Below, one piece after another: positions 1 through 64,000 of a DNA stretch of 64,000 nucleotides. The DNA is from a bacterium. GTDB taxonomy: Bacteria > Bacteroidota > Ignavibacteria > UBA10030. The DNA lies in the NCBI GenBank assembly GCA_043803945.1, contig JAZDJN010000042.1, forward strand, positions 32,001 through 96,000, given 5' to 3'. The notes beneath the pieces are model-generated. The model had not been told where the DNA came from. It saw only the letters and a program-made list of their open reading frames with translations, and did no database searches. Position numbers and translations under genes: made by a program. Positions within the stretch are counted from its first letter, which is position 1. Each line of letters starts with the position of its first letter.

Positions 1-659
1 TGCAAGTCCCGGCAGAGATCGAGCACAACCTGACGTGTAATTCCTGAGAGAATGAAATTCGATTTTGGGGGAGTGAGAAGTGTCCCATTCTGGATTGCGC
101 AAAAATTCGTATGTGTCCCCTCCGTGATAAAACCATCCCTTGACCAGATTGTCTCGCACGCTTGTTGATCGACGGCGTTTTGACGAGAGAGAATGTTCGG
201 CAAGAGAGCAATTGTCTTAATGTCGCATCGCGACCATCGAATATCTCTTTCCAGCAAAACCCGTGCACCCTGTTCAATCTCATCGGTGTGCGGTTTGAAG
301 GGACTTGTGGTGATGAATAACGTTGGCTGAGTGGAGGCAGGAGGGAAGAAATGCTGCCGTGGATAGTACGAGCCGCGAGTCACCTGAATGTACGCAATTG
401 CCTGAGCGTGATGATGCTCGTTCTTGTTAAGAAGATCAGCGGTGATCTCCTTAAGCTCCTCGAGATTTACACCAGTGATACGGAGTTGATCGAGGCCATA
501 ACGAAGCCGTTCAAGATGAGCATCGGCCTGGAAGTACCCGGAGAGAGGATAGAATCGGATGACTTCATAGACTCCGTCTGAGAAGAGAAATCCCCGGTCA
601 AACGGCGAGAGCCGGGCTTGTTCCAGTTCAATATAGTCATTATTGAGATAGATCCACAT
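1..659 (-). CDS. dat: Class IV PLP aminotransferase, D-amino-acid/D-alanine transaminase type (5' part; runs off the left edge; not in the ORF track)
   Basis: Manual minus-strand translation from ATG 659: MWIYLNNDYIELEQARLSPFDRGFLFSDGVYEVIR...RWSRCDIKTIALLPN...ITEGTHTNF...ILSGITRQVV. Has the DRGF..DGVYE, RCDIK (PLP Lys), EG..xN and LxGITR class IV motifs. GAGGAG RBS upstream. Confidence 0.85.
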   Translation of the reverse strand, partial: MWIYLNNDYIELEQARLSPFDRGFLFSDGVYEVIRFYPLSGYFQADAHLERLRYGLDQLRITGVNLEELKEITADLLNKNEHHHAQAIAYIQVTRGSYYPRQHFFPPASTQPTLFITTSPFKPHTDEIEQGARVLLERDIRWSRCDIKTIALLPNILSRQNAVDQQACETIWSRDGFITEGTHTNFCAIQNGTLLTPPKSNFILSGITRQVVLDLCRDL

Positions 660-736
660 GATGGTTCTCCTCTCGGGGGATGAACAGCGTTTGCATCTGG
701 CTCCTGTATTGAAAGCCACCTACTTGAATTACAGGA

Positions 737-765
737 AATCTAATCATCTCTCGTCTTCTCTGCAA
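737..765 (-). promoter_or_regulatory. Putative sigma70-type promoter of dat
   Basis: Minus strand TTGCAG-N17-TAGATT, ~80 nt upstream of the start codon. Confidence 0.4.
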
Positions 766-799
766 GCCTGTATAATCGCTTTGCTGAATCATTTTTCTC

Positions 800-885
800 A
801 CTCTCCCACTCTCCCACTCTCCCACTCTCCCTGTCTTCCACATACCCTCTTACTCTCCTACTCTCATACTCTCATACACTCTCAA
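800..885. repeat. 8-bp tandem repeat array: (ACTCTCCC)x4 followed by degenerate ACTCTC(C/A)(T/A) units
   Basis: ACTCTCCC at 800, 808, 816, 824; ACTCTCCT 852; ACTCTCAT 860 and 868; ACTCTCAA 878. Confidence 0.9.
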
Positions 886-891
886 ACCACC

Positions 892-920
892 TTGCCTTTC
901 TTCCCAAACTCCAGTACTTT
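892..920 (+). promoter_or_regulatory. Putative sigma70-type promoter of the heparinase-like gene
   Basis: TTGCCT-N17-TACTTT, ~60 nt upstream of the ORF start. Confidence 0.4.
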
Positions 921-977
921 CGCAACGGGTCGTTAATTGATCGTGCGTAAAGCATTTGATAACCATTCGAGAATCCC

Positions 978-2969
978 ATGATACCCTCACCCATTCGGCT
1001 CCCAAGCGACCAAAGGAAACAGCATCTGATACTGATTCTGACGATAGTTATATGGATCGGCAGCCAGTTCATCGCGTTCCTCTATGGCCAGGAGAAGCGC
1101 AATTTGTTGACCGGTCATTATTCATTGTCCGGTGTGAAGACTGATATTCTCCCTATCAAGGAGTGGCATCCATTTCCCACAGCAGATAACCGAGAGGGAT
1201 GGAATAAAGTACCGGAACAAGTACGCAAAGCACATATTAAACGGGCAGAACAATTGCTCAATTGTGAGTGGCCAACACCGAAGGCCAGCGTTTTTCTTGA
1301 TTTCGTTCGTAATGGAAATCGGAGCCGTTATGAGGCAATTTCTTTTGGACGTCGTGGACAGCTCGCCGATCTTGTTCTTGGGGAGTGCATGGAGGGAAAG
1401 GGCCGTTTTTTGGATGACATCGCCAATGGCATCTGGACAATCTGTGAAGAAAGCTACTGGGGTGTCTCAGCACATATCGGTGTACAAAAGAGAGGGTCGG
1501 GTTTGCCGGATGTAACAGAACCGACGGTTGATCTTTTTGCAGCAGAAACCGGAACGCTCCTCGCGTGGACGCATTACCTGCTCAAGCGCCAGCTCGACAC
1601 TCTCTCTCCGCTGCTCACAGAACGAATTCGCGATGAAGTCCGGCGAAGGATCCTTACTCCAAATCTCGAACGGGATGATTTTTGGTGGATGGGATTTAAA
1701 CGAAAGGTGAACAATTGGAATCCCTGGATCTGTTCGAACTGGCTCACCGCAGCGCTGCTCCTCGAAGAAGATCCTGACCGCCGTGCACAATCTGTTTATA
1801 AGATTCTACGCTGTCTCGATAATTTTCTGAACGATTATCCTGAGGATGGAGGGTGTGATGAAGGTCCAGGATATTGGGGCCGGGCTGGTGCCTCACTCTA
1901 CGACTGTCTTGAGCTTTTAACCAGTGTCTCTCAGAATAAAATCTCATTCTTCGATCGTCCGCTCATCCATGAAATCGGACGCTATATCGCTCGGGTATAT
2001 ATTCACGATCAATACTTTATCAATTTTGCCGATGCTCCCGCAAAACATGAAGCAGATGCAGCGGTCATTTTTCGATATGGAAGGGCGATCAATGATCCGG
2101 CCATGACCGGATTTGGTGCGTTCCTGGCGAAGCAACAAAATCTTGGCACAGGCAGAATCGATGGATCCTTCGGTGTTCTCGGCCGGGTGCTGCCAGCACT
2201 CTTCTCTCTCGATGCTCTTATGACAACAAAACCTGCTGAACCTCTGATTCGTGATTTCTGGCTTCCCGGGTTGCAGGTCATGGGTGCCCGGTCGTTCAAT
2301 GGCTCTGCCAAGAGTTTCTACATCGCCGCAAAAGGCGGGCATAATAATGAGAGCCATAATCACAATGATGTCGGAAATTTTGTGCTCTACGTCGATGGTG
2401 ATCCTGTACTCATCGATGTTGGTGTCGAAACGTACACCTCTAAAACATTCAGCAAAGATCGATACTCGATCTGGACCATGCAGTCGGCCTATCACAACCT
2501 ACCATCGATTAACGGTGTGATGCAGAAAGATGGAGCACAGTATAAAGCATCGAACCTCACGTACAACGAAACCGATGCCGCTGCGGTATTCAGTCTGGAG
2601 ATCGCAGGCGCATATCCGAAAGACGCATCGGTAAAAGAATGGCAACGGACGCTGACACTAAACCGCGGCAAGAACGTGGAACTCCATGAACGCTATGAAC
2701 TGGGAGAAGTAAAGCAAAATCTCCAATGGAGTTTCATGTCCTTCAGAATCCCTTCCTTGATTGAAGATGGAAAGATCCTGTTGAAAAGTGCAAAGGGATC
2801 TCCACTCTTCCTGCTCTTCAGGAAAGATTGCTTTAAGGTTTTGATCGAACCAATTATGATTCGCGACAAACGCTTGAAAGCCTCCTGGGATGAAAAAGTC
2901 TACAGGATAGTCCTCAAGGCCATGAACACAGCATTGAAGGATGACTATCGATTTATTGTTCAGCAATAG
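978..2969 (+). CDS. Heparinase II/III family protein (alpha/alpha-toroid + beta-sandwich lyase-like), N-terminal signal or anchor
   Basis: 663 aa; NNWNPWI, DGGCDEGPGYW, INFADA, KGGHNNESHNHNDVGNF and HNLP motifs; hydrophobic N-terminus. Confidence 0.8.
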   Translation: MIPSPIRLPSDQRKQHLILILTIVIWIGSQFIAFLYGQEKRNLLTGHYSLSGVKTDILPIKEWHPFPTADNREGWNKVPEQVRKAHIKRAEQLLNCEWPTPKASVFLDFVRNGNRSRYEAISFGRRGQLADLVLGECMEGKGRFLDDIANGIWTICEESYWGVSAHIGVQKRGSGLPDVTEPTVDLFAAETGTLLAWTHYLLKRQLDTLSPLLTERIRDEVRRRILTPNLERDDFWWMGFKRKVNNWNPWICSNWLTAALLLEEDPDRRAQSVYKILRCLDNFLNDYPEDGGCDEGPGYWGRAGASLYDCLELLTSVSQNKISFFDRPLIHEIGRYIARVYIHDQYFINFADAPAKHEADAAVIFRYGRAINDPAMTGFGAFLAKQQNLGTGRIDGSFGVLGRVLPALFSLDALMTTKPAEPLIRDFWLPGLQVMGARSFNGSAKSFYIAAKGGHNNESHNHNDVGNFVLYVDGDPVLIDVGVETYTSKTFSKDRYSIWTMQSAYHNLPSINGVMQKDGAQYKASNLTYNETDAAAVFSLEIAGAYPKDASVKEWQRTLTLNRGKNVELHERYELGEVKQNLQWSFMSFRIPSLIEDGKILLKSAKGSPLFLLFRKDCFKVLIEPIMIRDKRLKASWDEKVYRIVLKAMNTALKDDYRFIVQQ

Positions 2970-3025
2970 CTTCGGGACAAATGGGGGGCATTATTTCTTC
3001 ACGAGTCTTACAAAAGGATCAGAAC

Positions 3026-3876
3026 ATGATGTCTATCGGCCAACGCACGATTCCCCATCTGATGGAAGAGAGCGCAGCTCGCTTTGCATCGAACATTCTC
3101 CTTTGGGAAAAACGGGGAGAGCGGTTTGAAGGGGAAACTTATTCTACAATTCAAAAGCGCACCCATGCTTTTGCCGCCGGACTGATGAGTCTGGGTATTC
3201 TCAAGGGTGATCGGCTTGCCTTGATTTCGGAAGGACGGAATGACTGGGTAGTGGCTGAACTTGGCATTCTCTATGCCGGTGCAGTCAATGTACCGCTCTC
3301 TGTTAAAATCGAAGAATTGTCCGGTTTGAAATTCCGGTTGGCGCTGGCGTATCGGGTAAATGGCATTGGCTGGGATCGCGAATCGAAAGCAACGCTTTTA
3401 ATGAATCTAAAATATCGGCTCTTCGATCTCCTTCTCTTCAAGAAAATCCGTGAGGGTTTTGGCGGGCGACTCGAATTCTTCATCGGTGGCGGCGCTCTTT
3501 TGGATATAGAACTGCAGAGATTCTTTTATGCGATCGGCATTCCGATGTATCAAGGTTACGGCCTGACTGAGGCGGCACCAATCATCTCGGCGAATGTCCC
3601 TCGTCGGCATAAACTTGGATCCTCCGGATCGATTGTACCGAATCTTGCAGTGAAGATTTGTGAGGTGAATTTCCTGAGCGATGGATTCCCAGTGCGATCG
3701 GAGTACTCGGTGAGGGATTCACGGAACAAAATCGAATGCTGAATAGTACGTTGAAAATGGTACGATTGAAGATAGCGGAATTCTATAAAGACCGGCTTGA
3801 GTATCTCTTTACCGCCCCGGGAAAAGAGCTCTATAATCAGCAGAACCGAACCATCCTGAGGCGAATGGAGGATTGA
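3026..3876 (+). pseudogene. fadD: Long-chain fatty acid-CoA ligase remnant with two internal deletions
   Basis: N-terminus (..GDRLALISEGR..GAVNVPLS..KFRL) is joined in frame to the middle part (GGGALL..QGYGLTEAAP) with the YTSGTT P-loop missing. The C-terminus (GEFPERWIPSAIGVLGEGFTEQNRMLNSTLKMVR...RRMED*) continues in another frame from ~3664 to TGA 3874-3876. Confidence 0.85.
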
Positions 3877-3944
3877 ATCAGAAGATCCCGGGCGATGGGT
3901 ACTACGTGCATAGTGGATTGATCCGATACTCTCCTGTGGGCGCA

Positions 3945-3970
3945 TGCAACAATGTTCTTCACGCTTCGTA
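3945..3970 (+). promoter_or_regulatory. Putative ECF-sigma (SigW/SigX-like) promoter
   Basis: TGCAAC-N16-CGTA, 50 nt upstream of a small membrane protein gene. Confidence 0.45.
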
Positions 3971-4021
3971 AAGAGAACTGAGTAAAAAAAAGTCTCAGCC
4001 ACAACTCCGGAGGAGCCGACC

Positions 4022-4414
4022 ATGACAAAAGAAAGTCACATAAGATTGTTGGCGATTTTTCATATCACCCTTAGTTCGCTTCTGCTCTTCATTGGGATTA
4101 TCGGTTTCTTCCTCCTTTCGGGGATCGGCTATCTTACCGATGATACCACTGCCTTCCATATCCTTGGATTCATTGGTACTATTGCTCTCCTGTTTTTCAG
4201 TTTTCTCGCGGTGCCGGGAATCATCGGTGGAATTGGCATTCTTCAACGTCAATCCTGGGCGAGAATTCTGCTTCTTGTCGTTGGGGTATTGCAGCTTTTT
4301 GATATTCCGATTGGTACAGCATTAGGGATCTATACGTTTTTTGTTCTTGCCGATAACGAAGCACGTACGTACTTTGAAAACCAAGCTGCCACTGGTTCAG
4401 GTCAACCGCTCTGA
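4022..4414 (+). CDS. Small integral membrane protein, unknown function (3-4 TM)
   Basis: 130 aa, hydrophobic; P..IGGIG.L....WAR and P.GTALGIYT motifs; GGAGG RBS. Confidence 0.75.
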   Translation: MTKESHIRLLAIFHITLSSLLLFIGIIGFFLLSGIGYLTDDTTAFHILGFIGTIALLFFSFLAVPGIIGGIGILQRQSWARILLLVVGVLQLFDIPIGTALGIYTFFVLADNEARTYFENQAATGSGQPL

Positions 4415-4620
4415 TGAGAATTAACGAACAGAGAAAAAGGAGCCCCAGATCCGTTAAAAATCTTTCTTCGAAAATTCCTACGGTGATCTTGAAGTGCGTG
4501 TCTCACTCCTGCCAGAACAATCCGCTCAAAAATTCTTATTGACACTCTCCTCTTCATTTGCGATGTTATCCAAAGCATCCTGACATATGAATCTCAGTCC
4601 ATTGCGGGGGAACGATCGGT

Positions 4621-6702
4621 ATGAACGGGGGAGAGGTACACACCGAAGAGGATCGGCTGCGATTGATCCGAATCGCACAGGCAATTGGGATTGCAATCCT
4701 GATTGGGATTCTCTATCCTTTTTTACTCTTACCGGGTATTGACCATAAACTTGGTATTACCATTACACTCCTGCTTGAGGGCGTTGCAGTCGTTGTAGTA
4801 CTGGTTTTAGCGGTGGGTGGTCGCGTCCTGGTTTCATCGATTGTCCTCGTCTTCAGCGCGCTTCTCTTTATCAATAGTATAGTTGTCTTCAGCGGCAATG
4901 GGATCCATGACATCATCATTTTGGCCTACCCATCTGCCTTGATTGTTGGCGGACTTCTCCTGAATCGTCGCTTGTACACGTTATTTTCCGCTTTTGTCAT
5001 CGTTTCCTTTGCAGGGATCACCTTTACTGAAATACAGGGCTGGTTTTATTCTTCGATGAGTGCTGCCACAGAACTGCGAGACATCATCGATAGTACTCTT
5101 GTCCTTCTCGTTACCTCCATTGCAGTAGGATTACTTACCGATTCGTTACGCCAGTCGGTAGCCAAGGCAAGAAGCAATGCTCTCGAATTGGCGGCGTCAC
5201 TTGAAACGCGCAATCGCATCATTGCTGGAAGTCCTGCGGCCCTCATAGCATACGATACCATGGAGCGTGTTTCAATATGGAATCCTGCCGCTGAAAGAAT
5301 ATTTGGGTGGAGCGAAACGGAGGTCATCGGTTCGGCAATCCCAATTTTGCCGCTGGAAAAAAAGGAGGAAGCACTAAGGCTTCGGGAAGCCATTATCAAA
5401 GGCTCCATCCTGAATGGCTTCGAAACACGTCGTCAAACGAGAGATGGTATGCTCATTGATGTACAACTCTCGTCAACTGCACTCCGTAATTCGGAGAGCG
5501 CAGTACTGAGTATTCTGGAGATGTATGAGAATATTTCGGAGCGGAAACAATTGCAGCATCAATTTCCCCAATCCCAAAAAATGGAGAGTCTGGGTACACT
5601 AGCGGGTGGCGTTGCGCATGATTTTAATAACCTGTTACAAGCAATTCTCGGCCATGCTTCACTAGCCCTCCGTACGCTGCCGGAGGGTCATGCGGCAGGC
5701 AATCATATTGGGAAACTGGAGAAAGCGGCATCGCGCGCAGCGCAGCTCACCCAGCAATTACTGGCGTTCACCGGTCGGGGTAAGTATAATCTTGTCTCAA
5801 TTCAATTAAATGAGTTGATCAGAGAAACCTATCACCTCTTTGAAGTCTCAATTCCGAAGCATATTGAGTTTGTACAGGAGTTGAATTCTGAAATTCCCTG
5901 CATCGAAGGAGATCCCGGTCAGGTTCAACAGATTATCATGAACCTGATCATCAATGCGAAAGATGCTATTGGTCATCAGCCGGGGAGGATTCGAGTTTCC
6001 ACCAAACTTGAACAGATTCAAAAAAACGATCTTCCATTGTGGACGCAATCCGGCGAACGTCCTTTGCCGGGTGTATACATCCTTCTTGAAGTTGAGGATT
6101 CAGGATGTGGAATGAGTGAAGATACAATGAGCAAAATTTTCGATCCTTTTTATACCACGAAGACGACAGGGCGAGGCCTCGGCCTCTCTGCGGCTCAGGG
6201 AATCCTTCGGGCACATCATGCGGCATTACAGGTCAGGAGCCGTCTTCAGGTTGGGACTCTTTTTCGGATTGCCTTCCCACAGGTTTCTGTAGTAGAGAAA
6301 GTGTATCTCGAGAAGGAATCTCGTGCGGGAAAATTATCAGGAGTCGTCCTCGTGATTGATGATGAGGAAACAATACGGGAACTGATTCATGACATGCTTG
6401 AAGGGAGCGGAATGCATGTTTTTATGGCATCGGATGGAAACAAGGGAATCGACCTGTACAGAGAACATCGTCAATACATATCCCTGGTATTGCTTGATTA
6501 TTCCATGCCGGGACTCAGTGGCGAGGAAACGTTCCATCGTCTGAAAGAAGTTGATCCGCAAGTGAAAGTGATCCTCTCCTCCGGATTTTCAGAGGGTGAG
6601 GCAACATCAAATTTTACCGGCCTTGGGCTCGCTGGATTTATTCAGAAACCGTACCGTCCTGATACTCTGGAGGAAACGATTCAAAAAGTCCTCCTGCTAT
6701 AA
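4621..6702 (+). CDS. Membrane hybrid sensor kinase (multi-TM, PAS, HisKA, HATPase, REC)
   Basis: H-box LAGGVAHDFNNLL; N-box QIIMNLIINAKDA; DSGCGM; FYTTK..GRGLGL; C-terminal REC (VIDDE..LLDYSMP..KP). Confidence 0.92.
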   Translation: MNGGEVHTEEDRLRLIRIAQAIGIAILIGILYPFLLLPGIDHKLGITITLLLEGVAVVVVLVLAVGGRVLVSSIVLVFSALLFINSIVVFSGNGIHDIIILAYPSALIVGGLLLNRRLYTLFSAFVIVSFAGITFTEIQGWFYSSMSAATELRDIIDSTLVLLVTSIAVGLLTDSLRQSVAKARSNALELAASLETRNRIIAGSPAALIAYDTMERVSIWNPAAERIFGWSETEVIGSAIPILPLEKKEEALRLREAIIKGSILNGFETRRQTRDGMLIDVQLSSTALRNSESAVLSILEMYENISERKQLQHQFPQSQKMESLGTLAGGVAHDFNNLLQAILGHASLALRTLPEGHAAGNHIGKLEKAASRAAQLTQQLLAFTGRGKYNLVSIQLNELIRETYHLFEVSIPKHIEFVQELNSEIPCIEGDPGQVQQIIMNLIINAKDAIGHQPGRIRVSTKLEQIQKNDLPLWTQSGERPLPGVYILLEVEDSGCGMSEDTMSKIFDPFYTTKTTGRGLGLSAAQGILRAHHAALQVRSRLQVGTLFRIAFPQVSVVEKVYLEKESRAGKLSGVVLVIDDEETIRELIHDMLEGSGMHVFMASDGNKGIDLYREHRQYISLVLLDYSMPGLSGEETFHRLKEVDPQVKVILSSGFSEGEATSNFTGLGLAGFIQKPYRPDTLEETIQKVLLL

Positions 6703-6851
6703 AGGATTCTGTTCGTAATCTTTTAGTATGATGTGTGCCTGGCCCGCTATCCTTTTTATTAAGGCATTGAATTTCGCTTAAATACCGCAATTATCATTGT
6801 TTGGTTACTTTCATTTCCACTTTTTCTCATAATAATTCAGCCATTTTTACC

Positions 6852-6880
6852 TTGATACTCTACTGCTGCAATGTTAAACT
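6852..6880 (+). promoter_or_regulatory. Putative sigma70 promoter (extended -10) of the kinase cluster
   Basis: TTGATA-N17-TAAACT with TGn. Confidence 0.45.
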
Positions 6881-7024
6881 TTTATGGGGGTGAGCGCGTT
6901 CACCTCAAATAGTTGGGAAATGATGCCGTAGTGAGCTTCATAGCTCGTTCGTGCATTCGATTGTAACAGTGAATGCTGAACAAGAGTATTCCGGTGACTT
7001 GGTTGGACATCGAAGGATTTAAAC

Positions 7025-10000
7025 ATGGTTGATCTGAAATTGGTACGACATTCTTTGATCCGCGGAAAAGGATTGATTGTGGCGCTATTCTTTGGAGCCG
7101 CCGCATTCTTCCTCATGTTGGGTGAAATACATCTCACAATCCCGGGAACAGTCCTGGTCACTGATCCCCGCGAAATTTTTGTGACGATTGGTGCAGCATT
7201 ATCCGGACCGGTTGGGGGGTTACTCATTGGATTTCTCTCGGCAATCATCCACCCGGTCAGCGAATATCGGGTGTATGGCATCATTCAGCATATGATAGCT
7301 GCATTCCTTGTCGGCTGGGCATATAAGAAAATTCTCTATCAGCGATTCAGAATGCCCTGGATGCTGCTCGGATGGATGATTCTTGTCATTCTCTATTATT
7401 TTGTTGGACTCGTCGTAAGTTTTTCTCTTCTCTCTTACAATAACCATGCACTCTATGTGAGCCTTCTTGGGCATGATCAGCCGGTTTTGCAAACGCTGTA
7501 CGGGATATCTGGAGATTTAATCCCGGAGCTCATTTTGACAGTGGTTGTCTCCACCTTGATCCTGTTTGTCCTCCCCTCGGCATATCGAAAACCATTATGG
7601 GGGACCGATTTACCGAGGAAGACAATTGAATTTGACTCGACAGGACTCAAAAGCAGAATTCAAAAGTTCTTCGAAGGGAATTACCTGGGTGTCCGGGTCG
7701 CTGTCTGGTTTCTGCTGCTCTCGCTCCTGCCGGTATTGGTTCTTGGATTGTTCGTGCAGAATGAGATGAAGGAAACATTCTTGACTGTGGAAGCGCTGCA
7801 AGGTCGCGAGCAAGCACGGATAGCAGCTCGGTTAATTGTCCAACAAAGGGAGAAATCGGTCCAGAATGATATTCAACTATTTGCTCGTGAGAATTTTTCG
7901 ACGTTTTTTGTTGTCGACCGCCAGGCCAGATATATCGCCCATTCCGATTCAACTAAACTCGGTCGTTCAGCATGGGAGGACTATCCTTCCAGTGATATAA
8001 CAACTATCCTCTATGGGATGGATGGTACAATCCGTAATCCGGAGAAAGGAACCACATTCGGTTTTTCAACAGTGCCCCAAAGCGATTTGATTGTCGTCGT
8101 CAGATCTAATCCTGTTAATCTCCAACATTTGATGAGAAGCCTGCTGTGGATATCGCCAACCCGATTGCTGTTAAGTCTCTTTCTCGTCGCATTGATCGGG
8201 GGAACAGTGATATGGTTCTTTATCGTTCGTCCGATTCGGAGGTTGACATGGGCAGTTGAAGAACTGGGCCAGGAAAATTTCCAGGTTCGGGTTGATGCTG
8301 CCGATATGGATGGGGAAGTAGGAATTCTTGCAAATCGATTTAATGAAATGAGTACCAATTTGCGGATTGCCTACCGGGGATTGGAGGAAGAAATTGCTGA
8401 AAAAACAACTGCAAGTGAGGCTCTCCATCTGAGCAAAGCGCGATTATCGGAGGTCCTCTGGATCGCCCACATGGGATATTTTGAAATGGATTTCATTGCT
8501 GGCACAATCTCGCTCTCGTCAGAGGCACTTGCGCTCCTTGGCACGACAGCGGACAGGCAGGATCGCACGACATTTCCAATCGATACATTCTTCGCACAGT
8601 ATACCCATCCCGTCGATCTTGAAAAAGTGCGTCAGGGGCTTCAGCATGTTATTCATGATGTTACTCTCTCTTCGAGTATGCATGAAGAGTTTGAGTTCCG
8701 TGCAATCAACATAATAGGTGAAACGGTTTGGCTCAACAGTCATTATCGGGTTGTGAAAGATGAACAAGGGAAGGCCATCGCGGTCGTCGGTTCATTTCAG
8801 GATATCACTGCACGCAAACTTGCCGAGCTTACGTCAGAAACAAACCGTAAACTCTTTCAAGCTGTCGTCGAAAACAATCTCGATGCAATCATGTTGCTCG
8901 AGAAGAGTGGACAGATCAGGTATGTCAGCCCCTCGACTGAGCTTATCGTAGGGTATTCGCCGGATGAGCAGGTTGGTATGAATCTTCTCGATACGATTCA
9001 TGCTGATGATCGGACAAAAGTGTTATCGGCGATTGAGCATATTTCCCGTCGTCCGGATGCTGCCTTCCGGAAAGAGTTCAGAACCAGGAGAAAAGATGGG
9101 TATTGGGTTTGGGTTGAAGCCGTTGCGAAAAATTCCCTCGGCGATCCGAGTGTTAACGCGATTGTCGTCAACTACCGTGATATTTCGGAACGAAAACGTG
9201 CGGAAGCAACGATCCAATCTATTCAACGCGGCACTGCACTGGCGAGTGGTGACAAATTTTTCCGTAATCTCGCACTCGAATTGAGTACAGCCTTGCATAC
9301 CCGCTTTGCCTTCGTCAGTAAAATCAATCAAAAAGAGCAGCAGAAGGCTGAGGTTTTTGCATTTGTCGATAATGGTAAGTTCCTGTCCAATCGTGAATAT
9401 GAATTGGCAGGTACACCCTCCCAGATGATTATCGAACGAGGCTTCTGTTCGATGACGAAGGATATGCAGAGAACCTTCCCGCACGATCAATCCATTCAAG
9501 AGGCTGGAATACAAAGTTATTTTGGATTACCGCTTACCAGTTCCTCCGGACAGATTCTTGGAATAGTCTCCGTGATGCACGATCACCCGTTAGCAGAGAG
9601 CGAGATCATTACGTCGCTCCTGAGGATATTTGCGGCGCGCGCCGGCTCGGAACTTGAACGGCTCCAAGCGGAAGAACGGATCAACATGCTGGCTTTGGCG
9701 TTGGAAAATGTCACTGACTGTGTCTGTATCACGGATCCTGAGAATAATTTTATTTTTGTGAATGATGCGTTTCTAAGAGTCTACGGGTATAGCGAATCTG
9801 AAATCATCGGGAAGAATATCTTGATGATCTACTCATCATCCAACGATTCAAACGTCCGCTCACTCTTACAGCCAAGTGCCTTGGGGGGAGGGTGGAAGGG
9901 CGAACTCTGCAATAAGAGAAAGGATGGTACTGATTTCCCGATCTATCTCTCTGTCTCGGCCATCCGGGATAACGATGAAAAGTTGGTTGCGTTTATCGGA

Positions 10001-11938
10001 ATTGCCACCGATATCTCGGAGCGGAAGAAAGCGGACGTGGAAATGGTGAAACTTCGCCAGGCCGTGGAATCTTCGAGCGGAATCGTCTTTATGACAGATT
10101 GCGATAGTATGATTACGTATATCAATCCGTCGTTTACAAGGCTGTATGGTTATTCCGAAGAAGAGGTTGTTGGGAAGACGACACCCCGAATTCTTAAGAG
10201 TGGCATAGTCGATTCCGAAGAGTACAAAAACTTCTGGCAGCAGTTATCCGAAAAGCAAGTCATGCGAGGCGAACTAATTAACCGGACGAAGGATGGGCGG
10301 TTAGTTACCGTGGATAGTTCGGCAAACCCGATTATCGATGTTGACGGAAATCTCGTCGGATTCCTGGCAATTCAGAATGATATTTCCGAGAAGAAGAAAG
10401 CCGAGGAAGCTCTCCTCCACAGCGAGGAAAACCTCCGGAATGCACAACGCATCGGGAAGATCGGGAGTTGGGAAGTACGTCTCGATACCGGAGCTGTGGA
10501 ATGGTCGGAGGAGACCTATCGAATTTTTGGCCGCTCGCCGGCCGACTTCCATCCGGACCAACAAGCAATCATCGATGCGATGTATCCCGAAGATCGCCAG
10601 AGTCTGCAGCGGTTGTTCAAACATCCGAATGAGCACCGTGATTCGCTCCATCTCGATCATCGCGTTATTCTTCCGGACGGGACGATCAAATACGTTCATA
10701 TGTTGATGGAGCTTGAACGGGACAAGGATGAGGTCCCCACAAGGATGATCGGATCGATCCAGGATATCACCGACCGCAAGCTTGCGGAGCACGAGCTGAT
10801 CGAGAGCCGTAACTTTAATGCACAGGTGATGGCTGCAACGCCTAGTATTGTTTATGTCTTCGATTTGATCGAAGGAAAAATTGTCTACGCCAATAAATCC
10901 ATCGCCGAGCTTCTGGGGTACTCTCTCGAAGAACTTATGGCTGGTCGCGGATCCATGTGGATTCAAGTGATCCATCCCGATGATAAACAAAGTGCTGAAG
11001 CTGTTGAAAAGCAATGGGAAATTGCCACAGATGAAGATCTCTTCAGTATGGAATATCGGGTCCGTACCAAGGATGGTGATTGGCGCTGGATTCTCGGCCG
11101 GGAGAAAGTATTGAAGCGCACAGGTGAAGGCCGCGTGCACCAAATAATAGGCCTGGCAACGGATTTTACTGATCGGAGAAAAGCTGAGGAGGAAATCCGG
11201 CGATTGAATACAGAACTCGAACAGCGTGTTCGCGATCGAACGGTCCAACTGGAATCTACCAATAAGGAATTGGAAGCCTTCAGCTATTCGGTCTCCCATG
11301 ACCTTCGCGCTCCGCTCCGGCATGTATCGGGTTTTGTCGACCTCCTCCGGGATCATACCAAAGACACCCTGGATGCACAGAGCACCAGATTCATCAATAC
11401 CATCGCAAAATCTGCGGTGCAGATGGGAACACTGATTGATGACCTCCTGGCATTCTCGCGCATTGGGCGTGCAGAGCTCCGGACGGCGCGTATCGCAACA
11501 GCGCTTATTGTTGAAGACGTATTGAAGGAGCTTGAGCATGAGACGCGGGATCGCTCAATTCTCTGGACTGTCGGCCAATTGCCTGAAGTCCGGGCTGATC
11601 ATACATTGATCAAACTTGTGTTTTCGAATCTCATTTCAAATGCACTGAAATTCACACGGAAGATAGAAGAGGCCCATATAGAGATCGGATGCCTCACCAC
11701 CGAAGAACAGTCACAGGAATACATCTTCTTCGTACGAGACAACGGTGCGGGTTTCGAAATGAAATATGTCGATAAGTTATTTGGCGTTTTTCAACGGCTT
11801 CATACAGTGGAAGAATTCGAAGGAACGGGAATTGGACTGGCAAATGTCCGTCGGATTGTTCATCGGCATGGTGGGAAATCCTGGGCTGAGGGAATCCTCG
11901 ATGGCGGTGCGACATTTTTCTTTTCGATTCCCCGATAA
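7025..11938 (+). CDS. Giant sensor histidine kinase: multi-TM (LytS/5TM-like), Cache-like, HAMP, 6 PAS plus GAF-like, phytochrome-type HisKA/HATPase
   Basis: 1637 aa; repeated PAS ends (DIT/DIS-ERK); HAMP (RPIRRL..GEVGILANRFN); H-box ELEAFSYSVSHDLRAPLRH; DNGAGF; FQRLH..GTGIGLA. Confidence 0.92.
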   Translation: MVDLKLVRHSLIRGKGLIVALFFGAAAFFLMLGEIHLTIPGTVLVTDPREIFVTIGAALSGPVGGLLIGFLSAIIHPVSEYRVYGIIQHMIAAFLVGWAYKKILYQRFRMPWMLLGWMILVILYYFVGLVVSFSLLSYNNHALYVSLLGHDQPVLQTLYGISGDLIPELILTVVVSTLILFVLPSAYRKPLWGTDLPRKTIEFDSTGLKSRIQKFFEGNYLGVRVAVWFLLLSLLPVLVLGLFVQNEMKETFLTVEALQGREQARIAARLIVQQREKSVQNDIQLFARENFSTFFVVDRQARYIAHSDSTKLGRSAWEDYPSSDITTILYGMDGTIRNPEKGTTFGFSTVPQSDLIVVVRSNPVNLQHLMRSLLWISPTRLLLSLFLVALIGGTVIWFFIVRPIRRLTWAVEELGQENFQVRVDAADMDGEVGILANRFNEMSTNLRIAYRGLEEEIAEKTTASEALHLSKARLSEVLWIAHMGYFEMDFIAGTISLSSEALALLGTTADRQDRTTFPIDTFFAQYTHPVDLEKVRQGLQHVIHDVTLSSSMHEEFEFRAINIIGETVWLNSHYRVVKDEQGKAIAVVGSFQDITARKLAELTSETNRKLFQAVVENNLDAIMLLEKSGQIRYVSPSTELIVGYSPDEQVGMNLLDTIHADDRTKVLSAIEHISRRPDAAFRKEFRTRRKDGYWVWVEAVAKNSLGDPSVNAIVVNYRDISERKRAEATIQSIQRGTALASGDKFFRNLALELSTALHTRFAFVSKINQKEQQKAEVFAFVDNGKFLSNREYELAGTPSQMIIERGFCSMTKDMQRTFPHDQSIQEAGIQSYFGLPLTSSSGQILGIVSVMHDHPLAESEIITSLLRIFAARAGSELERLQAEERINMLALALENVTDCVCITDPENNFIFVNDAFLRVYGYSESEIIGKNILMIYSSSNDSNVRSLLQPSALGGGWKGELCNKRKDGTDFPIYLSVSAIRDNDEKLVAFIGIATDISERKKADVEMVKLRQAVESSSGIVFMTDCDSMITYINPSFTRLYGYSEEEVVGKTTPRILKSGIVDSEEYKNFWQQLSEKQVMRGELINRTKDGRLVTVDSSANPIIDVDGNLVGFLAIQNDISEKKKAEEALLHSEENLRNAQRIGKIGSWEVRLDTGAVEWSEETYRIFGRSPADFHPDQQAIIDAMYPEDRQSLQRLFKHPNEHRDSLHLDHRVILPDGTIKYVHMLMELERDKDEVPTRMIGSIQDITDRKLAEHELIESRNFNAQVMAATPSIVYVFDLIEGKIVYANKSIAELLGYSLEELMAGRGSMWIQVIHPDDKQSAEAVEKQWEIATDEDLFSMEYRVRTKDGDWRWILGREKVLKRTGEGRVHQIIGLATDFTDRRKAEEEIRRLNTELEQRVRDRTVQLESTNKELEAFSYSVSHDLRAPLRHVSGFVDLLRDHTKDTLDAQSTRFINTIAKSAVQMGTLIDDLLAFSRIGRAELRTARIATALIVEDVLKELEHETRDRSILWTVGQLPEVRADHTLIKLVFSNLISNALKFTRKIEEAHIEIGCLTTEEQSQEYIFFVRDNGAGFEMKYVDKLFGVFQRLHTVEEFEGTGIGLANVRRIVHRHGGKSWAEGILDGGATFFFSIPR

Positions 11939-11996
11939 CTAATCACCAAGGATTTGTAGAACCGGCAATGCATAGTAGGGAAGTGATGAGTGAGAA

Positions 11997-13757
11997 ATGA
12001 ATGAGTGGCTAAAACAAATTCTGATTCCGCCCAGCATCGAACGACCGGACGAAATTCGGCGAGCGAAAGGAATCTATCTTGTCACGTCTGCCTTGGGAAT
12101 CGGGCTCATCGTTATATTCCTTCATCATTTGATCGTCAATCCCAATTGGAATGCGCTCTGGCCTCTCTTGGTGGAGCTCTTCGTTGTTCTCTTCAGTATA
12201 AGTTTTGTACGCAGAGGATCCTATGATCTTTCCCTTGGTATCCTTGTGTACAGCTTGCTCCTGGTTGCCAGTGCACTGATTTATTTCGGCGGTACCGGTA
12301 TTCACGATATGGCAATACTGATTTTTCCGGCAACGATTGTCGCGGCAAGTCTTTTATTGAATAGAAAATTCATCATCGTTTTTTCTATAATCTCCGTCCT
12401 GCTGGCCGGAATCCTCGTGATGGCAGAGATCAATGGATGGATACCCCTCAAATTAACAATAAAGACCTCCATCCAGGATCTCATTGATGTTGTCATTATT
12501 ATCACCCTGACAGCCGTTGCTGTTATTATTCTCACAGACGATTTACGGAAGAATCTCACTGCAGCCCGCCTGAAAGAAGAAGAACTGTCACTGCTTAATG
12601 CAGAACTTGAATGGAAAGCCGGGCTCTTGCGAGAAAGCGAGGCGCGCTATCGATACGTCATTGAGAGTGCATCCGATCCGATTCTCCTGGTTGGTATTAA
12701 TGGCCGATATGAATATACAAACGAGGCAGCGCTCAAGCTCTTTGGATATTCGCAGAGTGTTTTCCTCACAATGCAGTATCTCGACATGGTCCCCGCCATT
12801 CACAAGCGCCGGGCGCAGTATCACTTTATCCGTCAATATTGTAAGAAGGAATCCACCGCCTACTTCGAATGCCCGTTCAGGGGCCAATCGGGGAAGATAC
12901 TCTGGCTCGGCATCAGGACATCGCTGGTGTGGCAGGGCGATACGATTATAGGATTCCATGTGATTGCACGTGATATCAACGATCGAAGGAGGATCGAGGA
13001 GGAACTTCGAAGCTTGAATCTTGAATTGGAGGACCGGGTGCGTGAACGAACTGCTCAGCTCGAGGCAGCAACCAAAGAGCTTGAAACAATCAGTTATACC
13101 GTCTCGCATGACATGCGGGCCCCTTTGCGGCACATTGTCGCCTATGTTGAACTTGTGCAGGATCAGGCCAGGCTGGCCCTCGATGATGTCAGTGCACGAT
13201 ATTTGACGACGATCGGTTTTTCTGCAAAGTGGATGGGGATGCTCGTCGATGCATTGTTGGGATTCTTGCGAATCACCAGTGCCGAAATGAAGAAGACCAA
13301 TTTGAATGTGAATGAACTCATCGGGGAAATTCAGAACGAACTTCAGCCCGAATTCGTTGGCCGTAAACTTGAGTGGCATATTGGAATGATCCCTCCAGTG
13401 ATGGCAGACCGTTCGCTGTTTAAGCTTGTCCTGTTCAATCTCATATCGAATGCACTTAAGTTTTCACGGAAAAGGGAACACGCAAGGATTGAAATTGGAT
13501 ATCAGGAACAAGAGGGTGATTCGGATGTAAAAGTTATTTATATCCGGGATAATGGTATTGGTTTTGATATGAAGTATGCGGAAAAGATTTTTGGCATCTT
13601 CCAGCGATTGCACAGCCAGGGTGATTATGAAGGGACCGGAATCGGTTTAGCCAAGTCACGGCGCATTATGCAGCGTCATAATGGCAGCATCTGGGCTAAA
13701 GGATCGCTGGAGGAAGGTGCGACGTTCTTTCTCGCTCTTCCGATAGAGGAGAGTTAA
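11997..13757 (+). CDS. Membrane sensor histidine kinase (multi-TM, PAS, phytochrome-type HisKA/HATPase)
   Basis: SYTVSHDMRAPLRH; NLISNALKF; DNGIGF; GTGIGLA. Confidence 0.92.
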   Translation: MNEWLKQILIPPSIERPDEIRRAKGIYLVTSALGIGLIVIFLHHLIVNPNWNALWPLLVELFVVLFSISFVRRGSYDLSLGILVYSLLLVASALIYFGGTGIHDMAILIFPATIVAASLLLNRKFIIVFSIISVLLAGILVMAEINGWIPLKLTIKTSIQDLIDVVIIITLTAVAVIILTDDLRKNLTAARLKEEELSLLNAELEWKAGLLRESEARYRYVIESASDPILLVGINGRYEYTNEAALKLFGYSQSVFLTMQYLDMVPAIHKRRAQYHFIRQYCKKESTAYFECPFRGQSGKILWLGIRTSLVWQGDTIIGFHVIARDINDRRRIEEELRSLNLELEDRVRERTAQLEAATKELETISYTVSHDMRAPLRHIVAYVELVQDQARLALDDVSARYLTTIGFSAKWMGMLVDALLGFLRITSAEMKKTNLNVNELIGEIQNELQPEFVGRKLEWHIGMIPPVMADRSLFKLVLFNLISNALKFSRKREHARIEIGYQEQEGDSDVKVIYIRDNGIGFDMKYAEKIFGIFQRLHSQGDYEGTGIGLAKSRRIMQRHNGSIWAKGSLEEGATFFLALPIEES

Positions 13758-13817
13758 GAAGACAGCAGTTGAAGTGAGTGATCGCCTGGATTGAGTACTT
13801 GATGAGGGAACCAAAGT

Positions 13818-16673
13818 ATGAGTGCGGGTGGAGGAGTAACTGAGTCGGTGAAGCGGAAAATCGTGTTTCAGAACATAGCGGACAAGCTGCTGGGGTCACC
13901 CCGGCTCAGAGAATATGAGACAACTGATGTGAAATCAAGATTACTCGCCGTCATCCTCCTGATCATGATTCTGGGTTTTGGTATCTATGATGTCAGAGGG
14001 TATCTCACCCAAGAAAATTATCAGGCCCCTTGGTATGGCTATCTCTTTCTCCTGACAGCATTTGTTATCAACCGATTCTGGTCAAATAGAGTTGCAGCTC
14101 TCCTGACCATGTTGATGTTCCCCAGTGTATTATTTTTCGGCCTCGTCACCCTTCCACAAACGATCACACTCTATTCGCTCCACTATCTGCTCGTCAGCAT
14201 AATACTGGGAAGTATCCTGCTGCGGTGGAGAGAATTGCTCCTCTATATGATACTAATTCTGGCTGGGATCGGCCTCTTACCGTCTCTCTTCCCGGCAGTT
14301 ATACCGGATGTGAATGCCATTGTTGAACTCCTGGTGTTCAATGCCATGGGGGGATTATTGGTGCTTCTCAAGATGCACCTCCGTGATCGTGGAGAGCAGC
14401 GGCGTCAGGAACAGATTACGGAAAGCGAGAAACGCTTCCATACGATTTTTGATTCGGTGAATGATGCCATCGTTGTCCATCATCCGCAGAGTGGTGCAAT
14501 ACTCGAAGTGAATCAGAAAATGTGTGAAATGTATGGGTTAACGCATGAAGAGGCTCTCAAGAGCAGCGTTGGAGACATTAGTTCGGGGGAATCTCCTTAT
14601 ACCCAGGACGATGCAATACAGTCTTTGCAGCGGGCAATGAAGGGCGAACCGCAAGTGTTCGAATGGCATGCAAAAGGTAAGAGCGGCCGTCTTTTTTGGG
14701 TTGAAGTGAATATGCAAAAAGCAGTGATTGATCATGAAGATCGAATTCTTGTCACTGTCCGGGATACCTCAGATCGGAAACAGATTCAAGAACAGTTGCG
14801 GATCCTCTCACAGGCAGTAGAACAAAGTCAGGTTTCGGTTGTTATCACCGATCAGAGGGGAGATGTTGAATATGTGAATTCAAAATTTTGCCAGATCACA
14901 GGATACTCGAGGGAAGAAGTAAAAGGGCAGAATCCGCGAGTTCTGAAATCGGGACATACTCCCGATATGGAATATAAACGACTATGGGAGACACTTAGTG
15001 CCGGTAATGTTTGGCGCGGCGAGTTTCACAACAAGAAGAAAAACGGTGAACTGTTTTGGGAGTCTGCCTCAATTTCGCCCGTGAAAGACTATGCAGGGAG
15101 AATAACACACTACCTTGCGGTGAAAGAGGATATTACTGAGAAAAAGAAGATAGAAGAGGCGCTGGCACAGGAGCGATATTTCGTAGAAGCACTTATGAAT
15201 AATTTGCCCGATCTCATCTATTTCAAAGATCATGAAAGCAGGTTTGTGGCAGTCAGCCGGTCCTTTATGCGCCTGCTTGGTCTCTCCAATCCGTCGCACA
15301 TCATCGGCAGAACTGATTTCGATATTTTTGCACAAGAACATGCGCGGCCGGCGTTTGAGGATGAGCAACAAATCATGGCCACCGGCATCCCGATCATAAG
15401 CAAGGAGGAGAAAGAGGTTTGGACCGATGGAAAAGTCACATGGGCACTCACAACGAAAATGCCCTGGCGATCGCCCGACGGAAAAATTATCGGTACGTTT
15501 GGCATCTCTCGTGATATTACCCTGCGGAAGAAGTATGAGGAGGCAAATCAAGAGAGCGAAGAACGGCTCAAAATTACTTTTGAACAGGCCGCTGTTGGCA
15601 TTGCTCATGTGGAGACGACTGGTAAATTCATGCGCGTGAACCAGAGATTTTGCGATATCCTCGGCTATACGAAAGACGAGTTGCTCAACCTCTCATTTCA
15701 GGCAATCACACATCCGGAACATCTTGCAGTCGATATTCACGATGCCCGCGAACTATTCGAGGGTAAAATCGAGAACTATACCAAGGAGAAGCGGTATCTC
15801 CGAAAAGATGGAACGCCCGTGTGGACGAACCTTACCGTTGCTCTTGTGAGAGATACTCAGGGCAAACCGAAATACTCGATCAGTGTCATCGAGGATATCT
15901 CGGCCCGTAAGCAGGTGGAAGAACAGATCCGGAAGTTGAATGAAGAACTCGAAGAGCGGGTCGAAGAACGTACCGCCGAGCTTCAGGCAGCAAACAAAGA
16001 ATTGGAATCATTCAGCTACTCCGTTTCCCACGACCTTCGCGCACCTCTTCGTCATATCTCGGGGTACGTTGAGCTCTTGAAGGAGCGGATCATCTCGTCA
16101 CTGGATGAACAAAGCCTTCGCTATCTTGCAACAGTCGAACAAGCCGCTATCCGGTTGGGAACACTGATCGACCAGTTGCTGATGTTTTCGCGTGTGGGTC
16201 GGGCAGAGATCCGAAAAATGAGTGTGGATATTGGGGAAATGGTAAATGAGATTCGGCTGGAACTCGCTGAAGAGCATAAGGATAGGACGGTAAGCTGGAC
16301 TATCAACCCTGTTCCTGCTGTCGAGGCCGATCCGATGCTCATACGACAGGTCCTCACAAATCTCCTCTCAAATGCCTTGAAATTCACTCAAAAGAGTGAT
16401 TACGCAAGAATCGAATTTGGTTGTTCTGAAGGAGACATTGATTCGAACGAAATCATATTCTTTGTAAAAGATAATGGTGCCGGTTTTGATATGAAATATG
16501 TCGGGAAACTCTTTGGAGTCTTTCAGCGATTGCACGCACCTGACGAGTTTGAAGGAACAGGAATCGGATTGGCAAATGTCAGGAGAATTATCCAGAAACA
16601 TGGCGGCCGAACCTGGGCTGAGGGTGTTGTGGATGGGGGAGCAATTTTCTATTTTACATTAAGCAAATCATAA
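13818..16673 (+). CDS. Membrane sensor histidine kinase (multi-TM, 4 PAS including a NifL/Aer-like PAS, phytochrome-type kinase)
   Basis: PAS with YVN..F..ITGY..EE..GQNPRVLKSG..WRGEF.N; H-box SYSVSHDLRAPLRH. Confidence 0.92.
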   Translation: MSAGGGVTESVKRKIVFQNIADKLLGSPRLREYETTDVKSRLLAVILLIMILGFGIYDVRGYLTQENYQAPWYGYLFLLTAFVINRFWSNRVAALLTMLMFPSVLFFGLVTLPQTITLYSLHYLLVSIILGSILLRWRELLLYMILILAGIGLLPSLFPAVIPDVNAIVELLVFNAMGGLLVLLKMHLRDRGEQRRQEQITESEKRFHTIFDSVNDAIVVHHPQSGAILEVNQKMCEMYGLTHEEALKSSVGDISSGESPYTQDDAIQSLQRAMKGEPQVFEWHAKGKSGRLFWVEVNMQKAVIDHEDRILVTVRDTSDRKQIQEQLRILSQAVEQSQVSVVITDQRGDVEYVNSKFCQITGYSREEVKGQNPRVLKSGHTPDMEYKRLWETLSAGNVWRGEFHNKKKNGELFWESASISPVKDYAGRITHYLAVKEDITEKKKIEEALAQERYFVEALMNNLPDLIYFKDHESRFVAVSRSFMRLLGLSNPSHIIGRTDFDIFAQEHARPAFEDEQQIMATGIPIISKEEKEVWTDGKVTWALTTKMPWRSPDGKIIGTFGISRDITLRKKYEEANQESEERLKITFEQAAVGIAHVETTGKFMRVNQRFCDILGYTKDELLNLSFQAITHPEHLAVDIHDARELFEGKIENYTKEKRYLRKDGTPVWTNLTVALVRDTQGKPKYSISVIEDISARKQVEEQIRKLNEELEERVEERTAELQAANKELESFSYSVSHDLRAPLRHISGYVELLKERIISSLDEQSLRYLATVEQAAIRLGTLIDQLLMFSRVGRAEIRKMSVDIGEMVNEIRLELAEEHKDRTVSWTINPVPAVEADPMLIRQVLTNLLSNALKFTQKSDYARIEFGCSEGDIDSNEIIFFVKDNGAGFDMKYVGKLFGVFQRLHAPDEFEGTGIGLANVRRIIQKHGGRTWAEGVVDGGAIFYFTLSKS

Positions 16674-16688
16674 ATAGGAGCCTCTTCG

Positions 16689-17150
16689 ATGACGACTTTA
16701 AAAACGATTTTACTTGCGGAAGACGATCCACGGGATCAAGAGCTGACGCTTGCTGTGTTGGGTCAGCAGAATCTTGTGAATGAAGTGGCGGTCGCCAATG
16801 ATGGAGAGGAGGCTCTTGATTATCTTTATCGGCGGGGAAAATTCTCAGCTCGTCAGGAGGGGAATCCGGCAGTTGTCGTGCTTGATCTGAAAATGCCTAA
16901 AGTCGATGGACTTGAGGTCCTGAAACAAATTCGGTCCGATCCTCAGTTGAAAACGTTACCGGTCGTCATCCTGAGCTCCTCGCGGGAGGAAGGTGATTTA
17001 CGGAATACCTATGATCTGGGAGTCAATGCGTACGTTGTCAAACCGGTCGACTTTCGAGAGTTCTCCAATAAAGTGAAACAGCTTGGGTTGTTCTGGGCGA
17101 CAACCAATGAACCGCCTCCGGCATCGACCAAATCTCGCTCTAGAGTTTAA
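16689..17150 (+). CDS. Single-domain response regulator (Rcp1-like, typical partner of phytochrome-type kinases)
   Basis: LLAEDD..DGEEALDYL..LDLKMPKVDG..LSSS..LGVNAYVVKPV. Confidence 0.9.
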   Translation: MTTLKTILLAEDDPRDQELTLAVLGQQNLVNEVAVANDGEEALDYLYRRGKFSARQEGNPAVVVLDLKMPKVDGLEVLKQIRSDPQLKTLPVVILSSSREEGDLRNTYDLGVNAYVVKPVDFREFSNKVKQLGLFWATTNEPPPASTKSRSRV

Positions 17151-17157
17151 CCTCCAC

Positions 17158-18990
17158 ATGGTGGCTATGAATACGCCTCTGCGTATACTTTCCCTTGAAG
17201 ATGATGAAGATGATTATGAACTGATCTGTGCCACTCTACTGAAGGAAGGCATCGACTGTGAAATTGTTCGTGTTAGTAATCGTCAGGATTTTCTAGCGGC
17301 GGTTTGGAGCAAGTCGTTTGAAATTATTCTAGCAGACCATTCTTTACCCGGCTTCGATGGGATTGCAGCGTTGGATATTGCGCGCGAACATTGTCCCGAT
17401 GTTCCGTTCATCTTTGTCTCCGGTGTTCTGGGAGAAGAACTCGCCATCGAAACTCTCCGAAGTGGTGCCACAGATTATGTTTTAAAAACACGACTCTCCC
17501 GCTTGGGTTTTGCGGTAAAACGGGCTCTTCGGGAAACTGAAGACCGGGTAGAACGAAAAATTGCTGAGGATGCCTATCGTGCAGTGGTTGAAAACTCGAT
17601 CCAGGGATTGGTCATTTTTCAGGAAGGTCGGATAGTCTTCGCCAATCCGGCGATGGAAACGATCAGCGGTTGCCGCCTGGAAGAGTTATTCTCCTTCACC
17701 CCCCGTCAGGTATGGGAAAGAATTCATCCCGAGGATCGGCGCCTGATCAGGCAGAAGATGAATGGCAAATGGCAGGATGCCCCACTAGAACCTGGCTTTG
17801 GGGTACGTTTTTTCCGTAAAGATAAAACCATTTGCTGGCTCTCAATTTTTGCCAGCACCATCGAATATCGCGGCCAGCCAGCCCTTCAGTCGGCATGCGT
17901 CGATATCACAGAACGTAAGCTGGCAGAAGAAGCTCTCCGGGAGAGTGAGGAGCGCTATCGATTACTGGTTGAGAATTCGACAGATCTCGTTGCAGAGTTG
18001 AGTCCGGCGGGTAAATTCCTGTACGTGAGTCCGAATTATCGTTCAATTCTTGGGTATGAACAAACGGCGTTGATTCAGACCGATGTACTCGCAAATGTCT
18101 ATGGGCGTGAACAATCCTTCGTACGATCGTCGTTCTATCAAGAAAAGGTTCCGGTTATTGGACCGTACCGATATCGGCACGCTGACGGCTCGTGGCATTG
18201 GCTGGAATCTTCAAGCCAACGCTATAATACTTCCTCAGGAGAGGAGCGGATAGTCATGGTTTCTCGTGACGTGACTCAGAAAAAAATAGCCGATGAAGAA
18301 TTGGTAGAGTCACGAAAACAGCTTCAACGTTTTTCGGAACACCTTGAGAATACGCTCGATGAAGAGAGGAAACGAATTTCCCGTGAGATCCATGACGAGC
18401 TTGGCCAGCTCTTAACCATCTTGAAGTTTGATATTAGTTGGCTTAAATTGAACCTGTCTGAAAAGAATCCTGTTCTGGCTGAAAAAATCGATTCCATGTT
18501 GGAGGCAGTGGGACAGGCACTGGGTTCGGTCAAGCGAATTTCAAAGGAGATCCGGCCGCCGCAACTGGAGGTGCTCGGTTTATGCGGGGCGATTCAGTGG
18601 GACCTCAGCCAATTTTCTGCGAAGGTGGGAATTCGCTCGACGATCCGCATCAGCCCTTCGGAATTTACACTCGATAAAGATCGGAATATGGTCGTCTATC
18701 GGGTCTTCCATGAAGCATTGACAAATGTGATTCGTCATGCACAAGCGTCGTCAATTAATGTTGAACTCGATCGAAAGTCGGACTCGGTTGTTCTCAGAGT
18801 GCAAGATGACGGTCGGGGTATTTCTAAAAAAGAATTGCAAGGAACGATTTCCCTTGGCCTGGTTGGGATGCGTGAGCGAATTCGACCGTGGAACGGAACG
18901 CTGACCATCGCTGGGAAACGAGGAAAAGGAACACTCGTTGTTATGCAAATACCCGTTGATGAAATCAACAAGGAAGGAACTCCACCATGA
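17158..18990 (+). CDS. REC, PAS, PAS, HisKA_3 (NarQ/UhpB-type) kinase
   Basis: N-terminal REC (LEDDE..ADHSLP); ERKRISREIHDELGQ; EALTNVIRHA; DDGRG; LGLVGMRER. Start moved to ATG 17158 to avoid overlapping the upstream gene. Confidence 0.9.
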   Translation: MVAMNTPLRILSLEDDEDDYELICATLLKEGIDCEIVRVSNRQDFLAAVWSKSFEIILADHSLPGFDGIAALDIAREHCPDVPFIFVSGVLGEELAIETLRSGATDYVLKTRLSRLGFAVKRALRETEDRVERKIAEDAYRAVVENSIQGLVIFQEGRIVFANPAMETISGCRLEELFSFTPRQVWERIHPEDRRLIRQKMNGKWQDAPLEPGFGVRFFRKDKTICWLSIFASTIEYRGQPALQSACVDITERKLAEEALRESEERYRLLVENSTDLVAELSPAGKFLYVSPNYRSILGYEQTALIQTDVLANVYGREQSFVRSSFYQEKVPVIGPYRYRHADGSWHWLESSSQRYNTSSGEERIVMVSRDVTQKKIADEELVESRKQLQRFSEHLENTLDEERKRISREIHDELGQLLTILKFDISWLKLNLSEKNPVLAEKIDSMLEAVGQALGSVKRISKEIRPPQLEVLGLCGAIQWDLSQFSAKVGIRSTIRISPSEFTLDKDRNMVVYRVFHEALTNVIRHAQASSINVELDRKSDSVVLRVQDDGRGISKKELQGTISLGLVGMRERIRPWNGTLTIAGKRGKGTLVVMQIPVDEINKEGTPP

Positions 18991-19619
18991 TTCGTGTCCT
19001 GATCGCCGATGATCACCCGGTTGTACGCAAAGGCTTGAAAACCATTCTGAAAGACGCGACGGACATCAAAATCGAGGGAGAAGCTGCCGATGGACTCGAA
19101 GTGATGGATAAGGTCCGCACGGAAGATTATGATGTCATTGTTATGGATATTACAATGCCAAGACTCGATGGCATTGAAACCATCGCACGCATCAAGGCAG
19201 AACGTCCAGAGGTCGCAATACTCGTACTCAGCATGAATCCTGAAGAGGTATTTGGGATGAGGGCGTTGAAACTTGGTGCCTCGGGCTATCTTTCCAAAGA
19301 CAGTGCCCCTGAGCAACTCATCGGCGCGATTCGCCGAGTTGCCTCTGGCCGGGTCTTCATTTCCCCCGAACTAGCTGAATCTGTGGCGATGAGTGTGAGC
19401 AAAGGCTCGCCGAAACTGCCTCATGAATTGCTTTCGGATCGCGAATACCAAATTATGCTCATGCTGGCAAAGGGAAAAGCGCTCAAAGAAATTGCTTCAG
19501 AGTTGTCCTTGAGCGTAAAAACGGTAAGCACGCATCGGTCGCATATTCTAGCAAAGCTGAATATGGTAAATAACGCCCAAATCGTTACGTACGTCCTGCA
19601 AAACAGGCTCATCTCATGA
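18987..19619 (+). CDS. NarL/LuxR-family DNA-binding response regulator (UvrY/GacA-like)
   Basis: ADDHPVVRKG..MDITMP; HTH LSDREYQIM..IASELSLSVKTVSTHR; overlaps the kinase stop codon. Confidence 0.93.
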   Translation: MIRVLIADDHPVVRKGLKTILKDATDIKIEGEAADGLEVMDKVRTEDYDVIVMDITMPRLDGIETIARIKAERPEVAILVLSMNPEEVFGMRALKLGASGYLSKDSAPEQLIGAIRRVASGRVFISPELAESVAMSVSKGSPKLPHELLSDREYQIMLMLAKGKALKEIASELSLSVKTVSTHRSHILAKLNMVNNAQIVTYVLQNRLIS

Positions 19620-19658
19620 AGGTGTAGGAGACTACCAGAGGGTGATGCTAAGAGGCTA

Positions 19659-19672
19659 TAGGAATATTCTTA
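19659..19672. promoter_or_regulatory. NarL/RcsB-type operator box
   Basis: TAGGAATATTCTTA, the reverse complement of the RcsAB-box consensus TAAGAATATTCCTA. Confidence 0.55.
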
Positions 19673-19798
19673 TAGTCAAATCATCATTTCCCCTCTTGAT
19701 CTCTCCAAAATACCCGCGAGAGCTTGATTCTATCCCATTCCTCCCATGTAAATACTTCGTGCTGCCTGCCCATCTATGCTACCTTGCCTGAGGTGGAA

Positions 19799-19836
19799 TA
19801 GGAAAGTTCTGATACAAAATTCAAGCGTCTACCGAT
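19799..19836 (+). promoter_or_regulatory. Bipartite operator upstream of the first MCP
   Basis: TAGG-AAAGTT-CTGA-N8-TCAA-N7-CCGAT; same architecture as 29232-29269. Confidence 0.6.
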
Positions 19837-19950
19837 TTTATTCAGATTTGTAAAACACGAAATTGCATACGAAAAATCTCAGGATTTCTCATCCAGCAAG
19901 CGAGCATTAGTAGCTCACAGAACAATTGGGAAAACAGGTGGATCGCTGCT

Positions 19951-21744
19951 ATGGACCATAAGAACATTCTATTTCGTTGGTTCTACAACATGAAAATTAA
20001 GACAAAGTTAATCGTGAGCATCACCATCGGATCGATCTTCGGAGGTGCCATTGGGGCAATCGGCTTATTCTTTATTTCGCACCTGCGATCGGACCTGGAG
20101 ACACTCAATCAGCAACAACTGCAACGGATGACTCAACTCTATCAGGTTACGATTAGCATTCAGGAATATCGGACGGAGATGGGACAGTTGATCTATGCGA
20201 AGACTCCTGAGGACCGAATCCAGGTTGAGGAACATGTAAAAAATCGAGCAGTTCAATTCAGTAAAGTACTGAAGAGCATTGAAGAGGCCACAAACTCAGA
20301 AAAGGAGAGAGGCCTCATCGCCAGTATCAAAGCGCAAGGTGATCAGATGAGACAGCACTTCCAGAGTCTTGTTGATCTTCCTCAGGCGAATCGGGTAAAA
20401 GGAATGAATTCGATAATGACCGGTCCGATGGATGCAACATCCATCGCGATAAATCAATCACTCGATCAATTACTCGAGATGTATCGCCTCTCACTAAAAA
20501 CTGTAACGGCGGAAAGTACGAACGCTGCACAAAGAGCTGAATTGATTCTTACGCTTGTTCTATCCTTAGCTGTCTTATCGGGACTGATCTGGGCCTTCAT
20601 CCTGGCAGGTATGGTTACAAAGCCCATCCACCGTCTTGTGAAGCAAATTGAAGAGGCTGACCTGAATCTCAATTTAAATTCACGCCGCAACGATGAAATA
20701 GGTCGGCTTATGCGTGCATTCGATGGATTCGTTCGGAAAATTCGAGTAACGATTACTGGTGTGGCAGAGATCACCGATGCTGTCACAAATATCTCTGCAG
20801 AACTCTCGGCCAGTACGATCTCGATGGCTTCGGGAGCTGAAGAACAAAGTACCCAGGCTACGGATGTCTCAGCATCGGTTGAGCAAATGAGTAAGACCAT
20901 CCTCGAGAATTCGCGCAACGCCAATGTTACCGTAGAGACAGCAACGACCGCCAAGAAAGCAGCAGAGGAAGGCGGGCTTGTTGTTGAAGAAAGTATTATC
21001 GCAATGAAACGGATTGCGGTGGTTGTAAAGCAGTCGGCGGAAACGGTTCGGGCGTTAGGGAAATCAAGCGATCAGATCGGAGCGATTGTCTCTGTTATTG
21101 ATGACATTGCGGATCAAACAAACCTGCTGGCATTGAATGCCGCTATTGAAGCTGCCCGTGCCGGTGAACAGGGGCGTGGCTTCGCCGTCGTTGCAGATGA
21201 AGTGCGGAAACTTGCCGAGCGTACGACAAAGGCAACAAAAGAGATAGCAGAGATGATCAGGAAGATCCAAAAGGATACATCTGAGGCGGTTCATTCGATG
21301 GAACAAGGAACGAAAGAAGTGGATCAAGGAATCAAACTTGTCGATGCGGCCGGTACCTCGTTGCGCACCATTATGGATGTATCGCACCAGGTGACGGAAA
21401 TGGTGGTGCATATCGCTTCTGCAAGTGAAGAACAAGCTCACGCCAGCGAATCGATTGCCAAGAGTGTTGAACAAATCAGTGTGGTAACACAGGAGAGTGC
21501 CGGCGGGATACAGCAAATTTCGCGTGCAACAGAAGATTTGGATAAACTAATTGAGTCGCTGAGACAGTTAATGAGTAATTTTAAAATTACTTCAGCACCG
21601 GAAAGCCTTGAATCGGCACATTCCGAAATTCCAGTCGCAGCACGGAACCGCTACAGCGGTGATACAATGGATCGCAAGAGCAGTGGATCCTGGCGACCGA
21701 GCCAAAAACAGGCAGAGCAACATCCTGTCCAACATCACGTTTAG
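19951..21744 (+). CDS. Methyl-accepting chemotaxis protein (4HB-like periplasmic domain)
   Basis: 2 TM, HAMP, hairpin tip [37 protein letters not shown]. Confidence 0.95.
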
Positions 21745-21767
21745 GAGAATTGTAAGGAGATTCCAAT

Positions 21768-23549
21768 ATGAATTGGCTATCAAGATTCAGGCTCCGTTCA
21801 CAAATCCTTGCTGTGTTTGCTATTCTTGCCATCGTGGTGGGTGTGTTCGGTTATGTGTCGATGAAAGATAATCAGGAAGTCGCAAACTCGGCTGCGGTAA
21901 TGTACAATCACAACGTCAAGTCGCTTGAGAAGTTGAACCAGGTGCTTGTCGTGCTTCAACGGATAAACAATGGCTACAATATGATGACCTTCTCGCGGAC
22001 AGCGGAAGAGGTAAGGCAGTTTGCAGAATCAGTAAAAGCTCAGAATATCGAACTCACAAGATTAATGACAGAACTTCTCGGACATTCTGAAGGGGGGCAG
22101 AAGCAGGCGCTGTCATCGTTGTCGGAGTCCGCAGGGTTATATACCCAGGTTTGTGAACGTATTGAGCCGCTGATGATCGCAAAAAATGTGAAGGAAGCTC
22201 GTACCGTCGTCATCGAGGAGGTCAATCTCGCTCGGTCCGGACTCGAAAGCAATATTATGGCTGTGGGAAAGCTCTTCTCTGAAGAGTCGAGAGTGAACGC
22301 AGAACAAGGCCAGGGGAAATTGGCACAACTTCAACTCACCACGGTTGCGGGTGCTCTCCTGGTGGTCTCCATCCTCATTATCTTCGGGCTGCTTATCAGT
22401 CGGTCCATTACAAAACCGATTCGTTCACTTGTCCATACTATTGACGCGGCCAATCTCCATACGGCCTTTAACTCCTCGAGGCACGATGAGATTGGAGATT
22501 TGATGCGTTCATTCGACAAATTTGTCGGAACGATAAAGGAAACACTCTTGAAAGTTGTTGAAGCAACAGCCTCTGTAGCAAGTGCCTCTTCTGAAATATC
22601 GGCGAGTACAGAACAGATGGCCGCCGGTGCACAGCAACAGAGTACACAAGCAAGCAATGTGGCAACCGGTGTCGAAGAGATGACAAAAACAATTTTTGAG
22701 AATTCACGCAACGCCGGCAGTACTGCCGAGACCGCCCGGTCGGCGCGTGAGGCGGCAGAACAGGGCGGTAGGGTGGTTACCGAATCAATGGGCGGGATGA
22801 TGAGAATTGCCGAAACGGTGAAGCAGTCTGCCGAGACTGTCAAGGCACTGGGAAGCTCAAGTCATCAGATTGGTGAAATCATCCTTGTGATTGATGACAT
22901 TGCTGATCAAACAAATCTCTTGGCACTCAATGCGGCGATCGAGGCGGCGCGGGCAGGTGAACAAGGGCGCGGATTTGCGGTCGTTGCGGATGAGGTCCGA
23001 AAGTTAGCTGAACGAACTACGAAGGCAACAAAAGAAATTGCTGAGACGATTAAGAAAATTCAATTAGACACAAAAGAGGCGGTGAATTCTATGGAGCAGG
23101 GTACCCTGGAGGTTGATAAGGGCATTAAAATGGCTGAAGATGCAGCAAATTCCCTGAATGAAATAGTGAATATTTCACAAACAGTGATGGAGAAGGTAGC
23201 ACATATTGCTGTGGCCAGCGAGCAGCAAGCCGGAGCAAGTGAGGAGATTTCCCGCAATGTCGAAGCCATCAGTCGTGTCACCGCGGAAACCGCAAATGGC
23301 ATTCAACAAATTGCGCGATCAGCTGAGGATTTGAACAGACTCACCGGCTCGCTGGAGAAATTAATAAGCAGGTTCTCCATCGAACAGGCACAACCTTCAG
23401 CAGCAAAAGGAACAGGAGGCTTACCTCTGGGCAGACCCCGCTTCAATGCTGTTAAAAGGGAACCGTTGTTCGCTGTCAGAGAGAATAGTAAGATTGTGCA
23501 TCATCATGAACCTGGAGTTCTTAAACAGACCCTGAAAGGGAAGGAGTAA
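21768..23549 (+). CDS. Methyl-accepting chemotaxis protein
   Basis: Same architecture and hairpin-tip motif. Confidence 0.95.
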
Positions 23550-23554
23550 GACGT

Positions 23555-24049
23555 ATGACCGACCGAAGAGATTCATCGGTAAAATCTCAGACGCATGATG
23601 TTTTACAGCTTGTCAGCTTTATGATCGGCAAGGAAGAATTTGGCGTCGATATTCTTAAAGTACAAGAGATTAATCGGATGGTAGAAATTACGCGAGTGCC
23701 AAACGCTCCTGCATTTGTTAGCGGCGTTATTAACCTCCGCGGTAAAGTCATCCCGATTGTCGACCTTCGGAAGCGATTCGGGACAGGCAAGGAAGAGAAC
23801 GATAAGGACACCCGGATCATCGTTGTTGAGTTAACCGGGAAGGTGATCGGCTTCATCGTCGATGCCGTGAATGAAGTGCTCAGGATCCCCAAGAGCGTTA
23901 CTGAACCGCCGCCGCCGATTGTTGCAGGAATTGGATCCGAATACATCCATGCAGTGGCAAAGCTGGAAGATCGGTTGCTCATCCTCATCGATCTTGAGAA
24001 GATTTTGCATGCCACGGAAAAGGATGCTCTTGTTGAGGTTGCTGCATAG
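23555..24049 (+). CDS. cheW: Chemotaxis coupling protein CheW
   Basis: EFGVDILKVQEI..VPNAP..GVINLRGKVIPIVDLR..GFIVDAVNEV. Confidence 0.95.
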   Translation: MTDRRDSSVKSQTHDVLQLVSFMIGKEEFGVDILKVQEINRMVEITRVPNAPAFVSGVINLRGKVIPIVDLRKRFGTGKEENDKDTRIIVVELTGKVIGFIVDAVNEVLRIPKSVTEPPPPIVAGIGSEYIHAVAKLEDRLLILIDLEKILHATEKDALVEVAA

Positions 24050-24112
24050 CGTCATGGCTGGAACCTGGAGGCAACGCCTAAAAAAGTATAAGAATTCTAA
24101 GAGGAGTCTACT

Positions 24113-25885
24113 ATGAAATGGTTTTATAATCTCAAAATTCGGACAAAATTGCTGCTGAGCTCACTCTTTATGGTTGTTATCGCGGGATCGATTGGTATCG
24201 TGGGATTCTTGAATACAACAACATTAAGCAAAGCGACTAATAATATCTATTCCAATGAAATCCAGCACTCGACAAGGCTTCAGGGCTTGAGTACGGCATT
24301 TCAGCGGATGCACAGTGATTTTATACTCGTTGTTCTGGGGAGAACAGAGGAAGAGAAAATGGTCTATGCCCAGAAAGCAGAGATGCGGAATGGTGAAATG
24401 TGGCGGTTTGCCTCGGAGATTGAGCAGGATCTGGAGACTCCTGAGGAAAAGCAGGCGTTCAAGAAATTCAGGGATGCAATTGATGTACTGAGCGTTCAGC
24501 GTGAAAATGTTGTGGATCTCGTCACATCGAATAAAATTAAGGAAGCCAAAGAGTTGCTGTATGGCGGTGTGGAACAAACGCGACAGTCTATGCATGAAGC
24601 ATTGATGAAATTAGTCGATATCAACCTGGAAGCATCGCGAAGCGCAGCAGAACGGGCCGTTGCCAATGCGGGGTATGCTAAACTGCTCATCACTATCGTT
24701 CTGGCAACAGGGATTATCGTGGCAATTTTTCTTGGATTCTTTATCGCGCGTACGGTCAGCAGTCCGGTGAATATGGTTGTCAGGAGTATCAGAAATGCCG
24801 ATCTCAACACGTCATTCCAATCCCAGCGGAAGGATGAAGTGGGTGATCTCATGAGGGCGTTCGATGATTTTGTGCTGGCAATAAAAAATACTCTCATCAA
24901 AGTGATGGAGGCTGCTACTGCAGTCGCAAGTGCATCTGCTGAAATTTCTGCCAGTACAGAACAGATGGCCGCAGGTGCTCAGGAACAGAGCACACAAGCA
25001 ACAGATGTCTCCTCGGGTGTTGAACAGATGACCAAAACGATTTACGACAACGCGAAAAATGCGGCAAGCACAACCGATACGGCCAACGAGGCAAAACAAG
25101 CTGCTAAGCAGGGCGGCAAGGTGGTAAAGGAAAGCATCGATGCCATGCGTCGTATCGCCCATGTCGTAAAAGAGTCCGCAGAGACAGTCCGTGCTCTTGG
25201 AAAATCGAGCAACCAAATTGGGGAAATCGTCTCCGTGATTGATGATATCGCCGATCAAACCAATTTGCTCGCTCTGAACGCCGCCATTGAAGCAGCCCGG
25301 GCTGGTGATCAGGGACGTGGTTTTGCCGTTGTCGCTGATGAAGTACGTCGATTGGCCGAACGTACGACGAAGGCAACAAAAGAAATCGCCGAGATGATCA
25401 GAAAGATTCAGCGGGATACCTCGGAAGCCGTTCATTCGATGGAAAAAGGGACGAAGGAAGTTGACCAGGGAATCAAACTTGCAGATGCTGCGGGCAATTC
25501 CTTGAGATCAATCGTGGAGATCTCTCAGGTTGTTACGGATAAGGTTGCTCAGATCGCTGCTGCGAGCGAACAGCAGGCAGGTGCGAGTGAAGAAATCTCG
25601 AGGAACGTCGAAGCGATCAGTGCGGTCACACAAGAAACAGCAAGCGGGATACAGCAGATTGCCAGGACTGCCGATGATATGAATAAGCTCACGGAAGCAC
25701 TCCAGCAATTGATCCAAAATTTCAAGATTCATTCCGCAGAAGATAGTGCAAAAGTATCCCCGGGAGTAACCTCCTTCAACCAGGAAGACAATGCTCAAGG
25801 CTATTCGGGGAAATCGTTTCTGAAAGGGATTTTTGATCAGTTGAAAGGGAAAATTTCAAAACACGTTGAACGTGAGCCTGCCTGA
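24113..25885 (+). CDS. Methyl-accepting chemotaxis protein
   Basis: Same architecture and hairpin-tip motif. Confidence 0.95.
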
Positions 25886-25938
25886 TACCGGAAGGCTTTC
25901 GTTTCACTATCACCTCATTAATAATTGTGGTTAGTCCT

Positions 25939-26313
25939 ATGAAAAAAATGTATTTCGTACTACTGTTGCTGGCAGTTCTGAGCGCAACAGTGGTGGCACA
26001 ACAGGCCGGAGACGATGAAAATACCCCACCGCCGGAGTATGTTCCTTACGATAAAGCCCCGGAGCCTGTCAAAATGGTACAGCCGAAATACCCATCCATT
26101 GCAATTCAGAAAAAAGTTCAGGGAACGGTCTGGGTTTCCATGTGGGTCACGAAGAGCGGCGTCGTGAAAAAAGTCGATATTGCCAAGACCGATAGCCCCT
26201 TTCTCAATCAGGCAGCAATAGACGCGGCGATGCAATGGACGTTTACACCGGCAACGATCAGGAATTTACCGGTTGCCGTGTGGGTGAAATTGCCGTTTAA
26301 ATTCAGATTGTGA
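25939..26313 (+). CDS. Exported TonB C-terminal-domain protein
   Basis: Signal peptide MKKMYFVLLLLAVLSATVVA; P.YP..A...VQGTV.V...V...G.V..AAIDAAMQW.FTPA..PV.V...F.F.L. Confidence 0.8.
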   Translation: MKKMYFVLLLLAVLSATVVAQQAGDDENTPPPEYVPYDKAPEPVKMVQPKYPSIAIQKKVQGTVWVSMWVTKSGVVKKVDIAKTDSPFLNQAAIDAAMQWTFTPATIRNLPVAVWVKLPFKFRL

Positions 26314-26395
26314 TCGGAGTAACACAATACTTCAGAATCTGGGTCAGGTATCCAGGAGTATTGATCTCACGCTATGAAGAGAAAGTTCTAGACGT

Positions 26396-27829
26396 ATGAC
26401 GAGCTCAATGAGGGAACTCATTACAATTCTGCTGACGCACGAAGATATTGACACGCGGAGGAATGCAGCAGAAGAACTTGCCGAGTCGAAGGAAATGCCG
26501 GCAATAACCGCCCTTACGACGGTACTCGAAGATAACAGTACCGGTGTGCGCGATGCAGCAGCCCGATCGCTGCTTTCCATCGGCGGCCCAACGGTTGCCC
26601 GGGCGATTGCTAATTATATTGCGAATGAGAATATCACCACTCGCAATCTCGCCGCAAAACTGCTTATGCAACTGGGTGCAGCATCGATTCCCGCACTCCT
26701 CCCGTTTGTGCAGGATCCCAACAAGGATACGCGGAAATTTGCCGTTGATATTCTTGGAGAGATTCGGAACAGCGGCTGTGTGTATTACCTGTTGCCATTA
26801 TTGCAGGATGACGATTCAAATGTCATCTGCTCGACACTTGAGGCACTGGGGAATATCAAGAGCGTCCAGGCGATTCCCGCAATCTGTGAAGCGTTTGAGG
26901 CGCATCCCTTCGCACGGACAGCTGCTGCAGAAGCGTTAGGAAAAATTGCCAATCCGAATGCGAAAGAGTTTTTGTTGACAAAGTTGAAAGGCGGCCTTGA
27001 AGAGCGGCTCTATGAACCGATTGAGCTTTTTGCAATCCTTGAGGCGATTGGAAACGTCGGTGATCAGAAAGTAGTCAACTATCTGTTGGAGCATGCCAGG
27101 GATGTAGAAGGGAAGTTGCGAAATATGCTTCTGCATGCCGCGGTACAAATTATCGAGCAGCAGGAAACAGCGTTTCATTTCCCGGCTGCACTCCGTTCTG
27201 GCTTCCTGAGCGCACTGCAGGATGATGATGAGAATATCCGTATTAGTGCTGTCAAGGGGCTGTCGCAATTTGAAGAGCAAGATGTTACCCGGGCATTACT
27301 GAGCGTGCTGGGAATTTCTGAAGAGCTAGATTTTCTCCTCTTCTCTGAGCTTCTTGGCCGAGACGATGTCTTCCGTATGGCGGTTGATGCCCTCGAGGAA
27401 GCGAGAATCCGTTGTAAGAAAGAATTGATCCTTCTCATTGGCAAATTGGCGTTTGAAGCCATTCGCCGCTATAAATATTTCAAGAGTTACCAGATTGATG
27501 GATCATTGGTGCAGCGTGCCTTTGAGCTGATTATGAATGAATGGCGGCTGGCTGACCAGGAAGTTCGCTCCATCATTCTCGATACACTATTCCGCCTGAA
27601 TGGCGATCAGGCAGTGGAACGAATGAATCAGATCGTCTCTGACCCGGATCCCTGGATTCGCGTGCATGTCATCGAGCTGCTATCCGATGTCAAGGATCAG
27701 CGCGCAGCGATCTTTATTGCACAATTTCTCAATGATGATGATGAAATGGTTCGGGAGGCGGCAATCTCAAATTTGCAGGCGCGCGGTATTGCAATCGATA
27801 TCCCTCAATGGGGCGAACCCGAGTATTAA
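26396..27829 (+). CDS. HEAT/PBS-lyase-like repeat protein
   Basis: Repeated D.D..VR..AA..LG motifs throughout. Confidence 0.88.
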   Translation: MTSSMRELITILLTHEDIDTRRNAAEELAESKEMPAITALTTVLEDNSTGVRDAAARSLLSIGGPTVARAIANYIANENITTRNLAAKLLMQLGAASIPALLPFVQDPNKDTRKFAVDILGEIRNSGCVYYLLPLLQDDDSNVICSTLEALGNIKSVQAIPAICEAFEAHPFARTAAAEALGKIANPNAKEFLLTKLKGGLEERLYEPIELFAILEAIGNVGDQKVVNYLLEHARDVEGKLRNMLLHAAVQIIEQQETAFHFPAALRSGFLSALQDDDENIRISAVKGLSQFEEQDVTRALLSVLGISEELDFLLFSELLGRDDVFRMAVDALEEARIRCKKELILLIGKLAFEAIRRYKYFKSYQIDGSLVQRAFELIMNEWRLADQEVRSIILDTLFRLNGDQAVERMNQIVSDPDPWIRVHVIELLSDVKDQRAAIFIAQFLNDDDEMVREAAISNLQARGIAIDIPQWGEPEY

Positions 27830-27864
27830 TTCCAAGACTTCCTGGCAGTGGAGAGCAAACGACA

Positions 27865-28746
27865 GTGCTACAACCAATACCTTCTGTGACACCTTCTCGG
27901 TTATCGACAGGGCCTCTCCTGGACGACTTGACCTTCTATGCTCTGCGCGAATTTATCTATGAGCGTACCGGAATATTTTTCCCGGATAAGAAAAAATATC
28001 TGATTGAAGGAAGGCTTGGAAAACGATTACAGATACTCAAACTCGAAAGCTTCGAGGATTACATCCAATTACTGAAATATGGACGTAAGAAGGATGAAGA
28101 ATTTGATTATCTCTGCGAAGCGATCACCATTAACGAGACATTCTTCTTCCGGAATGAGCCCCAATTTGATGCGATTGAACAGACTGTTATCCCGGAGTTG
28201 GTACGTGCAAAGCAGGCCCAGCTCTCCCCCAAAATCCGCATCTGGAGTGCAGGTTGTTCCTCAGGCGAGGAGCCATACACGCTGGCAATGATATTTCTAG
28301 AATGTCTGAAACCCAAATATCCCTCCCTGAGTCTGGAAATCGTTGGGACTGATATAAACGGTTCGGTTCTTCAGATAGCACGACGGGCGATCTATAGTGA
28401 ATATTCCATTCGTAACATGCCACAGGCATTTCTTGAGAAATATTTTTCTGTTGAAAATGGCCGGTACGTGCTTCGCCCTGACTTGAAGCAGATGGTGAGC
28501 TTTCGTTATCTCAACCTCTATGATCGTACCCAGATGAAAACGATGCGCAATTTCGATATCATTCTCTGTCGGAATGTGCTCATCTATTTTGACTTAAAAT
28601 CCAAAATTCAGGTTGTTTCAGATCTCTATGGCAGCCTGAACTATGGAGGAGCACTCTTCATCGGCTATTCTGAATTACTGCATGGAATCTCGACTGCCTT
28701 TAAGGTGAAGAGCCTCGTAAAGACAACAGCATATAAAAAGGAGTAA
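27865..28746 (+). CDS. cheR: Chemotaxis methyltransferase CheR
   Basis: TINETFFFR, IRIWSAGCSSGEEPYT, GTDI, CRNVLIYF. Start uncertain (GTG 27865 preferred over ATG 27808). Confidence 0.93.
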   Translation: MLQPIPSVTPSRLSTGPLLDDLTFYALREFIYERTGIFFPDKKKYLIEGRLGKRLQILKLESFEDYIQLLKYGRKKDEEFDYLCEAITINETFFFRNEPQFDAIEQTVIPELVRAKQAQLSPKIRIWSAGCSSGEEPYTLAMIFLECLKPKYPSLSLEIVGTDINGSVLQIARRAIYSEYSIRNMPQAFLEKYFSVENGRYVLRPDLKQMVSFRYLNLYDRTQMKTMRNFDIILCRNVLIYFDLKSKIQVVSDLYGSLNYGGALFIGYSELLHGISTAFKVKSLVKTTAYKKE

Positions 28747-28755
28747 TCAAATACT

Positions 28756-29121
28756 ATGGCTACAAGTATTCTTGTTGTGGATGACTCAGCAACTGTTCGC
28801 AAGTTTGTTGCAACGGCACTGAATCTGAAGGGGTACCAGGTAATCACAGCATCGGACGGGATGGAGGCCCTTGAAAAAATGCCTCTCCAGCGGATTGACC
28901 TGATCATCACTGATCTCAATATGCCCGATATGGACGGCTTTGAGTTTATTCGGACTGTCAAAGATACACCCGAATATTGTGAGATTCCCATCATCATTCT
29001 CTCCTCCGTTTCTGATATGGAATCGAAGGAAAAAGGATTAAAATTGGGCGCTTATTCGTATGTCGAAAAGCCCTTCAGTGCCGATAAAATTCAGGAAGAA
29101 GTTCGAAGGTTCCTGGTTTGA
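28756..29121 (+). CDS. CheY-like single-domain response regulator
   Basis: VVDDSATVR..TDLNMPDMDG..LSS..EKPF. Confidence 0.9.
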   Translation: MATSILVVDDSATVRKFVATALNLKGYQVITASDGMEALEKMPLQRIDLIITDLNMPDMDGFEFIRTVKDTPEYCEIPIIILSSVSDMESKEKGLKLGAYSYVEKPFSADKIQEEVRRFLV

Positions 29122-29231
29122 TATCAAGATATTCTATTTTTTCGTCTATTTTTTGAGCATTGTTAACCAGTCAGCCTGCCAGGGGGCATTGATTGGAGGT
29201 TCAAAAAAACCATCCACTCACCTACTCCTTA

Positions 29232-29297
29232 TAGGATATTTCTTAGAGAAGAATCAAAGCGTAGCCGATTTCTTACACACCAGGTATGTTCTATATT
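29232..29297 (+). promoter_or_regulatory. Bipartite operator plus -10 element (internal promoter for cheY-cheZ-cheZ-cheA...)
   Basis: TAGG-ATATTT-CTTA-N8-TCAA-N7-CCGAT (29232-29269), then TATATT at 29292-29297. Confidence 0.6.
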
Positions 29298-29406
29298 AGT
29301 GCCAGATCCTAGAGCAGATACTATGGCAGTCAAAAAAAACTTCAAGAGCATCAATATTAAATCGAATTTCATTCCACACTCAAATCACTAGTAGAGGGGC
29401 ATCACG

Positions 29407-29799
29407 ATGCTAGCACTCAGATTCCTTATCGTCGATGATTCAATCACCATCCGACGCATCATCATCAATGCTTTAAAAGCGATTGGCTATGCGAACACGC
29501 TCGAGGCCGCCAATGGCAAAGAAGCAATGCAAAAACTGGCCGAGAACGGAATAGATTTTATTATTACCGATTGGAACATGCCGGAGATGAATGGGTTGGA
29601 ATTCACCAAAGCTGTCCGTGCAAGTAATGCAACGGCAGAGCTGCCGATTCTTATGATCACCACCCGTGGTACAGAAAGCGATGTCATCGAGGCATTGCAG
29701 GCTCGTGTGAACAGCTACATTGTCAAACCGTTCACGCCTCAGGAGCTGAGAGAAAAAATCGATGAGATATTGAAATCCATGAAAACTCAGGCTGCATAA
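29407..29799 (+). CDS. cheY: Chemotaxis response regulator CheY
   Basis: IVDDSITIRRII..TDWNMPEMNG..ITT..YIVKPF. Confidence 0.9.
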   Translation: MLALRFLIVDDSITIRRIIINALKAIGYANTLEAANGKEAMQKLAENGIDFIITDWNMPEMNGLEFTKAVRASNATAELPILMITTRGTESDVIEALQARVNSYIVKPFTPQELREKIDEILKSMKTQAA

Positions 29800-29901
29800 C
29801 AAACAGGTGGACGTGGTGAAAAAAACAATCGTAATAAGTGAACGACCAGATCTCAGCGGAAGTCAATGCTGCATGGTTCAACACGAAGGAGCGGGTACGC
29901 T

Positions 29902-30675
29902 ATGAATCCCCAACAGTTAGACAATGTCCTTCAGAAGGTTTCGGAACTGAAAGTGTTCTTCGACTTTGGCGAGCGAACGCTGCCATTGTTGGAAGAAGTG
30001 GCAACATTCACGCAGGAGATCGGCCCAGTCATAGAAGGAATCAAATCGCTGGTCGATGTCACATCGCAAAAATTGCCCAAAGCGGCGGAGCAATTAGGCC
30101 GAGTGAACCAATTTGCCGAACGGGCCTCAAATGATATCCTCAATACAGTCGATAAAATGGTGGCTACAATTGAGGGAATGCAAACACCCGATCATAACCG
30201 CGTGGTTGGCGATCTGGTCGATGATACGACTAAGAAAGTGAGTTCGATCGTAGATTCTCTGGCGAGGCGGTTTGGCAATGATGAAGACATCATCGAGCTC
30301 CTGAATGCATGGGATCTCCATTCTCAGAGCTTGAGTGCGTTAAATACGCCAACGACGATGCAAATGAAATTGGAGAGCCTCCGTGAGGATTGCACCAATA
30401 TCATGATGTCACTGCAGGTGCAGGATATCACCGGTCAGCAAATTGCTTCCGTGATCGGCTTAATGCAGGCGGTTGACGATGTCCTCCGCAAACTGCTGAC
30501 GGAGGTTTCTGATATTATCCAATTCACTCAACCCGAGCAGCCGGTTGTCATTCTTCCCTCCACGGAATATGTTGGCATGGATGAACGGAAGAAGATGGTT
30601 GATTCTCTTCTTCGGAAGGCACGAACGGGAGATCTTTCGATAGAGAACGGCGGCAGTTCAGAGAAGAATAGTTAA
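29902..30675 (+). CDS. cheZ: CheZ-like phosphatase 1
   Basis: Helical; L..V....E.A...IL..V and IMMSLQVQDITGQQI (catalytic DxxxQ); AAGGAG RBS before ATG 29902. Confidence 0.75.
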   Translation: MNPQQLDNVLQKVSELKVFFDFGERTLPLLEEVATFTQEIGPVIEGIKSLVDVTSQKLPKAAEQLGRVNQFAERASNDILNTVDKMVATIEGMQTPDHNRVVGDLVDDTTKKVSSIVDSLARRFGNDEDIIELLNAWDLHSQSLSALNTPTTMQMKLESLREDCTNIMMSLQVQDITGQQIASVIGLMQAVDDVLRKLLTEVSDIIQFTQPEQPVVILPSTEYVGMDERKKMVDSLLRKARTGDLSIENGGSSEKNS

Positions 30676-30733
30676 GTGCACGTGAACCTAGTTCTGATCA
30701 TTGAATTCAACTACCAATACTCGTAGGTATATC

Positions 30734-31372
30734 ATGGCTGAAAACAAAATTCCCGAGAAGATAATCGAAGCTGGTGCTGTTGAGAGTGTAGTGATTGCAT
30801 TGCATAAGGTCATCGACCTTCTCGACCGCATTAAAACGACAATCGAAGAAAGTTCGAATAAGATTCCGAGGGCGGCAGTCCAGTTGCATACGGTTACCCA
30901 GGCGACCGAAATGGCGACAGTCGAAATTATGAATGTGTTGGATACGATGACACATAAGTTCACCTCCCTCGAGAGCGAACTCTCAACAGTGCGTGGAATG
31001 CTGGCTTCGGAGGATGGGAATGTCATTATCGATTCTATTGAATCGACTCTCACGAAAGTCAAACAGGATATCACGAATATCATGATGGCGCTCCAGGTTC
31101 AGGATATTACCGCCCAGAAGATTGCGGCAGCGAATCACCTCATCGAATCCGTCCGGAAGGAAATTATTCATGAACTAAACTACTTCGAGAGCTCCGAGAA
31201 GGATGCTATCGAAGAGGCAATCGTGAGAAAACCCGCCGAAGACAGTGAGGATCAGGCCCACCATTTCGATAAGAATGCGTCCTTCAGAAAATCGGCAGAA
31301 CATCAGGAACGGATCGATAAAGTGGTGCAGCAATGGCGCGAAAAACAATCTGATTCCGACTCAAAAGAATAA
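30734..31372 (+). CDS. cheZ: CheZ-like phosphatase 2
   Basis: QL..VTQATEMATVEIM and IMMALQVQDITAQKI (DxxxQ). Confidence 0.75.
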   Translation: MAENKIPEKIIEAGAVESVVIALHKVIDLLDRIKTTIEESSNKIPRAAVQLHTVTQATEMATVEIMNVLDTMTHKFTSLESELSTVRGMLASEDGNVIIDSIESTLTKVKQDITNIMMALQVQDITAQKIAAANHLIESVRKEIIHELNYFESSEKDAIEEAIVRKPAEDSEDQAHHFDKNASFRKSAEHQERIDKVVQQWREKQSDSDSKE

Positions 31373-31411
31373 CGTCCGTTCCCTCACACGAGCAAAACTA
31401 TTGGAACAAGC

Positions 31412-33214
31412 ATGAGCGAAGAGATGAAAGAACAGATCGAACCGACAGCGTCCCTGGGATTTGACAATGAGATGGCAGAGATCTTCGAAAGTTTCGTGAT
31501 CGAGTCGAATGAGATCATCGAGCATCTGGGACGCGATCTTCTGGAGCTTGAAAAAACACCTGCCAACATCGAGCTCCTGCATAAGATCTTTCGGGGGATG
31601 CATACGCTGAAAGGAACATCCTCATTTCTGGGATTCAACCAGATGACTGAACTCGGTCATAGTTGTGAGGATTTACTGAATAAGCTCCGAAAAGGAGAGT
31701 TGGTTGCTACTGCGGCAATGATCGATGTTATGTTTAAAGCCTATGATATGATCAAAGTGCTGCTCGAGAGAATTGAAAAAAAGAATATGCAGCCCGTCGA
31801 CTTTTCTCACATCGTGCAGAAACTTCAGGCTGAGATTCAGGGTGCAAGCCAGGTGAAGGCACGTGAAAAAACATCCGACGGTTCAGCACAACAGGTGGAA
31901 GAAAACGCAGCAGAATCAGCGGTGGCGAGCTTTTCAAAATCAACGGATACGACAATCCGGGTCGATGTCAATCGGCTTGACGATCTGATGAACCTGGTTG
32001 GCGAATTGGTACTCGGCCGTAATCGGTTGTCTCAGGTCTCCCACAAGTTGAACGAGGAATACGAAGAGGTTCAAACTGTCAAGGAGCTGCAGGATACAAG
32101 TTCACAAATCGACTTTATTACGACCGAGCTGCAGATGGCCGTGATGAAAACCCGGATGCTGCCGGTAGCCAAAGTATTTAATAAACTTCCCCGCCTGGTA
32201 CGTGATCTTGCGAAGGAGACCGGGAAAGAGATCGATCTCCAGATTTATGGGAGAGAAACCGAACTTGATAAATCCATCATTGAGGAGCTCAATGATCCTC
32301 TGCTGCACATTATCCGGAACGCTGTCGATCATGGCATTGAGTTGCCGGATGAACGCATAAAAAACCGAAAACCACGGATTGGAACGATTGTCGTCAATGC
32401 CGAGCATGAAGGGAACCATATTGTCATTTCCATTGAGGATGATGGTAAAGGAATGGATCCTGAAATCCTCAAGCAGAAAGGGATCGAGAAAGGGCTCATT
32501 ACCCTGGAGCAGTCCAAGGAAATGTCGAAGAGAGAAATCCTTAATTTGATTTTTATTCCGGGATTTTCGACAGCACAAACCGTGACATCGGTGTCCGGGC
32601 GGGGTGTGGGAATGGATGTTGTCCGGTCCAATGTCGCAAAGTTAAAAGGCATGGTGGAAATTGACTCGGATCCCGGTAAAGGGTCCATTATCACAATCAA
32701 ACTCCCGTTGACCCTTGCAATTATTCAAGCACTTCTCGTGAGAGTCGGTACCGAAATATTTGCCATTCCACTCGGCTCGGTTCTTGAAGTAGTCCGCGTT
32801 GAGGCAAAAGAGACCCAGACAATCAATGGCCACGGGGTCATTCGCATGAGGGATATGGTGCTTCCGCTCGCTAGTATGGCGGAGGTGCTCACCAAGAATG
32901 GTCAACAGAGCAAGCCGCGCTGGTTGTATATTGTAGTGATTGCATGGGCCGACCAGCGACTCGGTGTTGTCGTTGATTCATTGCTGGGGCAGCGCGAAGT
33001 TGTGATAAAATCTCTTGGCGACTATTTAAGCAATACTCGCGGCATTGCAGGCTCGACTATCTTAGGTGATGGCAGAACGATTCTGATTATTGACGCCGGG
33101 CAATTTATTCAACTGTGTATCGAAAAACACGCTAAATCGTCACCTCAGGCAAACCTCACGGCTGAGGAGGCCTGGAGTGAGAACAACGATCACCTGGAAG
33201 GAACCTCAAGGTAG
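31412..33214 (+). CDS. cheA: Chemotaxis histidine kinase CheA (Hpt, dimerisation, HATPase, CheW; no obvious P2)
   Basis: IFRGMHTLKGTS; IRVDVNRLDDLMNLVGELV; HIIRNAVDHG; SGRGVGMDVV; LPLTLAI. Confidence 0.96.
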   Translation: MSEEMKEQIEPTASLGFDNEMAEIFESFVIESNEIIEHLGRDLLELEKTPANIELLHKIFRGMHTLKGTSSFLGFNQMTELGHSCEDLLNKLRKGELVATAAMIDVMFKAYDMIKVLLERIEKKNMQPVDFSHIVQKLQAEIQGASQVKAREKTSDGSAQQVEENAAESAVASFSKSTDTTIRVDVNRLDDLMNLVGELVLGRNRLSQVSHKLNEEYEEVQTVKELQDTSSQIDFITTELQMAVMKTRMLPVAKVFNKLPRLVRDLAKETGKEIDLQIYGRETELDKSIIEELNDPLLHIIRNAVDHGIELPDERIKNRKPRIGTIVVNAEHEGNHIVISIEDDGKGMDPEILKQKGIEKGLITLEQSKEMSKREILNLIFIPGFSTAQTVTSVSGRGVGMDVVRSNVAKLKGMVEIDSDPGKGSIITIKLPLTLAIIQALLVRVGTEIFAIPLGSVLEVVRVEAKETQTINGHGVIRMRDMVLPLASMAEVLTKNGQQSKPRWLYIVVIAWADQRLGVVVDSLLGQREVVIKSLGDYLSNTRGIAGSTILGDGRTILIIDAGQFIQLCIEKHAKSSPQANLTAEEAWSENNDHLEGTSR

Positions 33215-33225
33215 AGGACATACCT

Positions 33226-33579
33226 ATGTCGATTCGATGGATTGAACATGACGGAAAAAAAATATTACGGTGCGATTACCGGGGATTGAATATTGAGCAG
33301 TCGATAGCAATGTTTGAGAAATCGATGGCTGAGATGTCGCGCAGCGGTGATAACGTGTTAATGATCTCGAATTTTCAAGGTACAATGCTGAATTACAGGT
33401 TTGCTTCATGTGCGTATGATCTTGCAAGACTGAATTTTCGACCTAAGGCGAAGAAAATTGCTCTCGTGGGAATTGAAGGATTACAGTATGTCATTCGTGA
33501 AGCATTTGGTGTGATGAGCGGCCGCAAACCTTCTCTCTTTGAAACGGAAAACGAAGCACTCACATGGTTAGTCAATTAA
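33226..33579 (+). CDS. Small STAS/SEC14 (SpoIIAA-like) domain protein
   Basis: 117 aa; K.ALVG...and FETE.EAL.WL C-terminal signature; GAGGA RBS. Confidence 0.6.
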   Translation: MSIRWIEHDGKKILRCDYRGLNIEQSIAMFEKSMAEMSRSGDNVLMISNFQGTMLNYRFASCAYDLARLNFRPKAKKIALVGIEGLQYVIREAFGVMSGRKPSLFETENEALTWLVN

Positions 33580-33610
33580 TTAAAAAACTGTATACCCGGG
33601 TAGATGATCT

Positions 33611-34729
33611 ATGAATGGACCGATAAATGTAGTGGTGATTGATGATTCAGCGTTCATGAGGAAGTCTCTGACGCTGATGCTTGAATCCGATCCGCAGATC
33701 AGAGTAGTGGGTACGGCACGCGATGGCAGGGATGGTGTTGATAAAGTACGGAAGTTGAATCCTGACGTTGTGACCCTCGATGTGGAAATGCCGGGATTGG
33801 ATGGGCTCGCGGCACTCAAGATCATCATGAGAGAAATGCCAGTGCCGGTTCTTATGGTTAGTTCTCTTACGTCAGAAGGAGCAGAGGCGACGCTCGAAGC
33901 GTTAAATCTTGGAGCGGTCGATTTTATTTCTAAAGATCTTTCTTATGTCTCAGTCGATATTCTGAAGATTAAAGAAGAACTCATTGCCAAAGTAAAAGAA
34001 ATCGCGACCAGCCGTTATGCCCGTCTTCGGTATCAGGCACTTGGGTCAAGCCGCCACGCTGTGCGTGACACTGAAGAGATCAGTCAAAGCCGTGTTCGTA
34101 TCCCGAGCATTTTGCAGGAGAATTTGGAAGCCGTTGTTCTTGGTGTTTCAACGGGAGGCCCGTTAGCACTCCTGCAGATCATTCCGAAGCTTCCGGCAGA
34201 CTTTCCAATTGGGATCGCAATCGTGCAGCACATGCCCCCGCACTTTACACGAACCCTTTCGGAGCGGTTAAATAGCCTGAGCAAAGTTGCGGTAAAGGAA
34301 GCGGAGCATGGAGAATTGATGGAACCTGGTAAAGTGTTGATCGCTCCTGGTGGCAAGCACCTTCTCTTCTCTCGTGGTCATGGCGCAATGCAGGTCATCA
34401 TTTCGGAAGAACCGCGAACAACAATCTTTCGCCCCTCTGTCGATGTGATGATGCGATCGGCAGTTGAGGCAGCCCACGGTCCTTTGCTCGGTGTCATAAT
34501 GACCGGCATGGGGAAAGACGGTTTGGATAGTCTCAGGCTTATTAAACGGAAGGGTGGTTACATTATCGCCCAGGACGAGGAATCGTGTGTGGTATATGGC
34601 ATGCCAAGAGCAGCGGTGGAGGATGGTATTGCGGATACTGTTGTTCCTTTAATGGAAATTCCGGATGCACTTATTCGACTGGCCAATATACGCACCGCTC
34701 CTGTATCGAGCAAAGTCATTGCAGGATGA
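33611..34729 (+). CDS. cheB: Chemotaxis methylesterase CheB (REC + methylesterase)
   Basis: DDSAFMR..LDVEMP; GVSTGGP; VQHMPPHFT; FRPSVDV; MTGMGKDG; VYGMP. Confidence 0.96.
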   Translation: MNGPINVVVIDDSAFMRKSLTLMLESDPQIRVVGTARDGRDGVDKVRKLNPDVVTLDVEMPGLDGLAALKIIMREMPVPVLMVSSLTSEGAEATLEALNLGAVDFISKDLSYVSVDILKIKEELIAKVKEIATSRYARLRYQALGSSRHAVRDTEEISQSRVRIPSILQENLEAVVLGVSTGGPLALLQIIPKLPADFPIGIAIVQHMPPHFTRTLSERLNSLSKVAVKEAEHGELMEPGKVLIAPGGKHLLFSRGHGAMQVIISEEPRTTIFRPSVDVMMRSAVEAAHGPLLGVIMTGMGKDGLDSLRLIKRKGGYIIAQDEESCVVYGMPRAAVEDGIADTVVPLMEIPDALIRLANIRTAPVSSKVIAG

Positions 34730-34789
34730 GGCAGTAATCGAATACAAAATTCTATTCATAATGGAAATTCAGTAAGAAGAACCAAAACC

Positions 34790-37609
34790 ATGGAAAAACA
34801 ATTGCAGGTGTTGATACTCGAGGATATTCCGATTGACGCGGAACTCACCGAACATGAACTGAAATCGGCAAAAATCGATTGCATCGTACAACGGGTCGCT
34901 ACCAAAAGCAAGTTCATGAAAGAACTGGAGGAGTCTACCCCTGATGTGATCCTGGCGGATTTCACTCTGCCCCAGTTCTCCGGATTGGAAGCATTGCGCA
35001 TTGTCAGGGAAATGAAACTCGACATTCCCTTTATTCTGGTAACCGGAACACAGAGGGAAGAAGTCGCGGTCGAATGTATGAAGGAGGGTGCCGACGATTA
35101 TATCCTTAAAACTAGTCTGAAACGGCTTCCCGCTGCAGTTCTCAATGCCCTTAAGAAAAAAGAGGCCGAACGCGCATCACGCCGCCTAGAAACAGAACTC
35201 CAGAAATCCATCAATTATGCAATCAGCATTTTCGACAGTATTACCGATGCCTTTTTTGCCGTCGATAACGATTGGATACTGATGTATCTCAATCCCCGCT
35301 CTGATACGTTTCTCTCAAAGGTGCACAAACAGCGCGAAGATCTGTGGGGAAAGAACTGGTGGGATGAATTTCCCATTTCGTTCGAATCCGAAGCGGCAAA
35401 ACAATTGTTCCATGCAATGAACGAACGAACCGCTGTCGAATTTGAGGAATATTATCCATCGCTCGAGTCATGGCTCCACATCCGGGCTTATCCGGCTGAT
35501 CCCGGTCTTTCCATCTATGCACAGGATGTTACCGAACGGAAACTTGTGGAAAAAGTTCAACAAGCAGTCTATAAAATCTCCGAGGCAGCCAGCAATGAAA
35601 AGAGTATTGATGCCCTCTTTAAACGTATTCATGAGATCATCTGTGAGTTGATGCAAGCCAAGAATTTTTACATCGCACTCTATGATAAGGAGCGTGACCT
35701 CATTCGGTTTCCGTACTGGGTGGATGAGAAAGATACTGCACCGGGACCGCGGAAACCCGAGCGTGGAATGACAGAATATGTCTTGCGCAATGGTGTTCCC
35801 TTGCTTGCCACCCAGGAGGGTTTGAAGGATCTCGAAATCGAGATGGGAGTCTCTCCACGTGGTACCCCAAGTGTCGATTGGCTTGGCGTACCGTTGAAAA
35901 CGGTTGACGGTGTTATCGGAGTGTTGGCTGTCCAGAGCTATACGGATGGAGTCCGCTATAGCGATGTCGATAAAAATATCCTTGTCTATGTCTCAGAACA
36001 GGTTGCGATGGCAACGGAACGAAAACGGTCGGAAGAGAAAATCATTCAACAGGCCAATCTGCTCGATATCGCGCAGGATGCGATTATGGTTCTCGACATG
36101 GCGCAGAATATTCTCTACTGGAATAAAAGTGCAGAACGGATTTATGGATGGCTGGCTGAAGAAGTGGTAGGAGAAAATGCCAATCGGCTTCTCCAGAAAG
36201 ACCAGGAATCTCTTAATGCAGTCATAGCCCGCGTTCGGGAGAAAAAGAATTGGTTTGGCGAACTAAAACAGGTCACAAAGGACCATCGGGAGTTGATCGT
36301 CGAAAACCGGTGGAGTCTTGTACACGGGCAGGATGGGAAATCAGAATCTATTCTGGTGATTGCTACCGATATTTCCGAGAAAAAGCGGCTCGAACAGCAA
36401 TTCCTCCGCGCACAACGGCTTGAGAGTATTGGCACCTTAGCCAGCGGGCTTGCGCATGATCTGAACAATGTGCTGGCACCGATCATTATGGCGATTCCGT
36501 TTTTAAAGGAGAAGTTGACGGAGAAATCGGACCTCGATATCCTGGCGACACTTCAATCCTCTGCGAAACGCGGAGAAGGTATAGTCAAGCAGGTGCTCTC
36601 CTTTGTCCGTGGTGTGGAAGGTGATCGTGCCATACTTCAGACGAAACACCTGGTGGTGGAACTCGGCAGTTTTCTGAAAGAAACGCTTTCTCCTTCGATC
36701 AGAATTCAAACGAAGCATAACAAGGATCTCTGGCCGGTTCTCGGTGATGCCACCCAGTTGTATCAGGTGCTCATGAATCTCGCTGTAAATGCAAGAGATG
36801 CAATGCCCGAAGGTGGCACGCTGAAAGTTGAAGCCCAGAACCTGCCCCTGGATCAGGATGCAGCCAGCCTGTATATCGATGCCCATCCGGGCCGTTATAT
36901 CCAGTTAACCGTTTCCGATTCCGGTGCCGGTATTCCGGCTGATATTATGAATCGAATCTTCGATCCATTCTTTACTACAAAGGATCCGGGGAAAGGCACC
37001 GGGCTTGGACTGTTCACCGTGCTGACGATCGTAAAAAGCCATGGTGGTTTTGTTGATGTACAGAGCAATCCCGGTTCCGGTACACAATTTAAGATCTATA
37101 TTCCTGCCTGTGAATCGGCAGAATTGAGTCAACTGGAGGAAGGCATTGATATCCCTTCCGGCGAAGGTCAACTCGTCCTGGTTGTCGATGATGAGGTTTC
37201 TATCAGCGACCTCATTGAAATGACATTGAAGAGCCGGAATTACCGGGTTCTGACGGCAAAGGATGGAACCGAGGCTCTGGCGCTCTACATGCAGCACCGG
37301 GGTGAAATTGATGTCGTGCTGATGGATCTATTGATGCCCTACATGGACGGTTCATCAACGGTCCGGGCAATGCAAAAAATTGATCCGTCCGTGAAGATCA
37401 TCGCTATGAGTGGACTTTTGATTGATCGGCAGAGATCGTCTGATGCACTCATCAGTGACTCTATTCCGTTTATGCAAAAGCCGTTCAGCATGGAGAAACT
37501 CCTGAAAACCGTTCATGAGGTAATTCATCTTAACAATGGCTCGAACGGTTCGGACCATCCATTACACCAGGATGATGCCTTGAAATCACTGGTCGGAAAA
37601 TCGAATTGA
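34790..37609 (+). CDS. Cytoplasmic hybrid kinase: REC, PAS, GAF, PAS, HisKA, HATPase, REC
   Basis: N- and C-terminal REC; GAF (WLGVPL..GVLAVQSY); H-box LASGLAHDLNNVL; FFTTK..GTGLGL. Confidence 0.93.
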   Translation: MEKQLQVLILEDIPIDAELTEHELKSAKIDCIVQRVATKSKFMKELEESTPDVILADFTLPQFSGLEALRIVREMKLDIPFILVTGTQREEVAVECMKEGADDYILKTSLKRLPAAVLNALKKKEAERASRRLETELQKSINYAISIFDSITDAFFAVDNDWILMYLNPRSDTFLSKVHKQREDLWGKNWWDEFPISFESEAAKQLFHAMNERTAVEFEEYYPSLESWLHIRAYPADPGLSIYAQDVTERKLVEKVQQAVYKISEAASNEKSIDALFKRIHEIICELMQAKNFYIALYDKERDLIRFPYWVDEKDTAPGPRKPERGMTEYVLRNGVPLLATQEGLKDLEIEMGVSPRGTPSVDWLGVPLKTVDGVIGVLAVQSYTDGVRYSDVDKNILVYVSEQVAMATERKRSEEKIIQQANLLDIAQDAIMVLDMAQNILYWNKSAERIYGWLAEEVVGENANRLLQKDQESLNAVIARVREKKNWFGELKQVTKDHRELIVENRWSLVHGQDGKSESILVIATDISEKKRLEQQFLRAQRLESIGTLASGLAHDLNNVLAPIIMAIPFLKEKLTEKSDLDILATLQSSAKRGEGIVKQVLSFVRGVEGDRAILQTKHLVVELGSFLKETLSPSIRIQTKHNKDLWPVLGDATQLYQVLMNLAVNARDAMPEGGTLKVEAQNLPLDQDAASLYIDAHPGRYIQLTVSDSGAGIPADIMNRIFDPFFTTKDPGKGTGLGLFTVLTIVKSHGGFVDVQSNPGSGTQFKIYIPACESAELSQLEEGIDIPSGEGQLVLVVDDEVSISDLIEMTLKSRNYRVLTAKDGTEALALYMQHRGEIDVVLMDLLMPYMDGSSTVRAMQKIDPSVKIIAMSGLLIDRQRSSDALISDSIPFMQKPFSMEKLLKTVHEVIHLNNGSNGSDHPLHQDDALKSLVGKSN

Positions 37610-37632
37610 ATGTTAGGGTAAGAGGCACTGCC

Positions 37633-39228
37633 ATGGCAACGCAAACAATGTGGGATCGAAAACGTATCGGAGTCGTTCGCGACGTTACCATGTCCAATGT
37701 GACCGTTGTATTGGATTCAACCCTCACGAATCTCACTCTCCAGTTAAATGGAAAAGCATATCCGATTGGTCAAATTGGAACCTACGTACTCGTTCCTGTT
37801 GGCAAACAACTTCTGTTAGGGATGATTGCTGAATTCAGAAACAAAGGTATCCACAAGAATGGTACGATGGCACCCCATTATGAAATGGTGGTGAACCTTA
37901 TCGGAACGGTCAGAGCCGGTATGTTTGAACGGGGTGTCTCATCGTTCCCGACCGCCGATTCACCGGTGTACTTGTTGGAAGATAAGGACCTCAGCGTTGC
38001 ATTTTCTGTATTCCAACGATTTGGTTTTTCCATCGGCAGGCTTTCACTCTTTGAACATGAACGGGCTTTTCTCGATCCGAACCGGTTCTTCGGAAAACAC
38101 CTTGCAGTCGTTGGAGCAAGCGGAGCCGGAAAGTCATGCACTGTCTCGTCAATCCTGCAAAAGGTCATCGGGTATCCCGACACCAAGGTGATTATTCTCG
38201 ACATTCATAACGAGTATCGAACTGCCTTTCCGGAAGAGAGTCAGTATCTCAACCTTTCAGAGCTCGAATTGCCTTTCTGGCTGATGAATTTCCAGGAGAT
38301 GCTCGAGATGTTTATCGATACGGCAGATGAGAATTCCGCAACCCAAATTACGATACTGAAAGACCTTGTGTTCCAGGCAAAGCGTGATCAGAACCCGGAA
38401 TTAAAGAATGTATTGACCATCGATACACCGGTCTATTACAATCTCGCTGAAGTTCGCACCAAGATCGAATATCTTGATACCGAAAAGGGCGGCCCATTCT
38501 ACGGAAAATTCGCCCGCTTCCTGGTTCAACTCGATACAAAGTTGAACGATCCGCGGTACGATTTTATGTTTAAGCCACGCCTCTATATCCACTCGACAAC
38601 GATCGAGGAACTCTTGATCCGGATGTTCAGCCTGGATGGCACATCGAAGATCACCATCATGGATATGAGTGGTGTACCGTTCGATATCGTCAACACGATT
38701 GTCTCCCTGGTCGCACGTCTGGCTTTTGATTTCAATTTCTGGAATATCAACAGGCGCGAATCTCCGATCTTGCTGGTCTTCGAGGAAGCACATAATTATC
38801 TCTCGGCAACCGGAGAAGGAACGCGTGCTGCACGCCGGACGATAGAGCGGATAGCAAAAGAGGGGCGCAAATATGGTGTCAGTTGTATGATTGTCAGCCA
38901 GCGTCCTTCGGAAATCTCCGAGACAATTCTCTCCCAATGCAACAATTTTGTGGTGATGAGGCTGACCAACCCGGTGGATCAGAACTATGTGCGCCGGCTT
39001 GTGGCCGATACGTTTCCGGGATTGGAAAACCTGTTGCCTTCGCTTCGCCAGGGTGAGGCGCTGGTTGTGGGCGATGCGGTCCCGATGCCGCTCCGCGTGC
39101 TGATTGATCCGCCGAAACCGGAACCTGCGAGTGCGGATATAAAATTTTTCGATAAATGGAAACTGAGCTGTACAGCAATCGATGTGAGCGAGGTTGTCCG
39201 GCGATGGTGGCATCAAGATCGTAATTAA
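37633..39228 (+). CDS. HerA/FtsK-family (DUF87, COG0433) ATPase with N-terminal HAS-barrel
   Basis: HAS-like IG.V..GQIGTYV..FERGVSSFPT; Walker A GASGAGKS; Walker B LLVFEEAH; ERIAKEGRKYG; SQRPSE; GEALVVG; GAGG RBS before ATG 37633. Confidence 0.88.
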   Translation: MATQTMWDRKRIGVVRDVTMSNVTVVLDSTLTNLTLQLNGKAYPIGQIGTYVLVPVGKQLLLGMIAEFRNKGIHKNGTMAPHYEMVVNLIGTVRAGMFERGVSSFPTADSPVYLLEDKDLSVAFSVFQRFGFSIGRLSLFEHERAFLDPNRFFGKHLAVVGASGAGKSCTVSSILQKVIGYPDTKVIILDIHNEYRTAFPEESQYLNLSELELPFWLMNFQEMLEMFIDTADENSATQITILKDLVFQAKRDQNPELKNVLTIDTPVYYNLAEVRTKIEYLDTEKGGPFYGKFARFLVQLDTKLNDPRYDFMFKPRLYIHSTTIEELLIRMFSLDGTSKITIMDMSGVPFDIVNTIVSLVARLAFDFNFWNINRRESPILLVFEEAHNYLSATGEGTRAARRTIERIAKEGRKYGVSCMIVSQRPSEISETILSQCNNFVVMRLTNPVDQNYVRRLVADTFPGLENLLPSLRQGEALVVGDAVPMPLRVLIDPPKPEPASADIKFFDKWKLSCTAIDVSEVVRRWWHQDRN

Positions 39229-39290
39229 TAAACGAATCTGAGTGGTTCAGTACAGATTACCCGAAATTCTCTGGATCTGAAAGATCACGA

Positions 39291-40562
39291 ATGTCGAACC
39301 AAATGTCAGCAGAAGAACTGCGAAAACAGGCCAACGAGATTCTCAAGGGCGTTGACCAGTTGATTAAGGCAGGAAATCTCGATGATGCGCTGGCCCAGAT
39401 TGGGAAGGCCAAAGCCATCGATCCGAACAATGCCTATATCTACGCGTTCGAAGAGCGGATCGGATTTCTCCGGGCTGAGGAACAGAGAAAGAAAGGCGCT
39501 GACGCAGCACGAAAGCGAATGGAAGAAGAGGCGTGGAAACGCCTTGAGGAGCAGCGGCGTCGGATTGAAGAAGAACGCAAGCGAAAAGAGGAAGAGGTAA
39601 AAAGAAGGGTAGAGGAGGAGCGGAAACGAAAAGCTGAGGAATCACGCCGTATTGAAGAGGAGCAGAAGAAACGGGTTCACGTAGAACCGGTTGTCGTGAA
39701 AGCGGTCGATGAGAGACAGAAAATTGAGGAAGATACTAAACGCAAGTTTGAAGAAGATTTCAAGCGAGCCGAGGAAGAAAATAGAAAGAAAGCGGTCCAG
39801 GCAGAGGCCGCTGCCAAAAAGAGCCATGCTGCAGCAAACGATCCGCATCAGATCTATAAGAGTGTCCTTCTCCTTGCCTGGGCAGATGGTGGCCTGTCGA
39901 AGGAAGAGGAAACCCAACTGAAGGGTTTGAAACTCTCCCTCTCAATCTCCGATGACGAGGACAAGAAACTTCAACACAATGCACAGCTTGAATCGTACGC
40001 TCAGGCATTTAAACTGGCGTGGTCGGCGGGCATGAACGCCAAAGAACGGGGTTCCGTCATCCAGGAACTCAGAAAGAAATTCTTCATTACTGCTGCCGAT
40101 CAATCCAAGATTGAATCGAAACTGCTTGCAGAAATCGCACCCGATCAACAGCAACAGCAACAACTGATCCTCGTTGTCGAAGATGAAGATGCAATTCTTA
40201 AGCTGATCGTTCAGGTTCTAGAGAATTCAGGGTATACGGTCCAGGCATTCTCAACATCCGACGACGCCTATCAAACCTTGCGTGAATCCAACGGCAGCCA
40301 TCCACCCGATCTGATTCTCTCCGACGTGAACCTCGAAACCTCGTCGATGGGAGGATTCTCGTTCTATGAAAAAGTCAGGCAGCTCGACTCACTTCTTCAT
40401 GTTCCCTTTATCTTCCTCAGCGGATTAACGGATGAAGGAATGATTCGTTATGGAAAAGGATTAGGTGCCGATGATTATCTCACGAAGCCCTTTTCGAATG
40501 ACCTGCTGTTGGATACCATCAAAGGAAAACTGAAACGGTTTCATAAATTCCGCAAAGTCTAA
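39291..40562 (+). CDS. Multidomain response regulator: TPR-like N-terminus, E/R/K-rich helix, TerB-like helical domain, C-terminal REC
   Basis: AGNLDDAL..AKAIDPNN (TPR-like); long EER/KRR stretch; LLLAWADGGLSKEEE..L..L...L.IS (TerB-like ADG..EE); REC VEDE..LSDVNL..LSG..TKPF. Confidence 0.75.
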   Translation: MSNQMSAEELRKQANEILKGVDQLIKAGNLDDALAQIGKAKAIDPNNAYIYAFEERIGFLRAEEQRKKGADAARKRMEEEAWKRLEEQRRRIEEERKRKEEEVKRRVEEERKRKAEESRRIEEEQKKRVHVEPVVVKAVDERQKIEEDTKRKFEEDFKRAEEENRKKAVQAEAAAKKSHAAANDPHQIYKSVLLLAWADGGLSKEEETQLKGLKLSLSISDDEDKKLQHNAQLESYAQAFKLAWSAGMNAKERGSVIQELRKKFFITAADQSKIESKLLAEIAPDQQQQQQLILVVEDEDAILKLIVQVLENSGYTVQAFSTSDDAYQTLRESNGSHPPDLILSDVNLETSSMGGFSFYEKVRQLDSLLHVPFIFLSGLTDEGMIRYGKGLGADDYLTKPFSNDLLLDTIKGKLKRFHKFRKV

Positions 40563-40565
40563 CAC

Positions 40566-40620
40566 AGGAGGATTCTCTTCCATTCATCATCGTTTTGGTC
40601 TGGTGGTGGAGAATCTTCCT
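40566..40620 (+). terminator. Stem-loop closing the signalling operon
   Basis: AGGAGGATTCTC / GAGAATCTTCCT inverted repeat (12 bp, one G-U) directly after the stop, followed by a pyrimidine run. Confidence 0.45.
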
Positions 40621-40882
40621 CTTTCCTTCCAATGCCGTTCTAATTTCATAGGTGAACATTCTTGCTGATCAGGTGAAGTGCGCTGAAGATCCGAGCATCA
40701 CCGCGGTTACTCTGTAGCATTCGAGGCTGGTTCCAGAGTACTGGAAACAGAATGAAATTAGAGGGAATGGAACATGATGTTGGAGCAGGAGATGCTGGGC
40801 GAGATATTTACTGAACTCTTGATTCTCGATCAATACGCATATACATTCAGGCAGTGTAGTTTATCTGAAAGGACTGAGTTCA

Positions 40883-42280
40883 ATGAAATTTTCAATGTAC
40901 CTTGCACTGCCTCTTCTCCTGATTTTCTTGTGCTCTTCCTGCTCGAGGAAGAATACCCAACGACAATTCACGGGGGCAGATGGAGAGATGAAACTCATAA
41001 CGCTCGATCCCGGACATTTTCATGCGGGACTCATTCAGAAGGTGATGTATCCGCAGGTGTCTCCGGTCGTGTCTGTGTACGCACCCGTAGGCAAGGATGT
41101 GTTGGAACACTTGAAACGGATCGAGGCCTTCAATACACGAACAGAGAATCCTACACACTGGGAAGAAAAGGTCTATACCGGCCCTGACTTCTTCGAAAAA
41201 ATGCTGTCAGAGAAATCTGGGAACATTGTTGTGCTTTCCGGGAAGAATAGTAAGAAGGCGGAGTACATTAAGAGAGCGGTTGAAGCGGGCTTGAATGTGT
41301 TTGCCGACAAACCAATGTGCATCGACTCGAAGGGATTTGAGATGCTCAAGGAGGCCTTTGCTGCAGCGGAACAGAAGGGAGTCCTTCTTTATGATATGAT
41401 GACCGAACGTAGCGAGATTACCACAATACTGCAAAAAGAGTTTATGCAATTTCCCGAAGTATTCGGCGACTTAGTACAGGGAACCGAGGAGGATCCGGCT
41501 GTAATCAAGGAGAGTGTTCACCATTTCTATAAGAATGTGGCGGGGAAGCCGCTCATCCGGCCGGAATGGTTCTTTGATGTCCAGCAGCAGGGTGAGGGCA
41601 TCGTGGATGTCACCACACACCTGGTCGATCTTGTCCAATGGGAATGTTTTCCCGAGCAGCCGTTACGGCACCAGTCTGAGATCAAAGTGCTGCGCGCCAA
41701 GCGCTGGGCAACATCGTTAACGCTCGATGAATTTAGCAGAATCACAGGTGCGAAGACATTTCCAAAATATTTGCTGAAGGATGAACAAGGCAAGAATCTC
41801 GAGATGTATAGTAACGGCGAAATTCACTATACAATAAGGGGAGTTCATACGAAGATTTCCGTTACCTGGAATTTTCAGGCCCCTGAAGGGGGAGGAGATA
41901 CACATTTCTCTGTTATTCGCGGTTCAAAGTCGAATATCATCATCCAACAGGGTGAACAGGAACGATATCGTCCAGAGCTTTATATTGAGGCTTCAACGCC
42001 CGAAAAGCGGGAAGATGTTGGAGTGAGCATCGCACGAACCATCACACAACTGCAGCCCCGTTATCCGGATTTAGCCCTGGAAAAAGAGGGGAATCGATGG
42101 CATGTGATTATTTCGGATAAGTATCGGGTGGGGCACGAAGGACATTTTGGAGAGGTCACGGAGCGATACTTACGCTATTTGCGTGAAGGGCAATTGCCAC
42201 CATGGGAAGTGCCGAACATGATTGCAAAATACTATACGATCATCACAGCATATGAGATGGCTCATCGCGAGAATCGATAA
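40883..42280 (+). CDS. Exported Gfo/Idh/MocA-type putative oxidoreductase
   Basis: Signal or lipobox-like N-terminus; LDPGHFHA; NVFADKPM; DMMTER; GEGIVDVTTHLVD; GHEGHF. Confidence 0.75.
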   Translation: MKFSMYLALPLLLIFLCSSCSRKNTQRQFTGADGEMKLITLDPGHFHAGLIQKVMYPQVSPVVSVYAPVGKDVLEHLKRIEAFNTRTENPTHWEEKVYTGPDFFEKMLSEKSGNIVVLSGKNSKKAEYIKRAVEAGLNVFADKPMCIDSKGFEMLKEAFAAAEQKGVLLYDMMTERSEITTILQKEFMQFPEVFGDLVQGTEEDPAVIKESVHHFYKNVAGKPLIRPEWFFDVQQQGEGIVDVTTHLVDLVQWECFPEQPLRHQSEIKVLRAKRWATSLTLDEFSRITGAKTFPKYLLKDEQGKNLEMYSNGEIHYTIRGVHTKISVTWNFQAPEGGGDTHFSVIRGSKSNIIIQQGEQERYRPELYIEASTPEKREDVGVSIARTITQLQPRYPDLALEKEGNRWHVIISDKYRVGHEGHFGEVTERYLRYLREGQLPPWEVPNMIAKYYTIITAYEMAHRENR

Positions 42281-42478
42281 AAAAAACAAGTACCGTATCG
42301 TCTGCAATACTTATGAAAACAATGGCGAGAGACGATTTCTAATTGTGGGAAAATCCTTCATCCTCCAGTCTCCAGCAATTGGTGTCTTTTGCATTGCATA
42401 CGACTTATTACTTTAGTAGCTTCGACCCTAAAATTTCTGATCTGAAACGATCTGTAACGAACGATGGGTATTCAATTG

Positions 42479-44692
42479 ATGAAGCGACTCTTCTTCCTTG
42501 CCATCCTGCCCTGTGTACTCTTTGCCCAGGGGGTGGATATTCGAGGCGTAATCTCCGATTCAACGACAAAAGAAAAAATTCCATTTGCAAATATTTATAT
42601 TCTTGGAACCAGCAAAGGAGCTAATGCAAATGTCGATGGATTCTATCTGATTGCCAAAGTACCGGTTGGGACCTATGAAATTGCGGCAAGCGCAATCGGG
42701 TATGGACGAAAAGTAGTGAAGGTCACTGTCAGCGGCAACGCTCCTATTGTTCTGAATTTTCTCCTTCCATCACGGGCAGTGGAATCGGAAGAAGTCCTTA
42801 TTTCGGGCTCAAGAAAATTCGACCGGGCTGAGATGCGTGTCAGTACCCATGTGATCGAGAAAGAAGATGTGCGGCAGGTGCCTATGCCGGTCCAACCGGA
42901 TATCTTTCGATCATTGAAGATGCTTCCTGGGATCGTCTCAACCAGCGATGTTAACTCCCAATTTCATGTACGCGGCGGAGCGGGGAATCAAAATTTAATC
43001 CTGTTCAATGGGATTAAAATCTATAATCCTTTCCATGCATTTGGTATCTTCAGCCTTTTTGATCCCGACATTATCCGCAGTACCGAGGTATTTACCGGAG
43101 GATTTCCACCCGGGTATGGGAATCGGCTCTCGTCTGTCATTTCCATGTCAACCAAAGATGGTCGCCGTGACGGAATCGGCGGAAAAGCAAGCGTGAACTT
43201 TATTTCGGGAAAACTCATGGTCGAAGGGCCGCTCCCAAAAGATGCATCTTTTGTCGTCAATGGACGCCAGTCTCTTTTCTCAAGCACCTTCAAACGGTTT
43301 CTTGATAAGGATGTACCTCTTTCCTTCTATGATTTTTTCATCAAAGGTTCTATGCCGCTCGGCGGAGAGGCGTACTTCCGTACTCATGCATTGCTGACCT
43401 CCGATGAACTCAATTCACCGAATATTGAAATGCCATCATACCGTTGGCGCAATAAAGCGTTTGGGATATCACTTTCAGGGTTGTTTATGGACCGCTCCTA
43501 TTTTTTTACCGAGGTGCAGTTGGATGAGTACTACGCTGAGAGCAGGCCGAATCACTCTCAGGGAACACCGGCTTCCACAAAGGTGAAGGATGGGTGGGTA
43601 CGAGCTGAAGCAACATACTATACCGATACTCAGGATCAATTATTTGCCGGCTTTGAAACATCCATGATGAACTTCGAGAATGAATTCACCAACAGCTATG
43701 GTGTCAAACGCACCCTCGATGATAACTTGTTTCAAATGAATGCATGGATGCGCTTGCAGAAAACGATGAAAAACAAACAAATTGATTTTGGATTCCATGT
43801 AGATATCCCGAGACTATTCAAATCGATTCTGGGCAGCGGGTTTTCCATCTACGATATCCAACCTCGCATGAATTTGAACTACACAATTGCATCGTGGCTC
43901 CGATGGAAAGCGACTTACGGATTCTTCACACAAAAAATCGTAACCATCGCAAATGAGGATGATGTCATTTCTCTCTTCGAATCTTGGATGCCAATACCGG
44001 GGGATCTTAAGATCGAGCAGTCGCAGCATGTTGTTATTGGCATGGAAGCATCACCAACGCCATGGATCGTCACCACGCTGGAGGGTTACTATAAAGACTT
44101 TGGTTCATTGGTGAGTTACAATAGAGAAAAGGTTGATGCGAATGATCCGGATTATATTAATGCCACAGGGAATGCGTATGGGGTGGAGGCACTGCTCCGG
44201 TATGGCGATCGGATGATCGACCTTTACCTGACCTATTCTTTGGCCTTTACCACCATCGATGCAAATGGATTTGTCTATCCACCGCGCTACGATCGAAGGC
44301 ATAACATCAACGCTATGATCGTTCTTCATCCCATACCGCGGCTCGACGTTTCATTCCGCTGGGAGTTTGGCAGCGGGCTTCCTTTCACACAATCGTTCGG
44401 CTATTATGACCGTTTCTCGTTGCCAAGGATTAACGAAGGAAGTATCCTCAATGAAACAGGCAAGCCATATCTTGTGTTGGGAGAAAAGAATGCCGCCCGG
44501 ATGCCTGCATTCCACAGGCTCGATATCAGCGGAAACTATAGATTCTCCATCAACGCCATCCAGGTGAATCTGGGAGGAAGTATCATTAATGTCTACGACC
44601 GGAAGAATGTTTTTTACTTTGACAGGAAATCAGGAAAACAGATCAATATGCTCTCCTTCTTCCCGTCACTAATGATAGAGATGGAGTTTTAA
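42479..44692 (+). CDS. TonB-dependent outer-membrane receptor (carboxypeptidase-regulatory-like N-domain + plug + barrel)
   Basis: Signal peptide; G.I.DS.TKE.IPFANI; plug LPGI..VRGG..QN; YDRRH; HRLDIS; NVYDRKN; terminal F. Confidence 0.9.
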   Translation: MKRLFFLAILPCVLFAQGVDIRGVISDSTTKEKIPFANIYILGTSKGANANVDGFYLIAKVPVGTYEIAASAIGYGRKVVKVTVSGNAPIVLNFLLPSRAVESEEVLISGSRKFDRAEMRVSTHVIEKEDVRQVPMPVQPDIFRSLKMLPGIVSTSDVNSQFHVRGGAGNQNLILFNGIKIYNPFHAFGIFSLFDPDIIRSTEVFTGGFPPGYGNRLSSVISMSTKDGRRDGIGGKASVNFISGKLMVEGPLPKDASFVVNGRQSLFSSTFKRFLDKDVPLSFYDFFIKGSMPLGGEAYFRTHALLTSDELNSPNIEMPSYRWRNKAFGISLSGLFMDRSYFFTEVQLDEYYAESRPNHSQGTPASTKVKDGWVRAEATYYTDTQDQLFAGFETSMMNFENEFTNSYGVKRTLDDNLFQMNAWMRLQKTMKNKQIDFGFHVDIPRLFKSILGSGFSIYDIQPRMNLNYTIASWLRWKATYGFFTQKIVTIANEDDVISLFESWMPIPGDLKIEQSQHVVIGMEASPTPWIVTTLEGYYKDFGSLVSYNREKVDANDPDYINATGNAYGVEALLRYGDRMIDLYLTYSLAFTTIDANGFVYPPRYDRRHNINAMIVLHPIPRLDVSFRWEFGSGLPFTQSFGYYDRFSLPRINEGSILNETGKPYLVLGEKNAARMPAFHRLDISGNYRFSINAIQVNLGGSIINVYDRKNVFYFDRKSGKQINMLSFFPSLMIEMEF

Positions 44693-44801
44693 TAATGCAT
44701 CGACATAAGCCTATCGCGTCGAAGGAGAGAATAGTTCCATGAGCATGAGTCCAGGAAATTCTATGAAAGAGTGTTTCATTGCAGATGAGGGGAGCAAGTG
44801 A

Positions 44802-45752
44802 ATGAAGAAACCAGTTATTGCCATTATTGCCCTATTATGCTTCTTTAGCGGCTGCAAGGAGACATTTTCACCCAGTGCGCCCTTTGAAAAGCGTTTGGTG
44901 ATCTACAGCCTGATGAATACCAATCAGAGCCGTCAATTCGTCCGAGTAGCCACCTCCTATGATGCTGCGAATTATGATCCCTACATGCAACTGTCCGATC
45001 CGCAGGTTGTCAATGCAGCGGTCGAACTGAGTGATGGAAAGGTAAAAGTATTACTGCATGACACGCTTGTTACGCGGGACGATACTTCGCGTTATCATGA
45101 TAAGATTCATGCTTATGTCGCAGATGACTTTAAACCACTTCAGGGGAAGACGTATTCTCTCACAATTACAGCACCGGAACAGGGGAAGGTTGTAGCTTCA
45201 GTGGCAATTCCTGAAAGGGGATATCTTACGATTACAAGCTATGGACCGTTGATCTCCCTCCTTTCAACGAGTACTGTGATCCAAGGAAGTGCCCGGCTTG
45301 CAGGCGGTGCCTATGGTTATGTGGTAAGGATGTTCATCGACTATGAAGTTAAAGAAAGCAATGGCACATGGCTCCAGTATCGTGCGGAGATGCCAAGTGT
45401 TTATGATTCTACTGATGGAGATAATAAGAAATGGTATCCGCAATACAAGAGAAATCTTAATCGAGTCTATCCATCGTCAACTATACTCTTTGGATTTGCG
45501 AAGGAACCGTACGTTGGACTTGTTACTCGGGTGCTAGACAAGTACAGCAGACAAGACATTCGAAACACGACGGCCTGGTTCTATCTCTATCAGATCGATA
45601 AAAACCTGTATAACTATTACAGTATCGCCAATAACTTTCAAGATGAATATTCGATCAGGGTCGATATGCCTGATTATACAAGCATTAAGGGTGCGTACGG
45701 AGTCTTTGGGGGTGTATCCGTCGATTCCCTTTCAATCTTGCTGCGATGGTAG
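44802..45752 (+). CDS. DUF4249-like lipoprotein, partner of the TonB receptor
   Basis: Lipobox FSGC; GKTYSL.I; C-terminal TSIKGAYGVFG. Confidence 0.75.
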   Translation: MKKPVIAIIALLCFFSGCKETFSPSAPFEKRLVIYSLMNTNQSRQFVRVATSYDAANYDPYMQLSDPQVVNAAVELSDGKVKVLLHDTLVTRDDTSRYHDKIHAYVADDFKPLQGKTYSLTITAPEQGKVVASVAIPERGYLTITSYGPLISLLSTSTVIQGSARLAGGAYGYVVRMFIDYEVKESNGTWLQYRAEMPSVYDSTDGDNKKWYPQYKRNLNRVYPSSTILFGFAKEPYVGLVTRVLDKYSRQDIRNTTAWFYLYQIDKNLYNYYSIANNFQDEYSIRVDMPDYTSIKGAYGVFGGVSVDSLSILLRW

Positions 45753-45754
45753 AG

Positions 45755-46113
45755 CTTTTAACAATGCGTTGGGATTTGGCATCTCCCAATCCGGACGTTA
45801 TCTCCGGCATTTTCTTTACGATGGATTCAATGCCGATCTGAAGGGCCGGATTGTTTTCGATGGCCTGGATGCTCATGTTGGTGGATTTTCTTGGTTCCAT
45901 ATCCCCTTTTCACGGTTACAATCGGAGCGTGTGAAAAACCATGATCCCAGACCCTCTCTCGAGGAGCGATATAAAAACGAAGAGCATTACCTCCAGCTTA
46001 TCGACCGCTCAATCAACGATCTGGTAAAAAGAAGATTTCTGCTTCAAGACGATGCTCCGGCACTTCGGGATCGGGCCCGACAATATTGGAAGTTCACGAC
46101 GACAGTCCAATAG
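45755..46113 (+). pseudogene. Remnant of a large alpha/beta-hydrolase-domain protein
   Basis: No start codon or RBS. Nucleophile-elbow segment GFGISQSGRYLRHFLYDGFNAD..GRIVFDG is fused to the family C-terminus IPF..DPRPSLEERY....Y..LV..RFLL.DD. Confidence 0.7.
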
Positions 46114-46174
46114 CAGGGCGGTCGTTCTCCGTACTCTTCTCCGTAACAATTACCGGAGTTCAAGACATCCTTGC

Positions 46175-47089
46175 TTAATAGAAGAGTGAATCGTCGGAGT
46201 CGATATTCTTCCTTTGATATCCTCGTTTTGCCTTTTGTCCTGATTTCAGTATTCCAGATAATCCTTCCCAATCATCGTTCTCCAGGCATTTTTGGATCCG
46301 CCTGGATATTTTTTCGTACCTCTCGAATGCCATCTGAATATTTTTTTTATTCGCTTGGAGAATTCCTATCATCATTTCTGGTGATGATGCCGCCAGGCGT
46401 GTACCGCTTTCAAAGCCGGTTCCGATGAAGGGCAAATGGTCTTTCGTTACTTTCTTCCAGCAGGCAGAAACCAGAGTGGTGGCCAGAAGATAGGGGAGAT
46501 GACTTGTGTAAGCCAGAGTGCGGTCATGTTCCTGAGGGTCAACCTCAATGGGTATTGCATTGATCTTTTTGATTATGGTTTTAATAAGTTCCAGATCCCT
46601 TTTCGATCGGTTGGTGTGATTCATAAGGCTGAGGAAAAAATATCGATGGCTGAAGAGCTGGGCGTTCCACCCATGGTGCCCGATATGTTCGGTTCCCGCC
46701 ATTGGGTGGCCGCCGATAAATCGTGTTCTTCGATGATGCCGGTGGATCCAGGAAAGAATATCAACCTTCGTGCTTCCCAGATCCATGACAAGAGGAGAAC
46801 TCCGGCTCTGGCGCAACTGCTCAATGTAGTGGTGCATGTGATGAACAGGGGTGGCGAGAATGATGAGATCGGTTTCTGGCGGGCGTTCATCGAACGGTAC
46901 GACACGTATTCCCAGACGCCGTTGTGCGTGGCGGTTCACTCGTGAATCAACATCCCATCCCGAATACGTTTGAAAAATCTTATTCTTCTGCGAAGCGAGA
47001 ATGAACGATCCGCCTATTTGTCCCAGGCCAACCACAAAGAGATGTTTTGGGAGTCTCGACTCTGAAAGATTGTTTCGCGTTGTGCTCAC
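46175..47089 (-). CDS. tyrA: Prephenate/arogenate dehydrogenase
   Basis: VVGLGQIGGS; ILATP; DLGSTK; GGHPMAGTE; EHD..LA.TSHLP; TRLAASSPEM. Confidence 0.92.
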   Translation of the reverse strand: MSTTRNNLSESRLPKHLFVVGLGQIGGSFILASQKNKIFQTYSGWDVDSRVNRHAQRRLGIRVVPFDERPPETDLIILATPVHHMHHYIEQLRQSRSSPLVMDLGSTKVDILSWIHRHHRRTRFIGGHPMAGTEHIGHHGWNAQLFSHRYFFLSLMNHTNRSKRDLELIKTIIKKINAIPIEVDPQEHDRTLAYTSHLPYLLATTLVSACWKKVTKDHLPFIGTGFESGTRLAASSPEMMIGILQANKKNIQMAFERYEKISRRIQKCLENDDWEGLSGILKSGQKAKRGYQRKNIDSDDSLFY

Positions 47090-48111
47090 TGCTTCAGGCC
47101 TTTGTGTTGTGAGTGCATCTGCTTAAGTTTTTGCATCATGGATGTAAACATTGGAAAATCCAGACTCTGAGGACCGTCAGACTTTGCCCTCTCAGGTTCT
47201 TTGTGTACTTCCACCATCACGCCATGGGCTCCGACAGCTAATCCAGCGCAGGCGAGTGAAGGAACAAGGCTTCGATTTCCCGTCGCATGGCTCGGATCGA
47301 TAATGATCGGAAGGTGCGAAAGTTGCCGAATTAACGGAACGGCTGAGATATCGAGTGTATACCGGGTTGCTGTCTCAAACGTCCTGATTCCGCGTTCACA
47401 GAGAATGACATTATAATTTCCTCCCTTAAGTATATACTCAGCTGCTAACAAAAATTCTTCAATGGTCGCCATTGGTCCTCGTTTTAAGAGTACGGGTTTG
47501 TCGATTGTACTGACTTCATTAAGGAGGGCGAAGTTCTGCATGTTTCTGGCGCCGATCTGAACGATATCGGCATAGCGTGCCACGACCTCCACATCCTGTG
47601 GAGAGAGGACCTCAGTCACAACGGGCAGCCCGGTCTGTCGGCCTGCTTCGGAAAGGTACTCAAGCGCTTCAACTCCCAACCCCTGGAAGCTATAGGGTGA
47701 CGTCCGTGGTTTGAATGCGCCGCCACGGAGGATGTGAGCTCCCTGGTCCTTTACGAAGTGAGCTGTTTCAAGAATCTGGTCGCGTGATTCTACCGAGCAA
47801 GGGCCGGCAATAACCGTGTACGTATCCGCACAGATGGTATGTGTCCCGAGGGCAATGGTGGTATCGTCATATTTAATATCTCTTGAAGCAAGCTTGAAGG
47901 GCTTCGTGATGGTGATGACATTTTCTACGCCGGCAAAGACTGAGAGATGTGAACGGAGAGCAGATCGTTGATCGCCGATTTCTCCAATCAGCCCAATGAT
48001 GGCATTGCTTTCACCCTGTGAGAGGTGAGGGCGAAAACCGTTTTCTTCGATAAAGGCAATGACATTTTGAATTTCGTGAGGTTGCGAACCTCGTTTCATA
48101 ATGACAACCAT
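47086..48111 (-). CDS. aroF: DAHP synthase, class I-beta with N-terminal ferredoxin/ACT-like regulatory domain
   Basis: True start MVVIMK at 48111 (AAGGAG RBS); IAGPCSVE; [16 protein letters not shown]; [10 protein letters not shown]; [10 protein letters not shown]; DPSHA. Confidence 0.95.
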
Positions 48112-48115
48112 AGCA

Positions 48116-48493
48116 TTAACTCCTTCTGACTGATTGGTGTTGAACCAGATCAGGCCGTAATTGTTTGGCCTTTCCGATGTATTGATGGCGTATTTGATCC
48201 GGCCTCTTGTCGATGTGTGCAAAAACCAACATCCGCAGAAGTTTCCGCGGCGCATCGACCACATCCATCTCCTGTGAACAAAGAAATGGAATAAACCGAT
48301 ACTCAGCTTTTCTGCTGATGCCAGCCGGAAATGCGGCATTGAGGTCGGTCGTTGCAGTAATAAAAATTGCACAGAGGTCATCCGGTTTAAGCCGGTTCGC
48401 CCTCAAGAGTGCCTGAAGTAATCGATCGGAAGAATGCAGTATCGACTCCTTCGAATTTTCCTTCACGTAAATAGCTCCGCGTATTCCTCTCAT
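48116..48493 (-). CDS. aroH: Chorismate mutase, AroH type
   Basis: MRGIRGA; T.DLNAAFPA; EMDV; H.Y...A..LRPDL. Confidence 0.93.
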   Translation of the reverse strand: MRGIRGAIYVKENSKESILHSSDRLLQALLRANRLKPDDLCAIFITATTDLNAAFPAGISRKAEYRFIPFLCSQEMDVVDAPRKLLRMLVFAHIDKRPDQIRHQYIGKAKQLRPDLVQHQSVRRS

Positions 48494-48511
48494 AGTGACT
48501 CCTTTCTGGTT

Positions 48512-48552
48512 AAAAACAAAGAAGCCCTTCCTGGTGTTTCCAAGAAGGGCTT
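48512..48552 (-). terminator. Intrinsic terminator (attenuator) in the aroH leader
   Basis: Minus strand AAGCCCTTCTTGG-AAACA-CCAGGAAGGGCTT-CTTTGTTTTT, 19 nt before the aroH start. Confidence 0.85.
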
Positions 48553-48575
48553 TTGATTAGAGATGAATTGTAGTG

Positions 48576-48668
48576 TTATGCCATTCTCTTGCCACCAGGG
48601 TGTAATGGTGAGGTCGCGTAATAATAATACGCGTATCGGACTACGTTATACTTGGTTGCCTTTGTCAT
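48576..48668 (-). CDS. Tyr-rich leader peptide MTKATKYNVVRYAYYYYATSPLHPGGKRMA
   Basis: 30 codons with 6 Tyr, four consecutive; lies between a promoter and the terminator of a Tyr-biosynthesis operon. Confidence 0.8.
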   Translation of the reverse strand: MTKATKYNVVRYAYYYYATSPLHPGGKRMA

Positions 48669-48708
48669 TGTCGTTTCGAATGAGTAATCTGTTTCACATC
48701 TCATCTAC

Positions 48709-48737
48709 ACAGTAAAATATTTTCAACCAAAATTCAA
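48709..48737 (-). promoter_or_regulatory. Putative sigma70 promoter of the aro-tyr operon
   Basis: TTGAAT-N17-TACTGT, 40 nt upstream of the leader ATG. Confidence 0.5.
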
Positions 48738-49293
48738 GTAAAAAAACCAAAAGGGTAATTATTCTGATTAGTTTGATGGCCACTACAGCAGCCAACCTTG
48801 CCTTTGATAATAATCCATAATACTTTCTCCTAGAACAACACTCTTCGACGAATGGCGGACATTCCTTTGGGATTTGTTAAGGGTTTGTTTCAGTGTGGAA
48901 GTGGCGCCAAATTCTATTACTTCTTTAGTATCCTGCGCAGCGGGGATATTCATTAGCGCCGATGGTAAAGTGTCCATGACTATAGAAAAAACGATGAGCC
49001 AGCTTCTCGGCCACCCACCAGGCAACCGATCACCGGCTCATCAAGAAGGAGGAGAGGACACTGGCGTGCCCCTCACTAGAAAAAACGGGTGTTTGCGGCA
49101 AAAGTTGTCCTATGCTTAAATATTTCTTCACTCAGGCGTTCCATAACTGAGACGGTTATTATGCATGAATTGGCTGGATTTCTTGTTGCGGCAATTCCCG
49201 ATTGGCAAACTTGCCTTTCATCTGAATCTCTCTTAGTTTCTGCCGGGTATTGGAGCCTAATGATCGTGGCGAATTTGCCAATTGAGGTCAACG

Positions 49294-49539
49294 ATGAGTA
49301 TTGAAGAGCATGGTATGCTAGAGACAATTCTGAAAGAAAAGGGATTTATGAAAGATTTATTCGATGCGATCCCCTTTCCAATATTCATCGTCGATTCGGA
49401 TGTGAATATTCTCTATTGGAATTTTGCCGCCAACGGGATGCTGGGTGAAGAGCAGGTTCTCAAAGTCGATGTTGGATTTACCCATGGGATTTGCCCGGAT
49501 TGTGTTTCCAAGTTGTCGCCAGCGAGTGCGAAAAATTAA
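49294..49539 (+). pseudogene. Collapsed PAS-domain protein (PAS start fused to FTHGICPDC tail)
   Basis: LFDAIPFPIFIVDSDVNILYWNFAA (first half of a PAS) is joined directly to FTHGICPDC; the usual partner CxxC (PICxxCKK) and the rest of the PAS are absent. Confidence 0.6.
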
Positions 49540-49723
49540 TCGGTAGATATTGCTGACACAGTTCTCTGACTCTCAGTCTCTCATAATATTCCATGTCATA
49601 GAGTGACATACTCACAACTTCTCTTAAGACATCAATGAAATCCTTTTAAGCACTGGTTCTGATTCCCTGCGGTATTCGGAATAAGAGAGAACCGGATTAA
49701 TCCACAACGCACTCAGGGATTCC

Positions 49724-50431
49724 ATGACAAAGGCGATTGCTATTGTAACAGGAGGCTCCTCCGGGCTTGGATTGGAAATCGCACGACTACTTCTCCAAAA
49801 AGATCTTCATGTCTGCATTGTTGGCCGTTCATCGAAGAAATTGGCGACAGCACGACAGACACTTGCGCATCATGCCGGAAGAGGTACGTTGATCTCATTT
49901 CAGGGGAACGCTGCCCATGAAGAAGATGTGGCCTCTATGTTTTCCATGCTTACTGAGCAAGGATATCAGGTTACCCATGTCGTTAATTGTGCCGGACAGG
50001 GATTTTTCGGTGAACCAGACCAAACAGACCAATACATCATCAATGAAGTCTTTGACTCAAATCTGATTAGCCTGATGCTTGTCTCGACTTATGCCCTTCG
50101 TGTAATGAAAGAGCAGGGTGGTGTTATTCTCAATGTGATGTCAACATCGGCTCTTGTTGGAAGAGGGAAAGAGACGGTATATTGTGCGGCGAAGTGGGGT
50201 GCTCGAGGGTACACCGAATCCTTGAAACTTGCTCTCCAGGGATCGAACATTAGTGTCATTTCGGTCTTTCCCGGCGGAATGAAAACGCCATTTTGGGAGA
50301 ATCATCCTGAGCGGGCAAATGACGTTGCCGCCTTTATGGATCCCGCAGAGGTTGCAGAGCGGATCATTGATGCCGCGTTCAATATCAAGACTGGGATAAT
50401 CAGCGATCTGGTGATACAACGAAAACGGTAA
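49724..50431 (+). CDS. Short-chain dehydrogenase/reductase
   Basis: VTGGSSGLG; NCAG; S..YCAAK; PGGMKT. Confidence 0.92.
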   Translation: MTKAIAIVTGGSSGLGLEIARLLLQKDLHVCIVGRSSKKLATARQTLAHHAGRGTLISFQGNAAHEEDVASMFSMLTEQGYQVTHVVNCAGQGFFGEPDQTDQYIINEVFDSNLISLMLVSTYALRVMKEQGGVILNVMSTSALVGRGKETVYCAAKWGARGYTESLKLALQGSNISVISVFPGGMKTPFWENHPERANDVAAFMDPAEVAERIIDAAFNIKTGIISDLVIQRKR

Positions 50432-50460
50432 TTCCTAATTAGCCCTGGAGGAGCAGTCCC

Positions 50461-52413
50461 ATGAAACGATTGTCGCTTTTGCTCGGCGTTCTGTTTTTTT
50501 CCACTCCACTGCTTGCGCAGTCGATGCTTGAGAATATCCTTTCACCCTCTCATCTCCCCTTTTTGAAGCAATCGAAGTTGGTACAGATTTCAAGCCACGA
50601 CAGAACACATGGCAATAGCGATTTTATTGCGGTACGGAACGGAGGCACGTCAACATTGGCTGATGTGTCAGGACCTGGTGTCGTTGTGAGAATATGGGTA
50701 ACGATTGCCTCAAATGATCCTTACTTTCTTCGCAGGATTCTCTTGCGCATGACATGGGATGGAGAGCCCTCTCCTTCAGTGGAAGTGCCGATCGGCGATT
50801 TCTTTGGTACTGGATTCCAGTATAAGCAGTACGTCACTCCCTATCTCGGCATGTCGAGCGGGGGGTATTATTGCTTTTTCCCAATGCCATTTCACAAATC
50901 CGCACACATCGAGGTTGTGAATCAAACGGGACGCGATATACAATCATTGTACTACCACATAGATTATCATCAGCTCGAGCAGGACTTTGGGCAGGATGTA
51001 GGTTTATTCCACACCGCCTGGCGTCGGGATGTCCGGACTGACAAGAAGGAGAATTACACGATTCTCGAAGCTGAAGGAGAGGGCCACCTCGTCGGGGTGA
51101 ATCTCAACATGCAAAACCATACCCAGGGACTTGAATTTCTCGAGGGTGATGAAATGGTCTATGTGGATGGAGAATCATATCCATCGGTCTATGGGACGGG
51201 AACTGAAGACTACTTTACCAGTGGATGGTATTTTAATAAGGGTGAATATGCATCTCCATACCATGGTTTGGTACTCAAAGATGACTCGCTTTCACGCATT
51301 GCAGCGTACCGATTTCACATTCTCGATGCCATTCCATTTAAACGCTCGATTCGATTTACCATCGAACATGGCCATGGCAATACTGTCGTAGCGGATTATA
51401 GCAGCACTGCATACTGGTATCAGAAAGAACCTCACAAACGATTTTCACCTATGCTTCGGCCTGAACTCCGCATCCCTCTGCGTTCGGTGCTCCCTCAACA
51501 TCCGCTGGAAGCGGAGTCGCTGCGGGTGGAGAGCAGCACCATCAGCGCTGATGTGGAAGAGATGCAACGCTTTGGAGCAGACTGGAGTGGGATGCGTCAG
51601 TTAACGATTTCCGGTAAAACAATCGGTGATTCATTCATCCTCAATCTTCCAGTCGATGAACAGAGGAATTCTATCTCGATCTACAGTACCCATGGTCCCG
51701 AGTATGGAAATTACGAGATAAGGTATGGCGAAAAGAAAGTGGGAGAACTTCGCTCATTCAGCAGTGAAGTGAAGCCTGGAGGTATCACGGTGATACCGGA
51801 TATTATCACAACGACGAAGACCATTCCACTTCGTTTTATCCTGACCGGCAAGGATCCAAAATCCTCCGGGTATGCCTTGGGCCTTGATGCATTCGTCATC
51901 GAACCGGTGAAGAGCTATATTCCAGCCTGGTATCTCATCGGGCCGTTCTCCAATCCACGGGATTCATCGATGACTCGCTTGGGACTTGATATTCAGTACC
52001 CGCCGGAAAAAGAGATCAGGATTGCTCAACGATATCGAGGGGTGAATGAACAGATCGTCGGGTGGAAGCTGGAGAAAACTCCGAAGAGTGGGAGGATGGA
52101 TCTTTATATGTTTAATCCCTATGAATCTGTTGTGGTCTATGCGCTCACGTATGTCTACTCTCCCGTAGATCAATCCGTCCCTTTATTGCTCGGGAGTGAC
52201 GATGGGGCGAAGGTGTTTCTCAATGGTACCGAAATATTTCGTCTTCTTGAAATTCGTGTAGCTCAGCCCGATCAGAATCGCATTCTGATGAAATTAAACA
52301 AGGGATGGAATACGTTGCTCTTGAAAGTTGAGAATAACTACGGCGGTTATAATTTCTATGCACGGATTCCAAACAACAATTATGGGATTCGCATTAATCC
52401 TTTGAGACAATGA
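50461..52413 (+). CDS. Exported DUF2961 (GH172-like) glycosidase with extra C-terminal beta-sandwich domains
   Basis: SSHDRT.GN.D; GPGVV.RIW.T; WDGE..PSVEVP.GDFFG; FPMPF; EGDE; GTGTEDYF; YRFH..D.IPF; IEHG; later GSDDG.KVFLNG. Confidence 0.8.
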   Translation: MKRLSLLLGVLFFSTPLLAQSMLENILSPSHLPFLKQSKLVQISSHDRTHGNSDFIAVRNGGTSTLADVSGPGVVVRIWVTIASNDPYFLRRILLRMTWDGEPSPSVEVPIGDFFGTGFQYKQYVTPYLGMSSGGYYCFFPMPFHKSAHIEVVNQTGRDIQSLYYHIDYHQLEQDFGQDVGLFHTAWRRDVRTDKKENYTILEAEGEGHLVGVNLNMQNHTQGLEFLEGDEMVYVDGESYPSVYGTGTEDYFTSGWYFNKGEYASPYHGLVLKDDSLSRIAAYRFHILDAIPFKRSIRFTIEHGHGNTVVADYSSTAYWYQKEPHKRFSPMLRPELRIPLRSVLPQHPLEAESLRVESSTISADVEEMQRFGADWSGMRQLTISGKTIGDSFILNLPVDEQRNSISIYSTHGPEYGNYEIRYGEKKVGELRSFSSEVKPGGITVIPDIITTTKTIPLRFILTGKDPKSSGYALGLDAFVIEPVKSYIPAWYLIGPFSNPRDSSMTRLGLDIQYPPEKEIRIAQRYRGVNEQIVGWKLEKTPKSGRMDLYMFNPYESVVVYALTYVYSPVDQSVPLLLGSDDGAKVFLNGTEIFRLLEIRVAQPDQNRILMKLNKGWNTLLLKVENNYGGYNFYARIPNNNYGIRINPLRQ

Positions 52414-52445
52414 CTCTTTCCCAAAGCAGGTAGAAAGGATTTCCA

Positions 52446-53600
52446 ATGGGGCAAGTTCGATTCTCTGTTTTCGTTCTTTTCGTGCTTCTTCTCAATTCCG
52501 GCAGCTACCAACGCCTTCAGGCACAAACGGGAAAGACTGTTCCCCCAAGAAGCGTGTCATTTCAGGAACTCAGGCTTACTGAAGCAGCGGCATCGAACTT
52601 TGCCAATCTCACTTTGAAATGCATCCTTAGAGAGTACCCAAACAAGCTCGATCATGTCATGAACACAGAGATGGAGGTTCAGAGTCCGAGTACTCTTCAT
52701 CCGGTTTTTTATGGCTGCTTCGACTGGCACTCCTCCGTTCATGGACACTGGATGCTTGTTCGAATACTCCGGATGTTTCCGAATCTCCCTGAAGCACTAA
52801 AAATCCGATATGCTCTCAATCAGAATTTAACCGCCACTCATATTGCCGTGGAAGTGAAGTACCTCGAGCAAGCCAACCGAAAATCGTTTGAACGGACGTA
52901 CGGTTGGGCCTGGTTAGTAAAATTAGCAGAGGAATTAAGCACATGGAATGCTCCCGATGGCAAGCGGTGGTCGGAAATTCTGGCTCCTCTGACTACTGCG
53001 ATCATCAATCGGTATTTAGATTTCTTACCGAGACAGACATATCCAATTCGTACGGGGGTTCATCCGAACACTGCATTCGGAATCGCCTTCGCCCTTGATT
53101 ATGCACGAACTGCAGGGAATACAGTGCTGGAAAAAATGCTTGTCGAGAGAAGTCTGGAATATTATGCCAAGGATAAGAATGCGCCGATTCAGTGGGAACC
53201 GGGAGGAGAGGATTTCTTTTCCCCAAGTCTGATGGAAGCGGATCTGATGAGACGGGTGATGAAGAGTTCAGAATTTGCTGGTTGGTTCTCTAACTTTATC
53301 CCAGCGCTGCGGCATTCAGCATCGTTTCCTTTGCTCACCCCAGCCATCGTGAGTGATCGAACTGATCCAAAAATTGTCCATCTGGATGGACTCAATCTAA
53401 GCCGGGCCTGGTGTATGATTGGTATTGCCTCTTCGCTGCCTCAGTCTGATCCTGCGCGCAAAAAGTTGCTTGACGCTGCATTAAAACACTCAGTGAGTAC
53501 GTTACCGCACATCACGAGCGGGAATTACGAGGGTGAGCATTGGCTCGGTTCGTTTGCTGTCTATCTGCTGTCGCAGGTGCACCGTTTGAAAGACAGATAA
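52446..53600 (+). CDS. DUF2891 family exported protein
   Basis: EYPNKL; LHP.FYGCFDWHSSVHGHW; FERTYGWAW; G.H.NTAF; EP.G.DFFSP; HLDGLNLSRAW; YEGEHWL. Confidence 0.85.
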   Translation: MGQVRFSVFVLFVLLLNSGSYQRLQAQTGKTVPPRSVSFQELRLTEAAASNFANLTLKCILREYPNKLDHVMNTEMEVQSPSTLHPVFYGCFDWHSSVHGHWMLVRILRMFPNLPEALKIRYALNQNLTATHIAVEVKYLEQANRKSFERTYGWAWLVKLAEELSTWNAPDGKRWSEILAPLTTAIINRYLDFLPRQTYPIRTGVHPNTAFGIAFALDYARTAGNTVLEKMLVERSLEYYAKDKNAPIQWEPGGEDFFSPSLMEADLMRRVMKSSEFAGWFSNFIPALRHSASFPLLTPAIVSDRTDPKIVHLDGLNLSRAWCMIGIASSLPQSDPARKKLLDAALKHSVSTLPHITSGNYEGEHWLGSFAVYLLSQVHRLKDR

Positions 53601-53708
53601 CGTGGGGGGACATTCCACTCTCTGATACGTCTGAATTATGGAAAGAGCGCACTCCATACACCAATACCCTGATGCTCCATTGAGTTAACAATAGATGAAA
53701 GACAGGAT

Positions 53709-55022
53709 ATGCAGGAATCAAAACTTCGTTCCTCTGTGATGCTGCGGATGATTATTGTCATCGTCCTGACCATCATCCTACTTATCCCCACACTGTTTGT
53801 ACAATTACTGGTCTCTGAACGGGAAAAACGGCGGGATGGAGCTGTAAAGGAGGTGAGTCAGAAGTGGGGAGGGGTGCAACGCATTACCGGTCCGGTTCTT
53901 TCCCTTCCTGTGGTTCATACAGTGAAGGATGAGAACGGCAAAGAGTATTCGTCGCTTCGGTATTATCATATCCTGCCCGATTCGATCTCGCTCTCCGGTG
54001 ATCTCCAGCCGACGGTTCGCTACCGGGGGATCTACGAAGCGGTGCTCTACAATACCGTTCTTTCGGGACGCGGTTCATTCTCCCTGACGTCGAATCCATT
54101 TCTACAGGAGTCTGAGAAAAAGATTGTCTGGAAGGATGCTGTGGTGACAATCGGTGTGAGTGATTTGAAAGGGATCAGGGAAGAGATTGCATTCCGATGG
54201 AATAGCACCACACTGAGTGCAGAACCGGGCAGTGGTGCATGTGAGGCGATAAAATCCGGGGTTACCTTCAAGCCGAACTTGAGTGGTGTTGAGGTACCAT
54301 ACCTGTTTGATTTTACTCTTGCCCTTAATGGCAGTTCAGAGCTTCAGATTACTTCTGTAGGGAAGCAAACAGAGGTCGCCCTCGTTTCGAGCTGGCGGTC
54401 ACCAAGTTTTAATGGAGCATTTCTTCCGGTAACAAGAGAGATCAGCGACAATGGATTTCAGGCTCGATGGAAGGTCTTGCATCTGAATCGTAATTATCCT
54501 CAACACTGGATGGGGGAGCAACTCAACCTCGACAGCGGAGTATTTGGGGTGCAGCTGTTACTCGTGGCAGACGAATATCAAAAAACGATGCGCACGATCA
54601 AGTATGCCGTGCTCTTTATTGCTCTGACATTCCTTTCATTCTTTTTAACTGAAATTCTAGCCGGGCAGGTGTTCCATCCCATTCACTACTCGCTCATCGG
54701 TTTAGCTTTAGTGTTGTTTTATATCGTTCTCCTCTCATTGTCCGAACATATGAGGTTCCAATATGCCTATCCAGTTTCCACCATAGTAATCGTCGGATTA
54801 ATCAGTGCCTATACAAAAGCGATTTCCCGCAATGGGAAAGTCGCCGTGGGCATCGGTGGATTTCTGGCAGTGCTGTACACGTTTCTCTATGTTGTGCTTC
54901 AACTGGAAGATTATGCACTTCTGATCGGAAGCGGCGGTCTGTTGCTGATCCTCGCGTTGGTCATGTATTTGACACGAGCAGTTGATTGGTTTTCAATTGG
55001 ACAATCGAAAGAGACGCGCTGA
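53709..55022 (+). CDS. creD: Cell envelope integrity inner-membrane protein CreD
   Basis: W...Q..TGP; RGIYEA.LY; W.SPSF.GAFLP; R..KYA.LFI; HPI.Y.LIGL; LLSLSEH; EDYALL.G; MYLTR.VDW. Confidence 0.92.
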   Translation: MQESKLRSSVMLRMIIVIVLTIILLIPTLFVQLLVSEREKRRDGAVKEVSQKWGGVQRITGPVLSLPVVHTVKDENGKEYSSLRYYHILPDSISLSGDLQPTVRYRGIYEAVLYNTVLSGRGSFSLTSNPFLQESEKKIVWKDAVVTIGVSDLKGIREEIAFRWNSTTLSAEPGSGACEAIKSGVTFKPNLSGVEVPYLFDFTLALNGSSELQITSVGKQTEVALVSSWRSPSFNGAFLPVTREISDNGFQARWKVLHLNRNYPQHWMGEQLNLDSGVFGVQLLLVADEYQKTMRTIKYAVLFIALTFLSFFLTEILAGQVFHPIHYSLIGLALVLFYIVLLSLSEHMRFQYAYPVSTIVIVGLISAYTKAISRNGKVAVGIGGFLAVLYTFLYVVLQLEDYALLIGSGGLLLILALVMYLTRAVDWFSIGQSKETR

Positions 55023-55085
55023 GAGAGATTTCCCGACAGGTCTCCTGCTCTTTCGATGCTCCTGTGTCGATTATCACTACCACAA

Positions 55086-55544
55086 CTAATTGCCGACTTC
55101 ACGAATCACGAGGAGGGAGATTTGATCGAGCATTGTCTTCAACTTTGGGCTGAGTTCCATGGTTAGCTGGTCGATGATCGCCGGAACGATTCCGAGGATA
55201 ATAATCTCGGGTACAGGTGTCTCCAATTTCAATGCATCGAGTAATTCACGCAAACCCCCAAAATGTGCAGAACGTGGTGAATGCCAGCGTAGTTCAAGCT
55301 CTTCAGGTGTAGCCCGAATGATGCTTCCAGGTTCTTCATCGGCCATCATTGCGTCGACGATAATGATCTTATCTCTATTTCGACAGAAGTCGAGAAGTTC
55401 AAAGCCTCCAGTGCCGCCATCAAGTACCTCGACTGTTGGTGGTAAGGGCATACTCTGCAATTGCCGGGCAACGTGGATACCAATGCCTTCATCACCGAGT
55501 AGCAAATTACCCACACCAAGTATGAGCGTTCTTGTTAGTGGCAT
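55086..55544 (-). CDS. Hydrogenase maturation protease (HyaD/HybD family)
   Basis: LGVGNLLLGDEGIG; DGGTGG; IVDA; SAH. Confidence 0.92.
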   Translation of the reverse strand: MPLTRTLILGVGNLLLGDEGIGIHVARQLQSMPLPPTVEVLDGGTGGFELLDFCRNRDKIIIVDAMMADEEPGSIIRATPEELELRWHSPRSAHFGGLRELLDALKLETPVPEIIILGIVPAIIDQLTMELSPKLKTMLDQISLLVIREVGN

Positions 55545-55564
55545 TGTGAGAACTGATACAAAGG

Positions 55565-55588
55565 AGCCCCGACTCGAAAGCCGGGGCT
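55565..55588 (-). terminator. GC-rich stem-loop between the hydrogenase large subunit and the protease (partial terminator or mRNA stabiliser)
   Basis: Minus strand AGCCCCGGCT-TTCG-AGTCGGGGCT with a weak U-tract. Confidence 0.5.
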
Positions 55589-55597
55589 TGGGTGAAT

Positions 55598-57097
55598 TTA
55601 TAGGATTTGAAACTTCTTTACAGACTTACCGGGTTCGATGAGATGCACAGCACATGCAATACACGGATCGAACGAGCGGACAATGCGTGCAATTGCGAAC
55701 GGATTCTCTGTATCTTCAATTGTTGCTCCAATTATTGCCAGTTCCATAGGACCCGGTTGACCCTTATCGTCTTGCGGTGAAGCGTTCCATGTTGTTGGCA
55801 CGACAGCCTGATAGCGTGCGATCTTTCCGTTCTTGATGCTGATCCAGTGTCCGAGAGCTCCACGAGCTGCACACCAAAGACCCATGCCCTCTGCTGTTTC
55901 AGGAATCTTGTGATCGGTGCATACGGGTTCTTCGAGTTTTACCGACATGATCATTGTTTCCAATTCATCAGCGACGATTTTACACTCCAACGCACGGCAA
56001 AGATGTCTCCCCAGAACGGAGTATAAAGCGTCGTGGCCTACCTGCAGTTGCGAGAGGGCTTCATCGACGAGCTTGACGATTTTAGGATTCGATTTGCTGC
56101 GATATGCCATTGCGATGCGGGCCAGGGGTCCAACCTCATAAGCATTGTTTTCGTAGCGCGGAGCCTTTAACCAACTGTAACCGTTTGATTTCTTCGGATT
56201 TGGAAGACTCTCACCTTTGCTCGGATGCAGATGGCTTGGCGAGTCATACCATGACGATTTCACATCTTCAGTAATTTTTTTTGGATCGACCGATTCGATG
56301 TTTCCATCGACCAATCTTCCCATTGGGAAAAGACGCTTCCTCTTAGTGACATTGGGCTCATCGTCGAGGTCGAACAATCCGAATGAGAGGAGTCGCTTAC
56401 ATCCAGTACCTATCTGGAAATAATCCCTGTAGATTTGGCTAACCGTCAAAACATCCGGGAGGTAAACCTTGTCGATAAATTCACGCAATTCTTGCAAACG
56501 CCACAATGAAGTAGTGATATTATCGATGCGTGGACGGATGGAAACGCCGCCGGGAACAATTGAAGCCATATGAGGCATCTTTCCCGACCAGATCGCACAC
56601 AGTTCATGCGCTTTAAGCCGCATCTGGTAACCCTGGATGTAATGGTTTACAAGTGTGTCATGCACGGTCGATGGAACGCGATAGTCTGCCTCGTAGCGCG
56701 GGATAAACGGCGGAACATCGGGGCCGCGGAAGAAATCGAGCGATGCGAGGTGATAGAAATGCAGGATGTGTGACTGGATATAGTTAGCGCCTTGCATAAT
56801 GTTTCTTATGATTCGAGCATTCGGCGGAGGCATGATGCCGAAAGCATTCTCCAACGCCTGCGAGGATGCGATGGCGTGCGGCGTAGGGCATACGCCGCAA
56901 AAACGCTGCGTGATCTGTATTGCATCCAAGGGATTTCGATCGATGAGGATTTGTTCAAAACCGCGATACAATGTGCCGCCGACCTTTGCTTCGACGATTT
57001 TTCGATTGTCTACGATCGCTTCAACTTTGAGATGTCCCTCGATGCGCGTCATCGGATCGATAGTAATTTTTGTTCTGACGGTATCCATAGTTCTCAT
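55598..57097 (-). CDS. [NiFe] hydrogenase large subunit (group 1, 1a-like); start may be 57088
   Basis: DPMTRIEGH; L1 QRFCGVCPTPH; SHILHFYHL; L2 RSFDPCIACAVH plus a cleavable C-terminal extension. Confidence 0.93.
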   Translation of the reverse strand: MRTMDTVRTKITIDPMTRIEGHLKVEAIVDNRKIVEAKVGGTLYRGFEQILIDRNPLDAIQITQRFCGVCPTPHAIASSQALENAFGIMPPPNARIIRNIMQGANYIQSHILHFYHLASLDFFRGPDVPPFIPRYEADYRVPSTVHDTLVNHYIQGYQMRLKAHELCAIWSGKMPHMASIVPGGVSIRPRIDNITTSLWRLQELREFIDKVYLPDVLTVSQIYRDYFQIGTGCKRLLSFGLFDLDDEPNVTKRKRLFPMGRLVDGNIESVDPKKITEDVKSSWYDSPSHLHPSKGESLPNPKKSNGYSWLKAPRYENNAYEVGPLARIAMAYRSKSNPKIVKLVDEALSQLQVGHDALYSVLGRHLCRALECKIVADELETMIMSVKLEEPVCTDHKIPETAEGMGLWCAARGALGHWISIKNGKIARYQAVVPTTWNASPQDDKGQPGPMELAIIGATIEDTENPFAIARIVRSFDPCIACAVHLIEPGKSVKKFQIL

Positions 57098-58047
57098 CTC
57101 CTTTGATAAATGGGTGAATGTGCATCGGGGAATCCCTTTTCAGTGCATCCAATGCATGGTCCACCGGCTCCAATGCACCAGTTGACACCGCCGTTCCACA
57201 ACCGTATAGGGCAGTCGGCGTATGTGAATGGACCTTTGCAACCGAGTTCGAGCAAACATCCTTCATCGCCAAACTTCGTTGCGAAGATACCATCGTCCAG
57301 GTAATCGCGATTAATGCAGCGATTGTGGACTGAGCGGCCGAAAAAGAGCTTTAACCGGCCGTGCTCGTCAATCTCTTTCGGCTTCGGCATACCGTAGAGT
57401 AAAATCTTGGAGACCGTTCCGATAAACCAATCCGGATGACACGGACACCCTGGAATATTGATGACCGGAGTGGAAATATTCAACATCTTATAAGCATCAC
57501 TTGTGCCAATGCAACCGGATGGATTGGGTTCTCCCATTGGTAATCCGCCATAGGCAGCGCAAGTCCCCACAGTGAGGGTCGCCATCGCATCCCTGCCTAA
57601 CAAATCAATCCAATTCAGCATCGTGATCGGTTTATTCTCGTTCTCGCCAACCCAACCATACATTCCCTCCTGCTTTGTGGGGATTGCACCTTCTACGACG
57701 AGCACATACTTTCCTTTGTACTTCGTCGAGACTTCGCGGGCAGTATTGATGGAGAGTGATCCGGTAGCAGCCATCAATGTCCCGTGATACATGAGTTTTA
57801 ATTGATGACCCGGAAGTACTTGTTCCAGGATCACATTTTTAATGCTTGGGTGGATAGTATTGATGACCGAAACTGAGCACCCGCTGCATGTTGAGGCTTG
57901 CAGCCAAATGATGGGATATTCTTTCACCGCCTCTTGCAACGCCTCGGCTAATTTTGGAAAGAATCCATCCACCATACTCATAGCCGCTGGTGCAGCGATT
58001 GCCCAACGGACAAAATCTCTGCGGGTAAATTTGTGGTTGACGGCCAT
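57094..58047 (-). CDS. [NiFe] hydrogenase small subunit with Tat signal
   Basis: TRRDFV; WLQASTCSGC; GTCAAYGG; PGCPCHPDW; H..C..GCLLELGCKGP..C..WCIGAGGPCIGC; no C-terminal TM. Confidence 0.93.
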   Translation of the reverse strand: MAVNHKFTRRDFVRWAIAAPAAMSMVDGFFPKLAEALQEAVKEYPIIWLQASTCSGCSVSVINTIHPSIKNVILEQVLPGHQLKLMYHGTLMAATGSLSINTAREVSTKYKGKYVLVVEGAIPTKQEGMYGWVGENENKPITMLNWIDLLGRDAMATLTVGTCAAYGGLPMGEPNPSGCIGTSDAYKMLNISTPVINIPGCPCHPDWFIGTVSKILLYGMPKPKEIDEHGRLKLFFGRSVHNRCINRDYLDDGIFATKFGDEGCLLELGCKGPFTYADCPIRLWNGGVNWCIGAGGPCIGCTEKGFPDAHSPIYQRR

Positions 58048-58235
58048 ATGATATTCCTTTCTTGTTGAAGTGACCGATAAACGATCTTAACGAGATAGAC
58101 ACCATAGGGTCTGCTGTGATCCTACAGTGAAGATGATTCAATTATAATGAATGGGTGGTTTAGAGAGTCTGACACTGTTTTACTCGTCTCGTTGTAGGTT
58201 TTTTGTGTGGGATCGTTAGGTTTAGATTTCGGATA

Positions 58236-58667
58236 TTATGGTGTAGTCGATCTCTTTTCTGGAGCCGGATGATTGAGGTTAAAAAGTTGCATAGCGAGAT
58301 TGGTCGGATTAATACCGAGTCGACTACAAGCAACTTCGATGGATAAGGAGAGGATATGAACAGCGGTTTCTCTTCCCGTTTCGGTAAGAACAACTTGTTC
58401 TCTTCGTCGATCATTTGGATGGAGTGATCGACACACAAATCCCTTCTCTTCCAACAGCCTTAATGCTCTAGATGTCCGTGTCGGCGGTCCTTCCAGCTCG
58501 GTATTTAACTCTTTTACACATGTAGGATGTTTGATGTGGAGAATACTGAGGCAATGAATTTCATCGATTGTCAAACCTGTTGAGGTAGCAAGATGCTTGT
58601 CGATATCCCGGCATCGTGAGGTAAGCCGGAGAAGATCTGCACCGATGATGGGATTGAAGAGATCCAT
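58236..58667 (-). CDS. MarR-family transcriptional regulator
   Basis: GLT..E..L; SRAL..LEEKGFV.R....DRR...V.LTE.G winged helix. Confidence 0.85.
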   Translation of the reverse strand: MDLFNPIIGADLLRLTSRCRDIDKHLATSTGLTIDEIHCLSILHIKHPTCVKELNTELEGPPTRTSRALRLLEEKGFVCRSLHPNDRRREQVVLTETGRETAVHILSLSIEVACSRLGINPTNLAMQLFNLNHPAPEKRSTTP

Positions 58668-58677
58668 AGCATTTCAA

Positions 58678-58721
58678 ATAATAGTTTCATTCTACAATAA
58701 TTATACCAATGAAACTATTAT
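58678..58721. promoter_or_regulatory. Perfect 14-bp inverted repeat overlapping an extended -10; probable MarR autoregulatory operator
   Basis: ATAATAGTTTCATT-N16-AATGAAACTATTAT; minus-strand TGGTATAAT at 58700-58708. Confidence 0.7.
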
Positions 58722-58886
58722 CAAAATTGATATAAATTTGGCCAATATCACTTTTGGCAATGATGCTTATTTCAACTGATGTTGAGTATATCAACGGATA
58801 GGTTGGAGATTACATAGAGTCCATCAGGTGAGCTCGCTCGTGAGAGGGAGAGCAAGGTGGTAACGGGGAATACTACAATATGGAGT

Positions 58887-60299
58887 TTATGCTGTGCTTC
58901 TTCCTGAGGTAAGATATTCGTGGATGGATTTTGCAGCCTTTCGTCCAGCACCCATTGCGAGAATGACAGTCGCTGCGCCGGTAACGACATCTCCCCCTGC
59001 CCAGATACGATCACGTGATGTCTGACCCGTGGTTTCGCTCGCTTCGACGTTGCCCTTCTTTCCGATTTTCAACCCGGGTGTTGTTGCGCCGATTAGCGGA
59101 TTGGGACTATTGCCGATTGCACATACAACAGCATCGACATCGAAAACAGTTTCGGACCCTTCGATCGGGATAGGCTTTCGCCGTCCGGAGGCATCGGGTT
59201 CACCCAGTGCCATTCTCTGACAGATGACCCGTTTGACCCAGCCGTTCTCATCACCTTCGTAACGCAAAGGGAGTGTAAGAAATTCGAAAATGACACCTTC
59301 TTCTTCGGCATTTTCGACTTCCTCAAGGCGTGCGGGAAGCTCCTCACGTGAACGTCGGTAAATGATCCGCGTCTCAGCGCCGAGGCGGAGTGCGCTGCGT
59401 GCACAATCCATTGCAACATTGCCGCCTCCGACCACAGCAACTTTCTTCTGTGCTTTGATCGGTGTGTGATATTGTGGAAAAAGATAGCCCTTCATAAGGT
59501 TTAAACGGGTGAGATACTCGTTTGCGGAATACACTCCATTCAGGTTCTCACCCGGTATTTCCATGAACCATGGCAGTCCGGCGCCCGAACCCACAAAGAC
59601 TGCGTCGTACTCCTCCAGTATACTATCGATGGTTCGAGTTTTGCCGACGACAAAGTCGGTAATTAATTCGACACCGAGCATATTCAGATATTCAACTTCG
59701 CGTTGTACGATAGCTTTTGGCAATCGGAACTCAGGTATGCCATACGTAAGTACTCCACCCATACGATGGAGAGCTTCGAAGATTGTTACGCTGTGACCCT
59801 GCTTGATGAGATCGCCGGCAACAGTTAATCCGGCTGGACCACCGCCGACGACGGCCACTTTTTTTCCGGTTGGAAGAGGATTCTCCGGCAATGTAAGTTT
59901 TCCCTGTGCCGCTTCCCAGTCTGCTAAAAATCTTTCGAGTCTTCCGATTGCAAGCTCACTCCCTTTTTTCTTGAGAGCGCATGCGCTTTCACACTGTTCT
60001 TCCTGCGGGCACACGCGGCCACAGATTGCCGGAAGGCAATTCTTCTGTTTTAGAATCCGGACGCCCTCGGAGAATTTTCCATCTGCAATACACTGAATAA
60101 ATGCCGGAATATCGATTTCCACCGGACATTCACCAATGCAACGCGCATCCTTGCATTGAATGCAGCGTTTCGCTTCCTCGATGGCAGTTGTCTCAGAATA
60201 CCCGAGTGCAACTTCATAAAAATTGTGGCATCGAACCTCAGGAGGCTGCTTTGGCATTAATCGGCGATACAGGTCGAGCTTCTTCTTTTCGGCTGCCAT
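58887..60299 (-). CDS. nfnB: NfnB/SudA (GltD-like NADPH-binding large subunit of NADH-dependent ferredoxin:NADP+ oxidoreductase)
   Basis: EAKRCIQC..C...CP; CGRVCPQE.QCE..C; VGGGPAGL; YGIPEFRLPK; GGGNVAMDCAR; GGDVVTGAATVILAMGAG. Confidence 0.9.
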   Translation of the reverse strand: MAAEKKKLDLYRRLMPKQPPEVRCHNFYEVALGYSETTAIEEAKRCIQCKDARCIGECPVEIDIPAFIQCIADGKFSEGVRILKQKNCLPAICGRVCPQEEQCESACALKKKGSELAIGRLERFLADWEAAQGKLTLPENPLPTGKKVAVVGGGPAGLTVAGDLIKQGHSVTIFEALHRMGGVLTYGIPEFRLPKAIVQREVEYLNMLGVELITDFVVGKTRTIDSILEEYDAVFVGSGAGLPWFMEIPGENLNGVYSANEYLTRLNLMKGYLFPQYHTPIKAQKKVAVVGGGNVAMDCARSALRLGAETRIIYRRSREELPARLEEVENAEEEGVIFEFLTLPLRYEGDENGWVKRVICQRMALGEPDASGRRKPIPIEGSETVFDVDAVVCAIGNSPNPLIGATTPGLKIGKKGNVEASETTGQTSRDRIWAGGDVVTGAATVILAMGAGRKAAKSIHEYLTSGRSTA

Positions 60300-61153
60300 C
60301 AGGAAGGCTCCTCAACTTTTTTTGAATGTTCCTCGCAGCGGCTGGTGCGGAGTGGAACAATCTCCTCTTCCATATACGTCTTTCGCCGCTGAAGCATTTC
60401 GGGCCAGTTGACCTGGTGGCCGTCGAAGTCAGGTCCGTGCACACACGCAAAACGTGTTGTTCCCCCAACTGACACACGGCACACACCACACATTCCGGTC
60501 CCATCGATCATAATCGGATTCAAGCTCACGACGGTCGATATGCCGAGCGCCAGAGTCGCGTCGGCGCCGCGTTTCATGACAAATGTACATCCATTAATCA
60601 GTACGCGATGCACTGGCTCGTTGAGTCCTTTGATGATTTCGGGTAATCTGCCGACGTGTCCTTTGAGCCCCTTGGTACCGTCGCGCGTTATGTGAAATAC
60701 TTTGCTGGCAAGCAAGCGAAAGCGTTCTTCCCAATAGAAGAGATACGAACTGCGCGCTTCAAGAACGACAATGACTTGATTTCCCTGTTCCTTTAATGCA
60801 CGCACGATCGGATAAATGCTTCCGATGCCATAACAGCCACCCATGCAGAGAACAGTGCCGTAGTGCTCGATTTCCGCGGCGTTCCCCAATGGTCCTACAA
60901 CCGTCGGAATAGTTCCGCCTTCCTCCAGCTTTGAAAGGCGGTTCGTTGTACTGCCGATATTCATGAAGACGATTGTCAGCGTGCCATGGTCGCGATCCCA
61001 ATCGGAGATGGAGAGTGGAATGCGTTCCCCCTCCTCTTCGGCGCGAAGAATGACAAATTGTCCCGGCTTAACGTCCTTGACCACGGCGGGCGCTTCAATC
61101 GTAAGCACGTGCATATTTGGTACAATCATTCTGCTGGCGATGACTCTATACAT
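60299..61153 (-). CDS. nfnA: NfnA/SudB (small FAD/[2Fe-2S] subunit), variant
   Basis: PGQFVILR....ERIPL; GPLG; SLNPIMIDGTGMCGVCR..ACVHGPDFDGH. Confidence 0.88.
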   Translation of the reverse strand: MYRVIASRMIVPNMHVLTIEAPAVVKDVKPGQFVILRAEEEGERIPLSISDWDRDHGTLTIVFMNIGSTTNRLSKLEEGGTIPTVVGPLGNAAEIEHYGTVLCMGGCYGIGSIYPIVRALKEQGNQVIVVLEARSSYLFYWEERFRLLASKVFHITRDGTKGLKGHVGRLPEIIKGLNEPVHRVLINGCTFVMKRGADATLALGISTVVSLNPIMIDGTGMCGVCRVSVGGTTRFACVHGPDFDGHQVNWPEMLQRRKTYMEEEIVPLRTSRCEEHSKKVEEPS

Positions 61154-63653
61154 TGGCTTTCCTTATGCTGACATGCTGTGGATTTGGTTGGATCGCAGCG
61201 CAATCGCGGAGTGAGGCGTGCAACGTACCGCGTGGTTGATCACGCATAATTTTTACAAACCAGGTTCGTTCGGTGCCGTTAGACGTGACGATAATTGGAT
61301 CTCCCTGATTGACGCTGATCTCTTTCGCATCCTCTGGATTAATCTCGGCCATTCCTTCAGTCAGGAGCATCTTCGAACCTTCCACCCAGGCTGAGAGCGG
61401 ATAGCCGCGATGAGAATGTTCCACAACTGATATCGAGAATAGGTAGTTGTGATCATCTGCAAGAAGCTTTGATTTTCTCGGACTGTTAGAAGCAAGAATC
61501 TGTCCAGAACCAGGAAGCGGGTGGGCAATCCGAATCTCCTTTTCTGAGTCCTTATACATCCCAATGTTCAATGACATTTCTTCTCTGATTTCCTCGGCAG
61601 TGTTGAACTCGAAGCCGTTTACACCCATTTTTTTTGCGAGCCTGCAAAGAATTTCCCAATCAGGCAGGGCGTTACCGGGTGGGCTTGTCGCTTTCCTCAC
61701 GTATTGTATTCGGCCTTCGCCGTTTATGAACGTGCCGTCAACTTCCGTCGAACCTGCAGAGGGCAGAATAATATCGGGAGTACAATATGGTTCAGGGGGA
61801 AAGATGTTTTGGAAAAGAAGGAAATCAGCAGGAACCTGTTCGTTCGGCGGGAGATCGCCGATGAGGTATAATACCTTCATACGTTTACCGGTCCAAAGCG
61901 ACCAGGCATTCCATCCGGTTTCCTTTTGTGGTAATGATGTATTCCAGGAGTTTTCAAGGCAACGCCGGGCGTGTTCGTCTGAAACAGCATTATTGCCAGG
62001 GAGAAGTTCGGGATATGCTCCTGCAATCAGTGAGCCGTACAAATTATTCTGTGCAGGGAGCGGCAAAATGCCTGCCTGAACAAGGTGAGAAAGATTCTCG
62101 ATCGAATTCAAGATGTCGGCGCAATCGTCGTACTGGAGAAATTCAGAGCCGATCAGCAGCACTGTCCTGGAGGATTTTTTCAATAAACCGGCCGCCGACT
62201 CAATCTGGTTCACCAATACCGAATTTAATTTTTCAAGATTCGTAGAATCACCTGTTTGCAGTAATTCTACAAGCGTGTGAATGACGATTGATTCCCCGCC
62301 GGGATCTGGCTGAATCCAGGGATTTGCAATAAGACTGAAATTATGATGTCGGGAGTTGATCGATATGATACGGGCTCCACGCTTCACTGCTTTTCGCAAA
62401 GCGACACCGACCACAGACCTTCCGTACCGGGTATCCAATCCGATTGAACAAATAACTGATGCATCGTATACATCAGACAGGGTAACACTTTTTCGCATCA
62501 ATGAGAGATAGGCGTTGAAGCCCTGACCGTAAAATATCCGAGCTGATGTATCAATATTATGAGTATGCATGACAGTGCGGGCGAATTTCTGTGCCACATA
62601 GAGGTCCTCAGTCGTACAATTTGGAGATACCAGCATTGCAAAATCATCCGGCGGACATTCTTTCAGCTGTTCCGCAGCACGATCAAGTGCATGATTCCAC
62701 GATACCTCAGTCCTTGAGACCCCGAATTTTTCATAAGGACTTTTCAACCGCTGATAACTGTTAACAAGTTCGGTGTTGCAGAATCTGCCCTTTACACAGA
62801 GTTGACCATTGTTCACGATAGGATCGTTGAATGGAAGACTCCCGATTAACCGGTTGCCTTTTACAAGCAGCTCAACCTGGCATCCGACACCACAGAAAGA
62901 ACAGGTCGAAACAACATGCCGGTCGGGTTGTCCTTCCCACGCGCGGGTCTTTTCACGAAGGGATCCGGTAGGACAGACAGCGACGCATGCACCGCAGAAT
63001 TCACAACCTGCTTCAAGGTGTGTACGGTGAAATGCAGGCCCGACAATAGTATTGCGACCGCGATTTTTATACGCGAGCACGTTTGCTACGCGAATTTCCT
63101 GACACATGCGCACACAGCGGCCGCAGAGAATGCAAAGGTTATAATCCCGATCGTAAAATGGATCTTCAGTTTCAACCCTAAGATTGCGATACGAGATCGG
63201 ATAATTGATTTCCGTAACATTGAGAGAGGCGGCAACGGCTTGCAGTTCACACACGCCATCTTTTGGACAGTACCTGCATCCAGTTGTAACACCAGCTTTT
63301 CGCACAGTCGACATATACAATCGGCACTCGACTTTCTCATCGCACACGAGACAGCTCGATGTATGCTCGCTCAGGAACAACTGCAGGATGTCCATACGCA
63401 TCTCCTGCAATTGTGCGGTATGAGTTCTAATAATCATACCCTCATCAATGGGTGTTGTGCATGCCGTTGGAAAATTGCGCACGCCTTCGACTTCGACAAT
63501 ACACATCCGGCACCCGCCGTGAGGTGAAAGATCCTGGTGATAACATAATGTCGGAATATAGATGTCGTTTTGCCTCGCGACATCGAGAATGGTTGTGCCC
63601 CGCTGGACTGAATATGTTTTATTGTCGATCGTAACTGTGATATGCTGGCTCAC
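61146..63653 (-). CDS. NuoG/FdhA-like Fe-S subunit with a degenerate molybdopterin domain
   Basis: [2Fe-2S] PTLC..CRMC..TAC; His-ligated cluster motif; CILCGRCVRMC; CEFCGACVAVCP; CSFCGVGC..CVKGRF; NIDTSARIFY lacks the catalytic Cys/Sec-His. Confidence 0.85.
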   Translation of the reverse strand: MSQHITVTIDNKTYSVQRGTTILDVARQNDIYIPTLCYHQDLSPHGGCRMCIVEVEGVRNFPTACTTPIDEGMIIRTHTAQLQEMRMDILQLFLSEHTSSCLVCDEKVECRLYMSTVRKAGVTTGCRYCPKDGVCELQAVAASLNVTEINYPISYRNLRVETEDPFYDRDYNLCILCGRCVRMCQEIRVANVLAYKNRGRNTIVGPAFHRTHLEAGCEFCGACVAVCPTGSLREKTRAWEGQPDRHVVSTCSFCGVGCQVELLVKGNRLIGSLPFNDPIVNNGQLCVKGRFCNTELVNSYQRLKSPYEKFGVSRTEVSWNHALDRAAEQLKECPPDDFAMLVSPNCTTEDLYVAQKFARTVMHTHNIDTSARIFYGQGFNAYLSLMRKSVTLSDVYDASVICSIGLDTRYGRSVVGVALRKAVKRGARIISINSRHHNFSLIANPWIQPDPGGESIVIHTLVELLQTGDSTNLEKLNSVLVNQIESAAGLLKKSSRTVLLIGSEFLQYDDCADILNSIENLSHLVQAGILPLPAQNNLYGSLIAGAYPELLPGNNAVSDEHARRCLENSWNTSLPQKETGWNAWSLWTGKRMKVLYLIGDLPPNEQVPADFLLFQNIFPPEPYCTPDIILPSAGSTEVDGTFINGEGRIQYVRKATSPPGNALPDWEILCRLAKKMGVNGFEFNTAEEIREEMSLNIGMYKDSEKEIRIAHPLPGSGQILASNSPRKSKLLADDHNYLFSISVVEHSHRGYPLSAWVEGSKMLLTEGMAEINPEDAKEISVNQGDPIIVTSNGTERTWFVKIMRDQPRGTLHASLRDCAAIQPNPQHVSIRKANV

Positions 63654-64000
63654 GACGCCCTCCGTTTTGAGGTGCAGAGAACTGCGTTAGCGGCCAGGGT
63701 GTGGTAGCGGCAAATTTCATAGCACGCCTTACATTTGATACAGCGATCCTGGTCGATCGTGTGTGTTTCTGCTCGTGCGCCTGTAATGGCATTTGTCGGG
63801 CAAACCGGTACGCATTGCTGGCATCCGTTGCACGTTACCGGATTGATGGAGTATTCAACAAGTTCTTTGCAGTATGCCGCCGTGCAGAATTTTTCCTTTG
63901 TGTGCTGTAAATATTCTGTACGAAAATGTTTCAACGTGGTTAACACGGGATTGGGGGCAGTTTGGCCGAGCCCGCATAACGAAGCGCGCTTGACGGTTTC
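63650..64000 (-). CDS. 3' end of a NuoF/HydB-like NADH-binding flavo-Fe-S subunit with C-terminal 2x[4Fe-4S] (gene starts outside the window)
   Basis: ETVKRASLCGLGQTAPNPVLTTLKHFR.EY..H...K.C....C; CNGCQQCVPVCP; CIKCKACYEIC. Confidence 0.9.
   Translation of the reverse strand, partial: ETVKRASLCGLGQTAPNPVLTTLKHFRTEYLQHTKEKFCTAAYCKELVEYSINPVTCNGCQQCVPVCPTNAITGARAETHTIDQDRCIKCKACYEICRYHTLAANAVLCTSKRRAS

Follow-up and report, generated by a model that had tools for sequence, protein, structure and literature searches.

Gene organization of the che locus

The window is the whole stretch of DNA that was analysed, 64,000 nt of an Ignavibacteria genome (GCA_043803945.1 JAZDJN010000042.1:32001-96000), and coordinates are counted from its first letter. 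It carries a che gene cluster with a complete core (MCP, CheW, CheR, CheY, CheA, CheB), followed by genes for a hybrid histidine kinase (hereafter hHK), a HerA-family ATPase (HerA) and a response regulator (XREC).

19951-21744, 21768-23549 and 24113-25885, + strand: three methyl-accepting chemotaxis proteins (MCP; Pfam MCPsignal 1e-53 to 1e-54, 4HB_MCP_1, HAMP)
23555-24049, + strand: CheW (Pfam CheW 7e-43)
25927-26313, + strand: TonB_C protein within the che cluster (Pfam TonB_C 1.4e-18)
26396-27829, + strand: HEAT-repeat protein within the che cluster (Pfam HEAT_2 3.9e-49)
27808-28746, + strand: CheR (Pfam CheR 4.9e-57)
28756-29121 and 29407-29799, + strand: two single-domain CheY-like receivers (Pfam Response_reg 2e-30 each)
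29866-30675 and 30701-31372, + strand: two CheZ-like proteins (Pfam CheZ 2.1e-10 and 1e-8, both above the cut-off)
31412-33214, + strand: CheA, sole copy in the genome (Pfam Hpt, H-kinase_dim, HATPase_c, CheW)
33226-33579, + strand: 117-aa protein between cheA and cheB (no Pfam family at 0.01; faint STAS/SpoIIAA-like match, E = 0.011)
33611-34729, + strand: CheB methylesterase with receiver (Pfam CheB_methylest 7e-64, Response_reg 4e-22)
34790-37609, + strand: hybrid histidine kinase hHK, REC-PAS-GAF-PAS-HisKA-HATPase_c-REC (Pfam)
37633-39228, + strand: hexameric ATPase of the HerA family, in the che-linked clade, with intact catalytic motifs (Pfam DUF87/HerA_C)
39291-40562, + strand: XREC, hairpin/coiled-coil/five-helix-bundle/REC protein (Pfam REC 8e-21, AlphaFold model)
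40566-40620, + strand: terminator-like hairpin closing the unit (-27.7 kcal/mol, z = -3.9)

The co-oriented genes at the end of the cluster are closely spaced: 60 nt separate the end of cheB (34729) from the start of hHK (34790), 23 nt the end of hHK (37609) from the HerA ATG (37633), and 62 nt the end of HerA (39228) from the start of XREC (39291), matching the spacing given in an earlier note on this DNA. The stem-loop which that note placed at the end of the cluster is also present; none of 200 shuffled sequences folds as well, and a pyrimidine-rich tail lies 3' of the hairpin, although a consensus terminator scan did not detect it. Contigs of one metatranscriptome run match cheB, hHK, HerA and XREC at 99% identity or more, with DNA carry-over in the library possible, and no contig of that run spans a junction between these genes. 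Upstream, the HEAT-repeat protein is syntenic in the che clusters of relatives, and the 117-aa protein in G042, G044, G046 and G087. The G+C content is even over the whole window.

Sequence features of HerA

HerA motors act in DNA repair and in phage defence, where the ring is bound by NurA, Sir2 or DUF4297. HerA of the che locus matches PF01935 (DUF87; 2.6e-35, 122.9 bits, cut-off 23.2) and HerA_C (1e-5, 24.8 bits, cut-off 22). Its translation contains GASGAGKS, LLVFEEAH, KEGRKYG and SQRP, which we take to be the Walker A, Walker B, arginine-finger and sensor motifs and which are invariant in nine aligned relatives, as is an RWW..Q tail at the C-terminal end among the relatives aligned. The earlier description of an intact HerA with these motifs is thus supported. 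Since residues 2-530 align to positions 2-574 of the 576 of the PADLOC HerA profile PDLC04105 (493 bits), the N-terminal region, a candidate HAS barrel, is homologous to that of the profile.

Among solved chains, the nearest are 9c1m (347 bits) and 8xau (308 bits), with just 111 bits for 8j4u and 102 bits for 4d2i; 8J4U and 8SU9 represent the SIR2-HerA anti-phage system and 4D2I is Sulfolobus HerA. According to two reports, 9C1M and 8XAU (8XAU-8XAY) are HerA of DUF4297-HerA anti-phage systems (PMC11291478; bioRxiv 10.1101/2024.10.24.620088). The che-locus HerA resembles the latter in its full-length architecture, including the C-terminal end, and in the two-gene logic of a partner encoded beside the ring. 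On the other hand, it is flanked by a hybrid kinase and a response regulator in place of a DUF4297 or Cap4-like nuclease, and both NCBIfam anti-phage HerA equivalog cut-offs are missed (NF042944, 417 vs 850; NF042943, 167 vs 800). The SIR2-HerA system likewise has a HerA ring ATPase, but Pfam detects no SIR2 domain in the ORFs scanned across the window. The HerA-NurA end-resection machine shares the superfamily and the catalytic motifs, but the helicase_HerA family NF040819 is far from reached (127 vs cut-off 970) and the scanned ORFs contain no NurA, so that assignment to a HerA-NurA repair pair was rejected. Pfam and PADLOC detected no Sir2, nuclease or NurA family in the neighbours of HerA, in agreement with the earlier note.

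That note had called this HerA an orphan, which does not hold for the genome: there are two further HerA paralogues, one paired with a GAF-PP2C phosphatase. That pair lies on another contig (locus L015), and its phosphatase is a SpoIIE protein (1e-42) with a GAF-like N-terminal domain.

Two-component proteins flanking HerA

The REC-PAS-GAF-PAS-HK-REC architecture previously proposed for the kinase after cheB was recovered by Pfam, with two Response_reg stretches (131 bits), two PAS_4 stretches, GAF_2 (271-408), HisKA (548-608, 29 bits) and HATPase_c (652-773, 82.7 bits), which identify a hybrid histidine kinase. Its score against the NCBIfam CckA-like family is 347 bits, under the cut-off. PADLOC gave just two weak matches, both over the receiver domains (PD-T4-6, 4.2e-5; PDC-M60B, 7.7e-5). 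Apart from the P1 domain of CheA, the Pfam scan found no Hpt protein in the window for relay from the C-terminal receiver.

The AlphaFold model of XREC (pLDDT 82; mid-domain model, pLDDT 87) consists of a helical hairpin (7-43), a long charged helix (48-123 and 143-178), a five-helix TerB/Tic110/ENT-like bundle (185-286) and a receiver (292-422). The receiver is the sole Pfam match (REC 293-410; PF00072, 74.7 bits), and PADLOC assigns no defence family to XREC. Foldseek aligns the receiver with those of PhoB and CheY (TM-target 0.86-0.91). Across 18 sequences, Asp298, Asp345 and Lys399 are invariant and Ser377 is conserved in at least 90%; XREC thus has the REC fold, acidic pocket, phospho-acceptor Asp, Ser/Thr and Lys of a receiver.

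The charged helix and receiver of the TPR/charged-helix/TerB-like/REC protein described earlier are present, whereas its TerB-like part is linked to TerB indirectly. The TerB profile PF05099 does not match residues 185-290 at E <= 10, nor the whole genome at E <= 0.01, although it does match control genomes. The best Foldseek match of the mid-domain, TerB 2ou3_A (E = 0.28), is at the noise level for helical bundles, and the VIA scores (ENT, Z 7.7; TIC110, Z 7.7; TerB, Z 5.5) are likewise within that noise. A mid-domain profile found 843 representatives; among 24 sampled from 150 listed, Pfam assigns several to Tic110, TerB (72.7, 38.7 and 34.4 bits) or ENT. The bundle may thus be termed TerB-like only through intermediate homologues. 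Distant homologues of the mid-domain include TerB-like modules fused to HNH nucleases. Full-length XREC paralogues occur at 13 other loci with no HerA, che or kinase gene nearby.

Conservation of the hHK-HerA-XREC trio

We compared 86 genomes of the same family. HerA orthologues were defined by at least 75% identity; paralogues share at most 67%, and no family HerA match falls between. Orthologous HerA occurs in 24 of the 86 genomes, from six genera. In all 23 genomes other than that of the window, XREC lies directly 3' of HerA on the same strand, and in 20 of them CheA is found 4-7 kb 5' of HerA on the same contig, the remaining three lying at contig breaks. All eight loci with enough flank share the order CheZ-CheZ-CheA-CheB-(small HK or CheY)-hHK-HerA-XREC, with hHK (52-58% identity) directly 5' of HerA. 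The che and REC neighbours expected around HerA homologues are therefore conserved, and all homologues of at least 75% identity, the closest ones, share this context. Closest homologues in unrelated surroundings, which the note had named as grounds for refutation, were thus not seen.

Every genome with the HerA orthologue also has that of CheA. Within genera g41, g9 and g17, where they occur in 3/6, 1/3 and 15/16 genomes, the two are either both present or both absent. The trio is no accidental grouping of genes. Within the unit, HerA is conserved best (75-82% identity among loci, compared with 47-61% for XREC, 52-58% for hHK and 56-62% for CheA). Only five positions differ consistently between che-linked HerA and its paralogues, none of them in the N-terminal 200 residues, which gives no indication that a partner surface has been re-tooled. 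HerA is split by a frameshift in G016 and in G102, through decay or assembly error.

One genome, G086, carries this che cluster without HerA, its hHK and XREC being separated by 89 nt. Since it nests within a HerA-bearing subclade, HerA was lost there while the hHK-XREC pair was kept; HerA is therefore dispensable for that pair, which counts against a tight coupling of HerA to hHK-XREC. On the other hand, all three genomes of family f9 have an XREC-type regulator 1.5-3.1 kb 3' of a HerA from outside the che-linked clade, with no che genes.

A HerA clade beside phospho-signalling genes

At E <= 1e-150, HerA of the Ignavibacteria type is present in 80 of the 86 family genomes, in one to four copies. 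In the tree this clade is monophyletic (support 99) and restricted to the family, and the che-linked HerAs form a separate derived clade within it (support 100). Vertical inheritance and near-universal presence distinguish it from the patchy DUF4297-HerA systems. Together with the missed equivalog cut-offs and the absence of SIR2 or DUF4297 beside HerA, this distribution led us to reject membership in the anti-phage HerA families.

A signalling gene adjoins HerA in 31 of 36 Ignavibacteria-type loci examined: SpoIIE/PP2C in 14, hHK and XREC in 11, a REC-kinase in four and a cyclase in two. Other paralogues lie in housekeeping contexts, next to sucD/ndk (L016 and L095) or POT/BrkB (L171). The nearest clades outside Ignavibacteria are Sir2-linked, with SIR2_2 5' of HerA in 11 loci. 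Compared with NurA-, Sir2- and DUF4297-linked HerA, as the note had proposed, the Ignavibacteria clade as a whole is thus found next to phospho-signalling genes and not next to Sir2, DUF4297 or NurA, and on balance it seems to have left the Sir2/DUF4297/NurA context for these enzymes.

SpoIIE-linked HerA occupies two positions in the tree, one of them deep, and the ancestral partner was probably a GAF-PP2C phosphatase. We found no paper on the GAF-PP2C-HerA pair. The che-locus HerA belongs to the same clade and is likewise a ring ATPase beside a phospho-signalling enzyme, but its partners are two-component proteins and its unit lies within a che operon.

A chemosensory pathway in a genome without flagellar genes

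Neither FHIPEP (FlhA) nor FliG_C was detected in the genome, which is rated 100% complete, and the Pfam-scanned ORFs of the window contain no flagellar or pilus family, as the earlier note had reported. A search with CheA as query and one with PF02895 each gave a single match. Since there is one CheA and no FlhA or FliG, the che pathway is non-flagellar, which supports this part of the claim of an alternative-function pathway. Relatives have homologous clusters that are flhA-linked (CheA 56-60% identical). The che clusters that bear the module group together in a single clade (support 100), in which 0/25 genomes have FlhA, compared with 10/11 relatives with a module-less cluster; in the tree, this correlation amounts to roughly a single evolutionary split and not to many independent events.

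Wsp, Frz and Dif are alternative-function chemosensory pathways, whose outputs are a cyclase, a polarity switch or a polysaccharide enzyme. The cluster described here resembles them in having a full che core without flagellar export or rotor genes and extra output-type genes at the operon end, but the latter include a HerA/FtsK-type ATPase. Our literature search found no report of such an ATPase in an alternative-function pathway. This pathway might also control type IV pili, since the genome has five T2SSE-type ATPases.

Possible roles of HerA in the che pathway

The position of the trio at the end of the che operon suggests that a motor of DNA repair and phage defence was recruited to a signalling pathway. 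We lean slightly towards the reading that hHK-HerA-XREC is a conserved three-gene signalling module, co-inherited with and probably connected to the sole che pathway of flagellum-less Ignavibacteria. Its HerA, with its intact catalytic motifs, is a member of the Ignavibacteria-wide clade. Gene order and its conservation are observed directly, as are the co-inheritance with che, the lack of flagellar genes and the intact catalytic and phospho-acceptor residues. As to which protein phosphorylates which, what binds what and which way information flows, we infer the following scheme. CheA, hHK or both would set the phosphorylation state of the XREC receiver. XREC would bind the HerA ring through its hairpin, coiled-coil and TerB-like bundle, as NurA, Sir2 and DUF4297 do in known systems, and would switch the ATPase or translocase activity, so that the ring may perform the work of the che pathway on some substrate. 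It is possible, though doubtful, that after loss of the flagellum in one Ignavibacteria lineage its sole che pathway was re-used in this way with a hybrid kinase, a TerB-like regulator and a HerA ring, making an FtsK/HerA-type motor a phosphorylation-governed chemosensory output. If so, the Ignavibacteria clade, which adjoins PP2C, REC-kinase and cyclase genes, would be the first lineage of HerA to act in signal transduction and not in DNA repair or immunity.

HerA could instead be an input, a ring that senses DNA or nucleotide state, modulates a signalling enzyme (PP2C in the ancestral pair; hHK or XREC at the che locus) and feeds a cell-state signal to the che/two-component network. In Sir2-HerA and DUF4297-HerA, the ring answers a cue and activates a bound effector; the closest solved relatives are HerA of DUF4297-HerA systems, and Sir2-linked clades come next in the tree. 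The partner gene in these systems is 5' of herA, as are those for PP2C, the REC-kinases and hHK. However, sensing by the Ignavibacteria rings is an analogy with those systems, three MCPs already serve as inputs of the che operon, and XREC, which in its model appears to carry protein-binding modules, is encoded 3' of HerA. Gene order cannot decide the direction of signalling, and we consider the input role unlikely. HerA may also have been inserted once between hHK and XREC and persist by operon inertia, with a housekeeping job shared with its paralogues, while hHK-XREC is an ordinary two-component pair on the che operon. The pair kept by G086, the paralogues in housekeeping contexts, the few clade-specific substitutions and the two frameshifted genes are consistent with this. 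Such a passenger seems quite unlikely, since HerA has stayed in place in 24 genomes of six genera while the proteins encoded around it diverged to 47-62% identity and HerA itself diverged least; the HerA-then-XREC-type order recurs in the separate lineage f9, and signalling neighbours prevail in the HerA clade.

We regard a new anti-phage system, with XREC or hHK replacing Sir2 or DUF4297, as very improbable, and the anti-phage reading is not borne out. The strong PADLOC HerA match, the nearest structures and outside clades, which belong to anti-phage systems, and the HNH-fused TerB-like modules would all suit defence, but no effector family is adjacent and both anti-phage cut-offs are missed. 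Furthermore, the clade is near-universal, family-restricted and found in stable chromosomal contexts, the window is even in G+C content, and inheritance of the che-linked HerA is tied to the che operon.

Gene organization of the chemosensory operon

The source genome measures 5.5 Mb and has a completeness rating of 100%. Between positions 4621 and 40562 of the window, almost all genes lie on the + strand and encode signalling proteins. The che cluster continues 3' of cheB into a trio of genes for a hybrid kinase (hereafter hHK), a HerA ring ATPase and a response regulator (hereafter XREC).

Features of the window
4621-19619, + strand: five PAS-rich histidine or hybrid kinases in a row, a single receiver and a LuxR-type response regulator, directly 5' of the che genes
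19951-25885, + strand: three MCPs and CheW
25927-27829, + strand: TonB_C protein and 477-aa HEAT-repeat protein, inside the che cluster
After the HEAT-repeat protein gene, + strand: CheR and two CheY-like receivers
29866-31372, + strand: two tandem CheZ-like paralogues
Ahead of hHK, + strand: CheA, then a 117-aa protein (33226-33579), then CheB
34790-37609, + strand: hHK, REC-PAS-GAF-PAS-HisKA-HATPase-REC
37633-39228, + strand: HerA, DUF87 and HerA_C
39291-40562, + strand: XREC, for which Pfam gives the C-terminal receiver only
40566-40620: hairpin closing the trio unit (-27.7 kcal/mol, z = -3.9)
55086-58047, - strand: NiFe hydrogenase large and small subunits and HycI maturation protease
58236-63653: MarR regulator and Fe-S/molybdopterin oxidoreductase genes, after the NiFe hydrogenase genes

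The co-oriented trio, the intact HerA and the closing stem-loop described in the earlier note were confirmed by coordinates, Pfam, motifs and folding, and its gaps of 60, 23 and 62 nt between cheB, hHK, HerA and XREC matched exactly on re-reading. One of the PAS-rich kinases has 1637 aa and about six PAS domains. The HEAT-repeat protein and the CheZ pair are kept in related che clusters, flagellar ones included. Pfam assigns no family (at 0.01) to the 117-aa protein encoded between cheA and cheB, which shows a faint SpoIIAA-like (STAS) match (E = 0.011); it is syntenic only in G042, G044, G046 and G087. Given that the paralogous HerAs pair with a SpoIIE-type phosphatase, a STAS-like protein encoded among che genes deserves notice.

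Consensus scans of 27000-42500 gave no excess over shuffled sequences for either promoters (22 vs 19.8, with a sigma-70-type model that may not suit the phylum) or terminators (13 vs 14.0). Since the promoter model may misfit the phylum, we draw no inference on an internal promoter. In a groundwater metatranscriptome (three runs of one study, of which only X1 had contigs on the stretch, and with DNA in the library possible), eight contigs of at least 99% identity fall on cheB, hHK, HerA and XREC. None of the eight bridges a gene junction, hHK-HerA and HerA-XREC included; co-transcription is neither supported nor excluded, and stretches without coverage carry no information. The first base of a 619-nt contig (39229-39847) lies right after the HerA stop, and the contig runs into XREC; since contigs cannot show starts, this is only a pointer to a possible transcript 5' end.

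HerA and its nearest known proteins

HerA rings have nucleases or NADases as their known partners, in DNA end resection and phage defence. The motifs GASGAGKS, VFEEAH, KEGRKYG and SQRP are present in the HerA translation and invariant across nine relatives, and the PADLOC HerA profile matches over its full length (493 bits). HerA is a ring ATPase with its catalytic motifs intact, and one under strong constraint. Both NCBIfam anti-phage equivalogs were missed (417 against a cut-off of 850, and 167 against 800), as were the repair equivalogs. Among solved chains, 9c1m (347 bits), 8ziq (329), 8xau (308) and 8wiv (277) come closest, whereas the Sir2-HerA chain 8j4u and Sulfolobus HerA 4d2i reach only 111 and 102 bits. 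The HerA proteins of 8XAU and 9C1M come from DUF4297-HerA systems (PMC11291478; bioRxiv 10.1101/2024.10.24.620088).

The earlier note had seen no nuclease or Sir2 partner beside HerA, and our Pfam and PADLOC scan of the neighbours bears this out: Sir2, DUF4297, NurA and other nucleases were not detected adjoining HerA. Its description of HerA as an orphan does not hold, since the genome encodes two further HerA copies at 63-66% identity.

Domain architecture of XREC

The AlphaFold model of XREC (18-sequence alignment, pLDDT 82) consists of a helical hairpin (residues 7-43), a long charged helix (48-123, then 143-178 past a disordered stretch), a five-helix bundle (185-286) and a receiver (292-422). 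XREC is a regulator with an intact receiver, in which Asp298, Asp345 and Lys399 are invariant, and three protein-binding modules. Conservation among orthologues covers the hairpin, bundle and receiver; the linker differs widely in length and composition from one orthologue to another. Since a fold search with the whole model returned receiver domains only, the mid-domain was modelled separately; the fold matches of the bundle are within helical-bundle noise. Searched against the sequences of solved structures, residues 1-291 matched only a TPR protein, and weakly (1elw, 3e-4).

A profile of the bundle found 843 representative proteins. Among 24 sampled from the 150 homologues listed, Pfam assigns several to Tic110, TerB or ENT, and some carry a C-terminal HNH domain, others a receiver or cyclase. 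The bundle itself has no match to Pfam TerB. Since the homology runs through intermediates and the fold matches are noisy, the earlier label of a TerB-like protein is reasonable at the superfamily level but does not extend to membership of the TerB family. Five distant homologues of the mid-domain (P0132, P0142, P0185, P0200 and P0238) have three to six TerB/Tic110-like repeats followed by a C-terminal HNH endonuclease, an architecture unfamiliar to us.

The trio is inherited with a non-flagellar che operon

The trio is a conserved, operon-like unit inherited with a single non-flagellar che operon. In the 86 genomes of the family compared, HerA matches split into orthologues at 75-82% identity (one partial copy at 91%) and paralogues at 67% or less, with nothing in between. 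Orthologous HerA occurs in 24 genomes of six genera: the source genome, G087, three of six genomes in genus g41, one of three in g9, 15 of 16 in g17 and 3/3 in g5. The che and REC neighbours of HerA, to which the earlier note had drawn attention, are conserved among the orthologues: in each of the 23 other genomes, the next gene downstream, on the same strand, encodes an XREC homologue, and in 20 of the 23 the coordinates place CheA 4-7 kb upstream on the HerA contig, the remaining three loci being at contig breaks. Eight loci with flanks share the order CheZ-CheZ-CheA-(117-aa protein)-CheB-(small kinase or CheY)-hHK-HerA-XREC, often with an MCP next, and intergenic gaps at orthologous loci are 16-93 nt. 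HerA is the best conserved protein of the unit (75-82% identity), compared with XREC (47-61%), hHK (52-58%), CheA (56-62%) and CheB (58-64%).

None of the 86 genomes has orthologous HerA without orthologous CheA, and in g41, g9 and g17 genomes without the HerA orthologue also lack the CheA orthologue, and vice versa. The che operon and the trio therefore come and go together, as one unit.

The source genome has a single CheA and five T2SSE-type ATPases. FHIPEP/FlhA and FliG_C were not found in this complete genome, and control genomes were positive. Across the family, FlhA is present in 10/86 genomes, which are exactly ten of the 11 with a short homologous che cluster, one ending at CheB without hHK, HerA and XREC; in five of the ten, flhA is on the che-cluster contig. 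The eleventh, G075, has no FlhA match and is 81% complete. FlhA is absent from all 25 genomes with an extended cluster, which ends in hHK and XREC. When the CheA+CheB tree is rooted on the short clusters, the extended ones group in a single clade (support 100), and the pattern thus rests on about one evolutionary split. It is suggestive rather than statistical. In its flagellar version the operon is without the trio, and in flagellum-less genomes it includes it.

Signalling neighbours across the HerA clade

HerA is associated with phospho-signalling enzymes throughout its clade, which is present in 80 of the 86 family genomes (E <= 1e-150) with one to four copies each. Most often, HerA directly follows a gene for a ~410-aa SpoIIE/PP2C phosphatase, the N-terminal 205 residues of which are similar in structure to the GAF domain of GAF-SpoIIE proteins (TM 0.64-0.68, Atlas structure comparison). 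A HAMP-cyclase adjoins the PP2C-HerA pair in some loci.

Neighbours of HerA in 36 loci of the Ignavibacteria-type clade (HerA identity at least 48%)
SpoIIE/PP2C upstream: 14 of 36
hHK upstream and XREC downstream: 11 of 36
REC-kinase or other two-component genes upstream: 4 of 36
Cyclase downstream: 2 of 36
No signalling neighbour (sucD/ndk, DUF6051, POT/BrkB, unknown): 5 of 36

Outside this clade, HerA identity is at most 40%. The gene upstream there encodes SIR2_2 at 11 loci and, at six, a protein of ~390-405 aa to which Pfam assigns no family; at others there is none. HerA homologues of Methylococcales, Sedimenticola and relatives (L104-L128) form a Gammaproteobacteria clade at 36-39% identity; they have no Sir2 or DUF4297 neighbour and adjoin the housekeeping genes FeoB, PNPase, RF3 and FliL, and may be another non-defence HerA lineage.

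In a HerA tree (94 sequences, two partial rows dropped; IQ-TREE quick, LG+G4), the Ignavibacteria HerAs are a single group (SH-aLRT 99). SpoIIE-linked HerAs occupy two positions, one of them deep, suggesting that the pairing with the phosphatase is ancestral. The che-linked HerAs are one derived clade (support 100), sister to orphan and REC-kinase-linked copies (98).

A second lineage was found in f9, another family of the order (three genomes of two genera compared), whose HerA (L023 in the tree) falls outside the che-linked clade. In all three genomes, an XREC-type protein of 321-345 aa, with hairpin, TerB-like bundle and receiver, is encoded 1.5-3.1 kb downstream of HerA on the same strand. 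The gene order is HK, REC-HD_5, REC, REC, a lipoprotein-like 123-aa ORF, HerA and XREC-type (L023, G040:C2; L171, G032:C7; G102:C6), and no che genes lie beside these loci. An XREC-type protein was found near HerA at none of the 26 other non-che HerA loci scanned. The f9 loci hint at independent support for the HerA-XREC association.

Possible roles of HerA in the pathway

We lean towards HerA being functionally coupled to hHK and XREC. The specific role of an output motor of the pathway, gated by phosphorylated XREC, is a tentative and somewhat doubtful reading. Under functional coupling, CheA and/or hHK would set the phosphorylation of XREC, and XREC, or the receivers of hHK, would bind the HerA ring in the manner of NurA, Sir2 and DUF4297 in known systems. 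Binding would switch HerA activity, and the ring would act on some substrate. That HerA works as an upstream sensor we consider rather unlikely.

Several observations speak against tight coupling. In G086 (98% complete; L080, G086:C55:1-16000), the extended cluster lacks HerA, and 89 nt separate hHK from XREC; since this cluster nests within a HerA-bearing subclade (support 100, CheA+CheB tree), HerA was lost secondarily and hHK-XREC kept. Two genomes have HerA broken into two overlapping frames, G016, beside an A-run (L065 9468-9514), and G102 (G102:C6:75733-77345), through either a real frameshift, as in decay, or assembly error. Che-linked HerAs show fixed differences from their paralogues at only five positions, which is uninformative on specificity. 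Most family genomes also encode full-length XREC paralogues (38-45% identity) whose surroundings, 10 kb to either side, contain no HerA, che or kinase genes. That HerA is a hitch-hiker of the operon is unlikely. That the trio is a defence system, as the DUF4297-linked structures nearest to HerA might suggest, is highly improbable; we rejected this reading on the missed anti-phage cut-offs, the lack of an adjacent effector, the breadth of the clade in the family and the inheritance tied to che.

Our full-text search outside subscription journals and supplementary files found no literature linking HerA/DUF87 to SpoIIE, chemosensory or kinase neighbourhoods. The locus varies two known themes, HerA with a partner and the alternative chemosensory pathway, and is no new kind of machine. 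A whole HerA clade, vertically inherited in one bacterial class, adjoins phosphatases, kinases, cyclases and response regulators, and one of its branches is built into the chemosensory operon of flagellum-less bacteria. If the link is functional, phospho-signalling would be a new kind of HerA regulation, alternative chemosensory pathways would gain a new type of output or input, and the operon would be a concrete case of the fate of che genes after flagellum loss.

The neighbours of the XREC paralogues are heterogeneous, and no consistent partner emerges among ten loci (CDP-alcohol phosphatidyltransferase in four, GT2, GHL10 and LexA-like in two each). The phosphatidyltransferase adjoins the paralogues at L055, L056, L057 and L067. 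These phosphatidyltransferase and glycosyltransferase neighbours are a possible lead to what the XREC family controls.

Follow-up and report, generated by a model that had tools for sequence, protein, structure and literature searches.

The locus described here raises the question of how a small operon for tyrosine synthesis is regulated, and more specifically whether the short open reading frame (ORF) and the terminator located in front of it act together as a sensor of the tyrosine supply. Attenuation by a leader peptide belongs to the textbook mechanisms of gene regulation, with Trp, His, Phe, Leu, Thr or Ile/Val as the amino acids sensed in the known examples. A classical attenuator combines a run of codons for the end product with a rho-independent terminator and a mutually exclusive antiterminator, which is covered by the ribosome that finishes the leader. 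For the leader analyzed below, the sequence suggests that it is likely a classical ribosome-mediated attenuator, which senses charged tRNA-Tyr and controls aroH, the DAHP synthase gene and tyrA. The term window is used throughout for the whole stretch of DNA that was analyzed, which is 64,000 nucleotides (64 kb) long.

The operon is located on the minus strand and contains the following features:

48505-48499, minus strand: Shine-Dalgarno sequence AAAGGAG, which precedes aroH
48493-48116, minus strand: aroH, a type I chorismate mutase of 125 amino acids with the start codon ATG at 48493 (CM_1, 5.5e-36; TIGR01796)
48111-47086, minus strand: DAHP synthase of type I-beta, 341 amino acids, with a ferredoxin-like domain at the N-terminus and the Shine-Dalgarno sequence GAAGGAG
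47089-46175, minus strand: tyrA, a prephenate dehydrogenase, third and last gene

The domain matches confirm that aroH, the DAHP synthase gene (aroF) and tyrA are present downstream of the leader, as had been proposed. The true start of the DAHP synthase is the ATG at 48111. The operon ends at tyrA, and the genes beyond converge on tyrA. In its content, the operon represents the tyrosine branch plus the entry enzyme, which matches the restriction of the aromatic codons of the leader to tyrosine.

Upstream of aroH, the following coding elements are present:

48668-48576, minus strand: leader ORF of 30 codons plus TAA, which translates to MTKATKYNVVRYAYYYYATSPLHPGGKRMA
48650-48648 and 48635-48633, minus strand: two tyrosine codons of the leader ORF outside the run
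48629-48618, minus strand: tyrosine run TAT TAT TAT TAC, codons 14-17, the proposed stalling site

The start codon ATG is found at 48668-48666 and the stop codon TAA at 48578-48576, and both the coordinates and the translation of the tyrosine-rich ORF agree with the original prediction. Six of the 30 codons encode tyrosine, while Phe and Trp codons are absent. The pattern of four tyrosine codons, TAYTAYTAYTAY, has a single match on both strands of the 64 kb with 0.04 expected, and at least one match was obtained in 4 of 100 shuffled sequences. A density of at least four Tyr within seven codons was observed in 2 of 566 overlapping 450-nt segments of the window, both of which represent the leader ORF itself. 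In the predicted fold, the tyrosine run occupies the loop of a CGCGUA/UACGCG hairpin.

The leader peptide is of low complexity. Used as a query against the protein collection, it yielded no counterpart.

A Shine-Dalgarno-like motif is present neither before the ATG at 48668 nor before an upstream in-frame ATG (48704-48702), which would extend the leader ORF to 42 codons. This absence does not disqualify the leader ORF, because such a motif, using a lenient criterion, is found before only 16 of the 32 genes of the window.

For the promoter, two candidates can be named:

48737-48709, minus strand: putative promoter TTGAAT-N17-TACTGT, 7 of 12 consensus positions, indistinguishable from chance
48742-48714, minus strand: alternative promoter TTTACT-N17-TATTTT

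The first of these was the promoter proposed originally. Its sequence is present, but its strength is not borne out, as it agrees with the consensus at 7 of 12 positions and is absent from the output of a sigma-70 scan. A search by eye for a Bacteroidota-type -7/-33 promoter gave no convincing match. The scan does report a promoter-like site within the leader (48595-48567); this site offers no bypass, because its transcript would still enter the terminator.

This terminator is located between the leader ORF and aroH:

48552-48512, minus strand: intrinsic terminator, a 13-bp stem (-21.7 kcal/mol) followed by CUUUGUUUUU

The stem (48552-48522) consists of 13 pairs, 7 of them G-C, and encloses a loop of 5 nt; it is followed by the tail CTTTGTTTTT, and the U tract covers 48520-48512. 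On both strands of the 64 kb, it is the only match to a strict rule with minimum values of 8 pairs, 4 G-C pairs and 6 T in 9 positions. This confirms the predicted 13-bp terminator with its U tract and makes it the sole strong canonical terminator in the window. The stem begins 23 nt after the leader stop codon, the distance from the ORF stop to the end of the terminator is ~55 nt, and the terminator lies 28 nt upstream of the aroH ATG. No space is left for a separate promoter between terminator and aroH.

Three segments of the leader are able to form alternative pairings:

48611-48606, minus strand: segment 1, UCACCA, codons 20-21, which pairs with UGGUGG at 48597-48592 as a weak anti-antiterminator
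48599-48580, minus strand: segment 2, CCUGGUGGCAAGAGAAUGGC, codons 24-30, which forms the 5' strand of the antiterminator
48552-48530, minus strand: segment 3, consisting of the 5' arm of the terminator (48552-48540), its loop (48539-48535) and five bases at the start of its 3' arm

Segment 2 and the 3' arm of the terminator are alternative partners of segment 3. Within the former pairing, CCUGGUG-G-CAAGAG (48599-48586) is complementary to UUCUUG-GAAA-CACCAGG (48546-48530), which yields -13.4 kcal/mol alone. A GGC:GCC extension (48582-48580 with 48550-48548) brings the antiterminator to -18.5 to -21.0 kcal/mol. Positions 48606-48565, which start at codon 22 and end shortly after the stop codon, form a duplex of -23.3 kcal/mol with 48552-48530. 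Dinucleotide shuffles of this duplex gave -10.6 +/- 2.6 kcal/mol and none of 1000 reached -23.3, as did none of 1320 genomic 42-mers (0/1320). The antiterminator claimed earlier is thus real and non-random. Its significance arises because the pairing extends into the loop and the 3' arm of the terminator; if the 5' arm is considered alone, 22 of 100 mononucleotide shuffles sequester it equally, which is not significant. The fold of the 201-nt leader as a whole has -50.1 kcal/mol (z = -3.99), and 0 of 200 shuffles were as good.

A CCATT/AATGG stem had been suggested as the anti-antiterminator, but this stem occurs in no fold. Instead, the 1:2 hairpin UCACCA:UGGUGG appears, which is weak (-6.2 kcal/mol) and overlaps the antiterminator strand.

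The position of these elements relative to the reading frame is decisive for a ribosome-mediated mechanism. The tyrosine run ends 18 nt before the antiterminator strand, and the stop codon follows 1 nt after this strand. Folds of the growing chain were computed with the ribosome footprints masked. With the A site at tyrosine codon 14 or 17, the best fold contains 8-10 of the 16 antiterminator pairs and none of the 13 terminator pairs. In this stalled state, the antiterminator is the best fold from a 3' end at 48540 up to 48526 (codon 14) or 48524 (codon 17), and it stays so until the last 2-4 bases of the terminator emerge. With the ribosome at the stop codon, where its footprint extends to ~48564, the antiterminator has 0 pairs and nucleation of the terminator sets in at 48530. 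The 5' arm of the terminator is sequestered with a probability of 0.60-0.65 in the stalled state vs. 0.12 at the stop codon. These masked folds agree with the predicted geometry, in which the antiterminator arm is free during stalling on the tyrosine codons and covered once the ribosome has reached the stop codon.

Once the full terminator is present, it dominates at equilibrium for all positions of the ribosome (mean pair probability 0.97). The switch is seen in the growing chain. The dominance of the terminator at equilibrium is usual for attenuators. Since equilibrium folds do not discriminate between the states, the choice between the two structures would have to be a kinetic one. Without a ribosome, the fold of the growing chain likewise passes through the antiterminator. 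Default termination in the absence of translation is not predicted, because the ribosome-free chain forms the antiterminator and the 1:2 hairpin is weak.

These predictions can be combined into a mechanism. Transcription would start near 48700-48725, and a ribosome would translate the 30-codon leader. If Tyr-tRNA is scarce, the ribosome would stall at the tyrosine codons 14-17, which would free 48599-48580 for pairing with the emerging 48550-48530, i.e., the 5' arm, the loop and the first bases of the 3' arm. The resulting antiterminator of ~-20 kcal/mol would pre-empt the terminator and RNA polymerase would continue into aroH; the terminator would have to displace this pre-formed helix at a time when the polymerase has already reached the U tract. 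If Tyr-tRNA is plentiful, the ribosome would reach the TAA at 48578-48576 and cover the antiterminator strand, the 13-bp terminator would form, and transcription would stop at the U tract (48520-48512). The enzymes of tyrosine synthesis would, most likely, be made only when charged tyrosine tRNA runs short.

Four of the seven features of a classical attenuator were found, namely the codon-rich ORF, the terminator, the exclusive antiterminator and the ribosome geometry. The tyrosine-codon attenuator proposed for this locus is supported, as it came through every computational test that was able to refute it.

A translated leader could also act at the level of translation, via re-initiation or coupling, or encode a functional small peptide, without any role of termination. 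Leader genes have been proposed to boost the translation of downstream genes by re-initiation in the accessible part of one article (PMC4833913). Here, however, the stop codon of the leader is located 83 nt before the aroH ATG with the terminator in between, and aroH has its own strong Shine-Dalgarno sequence, which is unsequestered in all folds. A peptide of low complexity that has no homologue in the protein collection also speaks against a functional product. This explanation is hardly probable, and attenuation of transcription by the translating ribosome remains the preferred reading.

Another possibility is that the fold is chosen by a protein, a tRNA or a metabolite, in the style of TRAP, PyrR, a T-box or a riboswitch, with an ORF that is not translated. 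The lack of a Shine-Dalgarno sequence before the ATG would fit to this, and the antiterminator/terminator pair exists regardless of translation. Furthermore, Firmicutes control aromatic genes with tyrosine T-boxes, as stated in the available text of PMC1262725. Against this, none of the 4227 Rfam models matched the whole window at the gathering threshold. Within 48300-49000 and up to an E value of 10, only chance-level matches were obtained (sR084 with E 0.11, driven by the terminator hairpin, MIR781 and Bacteroidales-1), and 48700-49760 gave 0 matches. With ~55 nt from the ORF stop to the end of the terminator, there is no room for an aptamer. An untranslated ORF would also leave unexplained why the window's only run of four tyrosine codons lies in an open frame in which the final seven codons double as the antiterminator strand, and why aromatic ORFs are enriched before aroH in other genomes on the sense strand only (see below). 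An attenuator with an untranslated ORF is therefore considered improbable compared with the ribosome-mediated one.

T-boxes bind the tRNA directly and need a stem I, a specifier loop and the T-box sequence. The tyrosine T-box of Firmicutes has the same output as proposed here, namely that uncharged tRNA-Tyr lets transcription pass the leader terminator; in contrast, the leader in the window has no T-box match and is too short. A T-box was rejected, given the absence of an Rfam match at the gathering threshold in the window or with E up to 10 in 48300-49000. The known amino-acid leader families of Rfam (Trp, His, Thr, Leu, Phe, etc.) were rejected as well, since no covariance model matched.

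The leader shares with the proteobacterial attenuators trpL, pheL, hisL, thrL, leuL and ilvL the ORF with a codon run, the terminator before the first gene and the exclusive antiterminator. It differs from these in sensing, as predicted, tyrosine, in the operon of aroH, DAHP synthase and tyrA, and in the lack of similarity on the level of sequence or Rfam models. Structurally, its antiterminator pairing involves the terminator loop and also 5 nt at the start of the 3' arm, its 1:2 hairpin is weak and a Shine-Dalgarno sequence is missing.

Among the described leaders, two come closest. For aroR of C. glutamicum, the accessible part of a review that cites Neshat et al. 2014 describes a Phe-Tyr-Phe leader before the aroF operon, on which Phe limitation acts and the availability of Tyr has no effect (PMC11802643). 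This leader has in common with the one in the window an aromatic-codon leader peptide, ribosome stalling and an operon with a DAHP synthase. Compared by the description in that part of the review only, the leader in the window differs by six Tyr and no Phe codons, by its position before a type I chorismate mutase and by an operon that ends with tyrA (PMC11802643). The uORFC-13-1 motif upstream of aroF from Acholeplasma, in the sections available, contains Phe codons, which arise from a U run, and carries a terminator; it is limited there to Acholeplasma and environmental sequences (PMC8632094). Here, too, a candidate uORF is directly followed by an intrinsic terminator before a DAHP synthase gene, and sensing of an aromatic amino acid via the speed of translation has been proposed. 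In contrast to this motif, as far as those sections describe it, the leader in the window contains Tyr codons, has aroH as first gene and belongs to another lineage.

For tyrosine itself, attenuation at aroF(-tyrA) of E. coli was hypothesized by Camakaris in 1980, as cited in the available portions of PMC8632094 and PMC2659441. Based on this 1980 paper, aroF of Shewanella is listed as "attenuator sensing tyr-tRNA" in the latter portion (PMC2659441). In the tyrosine operons of Actinobacteria, no conserved RNA element is found upstream according to the accessible text of PMC1262725, and the corresponding parts of PMC2965389 and PMC4833913 contain nothing on Tyr. The original prediction had set the locus against the TyrR regulation of E. 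coli, which is useful as a contrast only, since the lineage is not E. coli-like.

In the accessible parts of the full-text literature, which leaves subscription papers outside, no description of a leader peptide with a Tyr run or of a leader on an aroH-led operon was found. To this extent the claim of novelty holds; for aromatic leaders before a DAHP synthase gene, it has to yield to the precedents aroR and uORFC-13-1, as described in the available parts of their reports. Judged by the sequence, the attenuator is probably functional and has a new amino-acid specificity (Tyr) and a new type of operon, whereas the mechanism is not new. If this is correct, a pure Tyr-run leader before a Tyr-branch operon fills the tyrosine gap in the known attenuator specificities, with the exceptions, from the portions available, of the 1980 hypothesis for E. 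coli aroF-tyrA (PMC2659441, PMC8632094) and the C. glutamicum leader that is unresponsive to Tyr (PMC11802643).

To what extent such leaders are found elsewhere depends on the relatives available. The AroH search of the protein collection yielded 28 homologues; the best is 55% identical and is found on short metagenome contigs. A scan of genome contigs, among which the genome of the window was absent, confirmed aroH at 432 loci, and the analysis used the best 80 of these (at most 47% identical). The best relative of the DAHP synthase is 70% identical, and the closest relatives of DAHP synthase and AroH (P0002/P0031 and P0003/P0032) probably share contigs, since the lengths of the longest contigs (8187 and 7515 nt) agree. 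Named DAHP synthase matches belong to Fischerbacteria, Bacteroidetes, Acidobacteria and Anaerolineae with identities of 57-62%. On the nucleotide level, the leader shares just chance matches of 12-14 nt with the best 80 of the 432 aroH loci. Among these 80, L001 is the closest locus that has aroH, DAHP synthase and tyrA in this order. It carries no leader, and it was rejected for comparison of leaders, as aroH there directly follows a trpA-like gene.

The 450 nt upstream of aroH were surveyed in the 73 loci that have at least 300 nt upstream, taken from the best 80 of 432. Aromatic uORFs were counted as follows:

At least four Tyr in seven codons: sense strand 9 of 73, antisense strand 1 of 73, other 450-nt segments of the same loci 2 of 1968, shuffles 1 of 730
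At least five aromatic codons including at least three Tyr: sense strand 13 of 73, antisense strand 1 of 73, other segments 7 of 1968, shuffles 2 of 730

With the threshold of at least five aromatic codons, 57 of the 73 loci lack an aromatic uORF. A hairpin followed by a T run, with -15 kcal/mol or lower and within 220 nt of aroH, was found in 13 of the 16 aromatic-uORF loci vs. 6 of the 57 others, so that uORF and terminator are associated among the 73 loci (Fisher p = 1.3e-7). Four of these six terminator loci without a uORF by this criterion (L059, L062, L068, L074) carry weaker aromatic uORFs in the same layout. The terminators of the aromatic-uORF loci are located just before the Shine-Dalgarno sequence of aroH, and the distance from stop codon to terminator arm is 22-36 nt in most of these loci, compared to 23 nt in the window.

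This recurrence bears on the view that the ORF arose by chance beside a constitutive leaky terminator or insulator, and that expression is set by other means, e.g., a transcription factor and the allostery of the DAHP synthase. No counterpart of this exact leader was obtained in the protein collection or the genome contigs, the promoter is weak and the terminator always wins at equilibrium, all of which would be in line with such a view. It would, however, require the joint occurrence of a four-Tyr run (0.04 expected), the only strong terminator in 64 kb and a pairing reached by 0 of 1000 shuffles, all before a Tyr-branch operon, and the same combination recurs before aroH in other phyla. A chance arrangement is thus very unlikely, and the data argue for the attenuator.

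Leaders with a Tyr/Phe-rich uORF and a terminator were assigned to the following groups:

Chloroflexota/Anaerolineae: L031, L038, L045, L050, L052, L059, L062, L065, L068, L069, L074, L075, L079
Atribacterota-like: L021, L043, L060, L071, L076
Bacteroidota: L022
Deferribacteres: L029

Rfam, run on 19 of these loci, detected no family other than tRNA. The design of an aromatic-codon uORF, followed by a terminator and aroH, is recurrent across distant phyla and uncatalogued by the searches made. These leaders are analogues of the one in the window and not its orthologues. Downstream of the aromatic-uORF leaders, aroH and DAHP synthase are found with tyrA, pheA, aroA or aroE in varying order.

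The leader in the window and those in metagenome-assembled genomes (MAGs) have a putative promoter, the ORF with an aromatic run, the terminator and the Shine-Dalgarno sequence in common, followed by aroH and then DAHP synthase and/or tyrA. In the MAGs, Tyr is mixed with Phe (and with Trp in L022), in contrast to the Tyr-only leader in the window, and the operons also contain the common-pathway genes aroA, aroE and/or pheA. The window is the only member of this set that is Tyr-only and has an operon limited to aroH, DAHP synthase and tyrA. This combination fits a Tyr-specific control, although it is a single case (n = 1). A rule by which the Tyr/Phe mix of the leader follows the presence of pheA vs. 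tyrA was rejected, since L038 and L065 have pheA together with a Tyr-dominant run.

For eight leaders, i.e., the one in the window and those of seven loci, the 5' arm of the terminator is predicted to be sequestered with a ribosome on the aromatic run and not with a ribosome at the stop codon, e.g., 0.52 vs. 0.10 for the window, 0.84 vs. 0.24 for L031 and 0.64 vs. 0.03 for L052. This switch was not seen in L022, L029 and L023, where the automatic choice of the terminator is crude, as it is for the Atribacterota loci.

The leader in the window may thus be a Tyr-specific attenuator within a wide and uncatalogued set of Tyr/Phe leader peptides before aroH-led shikimate/tyrosine operons, which would have arisen repeatedly in Chloroflexota, Atribacterota, Bacteroidota, Deferribacteres and the lineage of the window and would comprise at least two RNA architectures. 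This broader view is put forward tentatively, as it seems a little less probable than its opposite. Aromatic leaders are common before aroH in poorly studied phyla and absent from Rfam, which matters for the annotation of MAGs, as this routinely overlooks short ORFs and 5' terminators. Their recurrence also bears on how easily the attenuator design evolves by convergence. The five Atribacterota-like loci share a common conserved two-hairpin leader, within which few compensatory changes are observed.

Upstream of aroH, a Tyr/Phe-rich short ORF followed by hairpins recurs in public metagenome-assembled genomes (MAGs) of two groups, as seen among the best 80 of 432 aroH loci (numbered with the prefix L).

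About 200-430 nt upstream of aroH (e.g., L076:3575-3785): uORF leaders of the Atribacterota-like MAGs
Within 100-300 nt upstream of aroH: leaders of the Chloroflexota/Anaerolineae MAGs

In the Atribacterota-like MAGs (L021, L043, L060, L071, and L076) the Tyr/Phe-rich uORF is conserved and is followed by two conserved hairpins; in L060 and L076 it starts with GTG, preceded by AAGGAG. Here, the 5' arm of the first hairpin is complementary to the 3' end of the uORF, and the 3' arm of the same hairpin resembles the complement of the terminator 5' arm. This arrangement suggests a five-segment relay for these loci, whereas the leader of the window has a three-segment design.

In the Chloroflexota/Anaerolineae MAGs (L031, L038, L045, L050, L052, L059, L062, L065, L068, L069, L074, L075, and L079), aroH is preceded by a near-consensus TTGACA-type promoter, a short ORF carrying a Tyr/Phe run and a strong terminator, in this order, and is accompanied by DAHP synthase, tyrA, pheA, aroA or aroE. 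Rfam holds no entry for any of these Chloroflexota/Anaerolineae leaders. A Dehalococcoidales MAG carries upstream of aroH and DAHP synthase a Trp-rich short ORF with two WW pairs and then FF (L023:3830-3905). No convincing terminator was found at this locus, the best candidate reaching -2.3 kcal/mol, and the ORF could reflect chance or another mode of control.

Within the leader of the window itself, a hairpin with a 6-bp stem carries the run of four Tyr codons in its loop (48618-48638, minus strand), as UACGCG is repeated on both flanks of the run and CGCGUA pairs with UACGCG. This hairpin may slow ribosomes or may be incidental. The leader ORF further contains a promoter-like site.

48567-48595, minus strand: sigma-70-like site GTGGCA-N17-TACAAT, 9/12 match

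This site is probably a chance match. A transcript starting from it should terminate, since it would lack the antiterminator strand (48599-48580).

With a strict criterion (8 or more perfect pairs, of which 4 or more are G-C, plus 6 or more T in 9), no intrinsic terminator other than that of the leader is present in the 64 kb (1-64000), and none was detected at the gene ends of the window. Canonical terminators at gene ends may be seldom used by this lineage.

Approximately 1 kb (48740-49723) separates the leader from a divergent short-chain dehydrogenase gene. Neither a confident gene nor an Rfam match was found in this interval, which harbors one short ORF.

49282-49539, plus strand: 85-aa ORF, partial PAS-domain match (PAS_8, 2.9e-6)

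The ORF may be a remnant of one among the many PAS sensor genes. Signaling genes are very dense at 4621-40562, comprising several large histidine kinases with multiple PAS domains, one of them 1637 aa long, a tandem of three methyl-accepting chemotaxis proteins, CheR, CheA, CheB, and hybrid kinases. Further genes of the window are:

37606-39228: HerA-like ATPase, overlapping the end of a hybrid kinase gene
42464-45752: SusC-like TonB receptor and DUF4249 gene
Within 55598-63653, minus strand: NiFeSe-type hydrogenase large and small subunits

The top NCBIfam match of the ATPase is the anti-phage-associated HerA, at 417 bits and under the 850-bit cutoff. The hydrogenase adjoins NADPH-dependent glutamate synthase-like, FAD/NAD-binding and NuoG/formate dehydrogenase-like genes, and this gene set points to an anaerobe.
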